NCBI GenBank assembly: GCA_964641955.1
Contig: CAZXNM010000010.1
Span: forward strand, 65 to 64,064
DNA: 64,000 bases
DNA from: an uncultured Planctomycetota bacterium
GTDB taxonomy: Bacteria; Planctomycetota; SKW154; DAOVDS01
Reading direction: 5' to 3'
The notes under the pieces: generated by a model
Database searches by the model: none
Seen by the model: only the letters and a program-made list of their open reading frames with translations
What the model was told of the DNA's origin: nothing
Shown: in pieces, positions 1 to 64,000 of the stretch
How positions within the stretch are numbered: the stretch's first letter is position 1
How the letters are laid out: each line of letters begins with the position of its first letter
Translations under genes and position numbers: made by a program

Positions 1-139
1 TCTCAAGTATCTCGCAGGCCCGACTCTGACTGAGCGGGACAGGGATTTCATGGCAGTGCTGGGGTTCGAGAAGCGCAACGGAACCGGCGGTCCTGCCGCC
101 CCGGCGCAGCAGGAGGCCTGCGCCAACTGCGGGCCCTGA
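1..139 (+). CDS. 3' end of an unidentified CDS entering from upstream of the window (partial)
   Basis: Frame 2 is open from the window edge to TGA at 137-139 (..GFEKRNGTGGPAAPAQQEACANCGP*). No start inside the window and no family recognised. Confidence 0.25.
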   Translation, partial: LKYLAGPTLTERDRDFMAVLGFEKRNGTGGPAAPAQQEACANCGP

Positions 140-156
140 AGCCGCTGCAATAATCA

Positions 157-175
157 GGAGCCAGTGTCTGGCTCC
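157..175 (+). terminator. Stem-loop after the partial CDS (GGAGCCA-gtgtc-TGGCTCC) followed by a C/T-rich tract
   Basis: 7-bp perfect stem seen directly in sequence. There is no clean U-run, so it is only terminator-like. Confidence 0.25.
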
Positions 176-244
176 CCTCTCTTGACCCCCGAAAGGTGGC
201 TGTGTAACTGATTGAGATTTACATTTTGAGAAGGATGGAGTGCG

Positions 245-553
245 ATGGGGGATACTATGTCTGTAGAGAGAGATGAGATTGCCACGTCGGGCTTCGCCCT
301 CCTCGCAATGACGGAGATGGCGCCGGTGGAATCATTTGTAAAAATCTTTCGTAACCTGTTGGCGGATAAGGGAGTCGATGTACAACGACATCACCACGTC
401 TGCGACGTGGTGTTTCCGGTATTATCCCTGGGTACTCGCTACTGGTTACTGGATACTATCATCAGCCGCTACTTGACATTGCAGGCTGCGAATGGGCAGA
501 ATAGCATGAAGCTCGATGACAAAAGGAGGAAGCGACGATGCCGCAGGGGTTGA
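245..553 (+). CDS. Small hypothetical protein (102 aa), possibly co-transcribed with the downstream hydrolase
   Basis: ORF in a locally lower-GC stretch, overlapping the next gene by 16 nt. I recognise no domain, and it could be spurious. Confidence 0.25.
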   Translation: MGDTMSVERDEIATSGFALLAMTEMAPVESFVKIFRNLLADKGVDVQRHHHVCDVVFPVLSLGTRYWLLDTIISRYLTLQAANGQNSMKLDDKRRKRRCRRG

Positions 554-1095
554 TAAAGAAGGATGACTGCATTCTGCTGGTGCTCGATATCCAGGGGACG
601 CTCTTCAAGACGATGGTGGAGAAGGAGCGCATGCTGGAGAAGTCGCTCAAGATGATAGACTTCGCCCGGCGAGTGGAAATTCCCATCGTGGTCACGGAGC
701 AGTACCCGAAGGGACTCGGCCCCAGCCTGCCGGAGATACTCGAAGCGCTGCCCGACGGCATCGAGGTCATCCCCAAGACGTCGTTCTCCTGCTTCGGCGA
801 GCCGAAGTTCGACGCGACTATCCGCTCGCTCGACCGAAAGACGATTATCGTCGTCGGCATGGAGACGCATATCTGCGTGAACCAGACCACGCTGGAGGGG
901 CTGGAAAAGGGCTACGACATGTACCTGGTCGCCGACGCGATTTCCTCTTACTCGGAGTTCGACACTCGAATCGCGTTCGAGCGGCTGCGCGCCGCCGGCG
1001 CGACGATAGCCACGTCCGAGATGGCGATGTTCGAGATACTGCGGGTGGCGAAGACCGGCAGTTTCAAGAAGTGCTTCGACCTTCTCAAGCGTTAG
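538..1095 (+). CDS. Isochorismatase-family cysteine hydrolase
   Basis: 185-aa product with the typical isochorismatase/CSHase fold signature (VLDIQ..., catalytic Cys region MCHICV-like ETHICV). ATG is preceded by AAAAGGAGGA (spacing 8), and the ORF ends at TAG. Confidence 0.75.
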   Translation: MPQGLIKKDDCILLVLDIQGTLFKTMVEKERMLEKSLKMIDFARRVEIPIVVTEQYPKGLGPSLPEILEALPDGIEVIPKTSFSCFGEPKFDATIRSLDRKTIIVVGMETHICVNQTTLEGLEKGYDMYLVADAISSYSEFDTRIAFERLRAAGATIATSEMAMFEILRVAKTGSFKKCFDLLKR

Positions 1096-1999
1096 CCCGA
1101 CGCCACTCGTTGTCGGCCTTCACGCGGCGGCAGAGCTCGACGTGGATATCGACGACGTCCTGCGTGTCCGTCGAGTAGCCGCCTGCCAGCACGGCCGCGA
1201 CCGGAAGGCCATGCTTTTGTGCTGTGCCCAACACCAGTTCATCGCGCCGCCCGAGGCCTTCCTTGGTGAGTTCGAGGTCGCCGAGCTGGTCGCGCATGAA
1301 GGGGTCTGCGCCCGCGACGTAGAAGAGTAAATCGTAAGTGTGGCCTTCGAGCGCGGTGCCTATTCCCTCTTCGAGACGGGCGAGATACTCGTCGTCGCCC
1401 GTGTGGTTGTCGAGGCCGATGTCGAGACTGCTTCGCTCCTTGACGGGGTAGAGGCGCTCCTGGTGAATGGAAAGGGTGAAGACGGAGTCGTCGTTCTCGA
1501 AGATTTTTGCGGTGCCGTTGCCCTGGTGCAGGTCGCAGTCCACGACGAGGACGTCCCCGGCGAGGCCTGCCTTCTGCACCGCGCGGATGGAGACGCCTAT
1601 GTCGTTTATGAAGCAGAAGCCCTCGCCGTGGGCGGGGTAGGCGTGGTGGAATCCGCCGCCCAGGTTGACCCAGGCCTCTTGCCTCCTTATCGCCTCGGTG
1701 GCGGCGATTATGGAGCCGCCGGCGGCGGCGATTACCGCGTCGAGCGTGCGGCGCTCGAGCGGCGCCTCGAACCGCGCCACGGCGAGCATGGGCGATGCGG
1801 TGAGGGCGTCGAGCTCGTCGAGGTACCCGCCGTCGTGGACGAGCAGAAGCTCCTCGCGCGTGGCCGGGCGCGGCGGGGCGAAGTCTTCGCCGCCGGCGAT
1901 GCCCTGCTCTTTCAGCGCGTCGCGGACGCGGCGGTACTTGTCGGTCGGGAAGACATGTGTGGCCCAGCCCAGGTCGTACTCGTCGCCGTAGATGAACAT
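1085..1999 (-). CDS. Histone deacetylase-family protein (AcuC/acetoin-utilisation-like deacetylase)
   Basis: The ORF track extends to 2347, but the first ATG is at 1999 (MFIYGDEYDLG...). The HDAC core is present: GGGFHHA, CFINDIG, DCDLHQGNG and the YxxGGY end motif (LAGGYS). Confidence 0.85.
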   Translation of the reverse strand: MFIYGDEYDLGWATHVFPTDKYRRVRDALKEQGIAGGEDFAPPRPATREELLLVHDGGYLDELDALTASPMLAVARFEAPLERRTLDAVIAAAGGSIIAATEAIRRQEAWVNLGGGFHHAYPAHGEGFCFINDIGVSIRAVQKAGLAGDVLVVDCDLHQGNGTAKIFENDDSVFTLSIHQERLYPVKERSSLDIGLDNHTGDDEYLARLEEGIGTALEGHTYDLLFYVAGADPFMRDQLGDLELTKEGLGRRDELVLGTAQKHGLPVAAVLAGGYSTDTQDVVDIHVELCRRVKADNEWRRANA

Positions 2000-2051
2000 G
2001 CTTGCTCCGTCACAGTTAGGAGAAGGATTGTATTGGGGACGCGGCCCTCTG

Positions 2052-4301
2052 TCAAGCGCGCCGCCTGCGGCGGGCGGCAAGCACGAGAAGCAGCAGTGCC
2101 AGGGGCCAGAACGCCGCTGGGCTCCCGGCCGGGACGATGGCGCAGGCGCCGCCCTTCCAGCGGTTCTCGGCGCAGAAGACGAGTTCGCGGCTGTTGGTCG
2201 CGCCGGTCGCGTCGGTGACCCGCACGGTGAAGCGCCAGGTCCCGCGTCCCGCCGGCACGCCACCGAGGATGCCGTTGGCGGCGAGTTGCAGGCCGCCGGG
2301 CAGCTTACCCGCGGCGAGGCTCCACGCGTACGGCTCCCTGCCGCCATCTGCGCACAGCGGAACCGAGTAGGCCCGCCCTTCCCTGCCGGGGGGCAGAGCG
2401 CGGGTCCTGATGCGCAGGATGCCCAGCCCGCAGGTTGGCTCGCCGTAGAGGTTGAAGGTCATGAGGTTGGCGCCGTGGTAACCCTGGCCGCGGGACGACA
2501 TGAAGCAGTAGGTGTTGCGCGCGTTCTGAAGGACCTCGCCCAGCGGGCGGCGCTTGATGAACAGCTCGCGCGCCATGAGATAGCCGAGGTCCTGCATGCC
2601 GCCCTGGTTGGGGCGCTCCCAGCCGTTCAGGTACCAGGTGCTGCGCGTGGCGCAGACCGTGCCGACCACGTGGTTCCTGAGAAGCTCGCAGCCGAGGTTG
2701 AGCGGTGTCTCGGGGTAGCCGCTGAGGCAGCAGACCTGCAGCACGATGGGAGGCGCGTCGTCAGGAATCTGCCAGGCCTGGTCATCGCGGAACACATCCT
2801 CCGCTTCGCGCTGCAGGCCGTGGCAGAGCCACAGGACGACGCCGTATCGGTTCTGCCATTCGGTCGCGATGTCGTTCGTGGTGTAGCCGGTCATGTCGGG
2901 CGGCGGGTCGGCGCCGTAGTCCTCGTCGTGCGCGACGAAGGTCGAGAAGCCGCCGGGGTCGGTCAGGTTCAGGCGCAGGTACCGGCTGAACTGGTACGAG
3001 GGGGTCTGTTCGTCGAGCCTGTGGGTGATGCAGAAGACCTTGCTGCGGTAGTCGAGCGCGCCGGGCTGGCTCCAGTCGTAGCCGTCGCCGGCCGTCTCGT
3101 AGGCAATTATGTTGTTCAGACAATCTCTTGCGTCGGAGGAGTCGTAGAAGGGTATGCGGCCCACGATTATCTCGGGCGCGAAGTCGATGCCGCCGGGCAC
3201 GAGGTCGCCCGTGAAGCCCCACAGCTCGGAGTAGGCCTCGCCGTAGTAGCCGTCCCCGTCGGCGTCCCAGTCGCCGGTCAGGTCGGCGAAGTAGTAGTCG
3301 GTCGCGGCCTCTATCTGGTCGGACGGCTTGTCGGTCCAGTAGCTCTGCGGGTAGCAGAGCTTCATGGGGACGGTGCCAACGGTATCGCCGCCGTGGTCCG
3401 GTATATCAGGGTCGGGTGTGCCGACAAGGAGCAGGTACTTCAGGCTCCAGTCGGCGTAGTTGGCCTGGAGGTAACTTCTTATCTGGTCGGCGAGCTCGGG
3501 ACCGGGCACCAGGGCGAAGTCCTCGATGGGAGTGACCTGCACGGTGAAACCCTGCGATTCCTTGAGGGCCACGAAGTCGGCCATGACGCCGCTGGCGGCC
3601 AGCGAGCCGGTGGTGATTATCAGGTAGTCCACGTGCCCCTGAGCCGCGAGAACGGGGTTATCGGGCGGGTGGTACTCGTCCTCGAACTGCTTCGCGTTGG
3701 CGAAGTCCGGGAGAGCGCCGGGCAGCCAGTCGTCGCGAAGCAGGCTCGAAGGGACCGCTGTGGCCGCGTCACGGTCGAACGTGAGCGTGAACGGGACGCG
3801 GCTTGCCGAGATGAGCCGCCCCGTCGCAAGCTCGCACCTGAAGGGGAAGACATCAACAAGAGCATAGCGGTACTTGCGAAACTGGCCCGCCGCCGCGACC
3901 CGGACCCACGAGCCGGGCCACAGTTCGCCCGGTGCGCCAGTCGCCGCGGGGACCTCGCTGCCGGGAAGCTGTGTAACCTCAACCGGCTTGTCCGGGATAA
4001 ATTCCACGGTCCGGCTGGGCGCTCCCGTGACGGAGACGCTTCCAAGCACGGCATCGGGCGGCAGGAGGACACGCACCCTCTTCACCGGGAGGCGCGGGCA
4101 GCCCGGCTCCCAGGTGAAGCCCCAGCCGTCGTCCTGCGGTATCTCAAACGCGCAGTCGCTCTCTCGCTGCAGCAGTCGCGGTGCGTCCGTCCTGACGGCG
4201 AGCGAGACCGTATTCGCGGGACCGTCCGCATCAATGACGCGGGACCCGGCCAGGAAGCACAGTCCCAACAGAACGAGGATGGACAAAGGTCGCACAAGCA
4301 T
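2052..4301 (-). CDS. Secreted peptidase C25 (gingipain-like) family protein with a C-terminal sorting-signal-like tail
   Basis: ATG at 4301 gives a signal peptide (MLVRPLSILVLLGLCFLAGS). The product contains a large Gly/Asp/Trp-rich C25-type catalytic region with an HG motif (WLCHGLQ) and Cys motif (QVCCLSGYP). The C-terminus ends ...PAAFWPLALLLLVLAARRRRRA (hydrophobic helix plus poly-Arg). Confidence 0.65.
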   Translation of the reverse strand: MLVRPLSILVLLGLCFLAGSRVIDADGPANTVSLAVRTDAPRLLQRESDCAFEIPQDDGWGFTWEPGCPRLPVKRVRVLLPPDAVLGSVSVTGAPSRTVEFIPDKPVEVTQLPGSEVPAATGAPGELWPGSWVRVAAAGQFRKYRYALVDVFPFRCELATGRLISASRVPFTLTFDRDAATAVPSSLLRDDWLPGALPDFANAKQFEDEYHPPDNPVLAAQGHVDYLIITTGSLAASGVMADFVALKESQGFTVQVTPIEDFALVPGPELADQIRSYLQANYADWSLKYLLLVGTPDPDIPDHGGDTVGTVPMKLCYPQSYWTDKPSDQIEAATDYYFADLTGDWDADGDGYYGEAYSELWGFTGDLVPGGIDFAPEIIVGRIPFYDSSDARDCLNNIIAYETAGDGYDWSQPGALDYRSKVFCITHRLDEQTPSYQFSRYLRLNLTDPGGFSTFVAHDEDYGADPPPDMTGYTTNDIATEWQNRYGVVLWLCHGLQREAEDVFRDDQAWQIPDDAPPIVLQVCCLSGYPETPLNLGCELLRNHVVGTVCATRSTWYLNGWERPNQGGMQDLGYLMARELFIKRRPLGEVLQNARNTYCFMSSRGQGYHGANLMTFNLYGEPTCGLGILRIRTRALPPGREGRAYSVPLCADGGREPYAWSLAAGKLPGGLQLAANGILGGVPAGRGTWRFTVRVTDATGATNSRELVFCAENRWKGGACAIVPAGSPAAFWPLALLLLVLAARRRRRA

Positions 4302-4409
4302 TCTCCCCGGCGAGCAGGCAGCATGGGCTCGCGTGCGCTCACCTGTTCCAAGTATACGACAATCCATGGCAAGCGCAACCTGAATTGGATAAAACCAATA
4401 CCGACGGGG

Positions 4410-6593
4410 TCACGCGTTCCCGGGGTCTATTTCGACCATTTCGCTCGATGCGAACCCGGCAGCCAGCTCGTCGAAGAAGAGGGAGTCTTCCACGGCAGTG
4501 GTGAGATACAGGTTCTCTTTGGCCCGGGTGAGCGCCACGTAGAATATCCGCCGCTCCTCCTGGTCATGCCGCTCCCGGGCTCGGAGCCGTTCGAGCATCT
4601 CCTCGTAGTCCGGCGTCGCTTTCTTCGCGCCCGGCAAGTGCTTGGCTATGACCCTTCCGGCTGCTGGTTTCTCGCCGGCAGTCGGCAGGTCGAGGAGGAA
4701 CGGTGCAGCCTTCCTGTATCTGGCCGGGCGGACGTCCGCGGCGAAGACGCTGTGGAATTCGAGGCCCTTGGCCTTGAAGGTGGTCAGGATTTTAACGGCA
4801 TCGCCCTCTTCCTGCGGGTCCGCCTCGGCCTCGCGCAACTCGCCTCTCCTGACCAGCCTGTGCAGGTAGTGGACGAATTCGGGCAGTCCGTTGAGCGGCG
4901 AGCGCGACTCGAAATCGACCGCGAGGTCGATTATCTTCGATATGTTGCTTACGCTCCGGAGCGCCGCCGGGGAGTCATCGCCCGAAAGGATGGAAAGCAG
5001 CCCGCTCTCGCAGAACGCGCGCTCCGCCAGCACGGGGAGCGGCTCGAGCATGCGAAGCGAATGCAGTCTCTCGATGCACGCGAGTGCATCGCCGACTCTT
5101 TCCCGCGCGGGCGGTTCGAGCTTCCCGATAGCTCCACCTTCTCGGAGCGCATCGAACAGCGAGACTTCCTCCCCGGACTGGTCACGCAGCCGACCGCGCT
5201 CAGCCGCTACCATCGCAAGCTGCGCCTGAGAAAGGGAAACGGGCGCGCGGGACAGGAGCCTCACTGCGGCCTGGTCGGCCGCGAGGTTCGAGGCGAGTTC
5301 GAGGCAGGCAAGCAGGTCGCGGACCTCTTCTCTCTCGAAGAAACCCGCCCCGAGGGCCGTGTACGGTATGCCCAGCCCCCGGAACTCGTCTTCGAGGCTC
5401 TTCGTGTGGGTCGTGGACCTGTAGAGCACGGCGATGTCGCCTGGATTTACGCCGGAGCTGATAAGGCACTGCGTCTCCTGCGCTATATATACCGCCTCCT
5501 CTTTTCTGGCGTCGAACCGCGCCATGCGGACGCGCCCGCCGCCGCTGTAGCCCTTGACGGGATTGGCGAGTTTAATCTCCCCCGCCCGCCCGGCGAAGTA
5601 GCTGTCACGTGTGATGGAATAATTCGCCAAGTCGAGCACGTCGTTGTACGAGCGGTAGTTGTCCGCGAGGAAGCGCTCATCGGCCGCGAACTCGCGGAGG
5701 TTCTCGATTCTCGCGCCGCGCCATTCGTAGATTGCCTGCTTGTCATCGCCCACGACGGTGACGTTGGAGAATCCGTCACGGGCGAGGAGTCGCAGCAGCT
5801 CGAGCTGCGCGAGGCTCGTGTCCTGGAACTCATCCACTATGATGTAGTCGAAGCGGGCGCACAGCCTCTTCCTCACTTCGTTGCTTCTGCACAGGAGATG
5901 ATACAGACCGTTGATAAGGTCCGTGTAATCCACTACTCCCGCGGCGCGCTTCGCACTCTCGAACTCGCGGAAGAGCCTTGCCGCAACACAGGCGACCTGA
6001 TGCTCGTATGCCGCCTGTTCCGTACCGCCGGGCGTGCCGCCGCACAGGGCTGCCTCGAACGAATCGGTCGTGTGAAGCTTCTCCCTCGCGGAATCGATAA
6101 TGCCCCAGCCGGCCTCGAGAATCGAGCCGAGCGAGCCGGGAGGAATCCGGGAGCGCTCTTCTCGGGACAGCGCCCCTCGCGCGAGGATGGAGGCTGCCAG
6201 GTCGTCTTTCAGCAGCATTATCTCGGCTTCGCCGGCCACGCGGTAAGGGACCGGCAGGCCCGCCAGCACAGGATATTCTCCGAGAACGCGCGCACAGAAC
6301 GAGTGGAAAGTATGGACCCAGAGCTGCTCCAGCTGCACGCCGCCCGCGAGCGCCTCGACGATGCGGTCACGCATCGAACCGGCTGCGCGGTCAGTGAAGG
6401 TGAGACAGAGCATGGATGAAGGCGAAGCACCGGGAATGTTCCTGAGCGCTTCGAGAAAGCGGAACGTGACGACGGTCGTCTTGCCCGTACCGGCGCCGGC
6501 CGTAACCTTGAGCGCGCGGTCGAACGGGAATCGGACCGCCTCGCGCTGCGCTTCGTTGAGGTCATCGAAAGTAAGCATGGCGTCACTCCGCAT
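4410..6593 (-). CDS. UvrD/PcrA-family ATP-dependent DNA helicase
   Basis: Carries helicase motif I (AGAGTGKTTV), motif II (VDEFQDTS) and the remaining UvrD-like motifs; length 727 aa. ATG at 6593, or alternatively at 6578. Confidence 0.85.
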   Translation of the reverse strand: MRSDAMLTFDDLNEAQREAVRFPFDRALKVTAGAGTGKTTVVTFRFLEALRNIPGASPSSMLCLTFTDRAAGSMRDRIVEALAGGVQLEQLWVHTFHSFCARVLGEYPVLAGLPVPYRVAGEAEIMLLKDDLAASILARGALSREERSRIPPGSLGSILEAGWGIIDSAREKLHTTDSFEAALCGGTPGGTEQAAYEHQVACVAARLFREFESAKRAAGVVDYTDLINGLYHLLCRSNEVRKRLCARFDYIIVDEFQDTSLAQLELLRLLARDGFSNVTVVGDDKQAIYEWRGARIENLREFAADERFLADNYRSYNDVLDLANYSITRDSYFAGRAGEIKLANPVKGYSGGGRVRMARFDARKEEAVYIAQETQCLISSGVNPGDIAVLYRSTTHTKSLEDEFRGLGIPYTALGAGFFEREEVRDLLACLELASNLAADQAAVRLLSRAPVSLSQAQLAMVAAERGRLRDQSGEEVSLFDALREGGAIGKLEPPARERVGDALACIERLHSLRMLEPLPVLAERAFCESGLLSILSGDDSPAALRSVSNISKIIDLAVDFESRSPLNGLPEFVHYLHRLVRRGELREAEADPQEEGDAVKILTTFKAKGLEFHSVFAADVRPARYRKAAPFLLDLPTAGEKPAAGRVIAKHLPGAKKATPDYEEMLERLRARERHDQEERRIFYVALTRAKENLYLTTAVEDSLFFDELAAGFASSEMVEIDPGNA

Positions 6594-6697
6594 GTAGGCT
6601 AATTGTATGGCGGCTCGCGTGTCAAGAGAAAAGACTTTTGACCCCGTTGGGCCGGTCTGTTAGTATTCCGACTGGCACGTACTGAAGGAGCCGACGA

Positions 6698-7612
6698 TTG
6701 AGCGAGAACCTGACCGCGAGGATTGCGGAACTTAAGCAACAGCGCAATGCAATCATCCTGGCGCACAACTACCAGCGCGGCGAAATACAGGACATTGCGG
6801 ACTTCACCGGCGACTCGCTCGGCCTCGCACGAAAGGCGGCAGGCACGGACGCCGACGTGATTATCTTCTGCGGCGTCCATTTCATGGCGGAGATGGCGGC
6901 GATAATCAACCCGGACCGCATCGTCCTCATACCCGACACGAACGCGGGCTGCCCCATGGCCGACATGATAAACGCGCGCCAGCTCAGGAAACTGAAATCG
7001 CAGCACCCGGATGCAGCAGTCGTGTGCTACGTGAACTCCACGGCGGCAATCAAGGCCGAAAGCGACGTCTGCTGCACTTCGGCGAACGCGCCGGATATAA
7101 TGGCATCGATTCCGCCGGAGCGGCCCGTCATTTTCGTGCCGGACAAGAGCCTCGGAAGCTGGGCCGCGAAGAAGCTGGGCCGGGACAATGTCATACTCTG
7201 GGATGGCTACTGCCCCACGCATCACAGAATACTTGCCCGCGACATAATGGAGAGGAAAGCAGAGCACCCCGGCGCAAAGGTCGCGGTGCATCCCGAGTGC
7301 ACTGAGGACGTCATCGAGCTTGCCGACGAGGTGGGTTCGACGTCCGGGATTCTGCGCTTCGCCTGCGAAAGCGGGGCGAAGGAAGTGATAATGGGCACGG
7401 AAATCGGGATGCTGCACAGGATACGCAAGGAGTGCCCCGGGGTCGAAATCTACCCGGCGAGCCCGTTGGCAGACTGTCCCAATATGAAACTCAACACGCT
7501 CGAAAAAGTCATCTGGTCGCTCGAAGACATGGAATACAGGGTCACGGTGGACCCGGCGGTCGCGGACGGCGCGAAGCGTGCGATAGAGAAGATGCTCGAG
7601 ATAACGCCTTGA
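6698..7612 (+). CDS. nadA: Quinolinate synthase NadA
   Basis: TTG start with GAAGGAG at spacing 7. The product MSENLTARIAELKQQRNAIILAHNYQ...CPTHHR...HPEC shows canonical NadA motifs over its full 304-aa length. Ends at TGA. Confidence 0.9.
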   Translation: MSENLTARIAELKQQRNAIILAHNYQRGEIQDIADFTGDSLGLARKAAGTDADVIIFCGVHFMAEMAAIINPDRIVLIPDTNAGCPMADMINARQLRKLKSQHPDAAVVCYVNSTAAIKAESDVCCTSANAPDIMASIPPERPVIFVPDKSLGSWAAKKLGRDNVILWDGYCPTHHRILARDIMERKAEHPGAKVAVHPECTEDVIELADEVGSTSGILRFACESGAKEVIMGTEIGMLHRIRKECPGVEIYPASPLADCPNMKLNTLEKVIWSLEDMEYRVTVDPAVADGAKRAIEKMLEITP

Positions 7613-7832
7613 ACAGGCGGGCCGGATTAGCTGCTTGAATTGCGGACGCGGATGTCTACAATAAGCTGACCCGGCATTCCCGCCGGTAAGCCCTCGGAGG
7701 TGGCAGATAGCACGGGAAGCAGGGCTTGAAGCCTATTTCAGAGAGATAAACAAGTACAAGCTCCTCACGTCCGAGGAAGAGAAGTCGCTTTCCCGGACGG
7801 CGCGCAAGGGCGACAAGGAGGCGCGCGACAAG

Positions 7833-8564
7833 ATGGTTCGCGCCAACCTCCGCCTCGTCGTCTCGATAGCCAAGCACTACATGCGCCGCGGCCTGCCGCT
7901 CCTGGACCTGATAGAAGAGGGCAATCTCGGGCTTCTGAAGGCGGTCGAGAAGTTCGACCCGGCGGCCAACTGCCGGTTTTCCACTTACGCCTCCTGGTGG
8001 ATTAAGCAGGCCATCAAGCGGGCGCTGATTGACACCGTGCGCACGGTGCGCATACCGGGCTACATGGTGGAGCTTATCGCGCGCTGGAAGGAAGCCAAGA
8101 CCCATCTCACGCTCGAGAAGGACCGGCAGCCGACGCTTTCGGAAATCGCGGGCGAAATGGACATACCGTCCGGCACCCTCGAAGTCATCTACGGCGCGCT
8201 CATGGCTTCCAAGACTTCCGTCCCGCCGCCGGACGCGGAAGGCGGCTGGACCCTGACCGAGATGCTCGAGGATGAAGAAGCCAAGAAGCCCGACGAGCTG
8301 CTCGTGCAGATGCACGAGATTGAGATGATAAGGGAGCTTCTCGGGGCGATCGATGAGCGCGAGGCGAAGGTGCTGCGGATGCGCTTCGGACTCGACGACC
8401 GCGAGCCCAGAACGCTCAAGGAGATTGGGCAGGTGCTCAAGCTCTCGCGCGAGAGGGTGCGCCAGATAGAGCAGGAGGCGCTGCGCAAGCTCAACCTCAT
8501 CGTGACGCGCCGCGGCGACCTCTACAGGAGACTCGATGAAAAGCTTAAGAGAAAAAATCCGTGA
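7833..8564 (+). CDS. RpoD/RpoS-family sigma-70 factor; annotated from the first ATG, but region 1.2 is encoded upstream of it
   Basis: Regions 2.1-4.2 are clear ([65 protein letters not shown]). The same frame translated upstream of 7833 encodes region 1.2 ([36 protein letters not shown]). No ATG, GTG or TTG occurs between the upstream stop at 7662 and 7833. Confidence 0.8.
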
Positions 8565-9054
8565 CATCCCTGACTTCCCCAAGCAGGGCATCGTATTCAA
8601 GGACATCACGCCCCTCCTGATAGACCCCGAGTGCCTGAAGCTTGCAGTCACTTCGATTGCCGGGGAGTTCCGGGACGAAGAGATTACGAAGGTCTGCGCC
8701 GTCGAGGCGCGGGGCTTCATCCTCGGTGCAGCGGTCGCCTGCGAGCTGGGCGCCGGATTCGTGCCCATCCGCAAGCCGGGAAAGCTCCCGGCACAGACGC
8801 GCTGCTGCACCTACGATCTCGAATACGGAACCGACACGATAGAGATTCACGCGGATGCCATCTCGCAGGGCGACAGGATTCTCATGGTGGACGACCTTCT
8901 CGCCACGGGCGGCACCATGGCGGCCGCATGCAAGCTCGTCAGGGAGCTGGGCGGCGAGATTGTCGGCGTCGCTTTCCTCGTGGAGCTGGCTTTCCTGAAC
9001 GGCGCCGAGAAGCTCAAGGACTGCCGGACCGTCTCGCTGATAACATACGAGTGA
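8536..9054 (+). CDS. apt: Adenine phosphoribosyltransferase
   Basis: 172-aa product with the PRPP-binding motif [10 protein letters not shown] and an Apt-like N-terminus ([18 protein letters not shown]). Overlaps the sigma-factor 3' end by 29 nt and ends at TGA. Confidence 0.9.
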
Positions 9055-9179
9055 ACCGCAGGTATTTACCGTTTTATTTTGCACTCTCCCGCTTCGCCCT
9101 GCTATAGTCGACACGTGCGCTTAAAGGAGGGAGGCACCTGGACACGCGCCTCGCCAAGACCACAATCGGCATAAAGGGC

Positions 9180-11573
9180 ATGTTCTGCGCGACGTGCGTG
9201 CGCGCCATCGAGAAATCGCTCCTCAAACTGGAAGGAGTGTCCGAGGCGAGCGTGAACCTCGCGGCGGGCAGCGTCACTGTTACCCACGATGCCGCCACGA
9301 CCGGGCATTCGGACATGGAAGATGCCATCAGGGAAGCAGGTTACGAGCCGGTAAGCATGCTGCATAAGACCGTAATCGGAATCAAGGGCATGACCTGCGC
9401 GGCCTGCGTGCGAGCCGTGGAGAAGGCGCTTGCCGGGCTCGAAGGCGTGGAAAGCGCCTCCGTCAACCTGGCTGCAAACAATGCCGTGGTCACATACGAC
9501 CCGGCAAGAGTATCTTTCGCCCAGTTCGAGAAGGTCGTAGCGGATGCAGGATACAAAGCCATACCGCCTCTGGAAACGGGCGCCGTTTCCGCGCCGCAAG
9601 ACTACGGCGAGGTTCGCCGGCTGAAGGTGCAGTTCATCGTAGCGGCCGTCTTCGCCGCGCCCCTTGCATACGTCGCAATGGGATCTCACTTCGGCGGTCC
9701 AATCCCGGCGTTCGTCGAGCGCAACATGGCGCTCGTGCAGCTTCTCCTGACCCTGCCGATAATTATTGTAGGCTACCGGTTTTATACTCGCGGTCTTGTT
9801 TCGCTCGCCAGGACGCGCGTGGCGAATATGGACACGCTTGTCGCGCTCGGCACGGGAACTGCGTTCGTTTACAGCCTCGTCGCATCCATCGGCATCTGGA
9901 CCGGGTCGCGCACCTTCACCGCCCATCAACTTTATTACGAGACTGCGGGGATACTTATAACCTTCATCCTGCTGGGCAACATGCTCGAGGCCGTGGCCAA
10001 GGGCCGCACGGGCGAGGCAATCCGGAAGCTCGCGGGGCTGCAGGCGAGGACGGCGCTGATCGAGCGCGACGGCTCCGAGACCGACATTCCCGTCGAACAG
10101 GTACGCGCCGGCGACATCGTCATCGTGAGGCCGGGCGAGAAGATTCCCGTGGACGGCGAGGTGACTGACGGCGCCTCGACCGTAGATGAATCCATGCTCA
10201 CGGGAGAGCCCGTCCCCGCGACGAAGAAGCCGGGCGACGCCGTCACTGGCGCAACTATCAACAGGTCCGGCTCGTTCAAGTTCCGGGCGACCCGCGTCGG
10301 CGCAGACACGGTGCTCGCGCAGATAATCAGGCTGGTCCAGGAAGCGCAGGGCTCGAAAGCGCCGGTGCAGAGGCTTGCCGACACGATAGCCGCCTTTTTC
10401 GTGCCGGTCGTAGTGAGCATTGCCATCGCGGCGTTCATCGTATGGCTGCTGACTGGCCATGATTTCTCGTTCGCCCTGAAAGCCGGGATAGCCGTGCTCA
10501 TTATCTCGTGCCCCTGCGCGCTCGGGCTCGCGACGCCCACGGCGATAATGGTCGGAACCGGCCTCGGCGCGAGCAAGGGGATACTGGTCAAGAACGCACA
10601 GGCGCTGCAGGCCATGAACTCGGTCACGACAGTCGTTTTCGACAAGACGGGCACACTAACCCGGGGAGAAATCCGGCTAACCGACACGGTGCCCCTCGGC
10701 GGCATGTCGAAGGACGAGATACTCAGGCTCGCGGGGATTGCCGAGAAGCGCTCCGAACATCCGCTCGGCGAGGCGATAGCGCTGGCGGCGGGCGAAACGC
10801 CCGACCCGGATGAATTCGAAACGGTGGAAGGCAAAGGGGTTCGAGTGAAATCCGAAGGCAAGACCGTGCTGGTCGGGTCGCGGAAACTTCTGTCAGATGC
10901 CGGAATCGATTCAGGCCCCGCCGAGGACAGGCTTGCCGCTCTGGAGCGGGACGGCAAGACGGCGGTCCTCGTCGCGGTGGATGGCGGGCTGGCGGCGGTC
11001 ATTGCAGTGGCCGACACTCTCAAGGAAAACGCCGCCGGGGCGGTGCGCCGGCTCAGGGAGATGGGCAAGTCGGCCATCATGCTGACCGGCGACAACGAGC
11101 GCACGGCCAGGGCAATCGCCGCCCGGGCCGGCATAGACGAGGTAATCGCCGATGTGCTGCCCGCCGAAAAGGCACAGCAGGTGAAAAACCTGCAGCAGGC
11201 CGGCAGGAAGGTCGCAATGGTTGGGGATGGCGTAAACGACGCCCCCGCCCTCGCACAGGCGGACGTGGGCATAGCCATCGGCTCCGGCACGGACGTGGCA
11301 ATCGAGTCGGCTCAGATTGTGCTCGTGCGCGACGACGTAATGGATGTCGCAAGGGCGGCCGCGTTGAGCGCTTACACCATGCGCAAGATTCGGCAGAACC
11401 TGTTCTGGGCGTTTTTCTACAACTCAGTGGGGATACCTGTGGCGGCAGGCGCGCTCTACCCCGTGTTCAAGACGCTCCTGCACCCGATAATCGCGGGGCT
11501 GGCCATGTCGTTCTCCTCGGTCAGCGTGGTCACCAACTCGCTGCTCATGAAACGCTTCGGCAGAAAAATATAA
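9180..11573 (+). CDS. copA: Copper-translocating P-type ATPase with two N-terminal heavy-metal-associated domains
   Basis: Carries GMxCxxC twice, TGE, the CPC transmembrane motif (SCPCALG), [15 protein letters not shown] and an HP motif. The first ATG at 9180 lies inside the first HMA domain. The in-frame upstream sequence encodes the missing beta1 strand ([14 protein letters not shown]), with GGAGG plus a CTG at 9138. Confidence 0.85.
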
Positions 11574-11677
11574 TCCCGGCCACACGTTCGCATAGTTTGC
11601 AAAATGGTTGCCATCTGCAACCGAATATGTCACAATTCTCATGCGGAACCCGACTGTCGAGGTCACGGAGGAGTCCG

Positions 11678-12034
11678 GTGCAGGACAGGCGGAAATTCAA
11701 ACGGCTCAGGTACGGTGTGCGGGTGGAAATTTCGTACTACCGGAACAAGCCCGGCGACACGGACGTCATAAGGAAGCTCACCACAAAGGACATCAGCACC
11801 GGCGGGATACGTGTCGTCCTCAAGGATAAGCTGGAGGAAGGCACCCTCGTTTCCCTAAGGCTGGTCCTGCCGGATACGGGCAGGGATGTCACATGCTTCG
11901 CCCAGGTTGCCTGGACCGCGCCCGCCGGGGCGGACGAATTCGAGACGGGTTTCGCGTTCATGGACATTTCCAACCAGGAAACGAACATCCTGCAGGAATT
12001 CATAGACATGGAACTCGACAAGGGAATCGAATAA
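11678..12034 (+). CDS. PilZ-domain protein (c-di-GMP receptor)
   Basis: RRKFKRLRY and DISTGGIRV match the two PilZ motifs RxxxR and D/NxSxxG. The ORF track starts at 11597, but GTG at 11678 is preceded by GGAGG (spacing 6) and gives a typical 119-aa PilZ protein. Confidence 0.65.
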   Translation: MQDRRKFKRLRYGVRVEISYYRNKPGDTDVIRKLTTKDISTGGIRVVLKDKLEEGTLVSLRLVLPDTGRDVTCFAQVAWTAPAGADEFETGFAFMDISNQETNILQEFIDMELDKGIE

Positions 12035-12059
12035 ACCGAAGCAGGCGAACATATAAGCA

Positions 12060-12089
12060 AAGCCCCGGAAGAAAAATCCTCCGGGGCTT
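12060..12089. terminator. 10-bp perfect hairpin (AAGCCCCGGA-N10-TCCGGGGCTT) between convergent genes
   Basis: Seen directly in sequence between the PilZ gene (+) and the 12112..13638 gene (-). No strong U-tract on either side. Confidence 0.3.
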
Positions 12090-12111
12090 CTGCCTGGGTA
12101 AAGGCAATACG

Positions 12112-13638
12112 TCAATGTAATGTCAGGATATAGGTCCTCCATTCCTGGTCGAGCTTCTCTTCCTCCCAGGGGAATATCTTGTTGAACTGCGCGACCGGTT
12201 CCACGCCCTCTTTCTTGAACTCCTTGAAGTATTTCTTGAACTTGTCGCGCATCTTCGACGAATGGTGAATCAGGAAGTAGCACAGCCCCCAGCCGTGGGC
12301 GTAATGGAACGCGGAGTAGCCGCGCTGCGTCATCCTAATGAGGTCCGAGAGCTTGGTGTAGCGATTTCTCGCCATTGCCCCGCGCAGCGTGCCGAGCCGG
12401 CCCTTGTTGACCTGGCCTGTGGCAAGCTGCCCGCTGCCTGTCACCTGCGCGCACTCGAAGTAGGTCGCCAGCCCTTCCACCATCCAGATACCGCCCTGCA
12501 CCTGCGTCAGGCGCCCCATGTCGGGCCAGATAAGCCCCTGGAACTGGTGCGTCCCCTCGTGGAAGAGCACAGTCTGGGTGTTCAGGTTCCCGGCGCGGCC
12601 CAGGAAGCAGACAATCTTAGAGCCGTCGTAGTACCCGCCTACGCCGGGACCCTTGTGGTCTTTCGCCATGAATTCCCTCTGGTCCGCGTACATGTGGACA
12701 AGGAACGGCTGCTCCTGCTTCTCCTTGTAGGCGAATATCCGGCAGTACTCCTTGTACATCTTGTCCATGAGCTGGGCGTAGTATTTAGTCTTGTCGGAAG
12801 GGCCGTTGGACATGAAGATGTAACTCTTCGACTCGTAGTGATTTTTCCAGCCGAGCTTCTGCTTGTATGATTCAATCCATTTATTGCGCTCGTCCTTGCC
12901 CTTGGGGATGGGATTCTTCCGGCCGAACGCGCCTTTCTTACGGCGTATGGCCGCAGCTGCATCGCCGGACTCATCCTCGCCGGGGTCTTCCTCGACTTTC
13001 TCGCCTTTTGCCTTCTTTTCCTCGCGCTCCTGCTCTTTTTGCTTCAGGTACGCGGCGCGGCGCTTCTTTTCCTCCTCGTCCCATATCTTCTTGGAAATCC
13101 ACTTGCCGTCGTCCGTCTTGACGAGGCCGGCCATGTACTTGTCCTTGTCGGCCGGCGGCATCCATACTCCGCCGTACTCGACCCAGCCCCGCGCTTTCTG
13201 GTATTCCGCTTCGCTCTCGTACCACGTGCCCTTGTGCTTCATGTGCCCGAGCTTCGTGCGGGCCTCCATGTGCTCGGGATTGGCCTCTATGACTTTCCGG
13301 AAGCATTCCCTGGCCTTGTCCTCGCGCTGGTACTCCTCGCACCACAGCCCGAGCTTGTACCAGCCGGTCGGGTCGCTCTTGGACAGCTTCTCTGCGCGCC
13401 GCTTGAACTCCGTGTCGAAGTCGAACCCGCGCTCCATGGAGGATATCTCGTCGCGCGCTATGCGCTGGTCGCCGTATTTGCCGCGAAGGACTATGTGCTC
13501 ATCGCCCTCTTCAATGATTTTACCGCGCAACTCCTTCCCGTCCGTCAGTCGCACAATGTCTTCCGCGTGGACTGCGCTGCAGACGAGAAACAGCAGTAAC
13601 ATGGTCAGTGCGGCAGGCAGCAGTTGCTTCGCTCTCAT
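12112..13638 (-). CDS. Secreted HExxH metallopeptidase-like protein (DUF1570-like) with an N-terminal beta-module and TPR-like region
   Basis: ATG at 13638 gives a signal peptide (MRAKQLLPAALTMLLLFLVCSAVHA). A VLFHEGTHQFQ zinc-binding motif lies in the C-terminal domain. It has a Lys/Glu-rich linker, and its N-terminal region is paralogous to the 18485..19747 protein. Confidence 0.55.
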   Translation of the reverse strand: MRAKQLLPAALTMLLLFLVCSAVHAEDIVRLTDGKELRGKIIEEGDEHIVLRGKYGDQRIARDEISSMERGFDFDTEFKRRAEKLSKSDPTGWYKLGLWCEEYQREDKARECFRKVIEANPEHMEARTKLGHMKHKGTWYESEAEYQKARGWVEYGGVWMPPADKDKYMAGLVKTDDGKWISKKIWDEEEKKRRAAYLKQKEQEREEKKAKGEKVEEDPGEDESGDAAAAIRRKKGAFGRKNPIPKGKDERNKWIESYKQKLGWKNHYESKSYIFMSNGPSDKTKYYAQLMDKMYKEYCRIFAYKEKQEQPFLVHMYADQREFMAKDHKGPGVGGYYDGSKIVCFLGRAGNLNTQTVLFHEGTHQFQGLIWPDMGRLTQVQGGIWMVEGLATYFECAQVTGSGQLATGQVNKGRLGTLRGAMARNRYTKLSDLIRMTQRGYSAFHYAHGWGLCYFLIHHSSKMRDKFKKYFKEFKKEGVEPVAQFNKIFPWEEEKLDQEWRTYILTLH

Positions 13639-13666
13639 TTCTCGTTCCTCTCGGCAATACGGCATT

Positions 13667-13708
13667 CAGGGACAGGCGTATTGACATTGTCCCTGCCCAT
13701 CATAAATA
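13667..13708 (+). promoter_or_regulatory. Candidate sigma70 promoter of aroA (TTGACA-N16-TAAATA) with an 8-bp inverted repeat (CAGGGACA/TGTCCCTG) bracketing the -35
   Basis: Hexamers and the inverted repeat are read directly from sequence. The predicted start site lies about 2 nt before the aroA ATG at 13717, so the mRNA would be near-leaderless. Confidence 0.35.
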
Positions 13709-13716
13709 ATGGGGGC

Positions 13717-14985
13717 ATGGAGGTTTCCGTTAGCACGGTCAAGAAGATTGACATTAGCTTTACATTGCCCGGCTCGAAGTCCATCGGCGCCCGCGCGGCG
13801 CTCCTTTCGGCCCTCGCGCACGGCCGGACGAAGCTCGCGAACATTCCCACCTGCCGCGATTTCCACGTAGTCGTCGAAGCCCTCGGCGCGCTCGGCTTTG
13901 AGTGCCGGCTCGACAGGCAGGCCGGCACGCTCGAAGTCAATGGCACCGGAGGAGTGCTGCCCACACCGGGAGGCAGTATTTTCATCGAGGACAACGGCAC
14001 TGCCCTGCGGTTGCTGACGGCGTTCTGCACGCTCGGTAAAGGCATGTTCACCTTGGACGGCAGCCCGCGCCTGCGCGAGCGTCCCGTCAGGCCGCTTGCC
14101 GACGCTCTCAACAGCCTTGGTACCAGCGTAGCCTGCACGGGCGAAGGCGCGCCCGTCACAGTGGAAGCCGCCGGCCTGCCTGGCGGCGAGACTGAAATCG
14201 ACTGTTCCGCCTCGTCGCAGTTCCTCTCCGGGCTGCTAATTGCAGGCCCGTTTTCCGAATCCGGCGTGAAGGTCAGGGCACTCAACCTCGTGTCCCGGCC
14301 CTACGTCGATATAACACTCGCCCTCATGCAGCACTTCGGCCTCGACGTGAGTGCCGGCCCCGACGATAACTACCAGACGCCGGGCCGTCAGACAGCCCGG
14401 GCGAAAGACCTCGTCATCGAGTCGGACGCCTCCAGCGCGGCCTACTTCTTCGCCGCTGCGGCAGTCTGCGGCGGCAGGGTCCGCATACTCAACCTGAAGC
14501 CCGGCTCCATGCAGGCTGACATGCTCTTCGTCTCGCTCCTCGGTGGCATGGGCGCGGACCTCGCATACGGCGACGACTGGGTCGAAGTTCGCGGCACAGG
14601 CCGCCTGACAGGCATAGAGACAGACATGAGCGACTATCCCGACTCCGTCCCGCTGCTGGCCGCAATAGCCCCGTTCTGCACTTCGCCCACCACTATTCGT
14701 AATATCCCCCACCTGCGCCACAAGGAGTCCGACCGCATAGCCGCCATACAGCAGGAGCTGGAGCGCTGCGGCGTCACTGTCGAGTCCGGCCCCGACTGGC
14801 TCACGGTCCACCCGTCCGAAGTCAGGGGCGCAGCCGTCCAGTCGCACAACGACCACAGGATAGCCATGTCCATGTCGGTGCTGGGCCTGCGCGCGGGCGG
14901 TGTCACGATTACCGGCGCCGAGTGCGTCGAAAAATCCTTCCCCGAGTTCTTCGACTACCTCAGTAGAGTATCGAGTAACCCGTAG
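13717..14985 (+). CDS. aroA: 3-phosphoshikimate 1-carboxyvinyltransferase (EPSP synthase)
   Basis: LPGSKSIGARAALLSALA..., the conserved D-x-S-S-AAYF and R-x-KESDR motifs, and a 423-aa length from the ATG at 13717. The ORF track begins earlier at an alternative start. Confidence 0.9.
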   Translation: MEVSVSTVKKIDISFTLPGSKSIGARAALLSALAHGRTKLANIPTCRDFHVVVEALGALGFECRLDRQAGTLEVNGTGGVLPTPGGSIFIEDNGTALRLLTAFCTLGKGMFTLDGSPRLRERPVRPLADALNSLGTSVACTGEGAPVTVEAAGLPGGETEIDCSASSQFLSGLLIAGPFSESGVKVRALNLVSRPYVDITLALMQHFGLDVSAGPDDNYQTPGRQTARAKDLVIESDASSAAYFFAAAAVCGGRVRILNLKPGSMQADMLFVSLLGGMGADLAYGDDWVEVRGTGRLTGIETDMSDYPDSVPLLAAIAPFCTSPTTIRNIPHLRHKESDRIAAIQQELERCGVTVESGPDWLTVHPSEVRGAAVQSHNDHRIAMSMSVLGLRAGGVTITGAECVEKSFPEFFDYLSRVSSNP

Positions 14986-15017
14986 CGGGTAACGAAGAAG
15001 AAGCGACGCTACAGTCG

Positions 15018-15521
15018 TTATTTTCTGCGGCTGAAGTGCATGATAACGCCGCCGTATACTACTGGATTGGAGAGCAGTCCGCCGGGCGCCTTCGCCTTCA
15101 GCACCAGACAGACAGGCGTGAAGTAGGTGTGCTTCGTCTTCAGGTCCAGAGGCTCGCGCATGCCCTTCGATTCGCGGATAACCGCTTCTTCAGCACTTAC
15201 CGAGACCGAAACCTCCGTTGACGGCTCGGTGGTCACTTTGTCTCCATCTTCCACATCCCAGTACAGCACGCCGGTACAGACAAAGATACCTTTCCAATAG
15301 TTGAAGCAGATGGCCCCCGGCTTGCCCTCTACGAACGTGAATGATGCCGCTTCTTCGCAATAAGATTCTGAACTGGCATCAGTCTTCAGCAGACTCAACT
15401 TGACGTGAACATCCACATTCCACGTTCCCGGTTTCGAGTGCTGCGTCTCGGATACCGACGCTGTCGTTGCTATGCAGCCGGCAAGGACCGTAATGACCAC
15501 AATTGCTATCCACTTCGCCAT
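15018..15521 (-). CDS. Hypothetical lipoprotein
   Basis: MAKWIAIVVITVLAGC is a signal peptide plus lipobox. It sits in a locally lower-GC islet, with no recognised domain. Confidence 0.45.
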   Translation of the reverse strand: MAKWIAIVVITVLAGCIATTASVSETQHSKPGTWNVDVHVKLSLLKTDASSESYCEEAASFTFVEGKPGAICFNYWKGIFVCTGVLYWDVEDGDKVTTEPSTEVSVSVSAEEAVIRESKGMREPLDLKTKHTYFTPVCLVLKAKAPGGLLSNPVVYGGVIMHFSRRK

Positions 15522-15545
15522 ACCATCGTCCCGGATAGTGTGATA

Positions 15546-16106
15546 TCAGTATTGCTTGAGCTTGTTATCCATTCGCTTCAGGTGCTTCTCGATAATCGTG
15601 TTCATTGCTGCGACAAAATGCTTCCCTTCCTCAGTCTCATCGCCTCCTGCTACATGAAAATGCATGTAACAACCCTCGTTTTTCAACTTGACCAGGGGTG
15701 CGCGCTTACCGAGTCGATGGAAGTCTTCGGGGTGCTTCGCGTAGTCCATCTGAACCCAAATTACCCAGACAAGCTTTCTGGCTCTTGGGATTCCGTCATC
15801 TCCGCGAGATGACTCAGGACCGAAGTAGTTCAAGCTGTAGGAACCGAACTCATGACCAGACCCGCCTGAGTCATTGAGTGCTTCCACTATCTTTACTTCG
15901 TCTATGCGTGCAAGCTGAGGGATTTTTGGCTTCGTCTCTATCATCTCGGCCTGGATGTCCTTCAAGGTGTTTACCATCATGGCGCGGATTGTCTCCCAGC
16001 CGCCAGTATCTGCGCTCGCGGGCTCTGATTCCCTCCCGCTTTTTTGGCCGTTGCACGCCGCCAACACAATCAGCGCCAGCAGTGCAACAGCTACCCATTT
16101 CCCCAT
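15546..16106 (-). CDS. Hypothetical lipoprotein (signal peptide similar to the neighbouring lipoprotein)
   Basis: MGKWVAVALLALIVLAAC lipobox in the lower-GC islet. Confidence 0.45.
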   Translation of the reverse strand: MGKWVAVALLALIVLAACNGQKSGRESEPASADTGGWETIRAMMVNTLKDIQAEMIETKPKIPQLARIDEVKIVEALNDSGGSGHEFGSYSLNYFGPESSRGDDGIPRARKLVWVIWVQMDYAKHPEDFHRLGKRAPLVKLKNEGCYMHFHVAGGDETEEGKHFVAAMNTIIEKHLKRMDNKLKQY

Positions 16107-16220
16107 CTCGTCGCTCCATATTGTGTGAATTCATCAGGAATAATACCATCGCGCCGAGGGCGGAGGCAAATTGGGCTATGCATGCCCCATCTTAACCACT
16201 GATTTGCAACTCAGGACGCG

Positions 16221-18227
16221 TCAGTACGGGATTTCGGGCGGGTTGATGTATACTGTGTTTATTCCGGCTTTTGCACATGCCTGGAGCACGTAGGCCACGT
16301 GGAAAGACGGCACGAAGGCGTCCAGCTCCAGCTCGATGCAGTCTGTTTTAGACTTCTCCCTCTGCTCCTTGAGATGGTACATCAGCTTCAGGTAGTCCGG
16401 CAGTCTCTCGCCCATTTTATTCACGACAAACGGCAGATACTGCCCGCCCGCCTTCAACTGAGTACGCCCGTCGTTCGGGTTCTTTGTTCTTCTGCGGCTG
16501 TCCATTCTGCACCACCACAGCTTCACAGGCACCCTTCCGCTGTTTTCCTGAGTCGCGGGCAGAATAACGACCTTGACCTCCTGCGGGAGTACAAGCCTCT
16601 CATCCTGGATGAACCTGTACCCTCTTATCTCCTTCCCGACACGGAATTCCGATACTCCCGCCTGTACGCAGGCACCCATCACCCGCTGGAGAGTTTCGAC
16701 ACACGCGCTGCTTCCAAGAAGTATCTGCAGAATCCTGCCGCCTGCCTGCGCGTTGCGGGCCATACTTGCGCAAAGCATTTCGCACACTTTCCCCGCCCTG
16801 AAAGACCTCTTCTCATCAACTACGTAATGCAACTGCTCGCCTACAATCTCGGCAGCTGCGGGGCTTTTCTCGCTGCAGAGCGTCTCCAGCAGCACATCGC
16901 CCGTCCCGGCGTTTTCGCTCTCCTCGAGCAGGAACCACGTGGCGAAAAGGTGCCAGTAGTACTCGCGAGGATTAAGCATGAGCGACCTGAGAAATTCCAT
17001 TCCCCCGTCGGTTTCCAGCCGGGCGATATCGCTGCCCGCCGATTTTCTTGCAGCCTTGTATTCTTCGGGGTTGCGCCTCTCCCTGAGCGCGACCGATACT
17101 CTTCTGAGCGAGGCGCGGTATCCGCTTTCGTACAGCCCGGCAAACGCGGCAATAACAAGCGCCGCAAGCACCGCCACCCGCGCCCGCAGGAAGACGGGCG
17201 ACCTGCCCTGCTCTTCCGCAGCAGGCATTTCCTCCTGTTCCTCGCGGGGACGGAGCGCAAAGGCGCACAGAATCGGTACTAAAATCGAGGAAAAGAGCAT
17301 GATGACGGCCAGTAAATAGCCCGAAGTTATCGGCGCGAACACGAACCGGCCGATTTCCTCGGCCGACTGGAATCTCTCGAAACCTGCCGATGAACTCCGG
17401 AGCACTCCCAGGGTCCAGCCCCAGAAAAGGGCGCACAGCAGCCCGGCTACGACCGGCAGTACGACTGCAAGCATGGAAGCTTTTCCGGGCCTGGTTTTGC
17501 GGACAGTGAGCGCCCAAATGAAGATTGCTACAGCCGCAATTGGGAAGAGAGCCGCCAGAAAAGTGAAGACACTACCGTGAAACGGCAGACTGCCATAGCT
17601 TACTCCCAGCTCTTCCGGCCTCAGCCTCGAATGCGCAAGCAGCACGAAAGCAGGCGCAGCAGAGGCGGCCGGCAGCGACCATCCGCGTCCCTTGCGGTAA
17701 ACGTAGATTGCTCCTGCAAGCAGGAAAAACCCCGCGGTCAGGAGAATTGCACTGCTAATGGCTGACAGGCCCTCGGAGAATACGGCGCTTCTCAATGCCT
17801 CCAGGCCCGGCCCTTCGGAGATATTGTATACCGGGGAGGCTACCGTCTTGAGCGTCCACGTCACAATCCCCGTCGCGGGCGATGAGACTGCCGCGAAAGC
17901 GAAGCAGGCGGCGGAACCGGCGCCCAGCATCGCCGCATGGGCGGCAATCCGCGGACGTTCCCGGTTCTCCTCCGAAACGCGGCGCAGGAACAGGAAAAAC
18001 AGTATGCCGAGCCCCGCAAGCTTCAGGACCAGCCCGACTCGCGATACACCGTGGGCCCAGTCGTAGTAGCCGATGTTGATGTCATCCCAGCCGGGCCATC
18101 CGGCCGACTGCGAGATAATGGATGCGGCCTCTACTCCTCCGAAGGAAAGCCGTAGATCTTGATACCAGGTGCCGATTGCCAGAACGGCGATTCCCGCGAC
18201 GAGGAGGACCAGGTTGCGTCGGTTCAT
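16221..18227 (-). CDS. Large multi-pass membrane protein with a C-terminal ExbD/TolR-like domain
   Basis: At least 10 predicted hydrophobic helices. The C-terminal ...ELELDAFVPSFHVAYVLQACAKAGINTVYINPPE resembles the ExbD/TolR periplasmic domain. Confidence 0.5.
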   Translation of the reverse strand: MNRRNLVLLVAGIAVLAIGTWYQDLRLSFGGVEAASIISQSAGWPGWDDINIGYYDWAHGVSRVGLVLKLAGLGILFFLFLRRVSEENRERPRIAAHAAMLGAGSAACFAFAAVSSPATGIVTWTLKTVASPVYNISEGPGLEALRSAVFSEGLSAISSAILLTAGFFLLAGAIYVYRKGRGWSLPAASAAPAFVLLAHSRLRPEELGVSYGSLPFHGSVFTFLAALFPIAAVAIFIWALTVRKTRPGKASMLAVVLPVVAGLLCALFWGWTLGVLRSSSAGFERFQSAEEIGRFVFAPITSGYLLAVIMLFSSILVPILCAFALRPREEQEEMPAAEEQGRSPVFLRARVAVLAALVIAAFAGLYESGYRASLRRVSVALRERRNPEEYKAARKSAGSDIARLETDGGMEFLRSLMLNPREYYWHLFATWFLLEESENAGTGDVLLETLCSEKSPAAAEIVGEQLHYVVDEKRSFRAGKVCEMLCASMARNAQAGGRILQILLGSSACVETLQRVMGACVQAGVSEFRVGKEIRGYRFIQDERLVLPQEVKVVILPATQENSGRVPVKLWWCRMDSRRRTKNPNDGRTQLKAGGQYLPFVVNKMGERLPDYLKLMYHLKEQREKSKTDCIELELDAFVPSFHVAYVLQACAKAGINTVYINPPEIPY

Positions 18228-18484
18228 CCCCTGCTCCCCTCAAACCGTGCGCGTGATAAATGTATAATAACCCCGGTTTCGACAGAAACAAGAGCGCATC
18301 AATAAATTTTTATGATGCCTCGATTGCAGGCTGGATTTCCCGAATGAAACGCCGATATGCTCGTCCAATTGGCCTGGCGGGGGAGTTTGGGGAGTGTTTT
18401 TGAACAAATTTGGGTCAATAAAGCATGTTGTGTCGTGTTAAAATAGTGTACCGGGCGAAGCTAAATACCGCAGGAGGTTTACTC

Positions 18485-19747
18485 ATGCGTTCCCTGTTAG
18501 TATTGCCGCTGTGCCTGCTGCTTGCAGCGCCCGTCCTGGCTGACACGGTCGTCATGAAGGACGGCGGGAAAATAGTCGGGAAGGTCACCGTGACCCGGAC
18601 CGACGTGGTGGTGGATATCAGGCCCGGCATGAGGGTCGCCTTCCCCAAGGAGCAGGTCAAGCAGATAATCTTCGAGGATACTCCGCGCGAGGTCTTCCAG
18701 CAGAAGTTCGCCGCGCTCGGCGACAAGGATGCGCCTGGGTTCTACAGCCTCGGCATGTGGGCGAAAAATAAGGGCCTCAAGGAGGAGGCGAAGCTCTGCT
18801 TCGAGAAGGTCATCGGCATAGAGCCGGACCACACCGCCGCCCGCAAGGAACTGGGCTATGTCCGGCACGAAGGCAAGTGGCTGCCCTACGACGAGGCGAT
18901 GAAGGCGAAGGGGCTTATCGAGTACGACGGGCGCTGGGTCACACCCGAACAGAAGGAGAAGCTCGAAAAGAGGGATAAAATCGAGGCTCTCAAGAAGCAG
19001 GTGAAGCGCCTGCTCAATCGCCTTGCAAGCACCGACAAGAAGGTGGTTGACAAGGCGGTCGAGGAATACATGAAGATAAGGGACCCGCTCGCCGTGCCCG
19101 CCCTGGACGAAGGGGCAAAACACAGAAAGGGATTTATCCGCTTCCTCACGGTGAACCTCTACGCCGAGTTCGCTCCCGAACTCGTAACCGACTCGCTCGT
19201 ATCGCGCGCCGTGGCCGATTCCGACGAGCGCATAAGGACGAAAGCCGTCGAGGTGCTGCGCAAGATAAAAAGCAAGACGGCCTATATCGGCGTGCTCAAG
19301 AACTTCTACTACAACCCGAACGGCGACGTGCGGCTGTGGGCGATGGAGGCGCTCGGCGCGCTCAAGGACAAGAACTCCATCGAGCCGCTCATCGAATCGG
19401 TCGCCTACAACGTCCGCAGGGTCGTAACAATTCCCGACTCCACGCCCGACACGTTCATCGGCACCCAGGCAAGGAAAGTCATTGGCGTACGGAGGATGGC
19501 GGACGCTTTCGGACGGGTCGTGGAGGTGCCGATAATCGGCGATGTTACGTCCGGCTTCGGCGGCGGGGCGAAGCAGGCGGTCGTCGATGATGTGATTTTC
19601 AACCTCGGGGCGAGGCTTGCGCTGCGAGCGATTACGGACCAGGACCACAACTACGACAAGAACGCATGGCGCAAGTGGTGGAAGGAAAACAAGGACAAGT
19701 ACGGCCCGTTCATGGAAAAAAAGAAGAAGGATGACGACGACGAATAA
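18485..19747 (+). CDS. Secreted HEAT-repeat (PBS-lyase-like) protein with an N-terminal beta-module and TPR-like region
   Basis: ATG at 18485 with AGGAGG at spacing 7. Signal peptide MRSLLVLPLCLLLAAPVLA. Repeats such as ERIRTKAVEVLRKIKS and DVRLWAMEALGALKD. Acidic/basic tail KKKKDDDDE. Confidence 0.6.
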   Translation: MRSLLVLPLCLLLAAPVLADTVVMKDGGKIVGKVTVTRTDVVVDIRPGMRVAFPKEQVKQIIFEDTPREVFQQKFAALGDKDAPGFYSLGMWAKNKGLKEEAKLCFEKVIGIEPDHTAARKELGYVRHEGKWLPYDEAMKAKGLIEYDGRWVTPEQKEKLEKRDKIEALKKQVKRLLNRLASTDKKVVDKAVEEYMKIRDPLAVPALDEGAKHRKGFIRFLTVNLYAEFAPELVTDSLVSRAVADSDERIRTKAVEVLRKIKSKTAYIGVLKNFYYNPNGDVRLWAMEALGALKDKNSIEPLIESVAYNVRRVVTIPDSTPDTFIGTQARKVIGVRRMADAFGRVVEVPIIGDVTSGFGGGAKQAVVDDVIFNLGARLALRAITDQDHNYDKNAWRKWWKENKDKYGPFMEKKKKDDDDE

Positions 19748-19765
19748 CGTTCCCGGAGGCCCGGC

Positions 19766-20764
19766 ATGAGAAGAATCCTCCCGTTAGGCGCCGCCGTCGC
19801 GGTCGCCGCGCTGCTGTCGCTCACCGTCCTTGCGCAGGAAAAGCCCGACAGGGAACCCGCTGACAAGCCCGCGGAAAAGCCGTTCACCCTGCCGGAGCAG
19901 CAAGACAAAATGATCGAGATGGAGAAGCTGCTCTCGAAACTCTACCAGCATCTCGCCAACGGCGACGACGAGAATGCACTCGCAACGCACGAGAAGATGA
20001 AAAAGCTCCATGAGACGCTCGAACAGGGCAGAATCACCAAGCCGGAATACAAGGAGCGGATGGCCAAGAGCTGGGCGCTCGCGCTCGAGAAGATGGGCGA
20101 CAAGCTCAAGCAGGCGAAGCCGGAAGAGAAACAGCCCTCGGAGCCCGAGAAGAAACCGGAAGACAAGCCTGCTGAGGAGCCGAAGAAGGCCGAGAAGAAA
20201 AAGCCGGAAGGGTCTGAGTATTTCCCGCTGGAGCCGGGCACGTCGTGGACGTACCGCTCGCCGGGCGGAGCAGAGGCGCTCGTCAACGTCAGCAGGACGG
20301 AAAAATACAAGGACAAGGAATGTGTCGTGACGGAGACTGTCTCGGCGCTGAAGATAGTGCAGCGCCAGTGGCTCCACGTCAGCGACGACGGTATCTACAT
20401 CATGAAGAACTGGAACCCAAGAGCGGTCGAGGAGTACGCCAAGCCGTTCCCGAGGGCAAAGTTCCCGTTCAAGAAGGGGCAGAACTGGAGCTGGACCGGC
20501 AGGATGTCGGGCCGGGACGTGTCGTACTCTTTCCGGGTCGAGGGCGAGAAGACGGTGCAGGTGCCCGCGGGCAAATTCACGGGTCTCGAAATCATAACTA
20601 TAATCAAGGTAAACCGGGAACTCACCACGATAAAGGAGGTGTTCGCGCCGGGGGTCGGGCTTGTCTGCCTGGAGCGCGAGCTTCCCAACCGCAGGCAGAA
20701 GCAGAAGATAGAACTCGTCAAATATTCCACTCCCGACGGCAAGAAGGAAGACAAGAAGAAGTAA
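19766..20764 (+). CDS. Secreted hypothetical protein, distant paralog of the 45687..49452 tandem family
   Basis: Signal peptide and a Lys/Glu/Pro-rich linker. Segments EYFPLEPGTSWTYR, VPAGKFTG and FAPGVGLVCL parallel FLQLAKGNYWKY, TPAGTFKGC and WWAKGVGLVKL of the tandem paralogs. Confidence 0.5.
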   Translation: MRRILPLGAAVAVAALLSLTVLAQEKPDREPADKPAEKPFTLPEQQDKMIEMEKLLSKLYQHLANGDDENALATHEKMKKLHETLEQGRITKPEYKERMAKSWALALEKMGDKLKQAKPEEKQPSEPEKKPEDKPAEEPKKAEKKKPEGSEYFPLEPGTSWTYRSPGGAEALVNVSRTEKYKDKECVVTETVSALKIVQRQWLHVSDDGIYIMKNWNPRAVEEYAKPFPRAKFPFKKGQNWSWTGRMSGRDVSYSFRVEGEKTVQVPAGKFTGLEIITIIKVNRELTTIKEVFAPGVGLVCLERELPNRRQKQKIELVKYSTPDGKKEDKKK

Positions 20765-20887
20765 TCGCAGCCCACTCAAGTGGTTCCCCAGCGCTTCATC
20801 GAAATGTCTTGACAATCGCCACTCTCATCGCTTGAATTACGCATCCTAATTGACCTTGCAGGTTTTTTTACCGATGGAGGTGCTGCC

Positions 20888-22003
20888 GTGATAATAGGTG
20901 TTCCGAAGGAGATCAAGAACAACGAGTACCGCGTCGGCATGACGCCGGCGGGCGTGGATGTGCTCGTGAGCGAAGGGCACGAGCTGTACGTCGAAACCAG
21001 CGCGGGAGCGGGCACCGGCTTCGACGACGCGGACTACGAGAAGGCCGGCGCGAAGATACTCAAGACCGCGGACGAGGTCTTCAAGAAGGCCGACATGATT
21101 ATCAAAATCAAGGAGCCTCTCGACCCCGAGTTCCCGAGACTCCGCAAGGGCCAGATACTCTTCACGTACCTGCACCTCGCGGGCGACAGGGCGCTTACGG
21201 AGAAGACGCTCGAAACAGGCTGCATAGGCATCGCATACGAGACTATGGAGCTGAAGAACGGCTCTCTGCCGCTGCTTGTGCCGATGAGCGAGGTGGCGGG
21301 CAGGCTCGCTACGGTCGAAGGCGCGAAGTACATGCAACGCACGTTCGGCGGACGCGGGATCTTCCTGGGCGGCGTTCCCGGGACGCAGCCGGCGCAGGTG
21401 CTGGTCCTGGGCGCGGGAATCGTCGGCAGGCACTCGATGCAGATGGCCGTCGGGCTGGGCGCGGACGTGACGATAATGACACGCAACGTGAACAGGCTGC
21501 GCGAAATCGACGCGACATACCAAGGCCGCGTCAAGACCCTGAAGATGACACCGTATTCCGTCAGGGAAGCGGTGACCCAGGCGGACCTGATTGTCGGCAG
21601 CGTTCTCGTGACAGGCGACAAGGCCCCATGGATTATCACCAGGGACATGCTCAAAACGATGCGAAAGGGCGCGGTCATCGTGGACGTGTCAATCGACCAG
21701 GGCGGCTGCTGCGAGACTTCGAAGCCGACGACCCACAGCGAGCCGATTTACGAGGTTGATGGCGTGATTCACTACTGCGTGGCAAACATGCCGGGCTGCG
21801 TGCCGCGGACATCGACTTTCGCGCTCACGAACGAAACCCTGCCCTACGCGGTCGAGATAGCCAACAAGGGCTGGAAGCAGGCCTGCAAGGACAACTACAC
21901 CATAAAGACAGGCCTTAACACGTTCGAGGGCAAGCTTACGTGCAAACCGGTAGCGGATGTGTTCGACATGCCCTTCACGCCGCCGGAGGAAGTCCTGGGA
22001 TAG
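20888..22003 (+). CDS. ald: Alanine dehydrogenase
   Basis: GTG start with GGAGG at spacing 8. [23 protein letters not shown]..., a Rossmann GAGIVG motif, and a 371-aa length typical of Ald. Ends at TAG. Confidence 0.9.
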
Positions 22004-22027
22004 AGCGGCGTTTCTCTTAAAGAAGAA

Positions 22028-22057
22028 GGCGGCAGGCTGAAGCCTGCCGCCTTTTCA
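22028..22057. terminator. Bidirectional intrinsic terminator (GGCGGCAGGC-tgaa-GCCTGCCGCC with T-rich flanks on both strands)
   Basis: 10-bp perfect GC-rich stem with a 4-nt loop, between convergent ald (+) and the GltB-like gene (-). TTTTCAT follows on the plus strand and TCTTCTTTAAG on the minus strand. Confidence 0.6.
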
Positions 22058-22078
22058 TACCTCTGGTGCCGCCTCGAA

Positions 22079-23656
22079 CTAACCCAGAATCTTCTCCACT
22101 TCTTCCCTGTCGAGGTCGCTCACCATCGGTATACCGCTGATTTTCGACGCCTCGGGCGTCAGGGCCGCGAGGTCGTCGCGTGAGATGTGCTCGAGTGCGA
22201 ACTTGCGCGAGCCGCACATGAGCTGGCGCATGCCTTGCGCAAGCCGCTCGTAATAAGTGTAGACACCCAGCGCGGCGGTCGGGATATCCTTGTAGTCGGC
22301 GCCGAACTCGCGCTTGAGGTGTTCGGCGGTGACGAAGATGGATTCCCTGTCCCTGCCGAAGCGCTCGAGGAATATGGGGAGCTGTCCGCTGTCGAGCGCC
22401 TTGCCGATAGTCTTGCCGACCATTGCGGCCGCGAGCGGAGCCCTGGCCATGCCGATTGCCTTGACGTACGGCGCGCCGAGGGCGAAGCACTTGAATATCT
22501 GGTCTTCGAGCACAATGCCGCTGGCGAAGACAATATCGGGCACGTACTCGCCCTTCGCGGCGAGCCTTTCGCAGTACTGGCGCGTGAGCGACCAGAGTTC
22601 GATGGGCGGCACGCCCCACTCGTTCATCATGCGCCACGGGCTCATGCCCGTGCCGCCGCCGGCCGCATCGACCGTCAGGTAGTCTATCTTGCCGAGGGAC
22701 GAGAACTTGACGGCGCGGGCGAGGTCGGCGGGCCTGTAGGCGCCCGTCTTGAGCGTGATGTACTTCGCGCCCGCGTTGCGGAGTTCCTCGACGCGGGCGA
22801 GGAAGCTCTCCTCGGTGACCATGCCTACGCGCGAGTGGCGCTCGAACTCGGTGAATACGCCTTTCTTGAACTCCTCGACGACGTTCGGGTCGAGCGGGTC
22901 GGGCAGTACGACGTAGCCGCGCTTCTTGAGAAGCTGGGCCTTTTCGAGGTTCTTTATCTTTACCTCGCCGCCTATGTCCTTGGCGCCCTGGCCCCACTTG
23001 AGCTCGACGGTGCGAATGCCGAGCTTCTCCAGAGCGTATTCCTGCGCGCCCAGCCGCGTGTCCTCGATGTTCGCCTGCAGGATTATCTCGCCGAAGCCGT
23101 CGCGCTGCCACTTCTGGAAGAGCTTGATGCGCCACTCGAGGTCGGGCGAATGCTGGACGCGACCGTTCTCGATTTTCGACTCGACATCCATGCCGCAGAC
23201 GTTCTCGCCTATCGTGAGCGCTCCTCCCGCAAGAGCGGAGCCGACCGCGAGGCCGTCCCAGTTTATCTTCGCGACGTTAGTGGAACCCAGACCCGGAATG
23301 ATAATGGGGAGACGCAGCTTGATGCCCTTGTCGTGCCCGAGCCTCGCCTCGAGGTTCACATTCGGGAAAATGGCCTTGTCCGAATCGGCCTCGATTCCGA
23401 TTGCTCCGACCGCCGTCCCCATTACGTTGAAGTGCGACAGGTCAACCGGGTAGTCCTTCTGCGAGGCGGTCGTGATAATGCCGAACGGCTGCGGGTAGAT
23501 GACCTCGTGGCCGCGGTAGGCGCTCTTGCCTATCTCGCACATGCCTATGCAGCCATCGACGCAGGTGACGCACATGCCGCTGCCCGGCGACCAGTCACCG
23601 CCCGTCCTGTTCTTCGTCAGCGTTGCCGCCGTCGCGTTGTACCTTGTCAACGTCAT
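22079..23656 (-). CDS. Standalone glutamate-synthase central-domain (FMN/Fe-S, Glu_synthase-family) protein, paralog 1; last gene of the sigma54-controlled operon
   Basis: N-terminal 4-Cys cluster (CVTCVDGCIGMCEIG), then the FMN-binding GltB domain-2 core (MSPWRMMNEWGVP, GG(T)GxSP-like motifs). AAGGAG lies 7 nt before the ATG at 23656. No amidotransferase or GXGXG domains. Confidence 0.8.
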   Translation of the reverse strand: MTLTRYNATAATLTKNRTGGDWSPGSGMCVTCVDGCIGMCEIGKSAYRGHEVIYPQPFGIITTASQKDYPVDLSHFNVMGTAVGAIGIEADSDKAIFPNVNLEARLGHDKGIKLRLPIIIPGLGSTNVAKINWDGLAVGSALAGGALTIGENVCGMDVESKIENGRVQHSPDLEWRIKLFQKWQRDGFGEIILQANIEDTRLGAQEYALEKLGIRTVELKWGQGAKDIGGEVKIKNLEKAQLLKKRGYVVLPDPLDPNVVEEFKKGVFTEFERHSRVGMVTEESFLARVEELRNAGAKYITLKTGAYRPADLARAVKFSSLGKIDYLTVDAAGGGTGMSPWRMMNEWGVPPIELWSLTRQYCERLAAKGEYVPDIVFASGIVLEDQIFKCFALGAPYVKAIGMARAPLAAAMVGKTIGKALDSGQLPIFLERFGRDRESIFVTAEHLKREFGADYKDIPTAALGVYTYYERLAQGMRQLMCGSRKFALEHISRDDLAALTPEASKISGIPMVSDLDREEVEKILG

Positions 23657-23716
23657 GCCCTGACTCCTTTCAAACCTTGCTAGCTATCCTTTGCCTTGAT
23701 TTCTCCTGGTCCCACT

Positions 23717-24382
23717 TTAATAGACTTTGTGGCCCGCGGCTCCCACGCTTTCCGAGCATCCTATGCATATTGGGCACGTCTCTACGGGTTCAAGATTTTG
23801 ACACCCGCCGCAGAGGCCATTGCTGAGACGGCCCGCAAGGCAGGCATTCTCACAAGCGGGGCATACCCACTCGCAGCCCCCGCAGTTGCGGCACTCCTCC
23901 GGCGTCACACCGAATGCAGTAGCCACCCTGCGCTGGTTACCGCGGCCCACAAAGCCTATTCCACCTGATTGCATCTGTTCCTTGCAATACCTGACACAGA
24001 GGCCGCAGAGGATGCAGCCCTTGTCCTTGATTTTGAAGCGTATCTCATTCAGCCCCATGTTAGAGGCCATGTCCTGAAGCGTCTTGGAGTTGGGGCATGA
24101 TGCAATGAGAAGCTCCAATATGACCTTCCGGGCCTTCTTTACGCGCTCTGTGCTCGTCAGAATCACCTGGCCCTGCGCCACCGGCAGGGTGCAGGAGGTC
24201 TCGAGCTTCGATTTCTTGCCCCTCACCACCTCCACAAGGCACATCCTGCACGCGCCGTACGTGCTCAGGCCCGGGTCGTAGCAGAGAGTGGGAATGATTA
24301 TCCCCATCTGCCTTGCAGCTTCGAGGACGGTGGTCCCTTCCTCGGCTCTTACGGGCATCCCGTCGATAGTAAGCTCAACCAT
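23717..24382 (-). CDS. NuoG-N-terminal/HndD-like ferredoxin ([2Fe-2S] plus two [4Fe-4S] motifs)
   Basis: MVELTIDGMPVRAEEGTTVLEAARQMGIIIPTLCY...CRMCLVEV is the 2Fe-2S region. CILCGLCVRYC and CRNCGGCEWVCP are the 4Fe-4S motifs. 221 aa. Confidence 0.7.
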   Translation of the reverse strand: MVELTIDGMPVRAEEGTTVLEAARQMGIIIPTLCYDPGLSTYGACRMCLVEVVRGKKSKLETSCTLPVAQGQVILTSTERVKKARKVILELLIASCPNSKTLQDMASNMGLNEIRFKIKDKGCILCGLCVRYCKEQMQSGGIGFVGRGNQRRVATAFGVTPEECRNCGGCEWVCPACENACLAGRLSNGLCGGCQNLEPVETCPICIGCSESVGAAGHKVY

Positions 24383-24398
24383 GTCAGCTCCATCCCGG

Positions 24399-26258
24399 TT
24401 AAGTTACGATAATAGCCTCGAACTTGCAGCTGTCGCGGCACAGGCCGCATCTTATGCACTTATCCGAATCGATGCTGTGCGGCTTCTTCTTTTCTCCCAA
24501 TATCGCCTCCTGGGGGCACGCCTTCGCGCACCTGCCGCATCCCGTGCATTTCTCCTCGTCAATGGAGAATGTGATAAGCGCCTTGCACGCGCCAGCCGGG
24601 CATCTTTTGTCCCTGATGTGGGCCTCGTACTCGTCGCGGAAGTAGCGAATCGTAGAGAGGACAGGATTCGGTGCCGTCCCGCCCAGAGCGCACAACGCCG
24701 CATCCTTGATGACGCCTCCGAGTTCCTCGAGCAGCTCGATGTCGCCTTCCTTCCCGCGGCCCTCGGTTATATCGGTGAGGATGTCGAGAATCCTATCGAG
24801 GCCCTCGCGGCAGGGAACGCACTTGCCGCAGGACTCTTCGGTCAGGAATTTCGTAAAGTAGCGGGCGAGGTCCACCATGCAGGTGGTCTCGTCCATAACA
24901 ATCATGCCGCCGGAGCCCATCATGGACCCGACCTTCGTAAGCTCGTCGAAGTCCACCGGCGAGTCTATAAGGCTCTCGGGAATGCATCCGCCGGATGGGC
25001 CTCCGGTCTGGACCGCCTTGAACTTCCTCCCGCCCGGGATTCCTCCGCCAATCTCGTATATTATTTCCCGCAGGGTGATGCCCATGGGCACTTCCACGAG
25101 GCCCGTGTTGTTAATCTTTCCCACGAGCGAGAATATCTTGGTGCCCTTGCTGCCCTCGGTGCCAATGCTCGAATACCAGTCGGCCCCCTTGCCGATTATC
25201 AGCGGTATGTTCGCCCAGGTCTCGACGTTGTTGAGGTTGGTTGGCCTGTTGTGCAGGCCGCTGACCACGGTGTGTATGTGTTTCGGCCTGGGCTCGCCAA
25301 TCTTGCCCTCGAGCGAGGCCATGAGCGCAGTTGACTCGCCGCAGACGAACGCGCCGCCGCCGCGCGAGACCTTGATGTCGAAGTTGAACTTCGAGCCCAG
25401 TATCTTCTTTCCCAGCAGCCCGTACTTCTTCGCCTGCTTGAGCGCCTTCTCCAGGTTTTCGACCGCGAGGGGATACTCGTGCCTGACGTAGACGTATCCC
25501 TCGCTGCTGCCTATCGCGTACGCACCTATAATCATGCCCTCGATGACGCTGTGGGGGTTGCCTTCGAGCAGGCTGCGGTCCATGTATGCGCCCGGGTCGC
25601 CCTCGTCCGCATTGCAGATTACGTAGCGGATGCCGTCGTGGGCAGGCGCGTTTCGCGCCGTCTCCCATTTCCTTCCGGTCGGAAATCCGCCGCCCCCGCG
25701 TCCGCGAAGCCCCGACTTCTTCACTTCCTCGATCACTTCCTCGGGCTTCATCTCGAAGAGGACCTTCGACAGCGCGGAATACCCGCCGATTGCCATGTAA
25801 TCTTCAATGCTGGTGGGGTCGATAAAACCGTTGCTGCCGAATACGAGCCTTTTCTGCTTCGCGTAGAATGGCACTTCTTCTTCGAGCTTGATTTTTTCCT
25901 TCGAGACTGGATCCCTGTACAGTAACCTCTCCACAATCCTGCCGTTCGCGAGCGTCTCTGTCACTATCTCGGGCATGTCATTCGGCTCGACCCGCTCGTA
26001 CATTATCTTTTCCGGATGTACCACGACAAGCGGACCGCGCTCGCAGAACCCGTGGCAGCCGGTGAGTTTCATCTCGATGCTGCCGTCGAGTCCCTGCTTC
26101 TTGATTTCCTTCTTGAGCCTGTTCGCGACCTTGACGCAGCCGTAAGCGCGGCATCCCGTGCCGCCGCAGACCGTGACAAGCCTCTTCTGCCTGCCTTTGT
26201 CGCCCTGGAGTCCCGCCCTGAATTCTTCCAGCTCAGTCGCCGACCGCAACTTTTTCAT
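24399..26258 (-). CDS. NuoF/HndC-like NAD(P)H-binding flavoprotein (51-kDa-subunit homolog) with extra ferredoxin domains
   Basis: NAD(H)/FMN motifs (GRGGGGFPTGRKWE, CNADEGDPGA), the SLBB region, the 4Fe-4S motif CGKCVPCREG, and C-terminal 2x[4Fe-4S] (CTGCGRCAKACP, CIRCGLCRDSC). 619 aa. Confidence 0.85.
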   Translation of the reverse strand: MKKLRSATELEEFRAGLQGDKGRQKRLVTVCGGTGCRAYGCVKVANRLKKEIKKQGLDGSIEMKLTGCHGFCERGPLVVVHPEKIMYERVEPNDMPEIVTETLANGRIVERLLYRDPVSKEKIKLEEEVPFYAKQKRLVFGSNGFIDPTSIEDYMAIGGYSALSKVLFEMKPEEVIEEVKKSGLRGRGGGGFPTGRKWETARNAPAHDGIRYVICNADEGDPGAYMDRSLLEGNPHSVIEGMIIGAYAIGSSEGYVYVRHEYPLAVENLEKALKQAKKYGLLGKKILGSKFNFDIKVSRGGGAFVCGESTALMASLEGKIGEPRPKHIHTVVSGLHNRPTNLNNVETWANIPLIIGKGADWYSSIGTEGSKGTKIFSLVGKINNTGLVEVPMGITLREIIYEIGGGIPGGRKFKAVQTGGPSGGCIPESLIDSPVDFDELTKVGSMMGSGGMIVMDETTCMVDLARYFTKFLTEESCGKCVPCREGLDRILDILTDITEGRGKEGDIELLEELGGVIKDAALCALGGTAPNPVLSTIRYFRDEYEAHIRDKRCPAGACKALITFSIDEEKCTGCGRCAKACPQEAILGEKKKPHSIDSDKCIRCGLCRDSCKFEAIIVT

Positions 26259-26748
26259 GCTTCTCGCCCTTCGGTGCTTTCCTGTATTTCTTGAGAATAT
26301 CCTTAACCTTCCCAGGAGTCATCTGGCCGTGGTATGTGCCATCTACGACCACGATGGGGCCGAGCGCACACGCACCGAGGCAGTTGACCGTCTCGAGCGT
26401 AAATTTCATGTCCCCGGACGTCTCGCCGGCCTTGATGCCCAACTCGCGCTGCAGCTCGTCGAGAACAGCCGGCGCTCCGCGAACGTGGCAGGCCGTCCCG
26501 AGGCAGACGCTGACAAGGTGTTCTCCCCTGGGCTTCAGGCTGAACGCCCGGAAGAACGTAGCGACCCCGTAGACCTGGATGTGGGGCAGGTTCAAGCTGT
26601 CGGCAACGCGCCTGAGAGCCTCTTCGGGCAGGTAATGATATTCGGATTGAATATCCTGCAGAATGGAGATAAGCGAGTCGCGGTTCCTGCCGTTTCTGTC
26701 GATTATCTTATCCACCCTTCGGGCAATACCCTCTACTCTCCGTATCAT
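26233..26748 (-). CDS. NuoE/HndA-like thioredoxin-fold [2Fe-2S] protein (24-kDa-subunit homolog)
   Basis: The four Cys of the NuoE cluster are present (CLGTACHVRG...CLGACALGP). Overlaps the nuoF-like start by 26 nt. Confidence 0.8.
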   Translation of the reverse strand: MIRRVEGIARRVDKIIDRNGRNRDSLISILQDIQSEYHYLPEEALRRVADSLNLPHIQVYGVATFFRAFSLKPRGEHLVSVCLGTACHVRGAPAVLDELQRELGIKAGETSGDMKFTLETVNCLGACALGPIVVVDGTYHGQMTPGKVKDILKKYRKAPKGEKHEKVAVGD

Positions 26749-26751
26749 TGT

Positions 26752-27060
26752 CTATGACCTTCCTTCGCTGAGTTTTCTGGCATAGCTTAGGTAGTGCCTG
26801 AGCAGCCACATCTTCTCCATATACTCGCTCCAGCCACACTCGGGCTTGAAGCCCTTTTCCGCCCTCGGAAGCACCATGCATCCTTCGGTCACGCAGCCTT
26901 TCATCTCTTCCCACATGTCAGACCAGACCTTCAGCGCATCCCGCAAAACAGAGGCGGTGACATTCCTGAGATGTCTGAGCTTCTTTTCGGGCGTGCAGAG
27001 TTCTGACAGGAGTTCGCCGTCTTTGCCAACGCCTATCGGTACGTCAAACTTCCCGCGCAT
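26752..27060 (-). CDS. Small conserved hypothetical protein (102 aa), paralog of the upstream gene
   Basis: ATG at 27060 with GAGGAGG at spacing 8; the ORF track extends to 27138. The C-terminal half (ALKVWSDMWEEMKG...LRHYLSYARKLSEG) matches the upstream paralog (ALEIWMEISRACN...LGHYLDYTRRLCDG). Stop lies 3 nt before the nuoE-like start. Confidence 0.45.
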   Translation of the reverse strand: MRGKFDVPIGVGKDGELLSELCTPEKKLRHLRNVTASVLRDALKVWSDMWEEMKGCVTEGCMVLPRAEKGFKPECGWSEYMEKMWLLRHYLSYARKLSEGRS

Positions 27061-27436
27061 CCGTTGTTCCTCCTCTTTTTTCTCGAGCGGCAATTGAGCC
27101 GTCACAGAGCCTTCGTGTATAATCGAGGTAATGCCCAAGCAGGTCGAGCTTCCTCCTCAAATCATCCCAGCCATGCAAAGGAAGCCGACTGGCGGGTTGT
27201 TCATCACCCTCAAGAATTTGCTCAACAGAGCGCACGTCATTACAGGCTCTGGAAATCTCCATCCAGATCTCAAGAGCCTTATTGATGATTGTGGCAGAGA
27301 TTCCCATGAAGTGCCTCATCTGGGCATTTACGCGTTCCATTTCTTTACGGAGATGCTCGTCATGACTGCTCACTGGAGAATCATGCGCATCCTTCAGGTT
27401 GTTACTTCTTCTTACCACCAGAAATAATCCTCTCAC
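27044..27436 (-). CDS. Small conserved hypothetical protein, first gene of the sigma54-controlled operon (start uncertain)
   Basis: GTG at 27436. Internal ATGs at 27340 and at 27307 (the latter with GAGG at spacing 6) are alternative starts. Paralogous to the 26752..27060 product. Confidence 0.4.
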   Translation of the reverse strand: MRGLFLVVRRSNNLKDAHDSPVSSHDEHLRKEMERVNAQMRHFMGISATIINKALEIWMEISRACNDVRSVEQILEGDEQPASRLPLHGWDDLRRKLDLLGHYLDYTRRLCDGSIAAREKRGGTTDAREV

Positions 27437-27693
27437 TTCAGATAATCACTGCCTCTCGCAGGTCCGGGATTTCAACTTCACTGCTGTTGAGGTTTATCTT
27501 CCGAATTGTTTCGTTCCTTCTCCGACAGCGTCGCGGACGGCTTCACCTGCGTATCTTCTTCAAACTCATCGCACTCAAGCACCCAGCCTTCAGGCTTTAT
27601 GTATGTACATGTTCCTCTCTTCTTGCAGCGTTCACAAATGCCCCGGGTCACAGGCAGTTACCTTCTAAAAATTCACAGAAACAGCGCCGAATT

Positions 27694-27712
27694 AAGCAAC
27701 CTGCGTGCCACT
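27694..27712 (-). promoter_or_regulatory. Sigma54 (-24/-12) promoter: minus-strand TGGCACG-cagg-TTGCT driving the operon below
   Basis: Minus-strand read of 27712..27696 is TGGCACGCAGGTTGCTT, matching the consensus TGGCACG-N4-TTGCW with GG-N10-GC spacing exact. Predicted start site near 27684, about 250 nt upstream of the first operon gene and next to an NtrC-family activator gene. Confidence 0.6.
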
Positions 27713-27737
27713 TGTGGTTAACTAAAGGAGTTGAATC

Positions 27738-27923
27738 GCAACCTCTTGCCATAAAAGGACTTGAGGTTGCACAAAGCCTTTGCCTGTCGGAGAAAGCGGG
27801 ACGACCTCTGCTGCTAGTGCAACAGCAATGCTGTCTTGCGCTGCACTAAGGCATCTAACATATTGTCAGACAAGGGCTTATGGATGTGTGCAAGGATTGA
27901 ACACTACTGATGGATTTCCATCA
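27738..27923. promoter_or_regulatory. Three palindromes upstream of the sigma54 promoter (candidate enhancer/UAS sites)
   Basis: GCAACCTC-N17-GAGGTTGC at 27738-27770, TAGTGCA-N20-TGCACTA at 27815-27848, and TGATGGA-tt-TCCATCA at 27908-27923, all 25-215 bp upstream of the -24 element. Confidence 0.4.
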
Positions 27924-27931
27924 CGCATCAG

Positions 27932-29374
27932 CTATTCGGGGCTGCTGGTCACGATACCGTATTTCTTGATTCTGTGCCGCAGAGTGTTTCTGCTGACACC
28001 CAGCATTCTGGCGGCTTTGACCTGGTTGTTGCCGCATTCCCCGAGAGACCTTCTGACAAGCATTTCTTCAACCAAGTCTATGAGATTCGCATGTATCCCC
28101 TGACTGGAAATCTGGAGTACGTCGGATATCGCATCTTCAATTCTGGCTTTGACGTTAGCGAGGAGTTTCTCTTGGATTCCAGTGCGAGAAATGTCTTTCT
28201 CGTCTTCAAGTTCTATATGCTCATCAGCAACAACATCGCTCTTGCAGATTAGAATCGCCCGCTTTATACAGTTCTCAAGCTCCCTTACGTTGCCCGGCCA
28301 TGAGTACGACTGGAGCTTTCTTATCGCCGTATCGGCAACGAATCGCACCGGTTTGTCGAGTTCCTTGCCGAAACGTCCGACAAAGTAATCTACAAGAGCA
28401 GGGATGTCTTCCAGGCGTCTCCGTAGAGGAGGAAGGTCGATGGAGATCACCTTGAGGCGCCAGTACAAGTCTTCTCTGAACTTCCCTTCCTCGACCTCCT
28501 TTTCCAGATTCTTGTTAGTGGCCGCTATCATGCGCACGTTTATCTTGACAGTCTCCGAACCTCCAAGCCTTTCAAACTCTCCTTCCTGCAGTACTCTCAA
28601 CACCTTGGACTGAGTGGATAGCGACATATCTCCTATCTCATCGAAGAACAGCGTGCCGTTGTTGCATCTCTCAAACTTGCCGATGAAACTGCGATCGGCA
28701 CCGGTAAAAGCACCGCGCTCGTATCCAAACAGCTCACTTTCAAAGAGGTTGTCGGGTATAGCCGCGCAGTTTATCGCTAAAAAGGGCTTGTCTTTCCTGT
28801 GACTGTGGTGGTATATCGCCCTCGCGACAAGCTCCTTTCCCGTCCCGCTCTCCCCTGTTATCAGGACACTAACGTCCTTACCCGCGACCTGTCCAATGAG
28901 CTTGAATACTTCCTGCATTCTCTGGTGGCTGCCGACAATCTTGACGACGCCCTTGCCCGCCGGAGAGACCTTACTCACGTCGTGAGGGAAGCTAACAACC
29001 TCTTTCATTAAACGGTTCACTTCGAGTGCATCTGCAGCTATCCTTTTAAGCTGCTCCATGTCGAAAGGCTTGAGCAGGTAATCGTACGCACCCAGCTTCA
29101 TAGCTTCGATGGCGGTTTCCGTCGTTCCGTATGCAGTCATAATTATCACGGGCGTCTTGAGTTGCGCTTTCCTGATTTCCTTGAGCGTCTCAAGCCCGCT
29201 CAATCCCGGCATCTTGTAGTCAAGCAAGACCAAGTCGAATTGTTCCTCCGACAATCGCTTGAGCGCTGAGGTGCCGTCGGTGCATGTGCTCACATTATAT
29301 TTCTGCTTCGTGAACAGCCGCTTCAGGAAATGCAGCAGACTCTCATCATTGTCAACCAGCAGTATCTTATCCAT
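27932..29374 (-). CDS. Sigma54-dependent response regulator (NtrC/Fis family; receiver, AAA+ and HTH domains)
   Basis: From the ATG: MDKILLVDNDESLL...D54-like LLDYKMPG, a sigma54-interaction domain (GESGTGKELVARAIH, GAFTGA, ESELFGYERGAFTGA) and a C-terminal Fis-type HTH (VKAARMLGVSRNTLRHRIKKYGI). The ORF track begins at an upstream TTG (29464). Confidence 0.85.
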   Translation of the reverse strand: MDKILLVDNDESLLHFLKRLFTKQKYNVSTCTDGTSALKRLSEEQFDLVLLDYKMPGLSGLETLKEIRKAQLKTPVIIMTAYGTTETAIEAMKLGAYDYLLKPFDMEQLKRIAADALEVNRLMKEVVSFPHDVSKVSPAGKGVVKIVGSHQRMQEVFKLIGQVAGKDVSVLITGESGTGKELVARAIYHHSHRKDKPFLAINCAAIPDNLFESELFGYERGAFTGADRSFIGKFERCNNGTLFFDEIGDMSLSTQSKVLRVLQEGEFERLGGSETVKINVRMIAATNKNLEKEVEEGKFREDLYWRLKVISIDLPPLRRRLEDIPALVDYFVGRFGKELDKPVRFVADTAIRKLQSYSWPGNVRELENCIKRAILICKSDVVADEHIELEDEKDISRTGIQEKLLANVKARIEDAISDVLQISSQGIHANLIDLVEEMLVRRSLGECGNNQVKAARMLGVSRNTLRHRIKKYGIVTSSPE

Positions 29375-29429
29375 GTGCTCTGTCACCTTCCGAGGTCTTG
29401 AGGCGGGAAGCTGTTCTCTGCTGCCGGCC

Positions 29430-31274
29430 CTAGTCGCCTCGCTCGTGTACCACGGGAAGAACAATCGAGAAACTCGACCCCTTTCCCTGTTTACTCTCTA
29501 CATGGATTTCTCCTCCATGCGCCCGTATGGTGGTTTGGGCAATTGAGAGTCCCAGCCCCGTTCCCGACGCCTTTGTAGTGAAGAACGGGTCAAACAATTT
29601 CAGGATGGATTCTGATTCTATCCCAGGGCCCGTATCACCCACCTCGATTCGCACACAATTTTGCAACCTGCCATCAAGCTCCTCGCGGCCAGAAGTCGCC
29701 CTTATGGTCAAGACGCCCTTCACGGTCATGGCCTCAAGTGCATTCACCAGAAGATTCAGGAGAGCTTCGCCGAGTTGCTTCTTGTCACCTCTTATATCCG
29801 GGAGGCCATTGGCGATGTCCTTTCTGACGATGGTCTCCTGCTGGTAGGCTTTCGGCTGGACGACGAGAAATGAGTCATCAATCAGCTGCGCGATATTCAC
29901 GGTCGAGAAGACAGGTTCCTGGGGTTTGGCGAAATCGAGGAACCGGTTTATCGTCGCCTCTATCCGCTTTACCTGCAACATGGCAAGCTCGAAATCCTTT
30001 GTGTATTCTGGCGAGATTTCTATCTCGCTTTTCACCGACTGCAGAAAGAGCTTCAATGACGAAAGCGGCGTTCTTATCTCATGCGTGACACCGGCTGCCA
30101 GCTGCCCAAGTGCGGCAAGCCGCTGCGACCTGGCTGCCGCTTCCTCGGTTCTGCGCAGCTTCACGTCGGTTTCTTTCAATTCCGTCTGTGTTGACTCTAC
30201 TTTTTCCTCGAGGCTGTTGTGTTTGGCCTGAAGCTGACTCGCCATGTTGCCAAACGCAGTGTAGAGAACGCCTATCTCGTCGCCGCGGTCCGTCTTCAAC
30301 TGCGTACCCGTAAAATCGCCTCTCGCCAACATGTCCGCCGCGCTGCTCAGTCGTTCTACTGGCCTGGCGATGTAGTACCCGAGGAGCCAAGCAACTGCGA
30401 TGGCGGCGAGGATTGACAGGATAAATACTGTAAGCACGTAGCGCTTCAGTCGATCCGAGCTTTCAAATGCTTCATCCCTGTCCTGCTCGACCACGAGATG
30501 CCAATCCGTGCCAGAAACACCACGTGTTGCTCCAAGAACTTCGATACCCCTGTAGTCCGTGTAGGCACTCTTCCGGTTTCTCTTGCCAAAGATGTTCTTG
30601 AAGCTCCCCGACTGGGCTATGCTCTCAGAAAGAATCCGTTGGGGCTCCTTGTGCGCAAGGAAGGTTCCCTCCTTGTCCACAAGATAGCATTCGCCTGTCC
30701 GGCCAAGAGAAACCTTGAGCACTATGGAAGAAATCGCCTCCGTGCCCACCACTTCGCAGATAACACCACGGATTGCGCCTTTCTCGCCGTATATCGGCGC
30801 TGAAATCCGAAAGACAGATTCGTTCCAGTGCGGCTCGATACTGATTTCGGACAGATACAGCTCGCCAGCCCGGGCCCGTTTGAACCATTCCTCGCCTGAA
30901 TGGTCTCCCTTTTCCGGGGAGTTATTGAAAAGAGTGTCCCCATCCTTGTTGACAATCATAAATCCCCTGTAAACCCCGTATTCTTTCCCGACAAGCTCGA
31001 TATACGGGCGCATCAGGGACGGGTCCATCGCTTTCACCACAGACGAACCGGCTATTACCCGAGCATCCGCCTTGCGTTCCAAGAGCCACCTTTCAACCAG
31101 GTCCCTCTTGTCGTTGGCAACATTTTCCAGGCGGCTGGTTACCATGTTCGTGATAAGCTCATCCGCAGTGTGCACTGAGAAGACACTTACTACTCCCAAA
31201 GGCACGATTGATACTATCATGAAGAGTAGCATTACTCTGACGTGAAGCCTGTTGAGGAATCCGACAGCTGCCAA
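29430..31274 (-). CDS. Sensor histidine kinase (extracytoplasmic Cache/PDC-like sensor, HAMP, HisKA, HATPase_c)
   Basis: N-terminal transmembrane helix, a sensor domain of about 250 aa, a second helix, HAMP, an H-box (LAAGVTHEIRTPLSSL), and N/G1/G2 boxes (LLNLLVNALEAM, DTGPGI, GTGLGLSI). Its 3' end overlaps the regulator gene. Confidence 0.8.
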   Translation of the reverse strand: MAAVGFLNRLHVRVMLLFMIVSIVPLGVVSVFSVHTADELITNMVTSRLENVANDKRDLVERWLLERKADARVIAGSSVVKAMDPSLMRPYIELVGKEYGVYRGFMIVNKDGDTLFNNSPEKGDHSGEEWFKRARAGELYLSEISIEPHWNESVFRISAPIYGEKGAIRGVICEVVGTEAISSIVLKVSLGRTGECYLVDKEGTFLAHKEPQRILSESIAQSGSFKNIFGKRNRKSAYTDYRGIEVLGATRGVSGTDWHLVVEQDRDEAFESSDRLKRYVLTVFILSILAAIAVAWLLGYYIARPVERLSSAADMLARGDFTGTQLKTDRGDEIGVLYTAFGNMASQLQAKHNSLEEKVESTQTELKETDVKLRRTEEAAARSQRLAALGQLAAGVTHEIRTPLSSLKLFLQSVKSEIEISPEYTKDFELAMLQVKRIEATINRFLDFAKPQEPVFSTVNIAQLIDDSFLVVQPKAYQQETIVRKDIANGLPDIRGDKKQLGEALLNLLVNALEAMTVKGVLTIRATSGREELDGRLQNCVRIEVGDTGPGIESESILKLFDPFFTTKASGTGLGLSIAQTTIRAHGGEIHVESKQGKGSSFSIVLPVVHERGD

Positions 31275-31356
31275 GAGAACTTCCTTCCCTGTTGTAGCTT
31301 ATGGCCTCACTGACATTCTACCAGTTGTTTCGCCAGCGTCAACCTTGCCTGCGAGG

Positions 31357-31392
31357 GAAATGGCGGCAGGTTGTCAAACCTGCCGCCATTTC
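31357..31392. terminator. 14-bp perfect hairpin (GAAATGGCGGCAGG-ttgtcaaa-CCTGCCGCCATTTC) between the GltB-like paralog 2 and the kinase gene
   Basis: Seen directly in sequence. A T-run follows on the plus strand only. It may act as a terminator or processing element separating the gdh-gltB2 unit from the two-component genes. Confidence 0.35.
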
Positions 31393-31420
31393 TTTATCCT
31401 TCGCTCGAAGCAGTGCCCGC

Positions 31421-33010
31421 TCACGAATTTAGGATTTCTTCCGCCTGAGACCTATAAGCATCCATGACGTATGGAATGCCCGTAATATCGGTGCATTCCC
31501 TCGAAAGGCTCATGAGGTCATCGCGGGAAATCTTGTCGAGAGTGAAGTGCCGGGCTCCAGCCATCAGCTGCTGAAGTCCGACCGACATCTTCTGGGCGTA
31601 CGAGTATATTCCAATCGCGCCCAGCGGTATGTTCTTCATCTCGTCCTTGCCGACTATGTCTGCCACTTCCTCCCAGCAGACGAAAAGCTCTTCCGGCTTC
31701 GCGCCGTAGCCTTCAAGTGACTTGGGCAGATTGTTGTCCTTGATCCACTCGGCTGCGTTCTTGCCGACCATACCGGGTATCATAAGCGCGCGTCCCATGC
31801 AGATTGCCTTCACGTAAGGAGCGCCAAGCGCGATAGCCTTGAAGGCATGGTCTTCTGCGCTGAATCCGCCTGCAAACGCCAGGTCGGGAACCCTCTCGCC
31901 ATTCTTGGTCAGCTTATCGGCAAACTGGACTGCCGCAGCGTGCAGGTGCAGAGTCGGCACGCCCCACTCGTTCATCATGCGCCACGGGCTCATGCCGGTA
32001 CCGCCACCAGCGCCGTCTATCGTGAGAAGGTCAACTTCGCCCTTGCTGCCCCATTTGAGGGCCATGGCGAGTTCGCGAAGACCGTAGGCCCCAGTCTTGA
32101 GAGTGATTCTCTCGAATCCGATCTTACGCAAACGGTCACATTCCGCGAGGAACGACTCCTCGCTTATGAAGCCCAGCCTGCTGTGACGCTCGAATTCCTT
32201 TATCGCTCCGTCCTTGAATGCGGCCTGAACGACAGGATCCTCGGGGTCGGGTGTCACGATGTAGCCCCGGCCCTTCAACTGCAGTGCTCTTTCCAGTGAG
32301 CCTATCTTTATCTCGCCGCCGATGCATTTCGCGCCCTGGCCCCACTTGAGTTCTATCGTGTTCAGGCCGTGCTTCTCGTGAACGTACTCCCCAACACCAA
32401 GCCGGGTGTCTTCTACGTTCATCTGAACGAGAATCTCACCGTAACCTCTGTGGTAGCGCTTGTAGACCTCCATGCGGCGGTCCATGTCGGGCGCTTTGAC
32501 GACCTTGCCGTTCTTGAGCTCAAGCTTGGGGTCAATACCGCAGACATTCTCGCCACATACGATGGTGCATCCGGCCAGTGCCGCGCCGATTGCGAAGTGC
32601 TCCCAGTTCGCCCGTGCTATTTCCGTTGAACCCAGCGCACCTGTAAAGAACGGGGCGAGCATCTTGACTTTCTTCTCCCAGCCGTACTCGGTTTCAACAC
32701 TTACAGCGGGAAAAGTACATGTGTCAGGGTTTGCATCTACGCCCTCAGGGAGCCCATCGCCGCCAAGTGCGTAACCCTGGATGTTAAGGTGCGTGTAGTC
32801 AACGGGATAGTCCTTGTCGGCACCTGCGGTTACCTTGCCGAACGGTCCCGGGTAGATAAGTTCCCTGCCCCGGAAAGTTGCCAGCCAGACTTCGCAAGTA
32901 CCGCGACAACCATCAACGCACCGTGAACATAAACCTGAAAGCGGCGCCACGCTCCGCGACCTGTTTGAGGTCTTGGTGGCATCATCTGCATTTGGCCTCT
33001 GCAGCGTCAT
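31421..33010 (-). CDS. Standalone glutamate-synthase central-domain (FMN/Fe-S) protein, paralog 2
   Basis: Colinear with the 22079..23656 product (CSRCVDGCRGTCEV ... MSPWRMMNEWGVP ... same C-terminal region) at about 40% identity. AAGGAAGG RBS. Confidence 0.8.
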   Translation of the reverse strand: MTLQRPNADDATKTSNRSRSVAPLSGLCSRCVDGCRGTCEVWLATFRGRELIYPGPFGKVTAGADKDYPVDYTHLNIQGYALGGDGLPEGVDANPDTCTFPAVSVETEYGWEKKVKMLAPFFTGALGSTEIARANWEHFAIGAALAGCTIVCGENVCGIDPKLELKNGKVVKAPDMDRRMEVYKRYHRGYGEILVQMNVEDTRLGVGEYVHEKHGLNTIELKWGQGAKCIGGEIKIGSLERALQLKGRGYIVTPDPEDPVVQAAFKDGAIKEFERHSRLGFISEESFLAECDRLRKIGFERITLKTGAYGLRELAMALKWGSKGEVDLLTIDGAGGGTGMSPWRMMNEWGVPTLHLHAAAVQFADKLTKNGERVPDLAFAGGFSAEDHAFKAIALGAPYVKAICMGRALMIPGMVGKNAAEWIKDNNLPKSLEGYGAKPEELFVCWEEVADIVGKDEMKNIPLGAIGIYSYAQKMSVGLQQLMAGARHFTLDKISRDDLMSLSRECTDITGIPYVMDAYRSQAEEILNS

Positions 33011-33507
33011 CTCGACCTTCCTTTCTCTATAAAACCCTGTCTAAACCGAATCCCAAACACGTGTGCCTATTTTCACCCCCTTCTTGCTATCGGTCTGAAG
33101 ACTCGTTCGAAAAGACCAATGACAGCCAACCTTGTCTATGCAAACCCCGAATCACCGGGGACAGCAACATACTGGCGAGGCAGATGTGTCCGGACTGGAT
33201 TTCGTGACGAAGCAGGGCGGGTGGGTTGTGCAAAACCTCTTCTGCGGCAACCATACAGCGCGTTTCTGGCAAAATATAACCTCCTGGCCCTTTGCTTGTC
33301 ATGCTCCCACTCCTTTTGCATGCATGACACGGCCGAGGAGGTACCTTGGTAACCACCAAATCTTGCCAAAAGCAGCCCAAGTCATAGTATGACTTGAGCT
33401 GCATTCAGCCCTGAGGAGGGCAGTCCCCCCACGGGTAGCACAGCCGTTGCTGTCTCAGCTGCTGGTGGTTCCTCGGCACCTCAAAACCCTTAATTAACCC
33501 GGTTGTC

Positions 33508-34629
33508 TTACAGATTGTGCTTGCGGAACCCCATGGCCGCCTTCACCCTCTCCTTGGCCATGTTGATTGCCGCGTCCCTGGGCAGGTCGCCGCCCTTGAC
33601 CCTGTCGAGAAGTTCCTTCACGTTCTGCTCGATTCTGAATTTGATGAACGGGAAGACCTCGTTTTCGCTCTTGTCGTGATACTCAAGGGCACCACAGATG
33701 ACTCCGCCGGCATTGGCGATGAAGTCCGGTATGACCAGGACGCCCCTTTTGTGAAGCTCGGCCTCCGCCTCGACTGTCGCGGGAATGTTTGCGCCCTGAA
33801 CAATCAGCCTGGCCTTGACGCCCGCGACGTTGTCCATGGTGATGCAGTCCGGCCTTGCTGAAGGATAGAGAATGTCGCACTCGGCCGTGACGACATCCTC
33901 TTTCTTCGAGAGCTTCTCGGCTTTCTTGTAATCCGTGACCTTGCCGGTCTTGGCCTTGACCTTGACGAGTTCATCGACGTCGATGCCGTCGGGGTTGTAG
34001 ATGGCGCCCTTGCTGTCGCTGGCGCCGACGAGAATCGCGCCCCTCTCGTCCATGAATTGCGCCGTGGGCCGGCCCACGTTGCCGAACCCCTCGATGACGT
34101 ACTTGGAGCCTTTGATGTCTATCTTCGCCGTCGGGGCGGCCACTTCGGTCGCAATTACGCAGCCGTACGCGGTCGCGCCGATTTCATCAAGCGGAATGCC
34201 GCCGAGGCTCCTCGGCAGGCCGACGCAGCGCCCTATCTCGTCGAAGACGTACGCCATGCTGCCTTCGTCGGTGCCCATGTCCGGGCCGGGGATGTACTCG
34301 GTGACGTTGCGAATCATCCGGGCGAAGGTGCGAATCAGTTCTTCGCGCTTCTCCTCGGGCTGGGTCGGGTCGGCGATAATGCCGGATTTCCCGCCGCCGT
34401 GCTTCAGGCCAGCCGCAGCGTTCTTAAAGGTCATGCCCCTGGCGAGCCTGAAAACCTCGGTTGTCGTGACATCGGGCACCATCCTGACGCCGCCTATCGC
34501 GGGGCCCCTCGCCACGTTGTCAACGCATACTATAGCTCTCAGCCCCACTTTCGGCTCATAGAGATGCATTACTCTCATGGGACCAATATCATCCTGCAGA
34601 TTTTCGCAGATGAAATCGCAAGGTTCCAT
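33508..34629 (-). CDS. Glu/Leu/Phe/Val-family amino-acid dehydrogenase (glutamate dehydrogenase-like)
   Basis: A GGxK active-site region (KHGGGKSGI) and an NAD(P) Rossmann motif (GFGNVG), 373 aa. GGAGGTG RBS 5 nt before the ATG at 34629. Confidence 0.85.
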   Translation of the reverse strand: MEPCDFICENLQDDIGPMRVMHLYEPKVGLRAIVCVDNVARGPAIGGVRMVPDVTTTEVFRLARGMTFKNAAAGLKHGGGKSGIIADPTQPEEKREELIRTFARMIRNVTEYIPGPDMGTDEGSMAYVFDEIGRCVGLPRSLGGIPLDEIGATAYGCVIATEVAAPTAKIDIKGSKYVIEGFGNVGRPTAQFMDERGAILVGASDSKGAIYNPDGIDVDELVKVKAKTGKVTDYKKAEKLSKKEDVVTAECDILYPSARPDCITMDNVAGVKARLIVQGANIPATVEAEAELHKRGVLVIPDFIANAGGVICGALEYHDKSENEVFPFIKFRIEQNVKELLDRVKGGDLPRDAAINMAKERVKAAMGFRKHNL

Positions 34630-34674
34630 AATTCACCTCCTCTACGCGCTGTTGAAACAATCGTTTACCGAAGA

Positions 34675-34693
34675 GCGCCATTGTAAATGGCGC
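34675..34693. promoter_or_regulatory. Perfect palindrome GCGCCATT-gta-AATGGCGC about 45 nt upstream of the GDH start
   Basis: 8-bp arms seen directly in sequence. Candidate operator in the GDH promoter region. Confidence 0.3.
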
Positions 34694-34828
34694 GCCACGC
34701 GAGTCAACCCCAAATGAAGACTATTTGCTAAAAAAACCTTCCGCTGCGGTCTGTGACAAAACCGTGACAGTAACCGGTAGTATTAATCGTACTGGAATGA
34801 ATGCGCCACAGCGTAACCGCGGGGAAGC

Positions 34829-35734
34829 ATGGGACCTGAACGCGAAAGCGCCGATGCAGAGCTGCAGGAGCTTCGCGGAAAGCTCGCCTCGAAGCTTGAC
34901 GACGCCGTCAGGCGCCAGCGGGGAAAGCTCAAGAAGCTGTCCGAGGCGCTCGCCGAGTGCGATTCTGAGGAGAAGTACTGGCGGTTCGGCGAGCTGCTCA
35001 AGGCGAACCTCTCGAAACTCAGGCGCGGACAGGAAAAAGTGAAAGTTCCGGACTACTACGCCGAGGGCCAGCCCGAAATCGAAATCGAGCTTATGCCCGA
35101 GAAGACGCCGCTCGAGAACATGGAGCGGTATTTCAGGCGCGCCAGGAAGCTCAAACGCGGCAGGCCCCGCATAGAGAGGGAGATGGAGGCGGCACAGGAC
35201 GCGGCCGGCCAGCTCGAAGGCTTGGCCGCCTCGGTCGCGAACATCTCCGATTACGAGAAGCTCGTGGAAGTCGCCGGAAAGGTCGAAGAGGCGCTGGCGC
35301 CCAAAAGGCCTAAAAAGCCCAAGGGCACGCCGCTGGCGAAGCTCGGGCCCAAGCGGTTCGTCAGCTCAGAAGGATTCGAGATTCTCGTGGGCCGCAACCA
35401 GAAACAGAACGACAGGCTGACCCTGACTATCGCGCGCGGGTCGGACCTGTTCATGCACGCGGGCGGCGCTCCCGGCTCGCACGTCATAATCCGCGCAGGA
35501 AGCGCCAACGACTTCCCGAAACAGACCATGCTGGAGGCGGCCAACCTCGCCGCGTACTATTCTAAAGCCCGCAACAGCCGCTTCGTCGAGGTCTCCTGGA
35601 CCCGCGTGAAAAACGTCCGCAAGCCCCGTGGCGCGAAACCCGGCCTGGTCTATCTTGCCCGGCACAAAATACTCGCTATTGAACCCGACGAGGACATGGT
35701 TAGGATACTGCATGAGAATGCCAAGGAGTTATAG
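34829..35734 (+). CDS. NFACT-R (DUF814) domain protein resembling the C-terminal half of RqcH/FbpA
   Basis: A coiled-coil region followed by a DUF814 core (FEILVGRNQKQNDRLT...MHAGGAPGSHVIIR). No NFACT-N domain is encoded upstream; 34630-34828 is non-coding. Confidence 0.55.
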   Translation: MGPERESADAELQELRGKLASKLDDAVRRQRGKLKKLSEALAECDSEEKYWRFGELLKANLSKLRRGQEKVKVPDYYAEGQPEIEIELMPEKTPLENMERYFRRARKLKRGRPRIEREMEAAQDAAGQLEGLAASVANISDYEKLVEVAGKVEEALAPKRPKKPKGTPLAKLGPKRFVSSEGFEILVGRNQKQNDRLTLTIARGSDLFMHAGGAPGSHVIIRAGSANDFPKQTMLEAANLAAYYSKARNSRFVEVSWTRVKNVRKPRGAKPGLVYLARHKILAIEPDEDMVRILHENAKEL

Positions 35735-35743
35735 GAGGTAGAC

Positions 35744-36406
35744 ATGAAGCTTCTGACTGGCATGATGCTGTTCTGCCTGATAGCCGCCGGCTGCGCATCG
35801 ACGCAGAGCGATGCGTATGAGAACGCCGTGAAGGCGTTCAACGAGATTAAGAAAGGCGACGAGGCGCTCAAGAAGAATGACCTGGACACGGCCATTAAGC
35901 ATTACGAGCAATCACTTGCAATCGCGCCCGAAGCGCCCAAGCACAGGTTCGCCTACGCGCAGCTCCTTTACTGGAAAGGGCTCACGTACGCCCAGGCGAG
36001 CCACAGGGAATGGGCCAGAACCGAGGGCTGGACGCTGGATGACAAGATAAACGAATGGCAGAAGACGCAGGATGCTCTCTCCGAAGCGGAAAAGCAGCTC
36101 AAGCTCAAGAAGAGCGCCGAATGGAGGCGCGAGGGGCTGATATACTTCACGAAAGCCATCAGGGAACTCGAACTCTGCGACGCCGCCTGGGGCTACGCCG
36201 TCGAGGCCGTGCCTTACGCGAAAGGCATCGTCTTCGTGTTCATGGACAGGTTCGATGATGCCGTCAAGGAGTTCAACAGGGTGCTCGAAAGCCAGCGCGT
36301 CAGGGATGATATCCGGCAGAAAATCCAGAACGTCATCAAGCACATAAGAAAGTACCAGCAGGACCTCGCAAACCAGGGCCGCAGCATGGACACGTCCGAG
36401 CCATAG
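35744..36406 (+). CDS. Hypothetical TPR-like lipoprotein
   Basis: MKLLTGMMLFCLIAAGC lipobox, then an alpha-helical repeat-like sequence. Confidence 0.45.
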   Translation: MKLLTGMMLFCLIAAGCASTQSDAYENAVKAFNEIKKGDEALKKNDLDTAIKHYEQSLAIAPEAPKHRFAYAQLLYWKGLTYAQASHREWARTEGWTLDDKINEWQKTQDALSEAEKQLKLKKSAEWRREGLIYFTKAIRELELCDAAWGYAVEAVPYAKGIVFVFMDRFDDAVKEFNRVLESQRVRDDIRQKIQNVIKHIRKYQQDLANQGRSMDTSEP

Positions 36407-36420
36407 GAGGGAAGCGGCGG

Positions 36421-36834
36421 GTGGCTCTGCTCGGCAAAGGCGCGAAAGCAAGCGGGGCGATGGCTGTCATCGTCGTTCTCTCGATAATCATCATAACTAC
36501 CGACCTTGCCTCTTACGACCGGAAGGGATTTGTAAAGGTCTTCGGTATCGGCGCTGCAGCGGGCTTCTGCGCAAGTATGTTCGCAACGATGCTTATGAAG
36601 CGCAGGGCCGCAAACCTCAGGCTCAAGAACCTCGTCGTTACCGTCGGGGCGCTCCTGGGAGGTGCCGCCATCCTGTCCGCCGATTCTGTTGCGCTGTACC
36701 TTGCCGGGCAGCCCGGTATTGACCAGAAGGGCGTCTATTTGCTCAACTATGCCATAGGCTACTTTGCGGTCGGCGTGTCCATGGACACAATAAGAGTAAT
36801 AAGAGCAATGCACAGGCAGAACGCCAAGAAATGA
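36421..36834 (+). CDS. Small membrane protein (about 4 transmembrane helices)
   Basis: Hydrophobic segments only, with no recognised family. The start could be the internal ATG. Confidence 0.35.
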   Translation: MALLGKGAKASGAMAVIVVLSIIIITTDLASYDRKGFVKVFGIGAAAGFCASMFATMLMKRRAANLRLKNLVVTVGALLGGAAILSADSVALYLAGQPGIDQKGVYLLNYAIGYFAVGVSMDTIRVIRAMHRQNAKK

Positions 36835-36843
36835 GGTGATAAT

Positions 36844-37464
36844 TTGGAAGAAAAGATTCTCGTCATCCCGAGGGCGAAGCTGTTCGCGGGAATGGAGACC
36901 CCCCAAGGCTTCGGCACGGAAAGCCTCGCGCAGCTTGTCGAGCGCATTCGAGACTTCCACGAGTTCGCCGACCGCAGGGCCGCGGAGGAAGACCCCTCGC
37001 TAAAGCAGATAATCCCCTACATGGTGCTCGTCAGCGACCGGAAGGTCTTCCTGATGCGCCGGTTCGACAACCAGGATGAGGAAAGGCTCAGGAACCTCTA
37101 CTCGCTCGGTGTGGGAGGCCACATAAATCCCGCCGAGGATGCGGGCGAATCGGACATCCTGATGGCGGGGCTCCGGCGCGAGCTTGGCGAAGAGGTACAA
37201 ATCGCGGGCAGCTTCGAGCTTGAACCCGCCGGCTACATTAACGACGAAACCAACGCCGTCGGGCAGGTTCATTTCGGCCTCGCCTACAAGGTTGCAGTTC
37301 AGGGCGAAGCAGCCGAAGTGCGCGAGAAGGACATCATGTCCGGCAGCTTCGTCAGCGTCGAGGAGCTTCAGTCGGCATACCCCGAGATGGAGACCTGGTC
37401 GCAGATTATTTTTAGGAATATCGATGCGTTCGTCCCGGAAGCCTCTCAACCGCAGGGAGAATAG
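36844..37464 (+). CDS. NUDIX-like hydrolase (degenerate Nudix box)
   Basis: GVGGHINPAEDAGESDILMAGLRRELGEEV approximates the Nudix box Gx5Ex7REUxEExGU. Confidence 0.4.
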   Translation: MEEKILVIPRAKLFAGMETPQGFGTESLAQLVERIRDFHEFADRRAAEEDPSLKQIIPYMVLVSDRKVFLMRRFDNQDEERLRNLYSLGVGGHINPAEDAGESDILMAGLRRELGEEVQIAGSFELEPAGYINDETNAVGQVHFGLAYKVAVQGEAAEVREKDIMSGSFVSVEELQSAYPEMETWSQIIFRNIDAFVPEASQPQGE

Positions 37465-37581
37465 CTTATCCGGCGGCTGACCGCATCCTGCGCACCGCCA
37501 GCAGCAGTCCCGCTTGATGTTGCCCTGCACGGCGATGCCGTGTTAATATCTAAGCAAGAACCCACGTAAAGGTATTATGCC

Positions 37582-39351
37582 GTGAGTCTGCTGCGTTATA
37601 TTTCGAGAATCATACTCCTAATTGTCCTGTCGTCTGTCTTGCTGGCGACAGGGCACAGTGTCAATGCACAGGAAAAGGCCTCTGCGCCTGAGATACGCCG
37701 GCAAATCACAGACCTGCTCAAGAGAAGAGATGATGTCAGATTCAGCGATTCCACCATTGACAGTTTCGCAAAGCTGGGCGAGCCGACTGTCGAGAATCTT
37801 GTCAGCGTGTTGAAAAACAACAAAAATCCCATGTTCAGGCTCTATGCCGCAATCGTACTCGGTGCACTCGGTGACAGCCGGGCGGTTGAGCCGCTGATCG
37901 GCGTCCTCGACGACGTCGACGAGAATAGTCGGAGGTATGCAGCTGCATCGCTCGGCATGATAGGCAACCCGAAAGCGGTCAAGGCCCTGGCTGGAGTTCT
38001 TGAAGACAAGGATTCCGGCGTTCGGGTATCTGCCGTGGACGCGCTCGGCAGGATCGGCACTAAGGAAACTTTGAAACCCCTTATCGGCGCCCTGCAGGAT
38101 AAGGACCGGTATGTGCGAATGAGTGCAGCGGAAATGCTGGGCAGGATAGGACGCAGGAGCGCCGCCGCGCCTCTTATACAAGTTCTCAATGACCAAAACG
38201 CGGATGTCCGCGACAAAGCTGCCCGAGCACTTGGCAGGATAAAGGATGCCGCGTGCATCAAGCCGCTGGTCAAGCTGCTGAAGAACGACCTCGAAACTTC
38301 GCAGTATGCAGTAAAGAAAGCTCTGGCTGATGTTGGCGCCACAGCGGTTCCGGCAGTCTTAGAATTCCTTGACTCCCAGAACCCCAAACTGAGAGAGTGC
38401 GCCGCAGAGATACTCGGTCGCATTGGGAATGCCGAATCGGTATCCCGTCTCGTGAAGATACTGAGAGATACCGAGCCTGGTGTATATAAAGCCGCAGCCG
38501 AGGCGCTGGGAAAAATCGGCGACCGGAAGGCTGTCGCACCTCTGATTGACATGCTGAGCGGTCAATATGACAGCCGGCGCCTCGCTGCCGCGCGTGCGCT
38601 TGGAAAGCTGCGCGACAAGTCGGCTGTGAGGCAGCTCGGCCGCATGCTCCTTGACACCAACCCCGAGCTGCGTTCTGCTGCGGCCACGGCCCTCGCGGAA
38701 ATCGGTGACAAGTCGGCAGAGCAATCGCTGAAGGATGCTTTGGGGCGGGAAAAGAAGGCAAGAGAGCCGGACGCCCTGTGTGATATTGCGGCTGCACTCG
38801 TGAAAATCAGCGGCAGCAGCAAAGCGCTCGAATACATCAAGAAACAGCTCAAGACCGGCGGCGTGAAGGAGCGCCGCAGAGCGCTCCACGCCCTGGCGCG
38901 AACGGGAAAGACGGAGGCGGTCACCCCGATACTGGAAATAGCCAAATCGGGCAAAGGGTTAGACAAGTTGGAAGCTGTTTATACCCTCGGTAATGTGCGT
39001 GACAAAAGGGCAGTCGAGACATTGATAGAGGTGCTTAACGACAAATCCTCGTCCTCTCACTGCAGAGATGGTGCAGCATTCGCCCTGGGCAAGGTTGGCG
39101 ACAGGGCGGCAGTCGAACCTCTTATCCGGACCATTGACAGCGAGAGTTCATTTCCTCTAGCAGATAATATCACAGCACTCGGGAAACTGGGCGACAAGAA
39201 GGCAGTAGAGCCGCTTATCGAGGCGCTGAGGCATTCGGACGATCACGTCTACTCCGCGGCGGCTGAGGCGCTCAGGAAGCTCACAAGCGAGAATCACGGC
39301 GAAAGTTACTACAGATGGAAACAATGGTTCAAGAATCGTAAGGACAAGTAG
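37582..39351 (+). CDS. Secreted HEAT-repeat (PBS-lyase type) protein, about 16 repeats
   Basis: GTG start, signal peptide (LLIVLSSVLLATGHSVNA). Repeated xxVRxxAAxALGxIGDxxAVxPLIxxLxD units throughout the 589-aa product. Confidence 0.7.
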   Translation: MSLLRYISRIILLIVLSSVLLATGHSVNAQEKASAPEIRRQITDLLKRRDDVRFSDSTIDSFAKLGEPTVENLVSVLKNNKNPMFRLYAAIVLGALGDSRAVEPLIGVLDDVDENSRRYAAASLGMIGNPKAVKALAGVLEDKDSGVRVSAVDALGRIGTKETLKPLIGALQDKDRYVRMSAAEMLGRIGRRSAAAPLIQVLNDQNADVRDKAARALGRIKDAACIKPLVKLLKNDLETSQYAVKKALADVGATAVPAVLEFLDSQNPKLRECAAEILGRIGNAESVSRLVKILRDTEPGVYKAAAEALGKIGDRKAVAPLIDMLSGQYDSRRLAAARALGKLRDKSAVRQLGRMLLDTNPELRSAAATALAEIGDKSAEQSLKDALGREKKAREPDALCDIAAALVKISGSSKALEYIKKQLKTGGVKERRRALHALARTGKTEAVTPILEIAKSGKGLDKLEAVYTLGNVRDKRAVETLIEVLNDKSSSSHCRDGAAFALGKVGDRAAVEPLIRTIDSESSFPLADNITALGKLGDKKAVEPLIEALRHSDDHVYSAAAEALRKLTSENHGESYYRWKQWFKNRKDK

Positions 39352-39356
39352 CCCGG

Positions 39357-40217
39357 CTACAGCACTGCCGCCGTCTTTCTTCGCGACACAAGCAGCAGAC
39401 CGAAAGCGCCGGCAAGGAAAACGACACTCGACCATCCGGAAGGAGCCTCGGGAGACAGCGCGCAGCCGCTCTTCTTGCTCCTCGGCAGGAGCGCAGCCTT
39501 CGCCGCAGCCCAGGCATTGTACTCGTCGCGCAGCGTGTCAATCGGGTCTTCGCTGCCAGCGGCCTCCGGGGTCGAGGGAACATCTATATCCAGGTACGGA
39601 CTTGCGCCATCGCCCGGTTTCAGCACCGTGATGAACGCCGACAGGGCCGTCTTACCGTAGGAAGTGCAACGCGCATCCCCGCCGGCATCATCGCCAGCCT
39701 CCAGCACCGCCATGAGCCGTTTGGCAAGGCTGCCGCTCGTGCCCCTGAACGCAGTCTCCATATCGTCGAGCACGGTCTGGTCTACCAGGATGTTGCCTTG
39801 CACGGAGTACACGAAGTCGCCGATTGTCCCGGTGCGATGGCCTTTCTCGGCGTCGGCGTTGCTCCCTGTGAACGCATCCACCCTGCCCTCCAGGTCAACT
39901 ATCCCATACTGGCGCCACTGGTGATTGGCATCCTCTATCGCGAGCTGTGCTATAATCTCAGCAGGTGTGTAGCCGAGCTGCATGAGTTCCCGGGCTCTAT
40001 CGCGGTATGTCGGGCTGAGGTATGCCTGCGCCGCGATTGCACCCACGCCCTCGACCAGGGCGCGAAGCATCGAGCAGTTGTCAATTCACGATGCGCCCGC
40101 AATCCCGACCTCGCCGGTCCGCAGATTCACTCCAACAACCGAATAAGTCGCGTACGCGGGCGCACACATCGCTATCACAAGCACGACCGCACCGCCGATT
40201 AATGTAATCCGCCTCAT
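39357..40217 (-). pseudogene. DUF1028-family (Ntn-hydrolase-like) gene interrupted by an in-frame TGA at 40086-40088; signal peptide plus PEP-CTERM-like tail
   Basis: ATG at 40217 (GGAGG at spacing 6) gives MRRITLIGGAVVLVIAMCAPAYA|TYSVVGVNLRTGEVGIAGAS, then TGA. The same frame continues IDNCSMLRALVEGVGAIAAQAYLSP... to 39357 and is colinear with DUF1028 (TFSIVA..TGE.GVAVASK..AVG...AGVGAIATQ). C-terminus: ...SPEAPSGWSSVVFLAGAFGLLLVSRRK.... Confidence 0.5.
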
Positions 40218-40315
40218 GAAACACCTCCCATCCCTTGTACACATCCCAAGCGGTTTTGTTCCATATCAGGCAGGCTGCACTGGACAAGCGCAGTTCCATC
40301 GAGTAGCCTGAGTAC

Positions 40316-40831
40316 ATGGCTGACTCCAAGACTATTTTCATTGTTGGGCCGAGGTTTTCGGGGAAGAGCCGGTTTGTCGAGAATCTCCTGCCGGAGATGC
40401 GCGACAGCGGCCTGAAGCTCACAGGCTTCCTGCAGCGTGGAATCTTCGACGAGGTTGGCGTGAAGGTCGGATATGACCTTGTAAGCGTTGAAGATGGGTC
40501 TACCATCCCTCTTGCCCGGCGTGCCGCGCCGGACAGCCTGTGGGAGTTCCGCAACGAAGCGTTCGATAAAGCCGCCGGACTCGTGCGTGAAGACGCCGAT
40601 GTCTGCATCCTCGATGAAATCGGCCCGCTCGAACTCTCGGGCGGCGGACACGCCGAGACTATGCGCCGGGCGCTTTCGACAGGTGCCGCAGTGATTATCG
40701 TGGTGCGCGAAGAACTCGAAGAGCATCTTCTCAAGCTCATCCCGGACACGCGGGACGTTCACGTCGTACACTTCTCGCCGGGAACCGAAGATGAGTCAAG
40801 TCGGCGGATTCTCTCTCTTCTTCTGGCTTGA
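40316..40831 (+). CDS. THEP1/DUF2478-like P-loop NTPase
   Basis: Walker A variant IFIVGPRFSGKS and the Walker B/THEP1 motif ILDEIGPLEL. 171 aa. Confidence 0.55.
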   Translation: MADSKTIFIVGPRFSGKSRFVENLLPEMRDSGLKLTGFLQRGIFDEVGVKVGYDLVSVEDGSTIPLARRAAPDSLWEFRNEAFDKAAGLVREDADVCILDEIGPLELSGGGHAETMRRALSTGAAVIIVVREELEEHLLKLIPDTRDVHVVHFSPGTEDESSRRILSLLLA

Positions 40832-40889
40832 CGCTGCAGCGTAACGCTATATAATGCATATCTTCACATCCAGCTTAAAGGAGCGGAAC

Positions 40890-41600
40890 ATGAGGAAACT
40901 TGCCCTGATTTCTGTTGTACTTGTGCTTTCGACTGCGGTGCTGGGATGCTCGAAGAGGGAATTTTATTCCGACGCTTCGGACCGCTACTACTCTGCAATG
41001 CTCGGGCCAGTCGCGGACTGCGAGTATCCGGTGCTGACCTTCAGGATGCCGGACGGCTCGCTCAAAGAGCTTGACATAAACGGCATTCCGACGCGCAGCT
41101 TCTGGGGCGCGCAGCTTATATGCCAGTCCTGTAACGACCCGGCAAACTGGAAAGTCCTGAGGCGGCAGGGCGTCAGCCTCGCTGTGATTTTCGAAGCCGC
41201 CGGAATCGACCTCCCTGATTCGACGCCCGTTAACTTCATTGGTCGCGACGGCTGGGACCCGTGGCGTACGGTGCTGGGCTGCAACCCCGACAAGCTCATG
41301 ACCTTCGGCTACCTGCGTGAGAACACTTACATCTACGTCGGCAGCCCGGGCTTGAAAGACCCGTCGCTTCCGGTTGACGCTCCCGGCAACTACGCCAAGG
41401 ACCCGCTCTACCCCGCGATGGAGGGGAAGAGTCTCTGCCTCGGCTTCGATTTCGAGACAGTAGAGGGCGCCCAGGCGGAAGCTTACATCTGGGGCATGGA
41501 ATGTCCCGCGGAAGGGTGCTTCGGGCAATACCGATACAGCATGCTCGAGAAATACTCCGGGTCGATGCGCGGCATTATCGAGATTGACCCGCAGCCGTAG
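40890..41600 (+). CDS. Hypothetical Cys-rich lipoprotein
   Basis: ATG at 40890 with AAGGAG at spacing 6. MRKLALISVVLVLSTAVLGC lipobox. Confidence 0.45.
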   Translation: MRKLALISVVLVLSTAVLGCSKREFYSDASDRYYSAMLGPVADCEYPVLTFRMPDGSLKELDINGIPTRSFWGAQLICQSCNDPANWKVLRRQGVSLAVIFEAAGIDLPDSTPVNFIGRDGWDPWRTVLGCNPDKLMTFGYLRENTYIYVGSPGLKDPSLPVDAPGNYAKDPLYPAMEGKSLCLGFDFETVEGAQAEAYIWGMECPAEGCFGQYRYSMLEKYSGSMRGIIEIDPQP

Positions 41601-41606
41601 CAGGTT

Positions 41607-42431
41607 TTAAGAAGGATACCTGCCCGCCATCATTATCATGGCCCGGACTATGCGGTAAGCCTCCCGGTAGTTGGGCGCTGTGTACGACACGGTCGCAGCC
41701 GACTTCCTTTCCGTTCCCGGAATCATAGCAGCGCAGTCAGCCATGCCGGTGCGCACGAAATCGACTTCTACAGCGACCTTACCCTCGATAACCACCGGTG
41801 CGACAAAGACCCTCTCACTGAGGGCTTTCCTGGCGGTTTCTGCAATTTGCCGGCATGCCTCGGTCGGGTGCAGGCTCTCGGCCGCCACGCTCCCGATACC
41901 ACGCTTGGTCTGTGCAGTCAGAATCTCCGGGAAGAGTTCCTTTGCCTCTCTACAGACTGCCTCATCGCCTGCCACCATGACGACCGGGACGCCGAAGCTG
42001 CCGGCGAGCGCGGCGTTCAGGCCTGTCTCGCCAGTGGGCTTGCCGTTAATTGTTATGCCGTGGACGTGGCGGCCGCTTATGGTGTGGTTCAGCACACCGT
42101 CAGCCGTGCCGCGCATCGAGTGGTAGCCTGCGAACATCGCAGCGTTGAAGGAGTCATCCAATCCCTGCATCATGCCCAGCGGCCGCAGGTCGCCCTGGAT
42201 TAACCTCACCATTTCCGGCAGTTCTTCGTGCAGCAGGTTGGTGCCCCCGCCGTGGGCATCGTTTACGACGATTTCTTTCGCACCGGCTTCGATGGCGCCG
42301 TTCGCAGCGGCGGCAACCTCGCCTGTCATGAGCTTCCGTGCGCGCTCGTAATCGAAACCTTCCCTCGTGGTCTGCTTCCCCAGCATGATGCCGCTCACAC
42401 CTTCAATATCCGCCGAGATATACACCTTCAT
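41607..42431 (-). CDS. dppA: D-aminopeptidase DppA (peptidase M55)
   Basis: MKVYISADIEGVSGI... with M55 family motifs. 274 aa. Confidence 0.75.
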   Translation of the reverse strand: MKVYISADIEGVSGIMLGKQTTREGFDYERARKLMTGEVAAAANGAIEAGAKEIVVNDAHGGGTNLLHEELPEMVRLIQGDLRPLGMMQGLDDSFNAAMFAGYHSMRGTADGVLNHTISGRHVHGITINGKPTGETGLNAALAGSFGVPVVMVAGDEAVCREAKELFPEILTAQTKRGIGSVAAESLHPTEACRQIAETARKALSERVFVAPVVIEGKVAVEVDFVRTGMADCAAMIPGTERKSAATVSYTAPNYREAYRIVRAMIMMAGRYPS

Positions 42432-43762
42432 TTCGATTTCTCCTCTTTTTCCTCATTTCCCGGAATGCCCCAGAGAATGATACAGTTTGTTTCGGAACCA
42501 GAGCCGTGATAGATTGCTGTCCGGCTTGTACTGCTGCCGATTCCTGCCGCAAGGAACCTGCCATCGCGACTGAAATCAAGAGAAAGGACAAAAGGCGGGT
42601 TCTCATTATCCGCACATGGAACAAGTGTCCGCAGGCATTCGCCTGTAACCGTATCCCACATGCGAATATTCTTGCCCTGACAACCTGCGGCAAGTATCCG
42701 GCCCTTGGGATAGAATGCCAGAGATGGCGATCCTGCGTCTATTGGATGGTACTCGCCAAGCTTGTGACAGCGTTTACCGGTACGCCAGTTCCAGAGCAGC
42801 ACAAGGCCGTCCTCGCACGCCGCGCCAAGCAGACTGCCATCCGGGCTGAATCTGATGTTGTAGATGGTTGCCTCCCGGTGAGAAATTGCCTCGCCTTCAA
42901 GTGTCCGGATGCATCTCCCGGTTTCGACATCCCATATCTTTACCTGGTCGTAGTCATCCGAAGAAGCAACAGCCTTGCCGTCAGGGCTGAATACGACACA
43001 GCATGCCGCCTCCTCGTGGCCGGTTAGAGTCTTGACATGGTCCCATGTACTCGTGTTCCATATATGTACGACTCCCTCATCAAACCCACCGCAGGAAGCT
43101 AGCAGTTTTCCATCCGGACTGAAAGCTACGGACCTCATTTTATTCTTACATTTCAGAATCTGAAGGCATCTTCCGGTATCGGCATTCCAGACGTTCACTG
43201 CTTTGTCCGCCCCAGCGGATGCAATTAGCCTTCCGTCGGGGCTGAAAACAGCGGAGTACGCTCCTCCTTTGTGTGCACTCATCAAGCGGGTACATCTGCC
43301 AGTCGCAATATCCCATACCCTTACAGTCTCATCTTCGCTTGCACTTACAAGCAGCTTCCCATCCGGGCTGAAGGCAACCGAATAGACCGGCTTGCAGTGC
43401 TCACGAAGTGTTTGCAGCTTCTGCAGATATTTCCAGGGGTATAAATACTGGTCAAGCACTGCTTTAATACGATAGCGGACTTCAGCATCATGTAATTCAT
43501 CAGAGCGCTTTTGAAGGAATGCTACAAGTTCTTTGCGAATTTCAAATGCTTCTTTCAGAAGAACGCATAAAGCTTTTGTCGCCTCTTCGCGGGTTTTATA
43601 GTCCTCCGAAGCCATTTCCATGAGCAGTTTGTCGGCCTGGGATTTTAGTTCGTTGAGGGTTATTTTCCGCGGGGATGAGTCCTGCGGTTCTGGAATGTTC
43701 GGTGACTGGGTGCAGGCACCAAGTATGAATGCACAGACGGTAATTTCCAGGAACTGTCTCAA
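42428..43762 (-). CDS. WD40-repeat lipoprotein (7 WD repeats) with an N-terminal helical region
   Basis: Repeated SVAFSPDGKLLAS.G.D..V.IW units. The ORF track extends to 43891. An in-frame TTG at 43762 preceded by AGAGG gives M-RQFLEITVCAFILGAC (signal plus lipobox). The 3' end overlaps the dppA start by 4 nt. Confidence 0.65.
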   Translation of the reverse strand: MRQFLEITVCAFILGACTQSPNIPEPQDSSPRKITLNELKSQADKLLMEMASEDYKTREEATKALCVLLKEAFEIRKELVAFLQKRSDELHDAEVRYRIKAVLDQYLYPWKYLQKLQTLREHCKPVYSVAFSPDGKLLVSASEDETVRVWDIATGRCTRLMSAHKGGAYSAVFSPDGRLIASAGADKAVNVWNADTGRCLQILKCKNKMRSVAFSPDGKLLASCGGFDEGVVHIWNTSTWDHVKTLTGHEEAACCVVFSPDGKAVASSDDYDQVKIWDVETGRCIRTLEGEAISHREATIYNIRFSPDGSLLGAACEDGLVLLWNWRTGKRCHKLGEYHPIDAGSPSLAFYPKGRILAAGCQGKNIRMWDTVTGECLRTLVPCADNENPPFVLSLDFSRDGRFLAAGIGSSTSRTAIYHGSGSETNCIILWGIPGNEEKEEKSK

Positions 43763-43777
43763 CGCAACCTCTATTCG

Positions 43778-44877
43778 TTGAGCAAACGGTCGTATTTGGC
43801 GGCTTCCCTGATTTTTTCCATGACGTCGATGCCCTGTGTGCATTTCTCCACGCACTCGCCGCACTGCGAGCATTCGGCGGCCGGCTTCCACTTCTCGTTC
43901 TTCCTGATAAACGGCACGAGATCGCGGAAGTACTCCTTAGCCGCCTCCTCGCCCGCAACGCGCTCGCGGTCGAGAGTTCTGACATAGAAGAAGATGGGCA
44001 CGCCGGAAGGACACGGCATGCAGTAGCCGCAGGAGGTGCAGAATTTCTCTCCGAGCGCCTCGAACTGCGCGCGAATCTTCTGAACTGTCTCCTCGTCGGG
44101 CTCGACATCGACCTCGGCTGCCGCGACATTCTCCTCGACCTCGGCAATCCTGCCCATGCCGGATAGCGCGACAGTCAGGCCGGGAGTCGCGAAATTGTGG
44201 CGAAGTGCGGTCGCTATGAGCGACTCGCCCTCCCCTGCGGCGTCGGAGAAGAACTCCCTGCCTTGCGGCACGAGGCCGCCGGCGAGCGAATTCATGGAGA
44301 CCGCGCCTATGCCCGCCTCGCGTGCGGCATCAATCCCCTCGCGCCGGAAGGGTGCGTTAATCACGTTGTAGCCCATTGTCACGCCTTCGAAAAGGCCCGT
44401 TTCTATAATGCGGCGGATGACATCGCCGGGCGCGTGGGTCGTGAAGCAGATATGGCGAATCAGCCCTTCCTCTTTCGCCTTGACCGCTCCTTCATAAGGC
44501 CCGCCGGGTGCGGTCACCTTCTCGAACTGTTCCCACGAGGCGATGTTCCACATCTGGTAGAACTCGATGCGGTCGGTCCGGAACTGTTCGAGCGATTCCT
44601 CGAGCCGCTTGCGCATTTCCCCGGCGGTCGCATCGCGCCCGATATGCGACTTCGTGGACAAGTAAGTCCTATCCCGGATTCCTTCGAGAGCTTGCCCGAT
44701 AAGCCCTTCGCTGCGGTCGTCGCAGTAGCCGGGCGCGGTGTCTATGTAGTTTATACCCAGCTCGACCGCCCGCCTGACGACGGCGATCGCTTCATCATCA
44801 TCGTCGGTGAAACGCATCCCGCCGAAACCAAGCACCGAGACTTCCTTGCCTGTTTTACCGAATGCCTTGTACCTCAT
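43778..44877 (-). CDS. Aldo/keto reductase fused to a C-terminal Fe-S (ferredoxin-like) domain
   Basis: AKR core (GFGGMRF, YIDTAPGY) plus a C-terminal Cys-rich tail (CTSCGYCMPCP ... CSQCGECVEKC). Confidence 0.75.
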
Positions 44878-45001
44878 CGCTAACCCGCCCTGCCAAGAAT
44901 TATTGAGTAATCCAGTGTATCTAACGGTTCGCGGCAGCAGGATGCAAGCGTCTTTATGGAGCTATTGAGAGAATGGCTGGCAGTATGAGGAGTTCGGAGT
45001 T

Positions 45002-45547
45002 CTATTTGTGCCGTCGGGGTATCTCGCCCGAGTCCCTAGTCTGAATGGTAAGCGCTTTCCGGAGCTGCTCGCGCGTAAGCTTGCCGACGGCAAGCAGGAG
45101 TTCGCCGAGGCGCGGGCTTATGCCTGTCTCTCGCAGGATTTCCTGGCGCTGCAGCGCATGCTTGAGCGTCGCCTCGTCTATGTAGGCACATTCCACGAGA
45201 ATTTCGCCCAAAAGCCTTCTTCCCGTGCTTTCGGAGGCCTGTTTACTGGTGAAGTCGCCCATCTTCTCCTGAATTGACAGAACCTCGGAGACCTGCTCTT
45301 CTGTCATCTTGCCGCGCTCCAGCATAATGTCGCCGAGCTGGCGCGGCTTCTTGGATTCCTGCTGTGCTTCGAGGCAATCGTCAAGCTGTTCCTTGCTTAT
45401 CATGCCCATGCTCAGCGCAATCATGCCGAAGAGCCTTCTGCTGGGTGACTTGCCGCTGGCCAAAGCTGCCTCCATTACACTCGGATACCGTACTAGTCGC
45501 CGAATACTATATGCTGAAAAAACCGGAATGTCAAGATTCTCGGCCAT
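45002..45547 (-). CDS. Protein built of four tandem MshEN/T2SSE_N-like motifs (predicted c-di-GMP binding)
   Basis: RLFGMIALSMGMISKEQLDDCLEAQ, RQLGDIMLERGKMTEEQVSEVLSIQ, RRLLGEILVECAYIDEATLKHALQRQ and PRLGELLLAVGKLTREQLRKALTIQ each match RLGxxLLxxGLIxxxxLxxxLxxQ. ATG at 45547; the track's upstream extension is antisense to the neighbouring gene. Confidence 0.5.
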   Translation of the reverse strand: MAENLDIPVFSAYSIRRLVRYPSVMEAALASGKSPSRRLFGMIALSMGMISKEQLDDCLEAQQESKKPRQLGDIMLERGKMTEEQVSEVLSIQEKMGDFTSKQASESTGRRLLGEILVECAYIDEATLKHALQRQEILRETGISPRLGELLLAVGKLTREQLRKALTIQTRDSGEIPRRHK

Positions 45548-45603
45548 ATTAGAGGATGGCTGCAGCCTTGCACAAACGCCGGCGCAGTCTTCCCGGTTTG
45601 TGC

Positions 45604-45632
45604 TTGCATCATCCGGTGGAGAATTGTAATCT
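45604..45632 (+). promoter_or_regulatory. Candidate sigma70 promoter (TTGCAT-N17-TAATCT) for the tandem paralog operon
   Basis: Hexamers read from sequence. About 50 nt upstream of the ATG at 45687, which has GGAGAGGAG at spacing 6. Confidence 0.4.
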
Positions 45633-45686
45633 CGGTGCAAATTTGTCACCAAGAACGGTAATAAACAAACCGGAGAGGAGAATTCC

Positions 45687-46907
45687 ATGAGAAGGCCGAT
45701 TTTTCTAATGCTCGCATTGTCGCTTGTGGCCATTTTCGCGCTGGCCGAGGGCAAGGAAGAACCGTTCCTGCAGTTCGCCAAGGGCAATTACTGGGAATAC
45801 GAGGTCGCCGGTCCATTCGACGAGACGAAGAATGGCAAGATGGAAATAGTGGAAATTGGTGCTGACGGCGCTTTCAAGATGACTCTCAAGGACTTCGGTC
45901 CAATCGGAAGAGAGATGAAAGGCAAACTCACCAAGGAATACCTCACCTGGAACTGGGGAGGAGAGTTCGACTGGAAGGTCCTGAAGTTCGGGGTTAAGAA
46001 GGGCGACAGTTGGGTATCAAAGATAAGCCGCGGAACGCGAGAGATGACTCTCAAGTCAAAGGTGATAGCTGTCGAAGACCTCAAGACACCGGCCGGGACT
46101 TTTAAAAACTGCCTGAAGATTGAGAATTACCCGGAGGAGGAGCCTCAAGAGGTTGTACACACGTGGTGGGCCAACGGAGTAGGGCTGCTGAAGCTCGCCG
46201 TCGCGGAAGCAGGCAGGTCGGAGATGAGCTGGACGCTCAAGTCCTACAAGGTCGGTCCGGACATTAGCGACAAGCAGCTCAAGGAGATGGTCGGGAAAGC
46301 GGACATCATAGCCCTGGTCTCGATTCCGAAAGATGCCGAGAAGTCCGATAAGGCGGAGGTAACTGTTACCGGCATATACAAGGGCAAAGTCGAGACGAAA
46401 GATGGCAAGATGGAAATCACCCAGCCCGGTAAGGACTCGAAGCTTAAAAGACTCAAGGAAGGTGATTACCTCGCCTTCCTGAAGAAGGACGGCGACAAGC
46501 TTGTACTCGCATGCGACACTTTGAAATCTCAAGAGACGCTGACGAAACAGCTTGTCAAGCTTCTCAAACCGGAGGATAAGGGCGACGAACTCCTCAAGAG
46601 CCTGTGCGACAAAGCCGAAACCGTGGCGGCAGTCGAAGTCGTGAAACTCGAAGACAGGGGCGAGTTCAAGTATTACGTTGTGAAAGTGCTCTCAGCAGTG
46701 AAGAATGCCGAGGAAGGCAAGCACCTCGATGTTCTCGTGCCTGCGGGCGTAACATTGAAAGAAAACGCAAAACACATTCTGTTTCTCGTTGCGACCAAAG
46801 AACATGGGCGCAGAATGATGCAGCTTGTGGATGTGGTCAAGGGAGTCCTCGACCACAAGGAAGAAACCCTCAAGAAGATCGAGGAGATTGTCAAGAGTTC
46901 CAAGTAA
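45687..46907 (+). CDS. Secreted protein, tandem paralog family member 1
   Basis: Signal peptide MRRPIFLMLALSLVAIFALA, then the conserved EGKEEPFLQFAKGNYWEYEV ... TPAGTFKNCLKIENYP ... WWANGVGLLKL ... VEVVKLEDRGEFKYYVVKVLSAVK ... EGKHLDVL. Confidence 0.6.
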   Translation: MRRPIFLMLALSLVAIFALAEGKEEPFLQFAKGNYWEYEVAGPFDETKNGKMEIVEIGADGAFKMTLKDFGPIGREMKGKLTKEYLTWNWGGEFDWKVLKFGVKKGDSWVSKISRGTREMTLKSKVIAVEDLKTPAGTFKNCLKIENYPEEEPQEVVHTWWANGVGLLKLAVAEAGRSEMSWTLKSYKVGPDISDKQLKEMVGKADIIALVSIPKDAEKSDKAEVTVTGIYKGKVETKDGKMEITQPGKDSKLKRLKEGDYLAFLKKDGDKLVLACDTLKSQETLTKQLVKLLKPEDKGDELLKSLCDKAETVAAVEVVKLEDRGEFKYYVVKVLSAVKNAEEGKHLDVLVPAGVTLKENAKHILFLVATKEHGRRMMQLVDVVKGVLDHKEETLKKIEEIVKSSK

Positions 46908-46937
46908 CCGTCCAGATCAAACAGGAGACGAAGAATC

Positions 46938-48170
46938 GTGAAAAAACTGGCCGTTGTGTTGATACTGGCCGCCGGCGCCTGCGGCATTGCGCTGGCGGAA
47001 GGCAAGGAAGAGCCGTTCCTGCAGCTCGCCAAGGGCAACTACTGGAAGTTCGACGTGGAGAAGCGCGGCAACAAGACTTCCGGCAAGATGGAAGTGACGG
47101 AGATGGGCAAGGAGGGCAAGATAAAGGTCAAGCTCACCGACATGAGCGGCCCCATGGGCAATGAGATGGTCATGGAGATGTCAGGCGGACATCTCATCTG
47201 GGAAATGGATGAGCGCAGGGCCAAGTTCCGCTGGAAAGTACTCAAGCTAAACGCGAAGAAGGATGACTCCTGGGAGTCGGATGTAGCTGAATTTGACGAG
47301 AAGATGGTGCTGACGTCCAAGGTCACGGCAGTCGAGGATGTCAAGACGCCGGCCGGGACGATAAAGGGCTGCCTCAAGGTGGAGAACTACCCTTCCGGAG
47401 AGCCCGACAGGAAAGTCATCATGTGGTGGGCGAAAGGCGTTGGGCTCGTCAAGCTCGAAGTAACCAGGCGCGCAGAAGTGAGCGAGAGCTGGACGCTCAC
47501 TGCCTACAAGGTCGGGCCGGACATAAGCGACGAGAAGCTCAAGGAGATGGTCGATAAGTCGGATGTCATTGCGCTCGTCTCGGTACCGAAAGAAACCGCC
47601 AAGTCCGACAAGGTGCAGGTAAAATTGACCGGCAGCTACAAGGGCGAGCCGGAAACGCAGGACGGCAAGATGGAAATCGCCCGGCCCGGAAAAGACTCGA
47701 AGCTCAAGGCGCTTAATGAAGGCGATTTTATCGTGTTCCTGAAGAAGGACGGCGACAAGCTCTCTCTCCTCTACGACGCCGTCAGGTCGCAGAAGGAGCT
47801 TACCGACCGGCTGACCAAGCTCCTGAAGCCCGGCGATGAGGCCGAGGATGCGCTTGGCAAACTTTGCGGCAAAGCGGAAGTCATCGCCGCGGCGGAAATT
47901 GTGAAGCTCGAAGACAGGGGAACGTTCAAGTACTACGTCGTCAAGGTCTTATCTGCTCTTAAAGGCAGCGCAAAGGAAGGGAAGCATCTGGATGTATTGA
48001 GCCCGCAGGGTCTCGACCTGAAAGAAGGCGGGAAGCACATCCTGTTCCTCGAAGCGACGGAGCAGTCAGGCCGGAAGATGTGGCGGCTGGCCGACCTTGT
48101 CAGCGGCGCGGCCGAGTTGAAGGATGACCTGCTCAAGAAAGTCAAAGAATTTGTGAAAGGCTCGAAGTAA
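46938..48170 (+). CDS. Secreted protein, tandem paralog family member 2
   Basis: GTG start 30 nt after member 1. Colinear with members 1 and 3 at about 50% identity. Confidence 0.6.
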   Translation: MKKLAVVLILAAGACGIALAEGKEEPFLQLAKGNYWKFDVEKRGNKTSGKMEVTEMGKEGKIKVKLTDMSGPMGNEMVMEMSGGHLIWEMDERRAKFRWKVLKLNAKKDDSWESDVAEFDEKMVLTSKVTAVEDVKTPAGTIKGCLKVENYPSGEPDRKVIMWWAKGVGLVKLEVTRRAEVSESWTLTAYKVGPDISDEKLKEMVDKSDVIALVSVPKETAKSDKVQVKLTGSYKGEPETQDGKMEIARPGKDSKLKALNEGDFIVFLKKDGDKLSLLYDAVRSQKELTDRLTKLLKPGDEAEDALGKLCGKAEVIAAAEIVKLEDRGTFKYYVVKVLSALKGSAKEGKHLDVLSPQGLDLKEGGKHILFLEATEQSGRKMWRLADLVSGAAELKDDLLKKVKEFVKGSK

Positions 48171-48195
48171 CAAGCCCCGCAAGGAAGGAGAGACC

Positions 48196-49452
48196 ATGAA
48201 GAAAGCGGTTGTGACGCTATTCGCGCTTCTGTCGCTGTGCGCGGTCGCGCTGGCGGAAGGCAAGGAAGAGCCGTTCCTGCAGCTCGCAAAGGGCAATTTC
48301 TGGAAATATGACGTCGTGGAGCACGGGGACAAGTCGTCCGGAAAACTCGAAGTAGAAGAAGTCAAGGCAGATGGGACGGCCAAAATCAAGGTCACTGAAA
48401 TGGCCGACTTCCCCGCCTCTATCAACTGGAAGATGACCAAAGAGTATCTTGTCTGGGAACTGTCGGAGGCGGGAATTTCCTTCAAGTGGAACATGCTTAA
48501 GTTCGGTGCGAAAAAGAACGACTCCTGGACAACCGATATGATGCCAGAGGGAATCGAGGTGCCCGATGGCGTACCGCCCGAACAGCTCAAGCTCACCATC
48601 AAATCGACAGTTGTAGCAGTAGAGGATGTCACCACGCCTGCCGGGACCTTCAAGGGATGCCTGAAAGTCAAGCACGTGACTCCCGGACCGAACGAGGGAG
48701 TATATATGTGGTGGGCAAAGGACATCGGCCTTGTCAAACTGCTGGTGGAAAAGGCAAACAACGATGTGGACACAAGCTGGACTCTCACCGGCTACAAGGC
48801 CGGGCCGGATATCACCGATAAGCAGCTAAAGGAGATGGTCCAGAAGGCCGAAATGGTCGTAATCATCCACGTTGACAAGGAAGCGCTCGGCGAGGAAGAC
48901 GTGCAGGTAAGTCTCAGGGGCGCGTACAAGGGCGACCCGAAGGCAAAGGACGGGAAGATAGTCATCACCCAGCCGGAGAAAGGCTCAAAGATAAAGGCGC
49001 TCGAAGAGGGCGATTACGTCGTGTTCCTGAAGAAGGACGGCGAGAAGCTGGTGCTTTCAGGCGCTGCTGTCAAGTCCCAGAAGGACTTAATCGCCCGGCT
49101 CGACAAGCTCTTCAAGCCGGAGTCCGGCGATGAGAAGCTCAAGCAGCTCTGCGAGAAGGCGGAAATCGTCATCGTGGCCGAGGCCGTCAAGCTCGAAGAC
49201 AGGGGCAGCTACAAGTACTATGTCGTGAAAATCGTATCGGGCCTGAAGGGAGCCGACGAGGGCAAGCACATGGATGTCCTTTGCCCGCAGGGCGTGACGC
49301 TCAAGGAAGGCGCGAAGTATATCATGTTCCTTGCCAGGACGGAGGAGACGGGCCGTAAGATGGCGCGTCCCGTGGATGTCGTCCGCGGCATTATCGAGCA
49401 CGACGAAGACGTCGTCAAGAAGCTGAAAGAGACCGTAGGAGGCTCCAAGTAG
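48196..49452 (+). CDS. Secreted protein, tandem paralog family member 3
   Basis: ATG with AGGAGAG RBS, 25 nt after member 2. Colinear with members 1 and 2. Confidence 0.6.
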   Translation: MKKAVVTLFALLSLCAVALAEGKEEPFLQLAKGNFWKYDVVEHGDKSSGKLEVEEVKADGTAKIKVTEMADFPASINWKMTKEYLVWELSEAGISFKWNMLKFGAKKNDSWTTDMMPEGIEVPDGVPPEQLKLTIKSTVVAVEDVTTPAGTFKGCLKVKHVTPGPNEGVYMWWAKDIGLVKLLVEKANNDVDTSWTLTGYKAGPDITDKQLKEMVQKAEMVVIIHVDKEALGEEDVQVSLRGAYKGDPKAKDGKIVITQPEKGSKIKALEEGDYVVFLKKDGEKLVLSGAAVKSQKDLIARLDKLFKPESGDEKLKQLCEKAEIVIVAEAVKLEDRGSYKYYVVKIVSGLKGADEGKHMDVLCPQGVTLKEGAKYIMFLARTEETGRKMARPVDVVRGIIEHDEDVVKKLKETVGGSK

Positions 49453-49465
49453 CGGGTTGCCGGGT

Positions 49466-50407
49466 TCAGGACGGCGCCTGTTCCAGCCGCTCGCGCGCGA
49501 GCTTAACGATTGTCCTTGCCGTGTCGCAGGACAGAGCCCCGTCGAAGGCTTCCCATCTCGGCGCGCGGTTTGCCTCGATGATTCTCAGTCCGTCTGAGGC
49601 CGTCTCCCCGATATCGACGCCGAAGATGCCTATTTTGCTCACGTTGCTGCATGCGTAATCGACTATGTCGGGCCGGTCCACGGCGACGAAAGTGCCGCCC
49701 TGCGCCGCATTAGCCGCCACCGAGCCCTCGGCCGCTATCTTGCGCGCAATCCCCAGCGACCGCCCGAAAAACAGGATGACCCGGAACTCGTTCACGAACT
49801 CCTCGAACGGTTGCAGCATGAGCGGCGTCTTCCTTTTCTTGCTGTAAAAGCTCCTCACATACTGCAGCAATCCCTGTTTGTCGTCCAGCTTCACAACACC
49901 CTTGCCGCCGCTGCCGCCTATCGGCTTGGCTATCAGGGGAAAGCGCCCCGCCCTCTCAAGCCTCTTCGCCAGGTCTTCCGCTGCGGCGCGGCCGAACGCG
50001 AGGTACGTGGTCGAGCCGACTCCCTCGCTGAATCTCTTAATGCTGGTCCCGAGCTTGCCGCTCCTCCTACCGCCTTGAAGTCCGATGCGGTCGAGAATGT
50101 CGCAGCCCCGCAACGCGAGGCAGCGCAGCGTCGCATTGAGCCCGCCGCCGAGCCGGTATGTGGACCTGACTATCAGGGAATCGATTTCCGGCATTGGCCG
50201 GCCTTCCTGATAAAGGCTCGGAGCTTCTTCCCCGCGCGGCAGCTCGACGGACACGAGGTTGGTATTTATCAGGAACACCTCCCCGTATATCTCGCGTCCC
50301 ACCTCCAACAGCCTGCGCGTTTCGTAGGTCAGCGCGCTTTCGCCCCGGCCCCAGTTGTTGGCGATAAGGCTGCTGACAAGTCCCAGCGTTTTTCCGCCTC
50401 GCGCCAT
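49466..50407 (-). CDS. RimK-like ATP-grasp ligase
   Basis: ATP-grasp motifs (PLIAKPIGGSGGKGV; GVDIGETASDGLRIIEANRAP). 313 aa. Confidence 0.65.
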   Translation of the reverse strand: MARGGKTLGLVSSLIANNWGRGESALTYETRRLLEVGREIYGEVFLINTNLVSVELPRGEEAPSLYQEGRPMPEIDSLIVRSTYRLGGGLNATLRCLALRGCDILDRIGLQGGRRSGKLGTSIKRFSEGVGSTTYLAFGRAAAEDLAKRLERAGRFPLIAKPIGGSGGKGVVKLDDKQGLLQYVRSFYSKKRKTPLMLQPFEEFVNEFRVILFFGRSLGIARKIAAEGSVAANAAQGGTFVAVDRPDIVDYACSNVSKIGIFGVDIGETASDGLRIIEANRAPRWEAFDGALSCDTARTIVKLARERLEQAPS

Positions 50408-50678
50408 CTCAATACTCCGCGACTATCCAGGTTCCCGGCAGGAATAGTAAACGCGCCGGGGGCGGATTGCAAGCAGTGACACGCCCCTTTGAAAAAGCCA
50501 AACCCGCGGCGCCGAAAAAGTGTATCAATATATGGGCCGGATTTCATCGAGTATTCCGGCCCTTTGGGCGCAACTAAGACATTAGCGGAGACGTTTGACT
50601 GAATAGGGGAAAGCTTCCTTCGTTGACAACTAAGCAGATTGAAGTACAATCTATCGGAAGCTTGCCCGGAGAGAGAGA

Positions 50679-52877
50679 ATGTCACAGGTCCTTACATGTC
50701 CGAACTGTGGTGCCACCGCCGAGATAGGCGAAGGCATAGAGAGCGGGCAGTTCGTCTGCGCGAAGTGCAGGAGCACCGTGGGATTCGGGCCCGGGGCGAC
50801 AATGGTTCTCGAAAGGACAGAAGTCAACGACGACATGGTCGGCAAAACTCTCGCCGGTTACGAAGTTAAAAGCCTGCTGGGCGCGGGCGGAATGGGCAAG
50901 GTCTACCTCGCCAGGCAGATTTCCATAGACAGGCCGGTAGCGCTCAAGATACTGGCTGCCCGCCTTGCGGAGAACGACAACTTCACAAAGCGCTTCATCA
51001 GGGAAGCTCAGGCCGCGGGCAGGCTCCTGCACCCCAATCTCGTAACAGTCTTCGACGCGGGAAAGGAAGGCAACACCTACTTCTTCTCGATGGAATACGT
51101 CAAGGGCGAGCCGGCATCGAAGCTTATATTCGAGACGGGAAAGGTTGCGCCGGTCGAGGCACTCAGGATAGTCAGGCAGGTCGCCGAAGCGCTGCGCTGC
51201 GCCTTCGAGCAGGGCATAATCCACCGCGACATTAAGCCCGACAACATAATGATAACCCCCTCCGGGCTGGTGAAGCTGGCCGACCTCGGGCTGGCCAAGC
51301 ACATAGAGGGCGAGGCGGGCGAGTCGGGGCTGACCGTGGCCGGCGCGGTCATGGGCACGCCGCACTACCTCGCGCCCGAGCAGGCCCGCAACTCGAAGGA
51401 CGTAGACCAGAGGGCGGACATATACTCGCTGGGCTGCACGCTTTACCATATGCTTACAGGCTGCGTGCCCTTCTCCGGAAGCTCGACGTACGAAATTCTC
51501 AGAAAGCACGAAATAGAAGAGCCGGAATTTCCCGAGGATTCCGGAATACCGGAGCAGGTTTGCCGGCTCGTGTGCTCAATGATGGCAAAGGACCCCGAAG
51601 ATAGACCCCAGACGCCAAGCGAGGTTCTCTCCGCCATAGACCAGATACTGGGCACCCCCAGCACGGCAGCCGGCGGCACCGCGCCGCTGACAGCGGGCGG
51701 CCTGCAGACGCCAACCGGGGCGATGCGGACTCCCACACCTGTGGAGCCGGGGTCAGGCGCCGCGACGCAGCCGGCGGAACCAGCGCGCAAGAAGAAGCGC
51801 CTCAGGTGGATACTCGCGGCAGTTATAGTCGTGCTAATCCTCTTTATGATTGCCTCGTCCGCAAAAGACAGGGAATCGGCGCGCAGGTTCGACGAAGCCC
51901 GGCAGTACGCGGAGAACAATCCCGCAGACATCCAAGGCACTCTGCGCCAGTACTACGATTTCGCCGGCGATTACAAGGGAACGAAATGGGCGAACAAGGC
52001 CCACGAGGCGATTTTCGCGGCTGTACAGGCCTACGCCGGGGAACACCCGGAAGACACGGAGAACACGCTGGCCATGTACAACGACGTTGTCACAAGGCTG
52101 GAGGGAACAACCTGGGCCACCAAGGCGAAGCAGGCGATACTCGATATCGGCTACTCCCAGCTCGAAGAAGCCCTTGAGAAGGGGCCGGGCAAGCTCGACA
52201 AGCTGCTGGAGCAGCTCAAGGAAATCAAGGAAGCCACGCCGGACGAGGAGTTCGCCGGCAGCGTGGACACGTGGATAGAGAGGCTCAAGGACGCCCGCGA
52301 CAAGGGCGTGGAACTCGAATTCAGGCGCTTCAAGGAAGATGTCGAGAAGCTCTTCCGCGAGGGCAAGTGGGGCGAGGCACTGGTGCGAGTCGAGAAGTAT
52401 CCCGGCGAGAAGGGTTTAGTCAGGATTCCGGCGCCTATACAGAAGTTCATGGAAAGAACGCTGGCTATGGCCGAAATCGAGAGAACCGCAAAAGGCTTCT
52501 ACAATGCTGCATTCAAGAAGGACTGGCTCGCCGTGGCCAAATTCATCGACCCCGAACAGGTCAAGCAAGATGACAAACTCCAGGGACTGCAGTTGGCGGG
52601 AAACATCGCGCTCGCGTGGACGCGCGCCAGGGACTACCGCGTAGACCGCATAGAAGTGTCCCTGCCGGATAACAAGGCTCAAATACACGGGACCGTCAAG
52701 CGCAGAGGAATCGGAGGCCGGACGGAAGATACAGACATGCCGGTCAGCAACAATGCGATAAGGCGCAACGGTAAATGGTACATTCGCCTCGACCCGAAGC
52801 CGGAAAGAGAGCACAGGGACCCCGAGAATACGACTCCCCGCCATCCCCGAAGACCGCGGCGCACTGACTCCAAGTAG
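50679..52877 (+). CDS. Ser/Thr protein kinase with an N-terminal zinc ribbon, Pro/Ala-rich linker, transmembrane helix and extracytoplasmic C-terminal domain
   Basis: CPNCG...CAKC; kinase subdomains (GAGGMGKVY, ALKIL, HRDIKPDNIM, DLGLAK, GTPHYLAPE); transmembrane helix ILAAVIVVLILFMIA. Confidence 0.85.
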   Translation: MSQVLTCPNCGATAEIGEGIESGQFVCAKCRSTVGFGPGATMVLERTEVNDDMVGKTLAGYEVKSLLGAGGMGKVYLARQISIDRPVALKILAARLAENDNFTKRFIREAQAAGRLLHPNLVTVFDAGKEGNTYFFSMEYVKGEPASKLIFETGKVAPVEALRIVRQVAEALRCAFEQGIIHRDIKPDNIMITPSGLVKLADLGLAKHIEGEAGESGLTVAGAVMGTPHYLAPEQARNSKDVDQRADIYSLGCTLYHMLTGCVPFSGSSTYEILRKHEIEEPEFPEDSGIPEQVCRLVCSMMAKDPEDRPQTPSEVLSAIDQILGTPSTAAGGTAPLTAGGLQTPTGAMRTPTPVEPGSGAATQPAEPARKKKRLRWILAAVIVVLILFMIASSAKDRESARRFDEARQYAENNPADIQGTLRQYYDFAGDYKGTKWANKAHEAIFAAVQAYAGEHPEDTENTLAMYNDVVTRLEGTTWATKAKQAILDIGYSQLEEALEKGPGKLDKLLEQLKEIKEATPDEEFAGSVDTWIERLKDARDKGVELEFRRFKEDVEKLFREGKWGEALVRVEKYPGEKGLVRIPAPIQKFMERTLAMAEIERTAKGFYNAAFKKDWLAVAKFIDPEQVKQDDKLQGLQLAGNIALAWTRARDYRVDRIEVSLPDNKAQIHGTVKRRGIGGRTEDTDMPVSNNAIRRNGKWYIRLDPKPEREHRDPENTTPRHPRRPRRTDSK

Positions 52878-52985
52878 CGCGACATGCCGCCGGCACACCG
52901 GTTGCATCTCAGTAATCGATTGACACGGAAGAGGTTGTGAATTAAAATCCGGCTCTGCTCGTTCCTTTGAATCACGGGATAAGAA

Positions 52986-54431
52986 GTGGAAGAATACTAC
53001 GAAGAAAGACTGAAGAAGGCTGAAGAACTCCGGGAAAAGGGCATTGACCCTTACGGCCACAGGTTCGACGGCACCGCGCCCATAGAAGACGTTGTCGCAA
53101 ACTTCACGGAGGGCAGCGAGGAGAAAATCCGCATCGCCGGCAGGATTATGGCCATGCGAAGCCACGGCAAGGCCGCCTTCTTCGACGTGCACGACAGGAC
53201 CGGCAAGGTACAGGCATACGTCAAGAGGAACGCGATTGGCGACGAGGCTTTCGAGGTCTTCAGGATGCTCGACATCGGGGACATTATCGGCCTCGAGGGG
53301 CCGGTCGCGAAGACGCGCACGGGAGAAATTACCGTCTTCGTCGAGAAGTTCGAGCTTCTCTCCAAGGCGCTCATGCCCATGCCGGAAAAGTGGCACGGCC
53401 TGAAGGATGTCGAGCTGAGGTACCGCAGGCGATACGTTGACCTGGTCGCCAACCCGCAGTCAAAAGAAACCTTCATGCGCAGAATAAAGGCCATTGCGCG
53501 CATAAGGGAAATCCTGCACGCACGCGGGTTCATCGAGGTGGAAACCCCGGTAATGCACTCGATACCCGGCGGGGCGGCGGCGAGGCCTTTCGTTACGCAC
53601 CACAACGCGCTGGATATCGACCTGTACCTGCGCATAGCCCTCGAACTACACCTGAAGCGCCTGCTCGTCGGCGGACTCGAGCGCGTCTTCGAAATCAGCC
53701 GCGTGTTCCGCAACGAGGGCATCTCCACGAGGCATTCGCCCGAGTTCACCATGCTGGAACTCTACCAGGCTTACGGCAACTACGAAACCATGATGGAGAT
53801 AACCGAAGAGGTTTTCTCTACGCTCGCCGTCGAGGTATGCGGCAGCCACGAAGTCACTTACGGAGGCAAGACTTTCGACCTCAAGCCCCCCTACCCTAAG
53901 CGCACTTACGCCGAGCTGTTCGAAGAGCACGCGGGTTTCTCCATGAACGACGAGGCGGCAGTGAGGAAGAACGTGGCCGAACTCGAGCAGACTGTTGACG
54001 GCGGCCTCAGCGTATGGGCCATGGTTGATGTGCTCTTCGAGCACTACGTTGAGCCGAAGCTCGACGGGCCGGTCTTCGTGATTGACTATCCTGTCGCCAT
54101 CTGCCCGCTGGCGAAGCAGAAGACGGGCAGTCCCGAAATCGCCGAGCGCTTCGAGCTTTACATAGGCTCCGTCGAAGTGGCCAATGCATTCACCGAGCTT
54201 AACGACCCAGTAGAACAGAGAAAGCGCTTCGAGGAGCAGGCGCAGCACCTGGCGGACGTGACCGGCAAAATCGACGAGGACTACGTTCTCGCCCTGAGCT
54301 ACGGGATGCCGCCTGCGGGCGGGCTCGGGATAGGAATCGACCGGTTGGTCATGCTTCTCACGGACAGTCATTCGATACGCGACGTAATCCTGTTCCCGCT
54401 CCTCAAACCTCCTGACAAGGCGAAACAGTAA
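52986..54431 (+). CDS. lysS: Lysine--tRNA ligase (class II)
   Basis: N-terminal anticodon-binding OB fold (RIMAMRSHGKAAFFDVHDRTGKVQ) and class II motifs 1-3 (the last being GGLGIGIDRLVMLLT). 481 aa, ends at TAA. Confidence 0.9.
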   Translation: MEEYYEERLKKAEELREKGIDPYGHRFDGTAPIEDVVANFTEGSEEKIRIAGRIMAMRSHGKAAFFDVHDRTGKVQAYVKRNAIGDEAFEVFRMLDIGDIIGLEGPVAKTRTGEITVFVEKFELLSKALMPMPEKWHGLKDVELRYRRRYVDLVANPQSKETFMRRIKAIARIREILHARGFIEVETPVMHSIPGGAAARPFVTHHNALDIDLYLRIALELHLKRLLVGGLERVFEISRVFRNEGISTRHSPEFTMLELYQAYGNYETMMEITEEVFSTLAVEVCGSHEVTYGGKTFDLKPPYPKRTYAELFEEHAGFSMNDEAAVRKNVAELEQTVDGGLSVWAMVDVLFEHYVEPKLDGPVFVIDYPVAICPLAKQKTGSPEIAERFELYIGSVEVANAFTELNDPVEQRKRFEEQAQHLADVTGKIDEDYVLALSYGMPPAGGLGIGIDRLVMLLTDSHSIRDVILFPLLKPPDKAKQ

Positions 54432-55877
54432 GTGTACAAGCTTTTCATAGCACTCAGGTACCTCAAGCGCAGAATAATCACCTACATCGCCATTGCCGGC
54501 GTCAGCGTGGGCGTCATGGTCCTGGTAATCGTGCTGTCGGTCATGGGCGGGTTCCAGCGGGAATTCCACGAGAAAATCCGCGGCACCATGGCCGATATCA
54601 TAATCACCCAAGAAGGCTTCGCAATGAAGAACCATGACGAGATAATGAAGAAGGTGGTGAAGATACCCGGCGTCAAAGGTGTCGCGCCCTTTGTCCAGAA
54701 CATTATCCTTATCAAGGGTCTTCACATCGACTTCGGGTTCATCAAGGGCATCGACCCGCTCGAAGAGCCGAAAGTGAGTCAAATCAGGGAATACCTTCTC
54801 CGCCGGGAAGAAACGGAGATTATCGCCCGCCACGACCAGTTGGATATCTGGATTGAAGATGCCGAAAGCACCGAGAAATTGGCAAAACAGAGGGGCATTG
54901 ACCTGTCGCAAAACCCGCTATACAAATCATATTTGCAGAGGCTCGATTCCTGGCGCGTTGAGTTCGATGAGGTCAGCGACAAGCATGACAAGCTCAACGA
55001 CCGCAAGCCCATGACTGATGAGGAAATCCTGCTGCTTTTCAGCGAAAGAAGCACGGACCTCCCGGGCATAATAGTCGGCATCGAGATGTTCAAGTACTAC
55101 CAGATGGAGGTAGGAAGCGAAGTCACGCTCCTGACGGCCGCAAGCCTCGACGTCGAGGAGGCGAGCCAGCAGCGGTTCGAGGTACTCGGCGCGTTCCGGA
55201 CCGGGATGTTCGAGAACGACTTCCGCTACGTCTACGCGCAGCTATGGGAAGCCCAGCAGTTCGTCGGCGTGCCGGACTGCGTCTCCGGCGTCAGCGTGAA
55301 GCTTGACGACTACCGCAGGGCGGACGAAATCAAGCCGGTCATCGAGCGCGCCATTAACGCCGACCCATACCTCGGCCTTGCCGTGCGCACGTGGAAGGAG
55401 CAGAACAAGACGCTCCTGCAGGCCGTTCAGATGGAGAAGTGGCTGCTGGCGTTCATAATCTTTTTCATCGTGATAGTCGCCGGCTTCACCATCGTATCCA
55501 TACTGGCCATGATGGTAATCGAGAAGACCAAGGACCTCGGGATTATCAAGTCGCTCGGCGGCACCATGACCGGCATCATGAGCATATTCCTCGTCGCCGG
55601 CTCCTTCATAGGAATCGTCGGCAGCGCAATCGGCACTTTCCTCGGACTCATGTTCGTCTACAACATTAACGAGATTGCGGACCTGATAGAGGACGTTACC
55701 GGCTACCACCCCTTCCCGCCGAACGTCTATTACCTGACCGAAATCCCGACGATAGTTGACTACGGCGAGATAGCACAGGTCGTTGTTCCCACTATCGTCG
55801 TTTCCTTTATTTTCGCGCTCTACCCGGCGCTGAAGGCATCGAGGCTTAATCCCGTCGAGGCGCTGCGTTATGAGTAA
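54432..55877 (+). CDS. FtsX-family ABC-transporter permease (LolC/LolE-like)
   Basis: GTG start directly after the lysS stop. N-terminal helix, a large periplasmic MacB-like domain, then three C-terminal helices (FtsX). 481 aa. Confidence 0.7.
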   Translation: MYKLFIALRYLKRRIITYIAIAGVSVGVMVLVIVLSVMGGFQREFHEKIRGTMADIIITQEGFAMKNHDEIMKKVVKIPGVKGVAPFVQNIILIKGLHIDFGFIKGIDPLEEPKVSQIREYLLRREETEIIARHDQLDIWIEDAESTEKLAKQRGIDLSQNPLYKSYLQRLDSWRVEFDEVSDKHDKLNDRKPMTDEEILLLFSERSTDLPGIIVGIEMFKYYQMEVGSEVTLLTAASLDVEEASQQRFEVLGAFRTGMFENDFRYVYAQLWEAQQFVGVPDCVSGVSVKLDDYRRADEIKPVIERAINADPYLGLAVRTWKEQNKTLLQAVQMEKWLLAFIIFFIVIVAGFTIVSILAMMVIEKTKDLGIIKSLGGTMTGIMSIFLVAGSFIGIVGSAIGTFLGLMFVYNINEIADLIEDVTGYHPFPPNVYYLTEIPTIVDYGEIAQVVVPTIVVSFIFALYPALKASRLNPVEALRYE

Positions 55878-56622
55878 GTCGGATGCCCCATCGCAGGCGA
55901 AAGGCGAGGAGCTGGTTCGGGCCACAGGCCTGAAGAAAAGCTACTTCGCCGGCAAGCGCGAGCTGCCGGTCGTGAAGGGCGTCAATATGAATATATCGCG
56001 CGGCGAAGTGCTCATGATATGCGGCCCGAGCGGCGCCGGCAAGAGCACTCTGCTGCATATGCTGGGCCTTCTGGACCCGCCGTCGGCGGGCGATGTCTTC
56101 TACGAGGGGGAAAACCTCACGTCGGCTCCACCCCGGCGCCAGTCTTCCGTTCGCAACCGCCGGATAGGCTTCGTGTTCCAATTCTATCACCTTCTGCCCG
56201 ACCTCGACGTCGTCGAGAATACGCTGCTTCCGCTCATGATAAGGGAGTCTACCTTCTCCTGGTTCGGGGCAAGGCGCCGCTACCGAGAGAAGGTCGAGAA
56301 GGTGCTCGCAAGCATGGGGCTGGGCGAGCGCCTCAAGCACAGGCCTTCTCAGCTTTCCGGCGGCGAGAGGCAGCGCGTGGCTATAGCGCGGGCGCTTATT
56401 AACGACCCGGAAGTCCTCTTCTGCGACGAGCCCACGGGCAATCTCGACACCAGAACTGCCGAGGAGATTCTCAAGGTGCTCTGGCGAATCAGGGAAGAGT
56501 TCAGCCAGACGCTCGTGGTCGTAACCCACAATCGCACCTTGGCCGAGCAGGGCTCGCGGCGCCTGAACATGATTGACGGCAAACTCTACCGCCCCTCAGA
56601 GCGCGACCTGCCATCCAGTTGA
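55870..56622 (+). CDS. lolD: ABC-transporter ATP-binding protein (LolD-like)
   Basis: Walker A GPSGAGKST, signature LSGGERQRVAIARAL, Walker B LFCDEPTGNLD. Overlaps the permease gene by 8 nt. Confidence 0.8.
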   Translation: MSKSDAPSQAKGEELVRATGLKKSYFAGKRELPVVKGVNMNISRGEVLMICGPSGAGKSTLLHMLGLLDPPSAGDVFYEGENLTSAPPRRQSSVRNRRIGFVFQFYHLLPDLDVVENTLLPLMIRESTFSWFGARRRYREKVEKVLASMGLGERLKHRPSQLSGGERQRVAIARALINDPEVLFCDEPTGNLDTRTAEEILKVLWRIREEFSQTLVVVTHNRTLAEQGSRRLNMIDGKLYRPSERDLPSS

Positions 56623-56779
56623 GACAACTGGGTTCTTGACTTTCCGCCTTTCTTTCTATAGACTCAATCTGTTTTACGGGCCCGTTTTCGCGCAAAACTG
56701 ATATTGTCTTGCCTGCCACGTCCAGCGGGAAAGGCCCGGCGGAAGCGTCCTTTCAGTCTGTGTCGTTTGGAGGTGCGCT

Positions 56780-57205
56780 GTGAAAAAGCTGTTGGCAGCC
56801 GTCGCGCTAATCGTCATCCCCGTGCTGGTGCATGCCGATGTCGTGGAACTGACTACGGGCGAGAAATTCGAAGGCAAGATAATTTCCAGGGATGAGTCGG
56901 GCGTTACGCTCAAAGTGCCGTTCGGCAAGATAATAATCGAAAACAAGTTCATCAAGTCCGTCCAGGAAGAAAAGACCGGCGGCGACAAGAAAGAAGATGC
57001 CGCGGAAAAAAAAGGCAACGACCAGGACTCGAAAGAGACGGAACTCGAGGAGAGGAAGCTCAAGACGCGCGTATCGCGCTGGATGAACAGCCGGAACAAG
57101 CTCATCTGCAGCAAGTGCGGCGGCGATGGCAAGAAAAAGTGCACGGCGTGCGGAGGGACCGGCCAGCAGTACGCAGACCCGTATAACAAGACGACGCGCG
57201 GGTGA
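56780..57205 (+). CDS. Secreted protein: N-terminal beta-module plus two DnaJ-type CxxCxGxG zinc-finger motifs; apparently the 5' fragment of a gene split by in-frame TGA codons
   Basis: GTG start with GGAGG at spacing 7. Signal peptide MKKLLAAVALIVIPVLVHA, then DVVELTTGEKFEGKII..., then CSKCGGDGKKKCTACGGTG. TGA at 57203-57205 and again at 57212-57214, with the same frame continuing afterwards. Confidence 0.4.
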   Translation: MKKLLAAVALIVIPVLVHADVVELTTGEKFEGKIISRDESGVTLKVPFGKIIIENKFIKSVQEEKTGGDKKEDAAEKKGNDQDSKETELEERKLKTRVSRWMNSRNKLICSKCGGDGKKKCTACGGTGQQYADPYNKTTRG

Positions 57206-57268
57206 ATTCCCTGAGGCGCCAAGGGAATCCTTGGCCCCTGCAAGTCTTGCGGGGGAACCGGCTTCAAC

Positions 57269-57595
57269 ATGAAGTACCTGAAGGTGTGTTTCTGGGAAAT
57301 GAAAACCAAGAAGTTCCGCGACGAGAAGACCGCATCCGCCGGAAAGGTTGACAAGTACCTGGACACACTGGCCCAGGAACTGCGCGGCGGCTCGAACGAG
57401 CACTCCTCGCATACGAAGCCTTTCCAGACCTATAAGATAGACGAGGTGACAGTCAAGGGTGATCGGGGCGTATCCAAGGTGACCGTAACCTACGAAGCCG
57501 CAGCGGGTTCCACAACCACGGAAGAAATCAAGTGGAAGAAAGTGGGAAGCCAGTGGTATCTGGCTTCTCCCTGCGACGAAGAGGACGACGAGTAG
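57269..57595 (+). CDS. Probable 3' continuation (C-terminal beta-rich domain) of the 56780 gene
   Basis: Same reading frame as 56780..57205. The intervening in-frame codons encode a third CKSCGGTG motif before the ATG at 57269. The product ends with the acidic tail DEEDDE. Confidence 0.35.
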   Translation: MKYLKVCFWEMKTKKFRDEKTASAGKVDKYLDTLAQELRGGSNEHSSHTKPFQTYKIDEVTVKGDRGVSKVTVTYEAAAGSTTTEEIKWKKVGSQWYLASPCDEEDDE

Positions 57596-57658
57596 CCGAA
57601 AGCAATTGCTGCGCCGTGGCAGCTCCGGTGGAATGAGACAAACGGAGGATGAGACCGG

Positions 57659-59170
57659 ATGGTCTGTCTGAAGGTCAAAGACGGTCCACATAAGGGCGTA
57701 ATCTACTCGCTCGAGGGGCACATCGTTACGATAGGCCGCGACAACGAGGCCCAGATACAGATTATGGACCAGGGCGTCAGCCGCCGCCATGCCGAGATTT
57801 TCGCCGTCGGCGAGATGTACTTCATACGCGACCTCGGCTCCCGAAACGGCACCTACGTCAACGAAGAGCGCATATCGGAAGAGTTGCTAAGGGAAGGAGA
57901 CCGGGTCAGAATAGGCCAGACGACTCTCGTTTTCGAAGGCAGGGCCCCGACCACGGGGGACCTGTCTCCGCAGATAGAGTTCTCCCACATCGACGCCGAG
58001 CCGAGCGCGACCATGGAGTTCCGTTTCGGCGTCATGGACTTCGCCGATATCGAAGAGCCCGACGAGACGAGGCGCACGGCGGTCACCGAATCCCAGAAAT
58101 CCAAGCAGCTCTCCGTGCTGTATCAGGTTTCGCGCGCCGTTTCGAACGAAACGGACTCCAAGAAGATGCTTTCCAGGATTGTAGTCCTCTCTTCGGAGGC
58201 AATCAACGCCGACCACGGATTCATATTCGTGAAAGACGACGAGTCATCCAAGCCCGAACTCAACCTCGAAGCAAGCTTCGAGAAGGAAGGCAGCTCCACG
58301 CCCGCCGTATCGACGAGCATAATTAAGCGCGTCGTCAAGTACGGCCGCGCCGTGCTCACTTCCGACGCGGGCACCGACGAGCGCTTCGGGGATAAGAGTT
58401 CCGTCATTATTCAGGGTGTCAAGTCGGTTATCTGCGCTCCGCTCGCGGCAATGGACAAGATAATCGGCGTGGTCTATCTCTCGAGCTCCGACGCCAGAGT
58501 GCAGTTCTCAACGGGCGACCTCGAACTTATCACGGCAATCGGCATACAGACCGGCATGGCCTTGAACGGCATTAGCATCGCCACGGAACAGCGCAAGATG
58601 TTTACCTCCATAATATCGACTCTTGTCAACGCTGTCGAGATGCGCGACCCCGCGCTGAAAGGGCGTTCGGCCCGCGTGTCGCGATTCGCCAGGGCAATGG
58701 CAAGAGCGCTCGACTTGCCTGCAACCGATGCGAACTCGGTCGCGCTCGCCGCTCTGCTCCATAATATCGGACGGCTGTCCATCTCGGAAGCCGACATCAT
58801 CCAGTCGCAGTCCGCCGCGACGCGAGAGGAGACTCTTGAATACAAGCAGGCCATGCGCTCGCAGGAACTGCTGCTGAACATCACGGGCCTTCGGGAGATT
58901 CTGCCCGCGGTCAAGCATTCTTTCGAGAAATTCGACGGCAGCGGATACCCGGACGGACTGGCCGGCGAAGAGATACCACTTCACGCCAGAATCATTGCCG
59001 CAGCCCACGCCTTCGACGAGATACTGCAGGGTTCCCCCGGCGAAAAACTCTCTCCGAAAGAAGCACTGTTCCAGTTGAACACCCTCTCGCAGCAGGGACA
59101 AATCGACCCCGACCTTGTGAAAGCTCTGGCAATAGCTTACCGGATGGGCCTGCTGGACATCGGCGAATGA
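57659..59170 (+). CDS. FHA-GAF-HD-GYP multidomain signalling protein with a degenerate HD-GYP domain
   Basis: FHA (TIGRDNEAQIQIMDQGVSRRHAEI...RDLGSRNGTYVN); GAF (residues ~170-300); HD-GYP with GYP intact (FDGSGYPDGL) but GHSxRV changed to GRSARV and HD changed to HN (LLHNIGRL). Confidence 0.75.
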   Translation: MVCLKVKDGPHKGVIYSLEGHIVTIGRDNEAQIQIMDQGVSRRHAEIFAVGEMYFIRDLGSRNGTYVNEERISEELLREGDRVRIGQTTLVFEGRAPTTGDLSPQIEFSHIDAEPSATMEFRFGVMDFADIEEPDETRRTAVTESQKSKQLSVLYQVSRAVSNETDSKKMLSRIVVLSSEAINADHGFIFVKDDESSKPELNLEASFEKEGSSTPAVSTSIIKRVVKYGRAVLTSDAGTDERFGDKSSVIIQGVKSVICAPLAAMDKIIGVVYLSSSDARVQFSTGDLELITAIGIQTGMALNGISIATEQRKMFTSIISTLVNAVEMRDPALKGRSARVSRFARAMARALDLPATDANSVALAALLHNIGRLSISEADIIQSQSAATREETLEYKQAMRSQELLLNITGLREILPAVKHSFEKFDGSGYPDGLAGEEIPLHARIIAAAHAFDEILQGSPGEKLSPKEALFQLNTLSQQGQIDPDLVKALAIAYRMGLLDIGE

Positions 59171-59261
59171 CAGAGAACCCCCGGCGGCAAGGACTTCGGA
59201 CGGTAATCCAGCGCACAGGGAGAGAATCCTGAAAAAATCGAGTAAAAGCGCTTCTGCCAGA

Positions 59262-61769
59262 TTGATTACAGGTTTCGGCGGCGCATCGCTTGCGCAGGCC
59301 ATTACCGATATCGTGCGTGTCTCCCCGGATGCCGAATACACTATAATAACCGCGCGTCCCCGTAGAGAACACGCCCTGCGTAAAATCCTCGAAGCCGAAG
59401 GTCTTGGAGACACACGGACGACAACTTTTACAGGATTTGCCGAGGAACTTATCCGGCAGTTCGGGTCCGGCGCAATCCCGGAAGCGGCAAAGATGCTGCT
59501 TTTCCTGAGAGCATTAAAAGACGCAGACCTGCCCGGCGAGTGGCGCGCATACACAGGCACAGCCCAAGGCGCGCAAACCCTCTTCGACATCCTAGACAGC
59601 CTTCGGTCCGCATCTCTACGGAGCGCGGACCTCGCGAAGCTGAAGGGCAAGCCGCCGGCGGCCAACTCTTTGGCGAAGCTCCTGAAAAACTATGAACAGC
59701 TTCTTCGTGAAGGGAAATTTTTCGACAATCATGACCTTATTGAGAAAGCGGCAGACGCAGTCCAGGCCGGGCAGGCGGTACTCACCCGCCGTTACCTGTT
59801 CGATTGCATCCACGATGCAGCCCCGGACGAGTTCAGGCTGGCGGTGGCCATCGCGCAGGCCGACATCGACTGCGTTTTCCTCTGCGACCCGTCGGCACCG
59901 CCGCCCCCGGCCCGCGCAGTCATTATCCGGACAGACAGGGAACTCGCGGCAAATCTGCCGGACCTGAAGTCCAAGACCGCACCCCGGCCACCGGGATACG
60001 AACTCGGCAGAAGTATCGCCGAAGGCTCTTTGGAAGGAAAGTCTGAGTTGCTTCAGTTCAATGATTTTGCCTCAGAATGCCGCGGTCTGGCCAGACGCGC
60101 GCGAGACATCGAGCTGGAAGAGGGCCTTTCCGAAAAAGATATCGCCTTCTTCTTTCAGGATTGGTCGGTGCAGGCCGACCTTCTGCGCTACGAACTGCAA
60201 AGAGCAGACTTATTGACAGAAGACATGCCGGCGCATCCGGCCCGTACAGCGCTCCTGCGCGAAATGAGGTTGATTACAGACCTGCTGGCCGAGCCGGACA
60301 GGATGGACCCGAGAGCCAGGATTGTCTCAGCCGGGCTGGCTGCAGATGAGTCACAGCTTGAGGGATTGCTTGCATCCATCCTGCCGCGCCGCGAGACTGA
60401 TTCCCTGCCTGAGCTTATAGCAAACGCCATTGAATCCTTACTTCCCGCCACTTCGGCTGCACAGAAAGAAGCGCTCGACAGATACATAGAGACAGCGCGG
60501 CTATTTAATGATTTTTTCGCGCCGGGAGCAGGCCCGGCGGCTCTGCGCGATTTTGCCTCAGCCGTTGATTTGCTCCAGACAAAGGCATGGCCCGGTGACT
60601 TGCTTCCTCGGGCCTTTCTTTCGCCTGACGCTCCTCCTGCTCGCTTTTACGATACCGTGTTCCTTCCGTGCCTTCTTTCCGAGACCCGGACAGGCGCGCC
60701 GCTCCCGCCCGGCATCCGGGAGCTAATGCCCGGATTTTCGCACCTGCTGCCGGGGCCCGTGCAACTGCCGGACGTGGCAAGCGCACAACTCCGCGAGCGC
60801 TGGGAGGCTGGCAGCGCCGCTGCAAGCGCCGCGAGGGTCATAATGTCTTTTCACCGGCAGTCGAGCGGCAGGCATATCGAGCCTGCTATCTGGCTCAGGG
60901 ACAAAGCCGGCTCAGCCCGACCAGGTCCGGAGGCGGCATGCAGCGGACCTCGCCGACCGCTTCCAGCGAAGCCCGTCGCAGACAGAGTCCCTGTGCCGCA
61001 AGTGCTCAGCGTCACGAGCATAAAGCAGTATTCGACGTGTCCGCACCGGTTTTTCCTCAACCGGATATTGCAAATAGCGCCGCCGCCCAGCGAACGCATG
61101 AAACTGGGCTCGCTCATTCACAGGGTCCTGGCGAGATTTCACTCTCCCGGAGAAACCGACTTCTCGCCAGAACGGCTCGCCCATCTTCTTGCCGAAGAGA
61201 CAGAAAGAGAAACCCTTCTTCCCGCGTCGCAGGAAGAGGCGCAAACTCTCCTGAGCGCCTACGCCGCGGATGCTACAACCGGCTCCAGACGAACGCTCAA
61301 GACCGAACACTCCTTCAGGATGGACTTCGCCGGCACGCGCGTATCAGGTCGGATAGACCGGATAGTTGCCGCGCCGGGAGGCATCAGGATAATCGACTAC
61401 AAGATATCCGGGTCCGGCAAGGTCAGGAAACACAGGAACGCGGTAATGGACAGGCTCGACGACGTGCAGTTGCCCCTGTATGTGCTTGCTGCCCGCGAGG
61501 CGGGCATGAAAGTGGCCTGCTTTTCCTATCTCTATCTCAACTACGAGGGCACCGGTCGGCCGGCCGAAGTCACGCTGCGCCTGGACGAAAGCGATGCTCA
61601 GGACTCGATAGGAGAGGCTGCGCTCCAGCAGTCCCTCGAACGAATCGAAAACGTGGTCGCCGAGATACTCGCGGGAAAGGAAACGTACGAGAGAGGCGAG
61701 AATGCGCCGTGCCGCGAGTCGCCCGCACGCTGCGACTACGCCGCCATGTGCCCCCTGATGACGAGTTGA
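59262..61769 (+). CDS. AddB-like protein: C-terminal PD-(D/E)XK nuclease with an Fe-S staple and a helicase-like N-terminal region lacking a Walker A motif
   Basis: C-terminal CPHRFFLNRIL ... GRIDRI ... IIDYK ... CRESPARCDYAAMCP follows the AddB/Cas4-type iron-staple nuclease layout. No GKT/S P-loop in the N-terminal 500 aa. Confidence 0.5.
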   Translation: MITGFGGASLAQAITDIVRVSPDAEYTIITARPRREHALRKILEAEGLGDTRTTTFTGFAEELIRQFGSGAIPEAAKMLLFLRALKDADLPGEWRAYTGTAQGAQTLFDILDSLRSASLRSADLAKLKGKPPAANSLAKLLKNYEQLLREGKFFDNHDLIEKAADAVQAGQAVLTRRYLFDCIHDAAPDEFRLAVAIAQADIDCVFLCDPSAPPPPARAVIIRTDRELAANLPDLKSKTAPRPPGYELGRSIAEGSLEGKSELLQFNDFASECRGLARRARDIELEEGLSEKDIAFFFQDWSVQADLLRYELQRADLLTEDMPAHPARTALLREMRLITDLLAEPDRMDPRARIVSAGLAADESQLEGLLASILPRRETDSLPELIANAIESLLPATSAAQKEALDRYIETARLFNDFFAPGAGPAALRDFASAVDLLQTKAWPGDLLPRAFLSPDAPPARFYDTVFLPCLLSETRTGAPLPPGIRELMPGFSHLLPGPVQLPDVASAQLRERWEAGSAAASAARVIMSFHRQSSGRHIEPAIWLRDKAGSARPGPEAACSGPRRPLPAKPVADRVPVPQVLSVTSIKQYSTCPHRFFLNRILQIAPPPSERMKLGSLIHRVLARFHSPGETDFSPERLAHLLAEETERETLLPASQEEAQTLLSAYAADATTGSRRTLKTEHSFRMDFAGTRVSGRIDRIVAAPGGIRIIDYKISGSGKVRKHRNAVMDRLDDVQLPLYVLAAREAGMKVACFSYLYLNYEGTGRPAEVTLRLDESDAQDSIGEAALQQSLERIENVVAEILAGKETYERGENAPCRESPARCDYAAMCPLMTS

Positions 61770-61775
61770 CCGAGT

Positions 61776-63353
61776 CTATTCCTGCCGCAGCGCGATTTGA
61801 AGTCCCTTGACCGAGTAACTTTCCCTGACTTCGATCATCTCGGCCGCCGCGTTGATGTAGGTTCTGGGCCGTTCCTCGAGCGTCAGCGCCCTGACTTCCA
61901 CCGAATACGTGCCAGCGGGGATGTCGTCAATCTTGAAAATCCCCCTCGAATCCCTGGATATTTTCTGTTTTATAAGTTTCGGCTTCCTGCCCGGTTCGGT
62001 CGGATTGTCATAAAGAATGACGTTGAATTCCTTTATCGGCACGTCTGCGAGCACGCGTCCCTCCACGGAGCCGCCCTTGCTCAATTCGAGCCGAAGGTCC
62101 ACGCTGTTTGCGGGCACCTGCCGCTTGATAAGCAGTATGTACCCCGGCGCCCTGACGCTCATGTTGACCACATCTTCGGTAAAGCCGCTTATCGAAAACT
62201 CGCCGTTCTTGTCGGTGCGGGTAGTCTCATAGCTGCCCTTGCCGCTCACCGTGACCGTGGCACCGACGACCGGCTCGTCCACGTAGTTGACAACGATGCC
62301 CGAAATGACGTTGCCGCGCTCGAGCCTGAAATCGATGCCTTCCGTCAGGCGGCTCTCTACAATCGAGACGTTGGTTTTTGTGGAGTCCACGTAGCCGCGG
62401 GCTATAACCCTGATATTCACGAGGCCGCCTTTCAGCCCGTTGAGTTCGTACCTGCCGTCCTTGTCGGTATTCGTGCCCTTGTTAAAGAAGACCGTGCTGT
62501 CAGCCGAAGAGAGGAATATCTGTATGCCTGCAAGCGGCTGGTCGTTTTCGTCAGTAACAATTCCGTTGACTGACCCGCCGAGTTCGAGCACCAGCTTGCG
62601 CGTCGTCTGCTCGCCGGCCTCTATGTTCACCGCAATCCGCTCGCCGGGCAGGTAGTCGGCATGCGTGGCGGTGGCGCGGTACTCGCCGGGCGGGGCGCCG
62701 TCAATCTCGAAGCGTCCATCCTCGTCAGTCGTCACCCGGAAGACGCGTTCCAGCCCGCTGCCGCTTTCGACCGGTCCCGAAGCGTAGAGGATAACCTTGG
62801 CCCCGGCTACTGGCTTCTCGTCCCTGGCTTCCACGACAAAGCCGAAAAAGGTTCCTGCAGGCACAAGCTCGAAGTCCACTCCGGTCAGCGTTACAAGCTT
62901 CTCGACCGTAAGGTCCTGCCTTACGACCGATGCATAGCCTTTCTTGTCGGCCTGGACAGCGTAGCGACCGGGAGGCAGTTTCTTCAGAAGATACTTGCCA
63001 TCCTCCATGGTGAAGGTGGATTTCACCGCATCGCGCGAGTATATCGCCGTAACCATGACATCCGGGAGAGGTTTGCCGTTTTCATCCACCACCATGCCTT
63101 CGATGGCCCCTCCGTCCTGAACGTCGCGAAGAAGCTTGATTTCCGGCGCTTCTATCTGTATGGGGACGTGGTCCGGCGGACCCGGCACCGGCGGCTCATT
63201 CGGCTTCTTCGGGGGGTCAATCTCCGGTCCCGGCGGGGGTGCAACCACATTCGCCTCCGAAGAAGGAACGTGCAGGAGCCAGATTCCGAGCACGACGAGC
63301 GCGGTTACGCCCGTAGAGATGACAACAACGAGAATTCTCTCTTTCCTCGTCAT
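61776..63353 (-). CDS. Membrane-anchored protein with four carboxypeptidase-regulatory-like (CarboxypepD_reg) beta-sandwich repeats
   Basis: N-terminal transmembrane helix (ILVVVISTGVTALVVLGIWLL), a Pro-rich linker, and repeats of the form G.V.DENG.PL..V.V......T.TD.DG.Y.L..L..G.Y. Confidence 0.6.
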   Translation of the reverse strand: MTRKERILVVVISTGVTALVVLGIWLLHVPSSEANVVAPPPGPEIDPPKKPNEPPVPGPPDHVPIQIEAPEIKLLRDVQDGGAIEGMVVDENGKPLPDVMVTAIYSRDAVKSTFTMEDGKYLLKKLPPGRYAVQADKKGYASVVRQDLTVEKLVTLTGVDFELVPAGTFFGFVVEARDEKPVAGAKVILYASGPVESGSGLERVFRVTTDEDGRFEIDGAPPGEYRATATHADYLPGERIAVNIEAGEQTTRKLVLELGGSVNGIVTDENDQPLAGIQIFLSSADSTVFFNKGTNTDKDGRYELNGLKGGLVNIRVIARGYVDSTKTNVSIVESRLTEGIDFRLERGNVISGIVVNYVDEPVVGATVTVSGKGSYETTRTDKNGEFSISGFTEDVVNMSVRAPGYILLIKRQVPANSVDLRLELSKGGSVEGRVLADVPIKEFNVILYDNPTEPGRKPKLIKQKISRDSRGIFKIDDIPAGTYSVEVRALTLEERPRTYINAAAEMIEVRESYSVKGLQIALRQE

Positions 63354-63437
63354 GCTAAAGAGACCTCCGGGGAGACAGATACTCCCCGCAGTTTATACTT
63401 CATGAAGCATACGCGGGTTCACCGCGCCCGGGAAAAA

Positions 63438-64000
63438 TCAGCCGGAAAGAACATCCCTGTTTTTGTGTGCATTTTCTGCCCCGCCTTTCCTCGGCCACAG
63501 CACGGCGGATAAAGCGGCCAGCAGCAGTCCAAGCAGCGCAACCGCCGCAAGGACCAGGCCCCGCGGCCTGCGCATTATCTCAGCCTGCGATAAAGGACGA
63601 GGCCCGGATACGGTCAGCCGGAAAAGCTCGCTCGGACCCTCCCGGCTCGAACGGGAATCGGCATGGGATACTCTCAGATAGAACTGGCCGCCTTCCGGCC
63701 GCTTGAGCATGAACGTTCCCGGCTTTTCGCCGGGGCTCAGTCTCTGCCACCCCGAGATGTACCGGATGCTGCCGTTTGCGGAACTCAGGCTGAAATCGTC
63801 CATGTAGAATCCCTCGCGGGGAACCTTTCGATACTGGTCGTTCGTGACGTACCGGAATCGCAGATATGCCGGTCCCTCTCCCACGGAGAAACTAACGGAT
63901 TCCATCGTCCAATGCGGGTTGTGCATGTCGAACAGGGGGTTCTTGCTGCTTGCTCCGGTGTGGACTCTCAGTGGTTCCCAGAGCCTGCCATCCTGCGATT
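63438..64000 (-). CDS. Hypothetical protein with a transmembrane helix near its C-terminus (partial; 5' end beyond the window or ATG at 63926)
   Basis: The reading frame stays open from 63926 to the window edge. The C-terminal region carries LVLAAVALLGLLLAALSAVLWPRKGG. Lies upstream of the CarboxypepD_reg gene on the same strand. Confidence 0.35.
   Translation of the reverse strand, partial: SQDGRLWEPLRVHTGASSKNPLFDMHNPHWTMESVSFSVGEGPAYLRFRYVTNDQYRKVPREGFYMDDFSLSSANGSIRYISGWQRLSPGEKPGTFMLKRPEGGQFYLRVSHADSRSSREGPSELFRLTVSGPRPLSQAEIMRRPRGLVLAAVALLGLLLAALSAVLWPRKGGAENAHKNRDVLSG

What the first reader, a model, noticed from the sequence alone, without database searches (positions are those of the whole stretch)
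57659..59170. FHA-GAF-HD-GYP protein with a degenerate HD-GYP catalytic core (likely non-catalytic c-di-GMP sensor)
The GYP signature is intact (FDGSGYPDGL). However the metal-ligand motifs are altered: GHSxRV becomes GRSARV, HD becomes HN (LLHNIGRL), and HHE is degenerate (HSFE). An N-terminal FHA domain implies phospho-Thr-dependent partner binding. The window also encodes a Ser/Thr kinase at 50679..52877. This suggests a c-di-GMP or phosphorylation-integrating adaptor rather than a phosphodiesterase.
Basis: partly seen in the sequence, partly recalled or inferred. Interest (0 to 1): 0.55.

Follow-up and report, generated by a model that had tools for sequence, protein, structure and literature searches.

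The report
Phospho-switched FHA-GAF protein with dead HD-GYP
This gene encodes a signalling protein whose c-di-GMP-degrading (HD-GYP) domain has lost nearly all its catalytic metal-binding residues yet is still strongly conserved, so it most likely works as a phosphorylation-controlled adaptor, not as an enzyme or a classical c-di-GMP sensor.

Summary
ORF 57659..59170 (+) encodes a 503-aa FHA–linker–GAF–HD-GYP protein. Only 1 of PmGH's 8 metal ligands survives (H368). The catalytic Lys is Arg, and the base-recognition residues R314/Y316/K317 are S/G/E.

The domain is still folded (pLDDT 82–97) and under strong purifying selection (dN/dS 0.04–0.06). It is a maintained pseudoenzyme, not decay.

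Homologs form a mainly Planctomycetota family. About two-thirds of diverse representatives keep an intact active site. In four sampled distant loci the gene usually lies downstream of the same FtsX–ABC genes, so the query lineage looks like a derived, inactivated ortholog.

"Non-catalytic" is well supported. "c-di-GMP sensor" is not. The residues used by PmGH and by the metal-free receptor DvhD are mostly absent, and the GYP tyrosine varies among close relatives.

The FHA domain is the most constrained part, with all pThr-binding residues kept. The disordered linker carries a Thr (T118, in 82/83 relatives) with a hydrophobic +3 residue. That suggests a GarA/DgcB-like self-phospho-switch.

Known kinds, new combination; moderate interest.

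The parts
57659..59170 (+). Complete ORF (503 aa plus stop): FHA - linker - GAF - degenerate HD-GYP
   Evidence: 100% coverage by 503-aa homologs
57643..57647 (+). Shine-Dalgarno GGAGG about 12 nt upstream of the ATG
   Evidence: read directly from the sequence
57659..57943 (+). FHA domain (aa 1-95). The pThr-binding residues R27, S41, H44 and N63 are intact
   Evidence: gapless 41% identity to GarA; rmsd 0.7 A to GarA FHA; dN/dS 0.02; >=96% kept in 136 representatives
57944..58099 (+). Linker predicted to be disordered (aa 96-147; pLDDT <50 for 105-141)
58007..58030 (+). Conserved linker motif A117-T118-M-E-F121-R-F-G. It is a candidate phospho-Thr site with a hydrophobic +3 residue (T118 codon 58010-58012)
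   Evidence: T in 82/83; column conservation 0.97 vs about 0.15 background; PSSM significant in 33/124 independent representatives
58100..58573 (+). GAF domain (aa 148-305), ligand unknown. Its C-terminal helix (285-327) runs on into the HD-GYP domain as in PmGH
58574..59167 (+). Degenerate HD-GYP domain (aa 306-503), folded and under purifying selection
   Evidence: pLDDT 82-97; 4mcw E 4.5e-19; dN/dS 0.04-0.06
58664..58666 (+). R336 codon, replacing metal ligand H189 of PmGH
58760..58765 (+). H368-N369, the 'HD' motif changed to 'HN'. H368 is the only metal ligand retained
58847..58849 (+). Q397 codon, replacing metal ligand H250
58916..58927 (+). H420-S421-F422-E423, the 'HHE' motif changed to 'HSFE' (H276->S, H277->F). 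S421 and the aromatic at 422 are conserved in the clade
58934..58951 (+). DGSGYP (aa 426-431), the intact GYP loop. D426, G427, G429 and P431 are near-invariant family-wide, but Y430 varies within the clade
59006..59008 (+). H450 codon, replacing metal ligand D305 (R in most clade members)
59033..59044 (+). S459-P-G461-E462, replacing the R314-P-Y316-K317 c-di-GMP base-recognition motif
50679..52877 (+). Candidate upstream kinase: a Hanks-type Ser/Thr kinase (732 aa) with an N-terminal zinc ribbon, a T/P-rich segment and one TM helix. The functional link is inferred, not shown
   Evidence: position conserved in the clade

Best explanation
The gene encodes a soluble signalling protein with four parts: an FHA domain, a disordered linker, a GAF domain and an HD-GYP domain. 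It descends from a family of FHA-GAF-HD-GYP phosphodiesterases found mainly in Planctomycetota. In this lineage the HD-GYP domain has become a pseudoenzyme. It keeps the fold and the GYP loop but has lost 7 of 8 metal ligands, the catalytic Lys and the guanine-recognition residues. It therefore cannot hydrolyse c-di-GMP by the known metal-dependent mechanism, and it is unlikely to bind c-di-GMP in either structurally known mode. The working parts are the FHA domain and a conserved Thr (T118, with F121 at +3) in the linker. The proposed mechanism is as follows. A Hanks-type Ser/Thr kinase, possibly the membrane kinase encoded 5 kb upstream, phosphorylates T118. The protein's own FHA domain then binds pT118, either in cis or across a dimer, as in GarA/OdhI and Bdellovibrio DgcB. 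This rearranges the GAF-HD-GYP module, which passes the signal on through protein-protein contacts instead of through nucleotide turnover. Shown here: the architecture, the loss of ligands, the fold, purifying selection, and conservation of the FHA residues and of T118. Inferred: phosphorylation of T118, FHA-pT118 binding, the identity of the kinase, and the output partner.
For: Architecture and fold. Ligand loss. PmGH single-Ala mutants of H189, D222, H250, H276 and H277 are inactive, and K225A had a similar impact (PMC4159591). The ligand columns sit at the 99th percentile of conservation in canonical relatives. In the query clade they are no better conserved than random columns (0.61 vs 0.65, P=0.36). 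The domain is maintained: 64-91% identity within the clade, on a par with GAF, and dN/dS 0.04-0.06. Ancestral state: 91 of 136 diverse representatives keep >=6/7 ligands. Canonical and degenerate members share a locus context: FtsX-ABC upstream in three of four distant loci, with LysRS also present in two. FHA: R27, S41, H44 and N63 are invariant or near-invariant, the GarA motifs are identical, and dN/dS is lowest at 0.02. Linker: T118 in 82/83 sequences, never Ser, with +3 being I/F/L/Y/V, in a segment with pLDDT 33-43. The motif is found without alignment in 33 of 124 further representatives, both canonical and degenerate. Precedent for an FHA that binds its own pThr tail on a c-di-GMP enzyme: DgcB, pT14 with V17 at +3 (PMC6733907).
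Against: No biochemical data exist for any member of this family. The T118 motif alternates hydrophobic residues (M-E-F-R-F). It could therefore be a beta-strand used for dimer or partner contacts with no phosphorylation involved. The motif is absent or undetectable in about 73% of more distant representatives. Kinases near distant family members are not orthologs of the window's kinase, and Planctomycetota encode many such kinases, so proximity is weak evidence. The output partner is unknown. dS is about 1, close to saturation, so the dN/dS values are approximate. Some residues in the remodelled pocket are conserved (H420, S421, F/Y422, mostly R372), so an unknown ligand is not excluded.
Confidence: 0.6

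Rival explanations
1. Metal-independent c-di-GMP (or cGAMP) receptor. The degenerate HD-GYP pocket would still bind the dinucleotide, as in D. vulgaris DvhD, and the protein would couple c-di-GMP level to FHA-mediated interactions.
For: There is a precedent. DvhD is a degenerate HD-GYP (SQ for HD, MN for HH) that binds c-di-GMP with Kd about 99 nM without metals or hydrolysis. It is a significant sequence and fold match. The query keeps the GYP Tyr (Y430), an Arg at the HDxGK Lys position (R372) and the hydrophobic clamp residues L367 and I455. The pocket also gains R336.
Against: The DvhD contacts R650, Y652 and Y523 correspond to S459, G461 and A332 in the query. PmGH R314 and K317 are likewise lost, and the K235/KPGxL loop is replaced. 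The GYP Tyr H-bonds a phosphodiester in both known structures, yet it is Y in only 7 of 13 clade members (H, S, C and V elsewhere). F422 replaces a metal-ligand His and may fill the cavity. No GGDEF motif and no c-di-GMP riboswitch occur in the 64-kb window, which is weak evidence.
Confidence: 0.2
2. A receptor for a different small ligand. The remodelled HD-GYP pocket (H420, S421, F422, R336, R372, H450) or the GAF domain would bind some other metabolite or nucleotide that gates the protein.
For: H420-S421-(F/Y)422 is invariant in the clade. The GAF domain has several near-invariant polar residues family-wide (S218, R230, D240, R242, S248, C259, Y273). GAF domains of related proteins bind cNMPs, for example cAMP in Tlr0485.
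Against: Most former pocket positions vary within the clade: 336 is R/S/T/L/H, 450 is H/R/Y, 459 is S/G/E/A/I. No ligand-specific motif was identified. The ligand of the PmGH GAF domain is itself unknown.
Confidence: 0.12
3. Still an enzyme. The domain would hydrolyse c-di-GMP or another phosphodiester using a reduced or alternative metal site (H368, H420, H450, N369, D453).
For: Three His residues (368, 420, 450) and D453 lie near the former site. HD-GYP metal sites are known to be heterogeneous (references cited).
Against: Single-Ala mutants of five of the residues changed here abolish PmGH activity, and K225A had a similar effect. H368 and H450 are not conserved even among close relatives: H/Y/Q at 368 and H/R/Y at 450. 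DvhD has fewer losses and is still inactive with all metals tested.
Confidence: 0.03
4. A decaying remnant. The HD-GYP domain would be functionless baggage drifting toward loss, and only the FHA-GAF part would matter.
For: The former ligand positions evolve like average positions, and the GYP Tyr is variable.
Against: dN/dS of the HD-GYP domain is 0.04-0.06, lower than GAF. Identity within the clade is 64-91%. All 12 full-length clade homologs keep a 503-512 aa protein that covers >=99% of the query. AF2 confidence is high.
Confidence: 0.05

Closest known systems
PmGH (Persephonella marina GAF-HD-GYP phosphodiesterase, PDB 4MCW)
   Same: Same GAF-helix-HD-GYP core. HMMER E 2e-23 over aa 148-465. 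Foldseek E 4.5e-19, TM 0.72 over 367 columns. The GYP loop and structural D308 (D453) are kept.
   Different: PmGH has no FHA domain or linker. It has 8 metal ligands forming a tri-iron centre and is an active PDE, whereas the query keeps 1 of 8. K225 is Arg in the query, and R314/Y316/K317 and the KPGxL loop are lost.
DvhD (Desulfovibrio vulgaris dCache-PAS-HD-GYP c-di-GMP receptor, PDB 9RBZ/9RC0; PMC13090378)
   Same: A degenerate, non-hydrolysing HD-GYP that lacks the HD and HH motifs. Significant sequence and fold match.
   Different: DvhD keeps H189, H250, the HDxGK Lys, R650/Y652 (the RxY motif) and Y523, and it binds c-di-GMP at about 99 nM. The query has R, Q, R, S/G and A at these positions. 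DvhD is a membrane receptor with a periplasmic dCache domain, while the query is soluble with FHA-GAF input.
PA2572 (P. aeruginosa REC-'YN-GYP')
   Same: Asn replaces the Asp of the HD motif. It has no detectable c-di-GMP PDE activity but still has a regulatory role, and it acts through protein-protein interaction (PMC3411652).
   Different: Its input domain is REC (His-Asp phosphorelay) rather than FHA-GAF (Ser/Thr phosphorylation). It belongs to a different organism group, and the extent of its ligand loss was not compared here.
DgcB (Bdellovibrio bacteriovorus FHA-GGDEF, PDB 6HBZ/6HC0/6HC1; PMC6733907)
   Same: An FHA domain fused to a c-di-GMP-family module. The FHA binds the protein's own phosphorylated Thr (pT14, V17 at +3) in a disordered segment, and this switches the output. 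It appears among the FHA fold and sequence matches.
   Different: The output is an active diguanylate cyclase. The pThr motif is N-terminal to the FHA rather than in an FHA-GAF linker, and there is no GAF domain.
GarA / OdhI (actinobacterial FHA regulators)
   Same: Closest FHA domain: 41% identity with no gaps, identical GR, SRRH and NGT motifs, rmsd 0.7 A. From my own knowledge, these are the paradigm of FHA proteins switched off by binding their own pThr tail.
   Different: They are single-domain proteins that regulate TCA-cycle and glutamate enzymes. They have no GAF or HD-GYP domain.

Membership tests
HD-GYP domain (fold/sequence family, Pfam HD_5 PF13487 / HD PF01966) | Significant match to the family HMM and the 7-helix HD-GYP fold | tested here: met
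   HD_5 E 1.9e-31, 109.5 bits vs cutoff 27.2. Foldseek to 4mcw E 4.5e-19, to 9rbz 2e-10 and to 4r8z 1.5e-9.
HD-GYP domain (fold/sequence family) | HHExxDGxGYP loop with the GYP motif | tested here: met
   The query has HSFEKFDGSGYP. E423, D426, G427, G429, Y430 and P431 are present, while the HH pair is lost.
Catalytically active HD-GYP c-di-GMP phosphodiesterase | Seven core metal ligands (PmGH H189, H221, D222, H250, H276, H277, D305), with E185 as an eighth in trinuclear enzymes | tested here: not met
   The query has R336, H368, N369, Q397, S421, F422, H450 and A332, so 1 of 8 is kept.
Catalytically active HD-GYP c-di-GMP phosphodiesterase | Catalytic/stabilising pair D183 and K225 (the HDxGK Lys) | tested here: not met
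   D330 is kept, but K225 is R372 (M or H in some clade members). K225A had a similar impact on PmGH activity as the metal-ligand mutants.
Catalytically active HD-GYP c-di-GMP phosphodiesterase | Measured hydrolysis of c-di-GMP | not testable with these tools
   Needs purified protein.
Degenerate HD-GYP c-di-GMP receptor (DvhD type) | Loss of the HD and HH metal ligands together with a retained fold | tested here: met
Degenerate HD-GYP c-di-GMP receptor (DvhD type) | Retention of the nucleotide contacts Y621, K582, R650, Y652, Y523, L577, M646 (E668 could not be mapped) | tested here: not met
   Y430 is kept, K582 is R372, R650 is S459, Y652 is G461, Y523 is A332, and L367 and I455 are kept. 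Y430 varies within the clade.
Degenerate HD-GYP c-di-GMP receptor (DvhD type) | Measured c-di-GMP binding | not testable with these tools
   Needs ITC, DRaCALA or nanoDSF.
FHA domain (phosphothreonine-binding module) | HMM match and beta-sandwich fold | tested here: met
   PF00498 E 4e-21. rmsd 0.6-0.7 A to GarA FHA.
FHA domain (phosphothreonine-binding module) | Conserved phosphate-binding residues: GR (R27), SxxH (S41, H44) and NG (N63) | tested here: met
   All are present. They are invariant or >=90% in 83 relatives and >=96% in 136 representatives, and identical to the GarA motifs.
Self-pThr-switched FHA proteins (GarA/OdhI/DgcB type) | Conserved Thr with a hydrophobic +3 residue in a disordered segment of the same polypeptide | tested here: met
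   T118 in 82/83 sequences, with +3 I/F/L/Y/V, in a segment with pLDDT <50. It is a subfamily feature, significant in 33 of 124 further representatives.
Self-pThr-switched FHA proteins (GarA/OdhI/DgcB type) | Phosphorylation of that Thr by a Ser/Thr kinase, and phospho-dependent binding to its own FHA domain | not testable with these tools
   Needs a kinase assay, phosphoproteomics and peptide ITC.
GAF domain | HMM match and fold | tested here: met
   PF01590 E 4e-13. It aligns with the PmGH GAF domain.
Anti-phage defence system component (PADLOC) | Match to any defence-system protein model | tested here: not met
   No PADLOC family matches the query. The kinase hits are generic kinase-domain matches.

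The most novel reading that the evidence does not exclude
The FHA-GAF-HD-GYP family would be a natural series in which one phosphodiesterase gene, sitting in a recurrent FtsX-ABC context, has turned into non-enzymes more than once. One large group has the recurring pattern D222N/H250R/H277R/D305N ('HHNRHRN'), which swaps metal-binding acids and histidines for Asn and Arg. That group could be a new, metal-free, arginine-lined receptor for a cyclic dinucleotide or another anionic ligand. The query's clade would have gone further and become a pure phospho-Thr-gated scaffold, with its HD-GYP domain serving as a protein-interaction module and T118 as the switch. This would be a previously undescribed link between Hanks-kinase signalling and HD-GYP pseudoenzymes in Planctomycetota.
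Probability: 0.2. Interest if true: 0.6.

Novelty: new variant of a known kind. Interest (0 to 1): 0.42.

Why it matters
Degenerate GGDEF and EAL domains are well-established receptors and adaptors. Non-catalytic HD-GYP domains are much less well understood: PA2572 was studied genetically, and DvhD was solved only in 2026. This locus adds a distinct case. It is a pseudo-HD-GYP under strong purifying selection that lacks the nucleotide contacts of both known binding modes. It is fused to a highly constrained FHA domain and carries a candidate self-phosphorylation motif. Intact-enzyme relatives sit in the same gene context in other lineages, so the family is a tractable natural experiment on how a second-messenger enzyme becomes a scaffold. 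It also connects Ser/Thr-kinase signalling to the c-di-GMP toolkit in Planctomycetota, where such kinases are abundant, and where neither a literature search nor the HD-GYP census turned up any mention of an FHA-HD-GYP protein. The predictions are concrete and cheap to test: no PDE activity, no or weak c-di-GMP binding, and pT118-FHA binding.

Tried and rejected
1. Realignment to rescue the ligands. The HMMER pairwise alignment and two MAFFT alignments give the same mapping, and the Foldseek fold match supports the homology. My first table wrongly took D453 as D305. Using the numbering in the PmGH paper showed that D453 is the structural D308 and that D305 is H450.

2. MAFFT placement of the short DvhD fragment around L577/K582 was wrong. 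I used the HMMER alignment for those two residues.

3. Paralogous FHA, GAF or HD-GYP copies in the window: none found by tblastn.

4. c-di-GMP machinery in the window: no GGDEF motif and no riboswitch or other Rfam family.

5. Defence-system reading: no PADLOC hit for the query.

6. Orthology of neighbouring kinases across distant loci: rejected. Only the kinase domains match, at 33-37% identity.

7. T118 as a feature of the whole superfamily: rejected. It marks a subfamily.

8. Biopython neighbour-joining tree: timed out and was replaced by average-linkage clustering.

9. Geometric analysis of the AF2 pocket: not possible because model coordinates are not exposed. For the same reason I did not run a second AF2 job on FHA plus linker, since pLDDT alone could not show docking in the pThr cleft.

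10. Genome-level taxonomy: the only genome hit is an unclassified 'bacterium' MAG. The Planctomycetota assignment is inferred from named homologs at <=49% identity.
Full report
**1. Observation**

The ORF at 57659..59170 (+) is real. It is 503 aa with an ATG start and is preceded by a GGAGG Shine-Dalgarno at 57643-57647. Pfam finds FHA (aa 23-86, E 4e-21), GAF (169-302, E 4e-13) and HD_5/HD-GYP (322-486, E 1.9e-31).

The ORF at 50679..52877 does encode a protein-kinase domain (E 1.4e-53).

**2. How degenerate is the HD-GYP domain?**

The best solved relative is PmGH (4mcw), which matches across the GAF and HD-GYP domains (E 2e-23). The PmGH paper lists the metal ligands as E185, H189, H221, D222, H250, H276, H277 and D305. 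It reports that single Ala substitutions abolish activity for all of them except E185 and D305, and that D183, K225 and D308 mutants behave similarly (PMC4159591).

After correcting for the +6 offset of the PDB chain, the query residues are:

- E185 → A332
- H189 → R336
- H221 → H368 (kept)
- D222 → N369
- H250 → Q397
- H276 → S421
- H277 → F422
- D305 → H450

In addition D183 is D330, K225 is R372 and D308 is D453. So one ligand of eight is kept.

The residues that H-bond the guanine in PmGH are R314 and K317. They lie in a segment that aligns without gaps (D453 to P460 matches D308 to P315) and are S459 and E462 in the query. Y316 is G461. The K235/KPGxL loop is replaced by QSQSA.

The pairwise alignment and both family alignments give the same mapping, and the fold match agrees with the homology.

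**3. Is the domain decaying or maintained?**

AlphaFold2 with an 83-sequence alignment gives mean pLDDT 83.5, and 82-97 across the HD-GYP domain. The predicted helix order matches PmGH. Foldseek returns 4mcw first (E 4.5e-19, TM 0.72 over 367 columns).

Within the query's clade (13 sequences at 49-90% identity), the HD-GYP domain is 51-91% identical to the query, which is similar to the GAF domain.

Nei-Gojobori dN/dS against the two closest relatives gives:

| Domain | dN/dS |
|---|---|
| FHA | 0.02 |
| Linker | 0.06-0.07 |
| GAF | 0.09-0.10 |
| HD-GYP | 0.04-0.06 |

dS is about 1, so these values are approximate.

The former ligand columns are no longer special in this clade. Their mean pairwise identity is 0.61 against a domain mean of 0.65 (P = 0.36). 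In canonical relatives the same columns sit at the 99th percentile. The HD-GYP domain is thus a maintained pseudoenzyme whose constraint no longer lies in the metal site.

**4. The family**

The 120 best homologs all share the FHA-GAF-HD-GYP architecture, and nearly all of those that carry a taxon name are named as Planctomycetota MAGs. Among these 120, 21 keep the six invariant ligands and a large group has the recurring pattern H-H-N-R-H-R-N. I selected that group partly by its pattern, so its internal conservation follows partly from how it was chosen.

An exhaustive search of 1.84 billion representatives found 1,265 proteins at E <= 1e-30. Of 136 full-length representatives, 60 keep 7/7 ligands, 31 keep 6/7 and 45 keep 5 or fewer. 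The intact enzyme is therefore the ancestral and majority state, and the query's clade is among the most eroded.

Even the canonical members lack the RxY(K) and KPGxL substrate motifs. The substrate of the intact relatives is therefore not certain either.

**5. Genomic context**

In the query's clade the gene order is fixed:

ATP-grasp(-) | Ser/Thr kinase | LysRS | FtsX permease | ABC ATPase | two small ORFs (absent in one locus) | this gene | PD-(D/E)XK protein | CarboxypepD_reg repeats(-) | Peptidase_C25(-)

Four distant loci were sampled:

- A canonical member (P0108): STK, LysRS, FtsX, ABC, FtsX, an aminotransferase, then the gene.
- A second canonical member (P0086): LysRS, FtsX, ABC, an aminotransferase, then the gene.
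- An HHNRHRN member (P0054): FtsX, ABC, then the gene, with two kinases downstream.
- Another HHNRHRN member (P0035): this context is missing, but a kinase lies downstream.

This suggests positional orthology between intact and degenerate genes, though it rests on only four distant loci. The neighbouring kinases in distant loci are not orthologs of the window's kinase, because only the kinase domains match at 33-37% identity. The kinase link is therefore suggestive only.

The window's kinase has an N-terminal zinc ribbon, a Thr/Pro-rich segment, one TM helix and an extracytoplasmic C-terminal region.

**6. The FHA domain and a candidate phospho-switch**

The FHA domain is the most constrained part of the protein. 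R27, S41, H44 and N63 are the canonical phosphate-binding residues; this identification comes from established FHA knowledge. They are invariant or at least 90% conserved in 83 relatives and at least 96% conserved in 136 representatives.

The domain aligns without gaps to GarA at about 41% identity, and the GR, SRRH and NGT motifs are identical. The rmsd to GarA FHA is 0.7 Å.

The FHA-GAF linker is variable, with column identity of about 0.15, and AlphaFold leaves it disordered (pLDDT 33-43). It contains one conserved island, (A/S)-T118-x-(E/T)-Φ-(R/K)-Φ-(D/G). T118 is present in 82 of 83 sequences and is never Ser. The +3 residue is I, F, L, Y or V.

A PSSM scan on 124 representatives that were not used to build it finds the motif in 33, at P <= 0.01 against shuffled linkers. 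These comprise 14 of 89 canonical and 19 of 35 degenerate members. The motif therefore marks a subfamily and predates the catalytic decay.

pT-x-x-hydrophobic is the classic FHA ligand pattern. The DgcB structure shows the same logic, with pT14 and V17 at +3 from the protein's own disordered tail. Its authors align that tail with the self-binding tails of GarA and OdhI.

**7. c-di-GMP sensor?**

There is now a precedent for a metal-free HD-GYP receptor. DvhD (PDB 9rbz) binds c-di-GMP with Kd about 99 nM and does not hydrolyse it. Its contacts, with the query equivalents, are:

- Y621 (GYP Tyr) → Y430
- K582 → R372
- R650 → S459
- Y652 → G461
- Y523 → A332
- L577 → L367
- M646 → I455
- E668 could not be mapped

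. The Tyr contacts a phosphodiester in both PmGH and DvhD, yet it is Y in only 7 of 13 clade members.

The window contains no GGDEF motif and no riboswitch. c-di-GMP binding in either known mode is therefore unlikely, but it is not excluded.

**8. Verdict**

- Non-catalytic: yes.
- Phospho-dependent adaptor: yes, and now with a specific candidate site.
- c-di-GMP sensor: not supported.

**Closest knowns.** PmGH shares the core fold. DvhD and PA2572 are non-catalytic HD-GYPs. DgcB, GarA and OdhI are FHA proteins with a self-pThr switch.

**Prior description.** The HD-GYP census of Galperin & Chou does not mention FHA. Literature searches found no description of an FHA-HD-GYP protein.

**Novelty and interest.** This is a new variant of known kinds. 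Interest is moderate, because everything about the mechanism beyond the sequence evidence is inference.

Noticed in passing
related proteins P0014, P0016, P0019-P0026, P0028, P0029, P0032-P0035, P0054 and others (not in the window): A large group of FHA-GAF-HD-GYP homologs shares the pattern H189/H221 kept, D222N, H250R, H276 kept, H277R, D305N, with an intact GYP motif. The two acidic ligands become Asn and two His ligands become Arg. This could be a metal-free, positively charged pocket for an anionic ligand.
   Followed up: partly
window 50679..52877 (+): A Hanks-type Ser/Thr kinase with an N-terminal CPNCG...CAKC zinc ribbon, a Thr/Pro-rich juxtamembrane segment, one TM helix and a 320-aa extracytoplasmic region with no Pfam match. 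An 11/12 sigma-70-like promoter lies at 50623-50650. The kinase's position is conserved in the query's clade.
   Followed up: partly
window 56780..57205 (+) and 57269..57595 (+): Two small ORFs lie directly upstream of the finding. The first has a signal-peptide-like N-terminus and a C-terminal CxxCxGxG zinc-finger-like motif (a BSD2_CRD hit below the Pfam cutoff). The second has no family match. Both are present in relatives L005, L006 and L013 but absent in L003/L004.
   Followed up: partly
window 59262..61769 (+): An 835-aa protein with a TTG start and a C-terminal PD-(D/E)XK / Cas4-like nuclease domain, resembling AddB. No adjacent AddA/UvrD-type helicase gene is visible. It lies directly downstream of the finding throughout the query's clade.
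   Followed up: no
window 52986..56622 (+); also L009, L010, L011: An FtsX-type permease followed by an ABC ATPase (Lol-like), preceded by LysRS in the query clade and in L010/L011, lies upstream of FHA-GAF-HD-GYP genes in lineages only 36-45% identical to the query. This is either a functional link or deep conservation of a housekeeping cluster.
   Followed up: partly
window about 26000..33000 (-): A lower-GC stretch (0.52-0.55 against 0.58-0.67 elsewhere). It holds a dCache-HAMP histidine kinase (29430..31274), an NtrC-type sigma-54 response regulator (27932..29464) and a glutamate-synthase-like gene (31421..33010), next to a glutamate dehydrogenase (33508..34629). GarA-type FHA proteins regulate glutamate enzymes in actinobacteria, but no link to this case was tested.
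   Followed up: no
window 61776..63353 (-) and beyond (L002 15181-18192): A protein made of repeated CarboxypepD_reg/transthyretin-like domains, followed by a roughly 1000-aa Peptidase_C25 (gingipain-family) protein. Both are conserved next to the locus in the query's clade.
   Followed up: no
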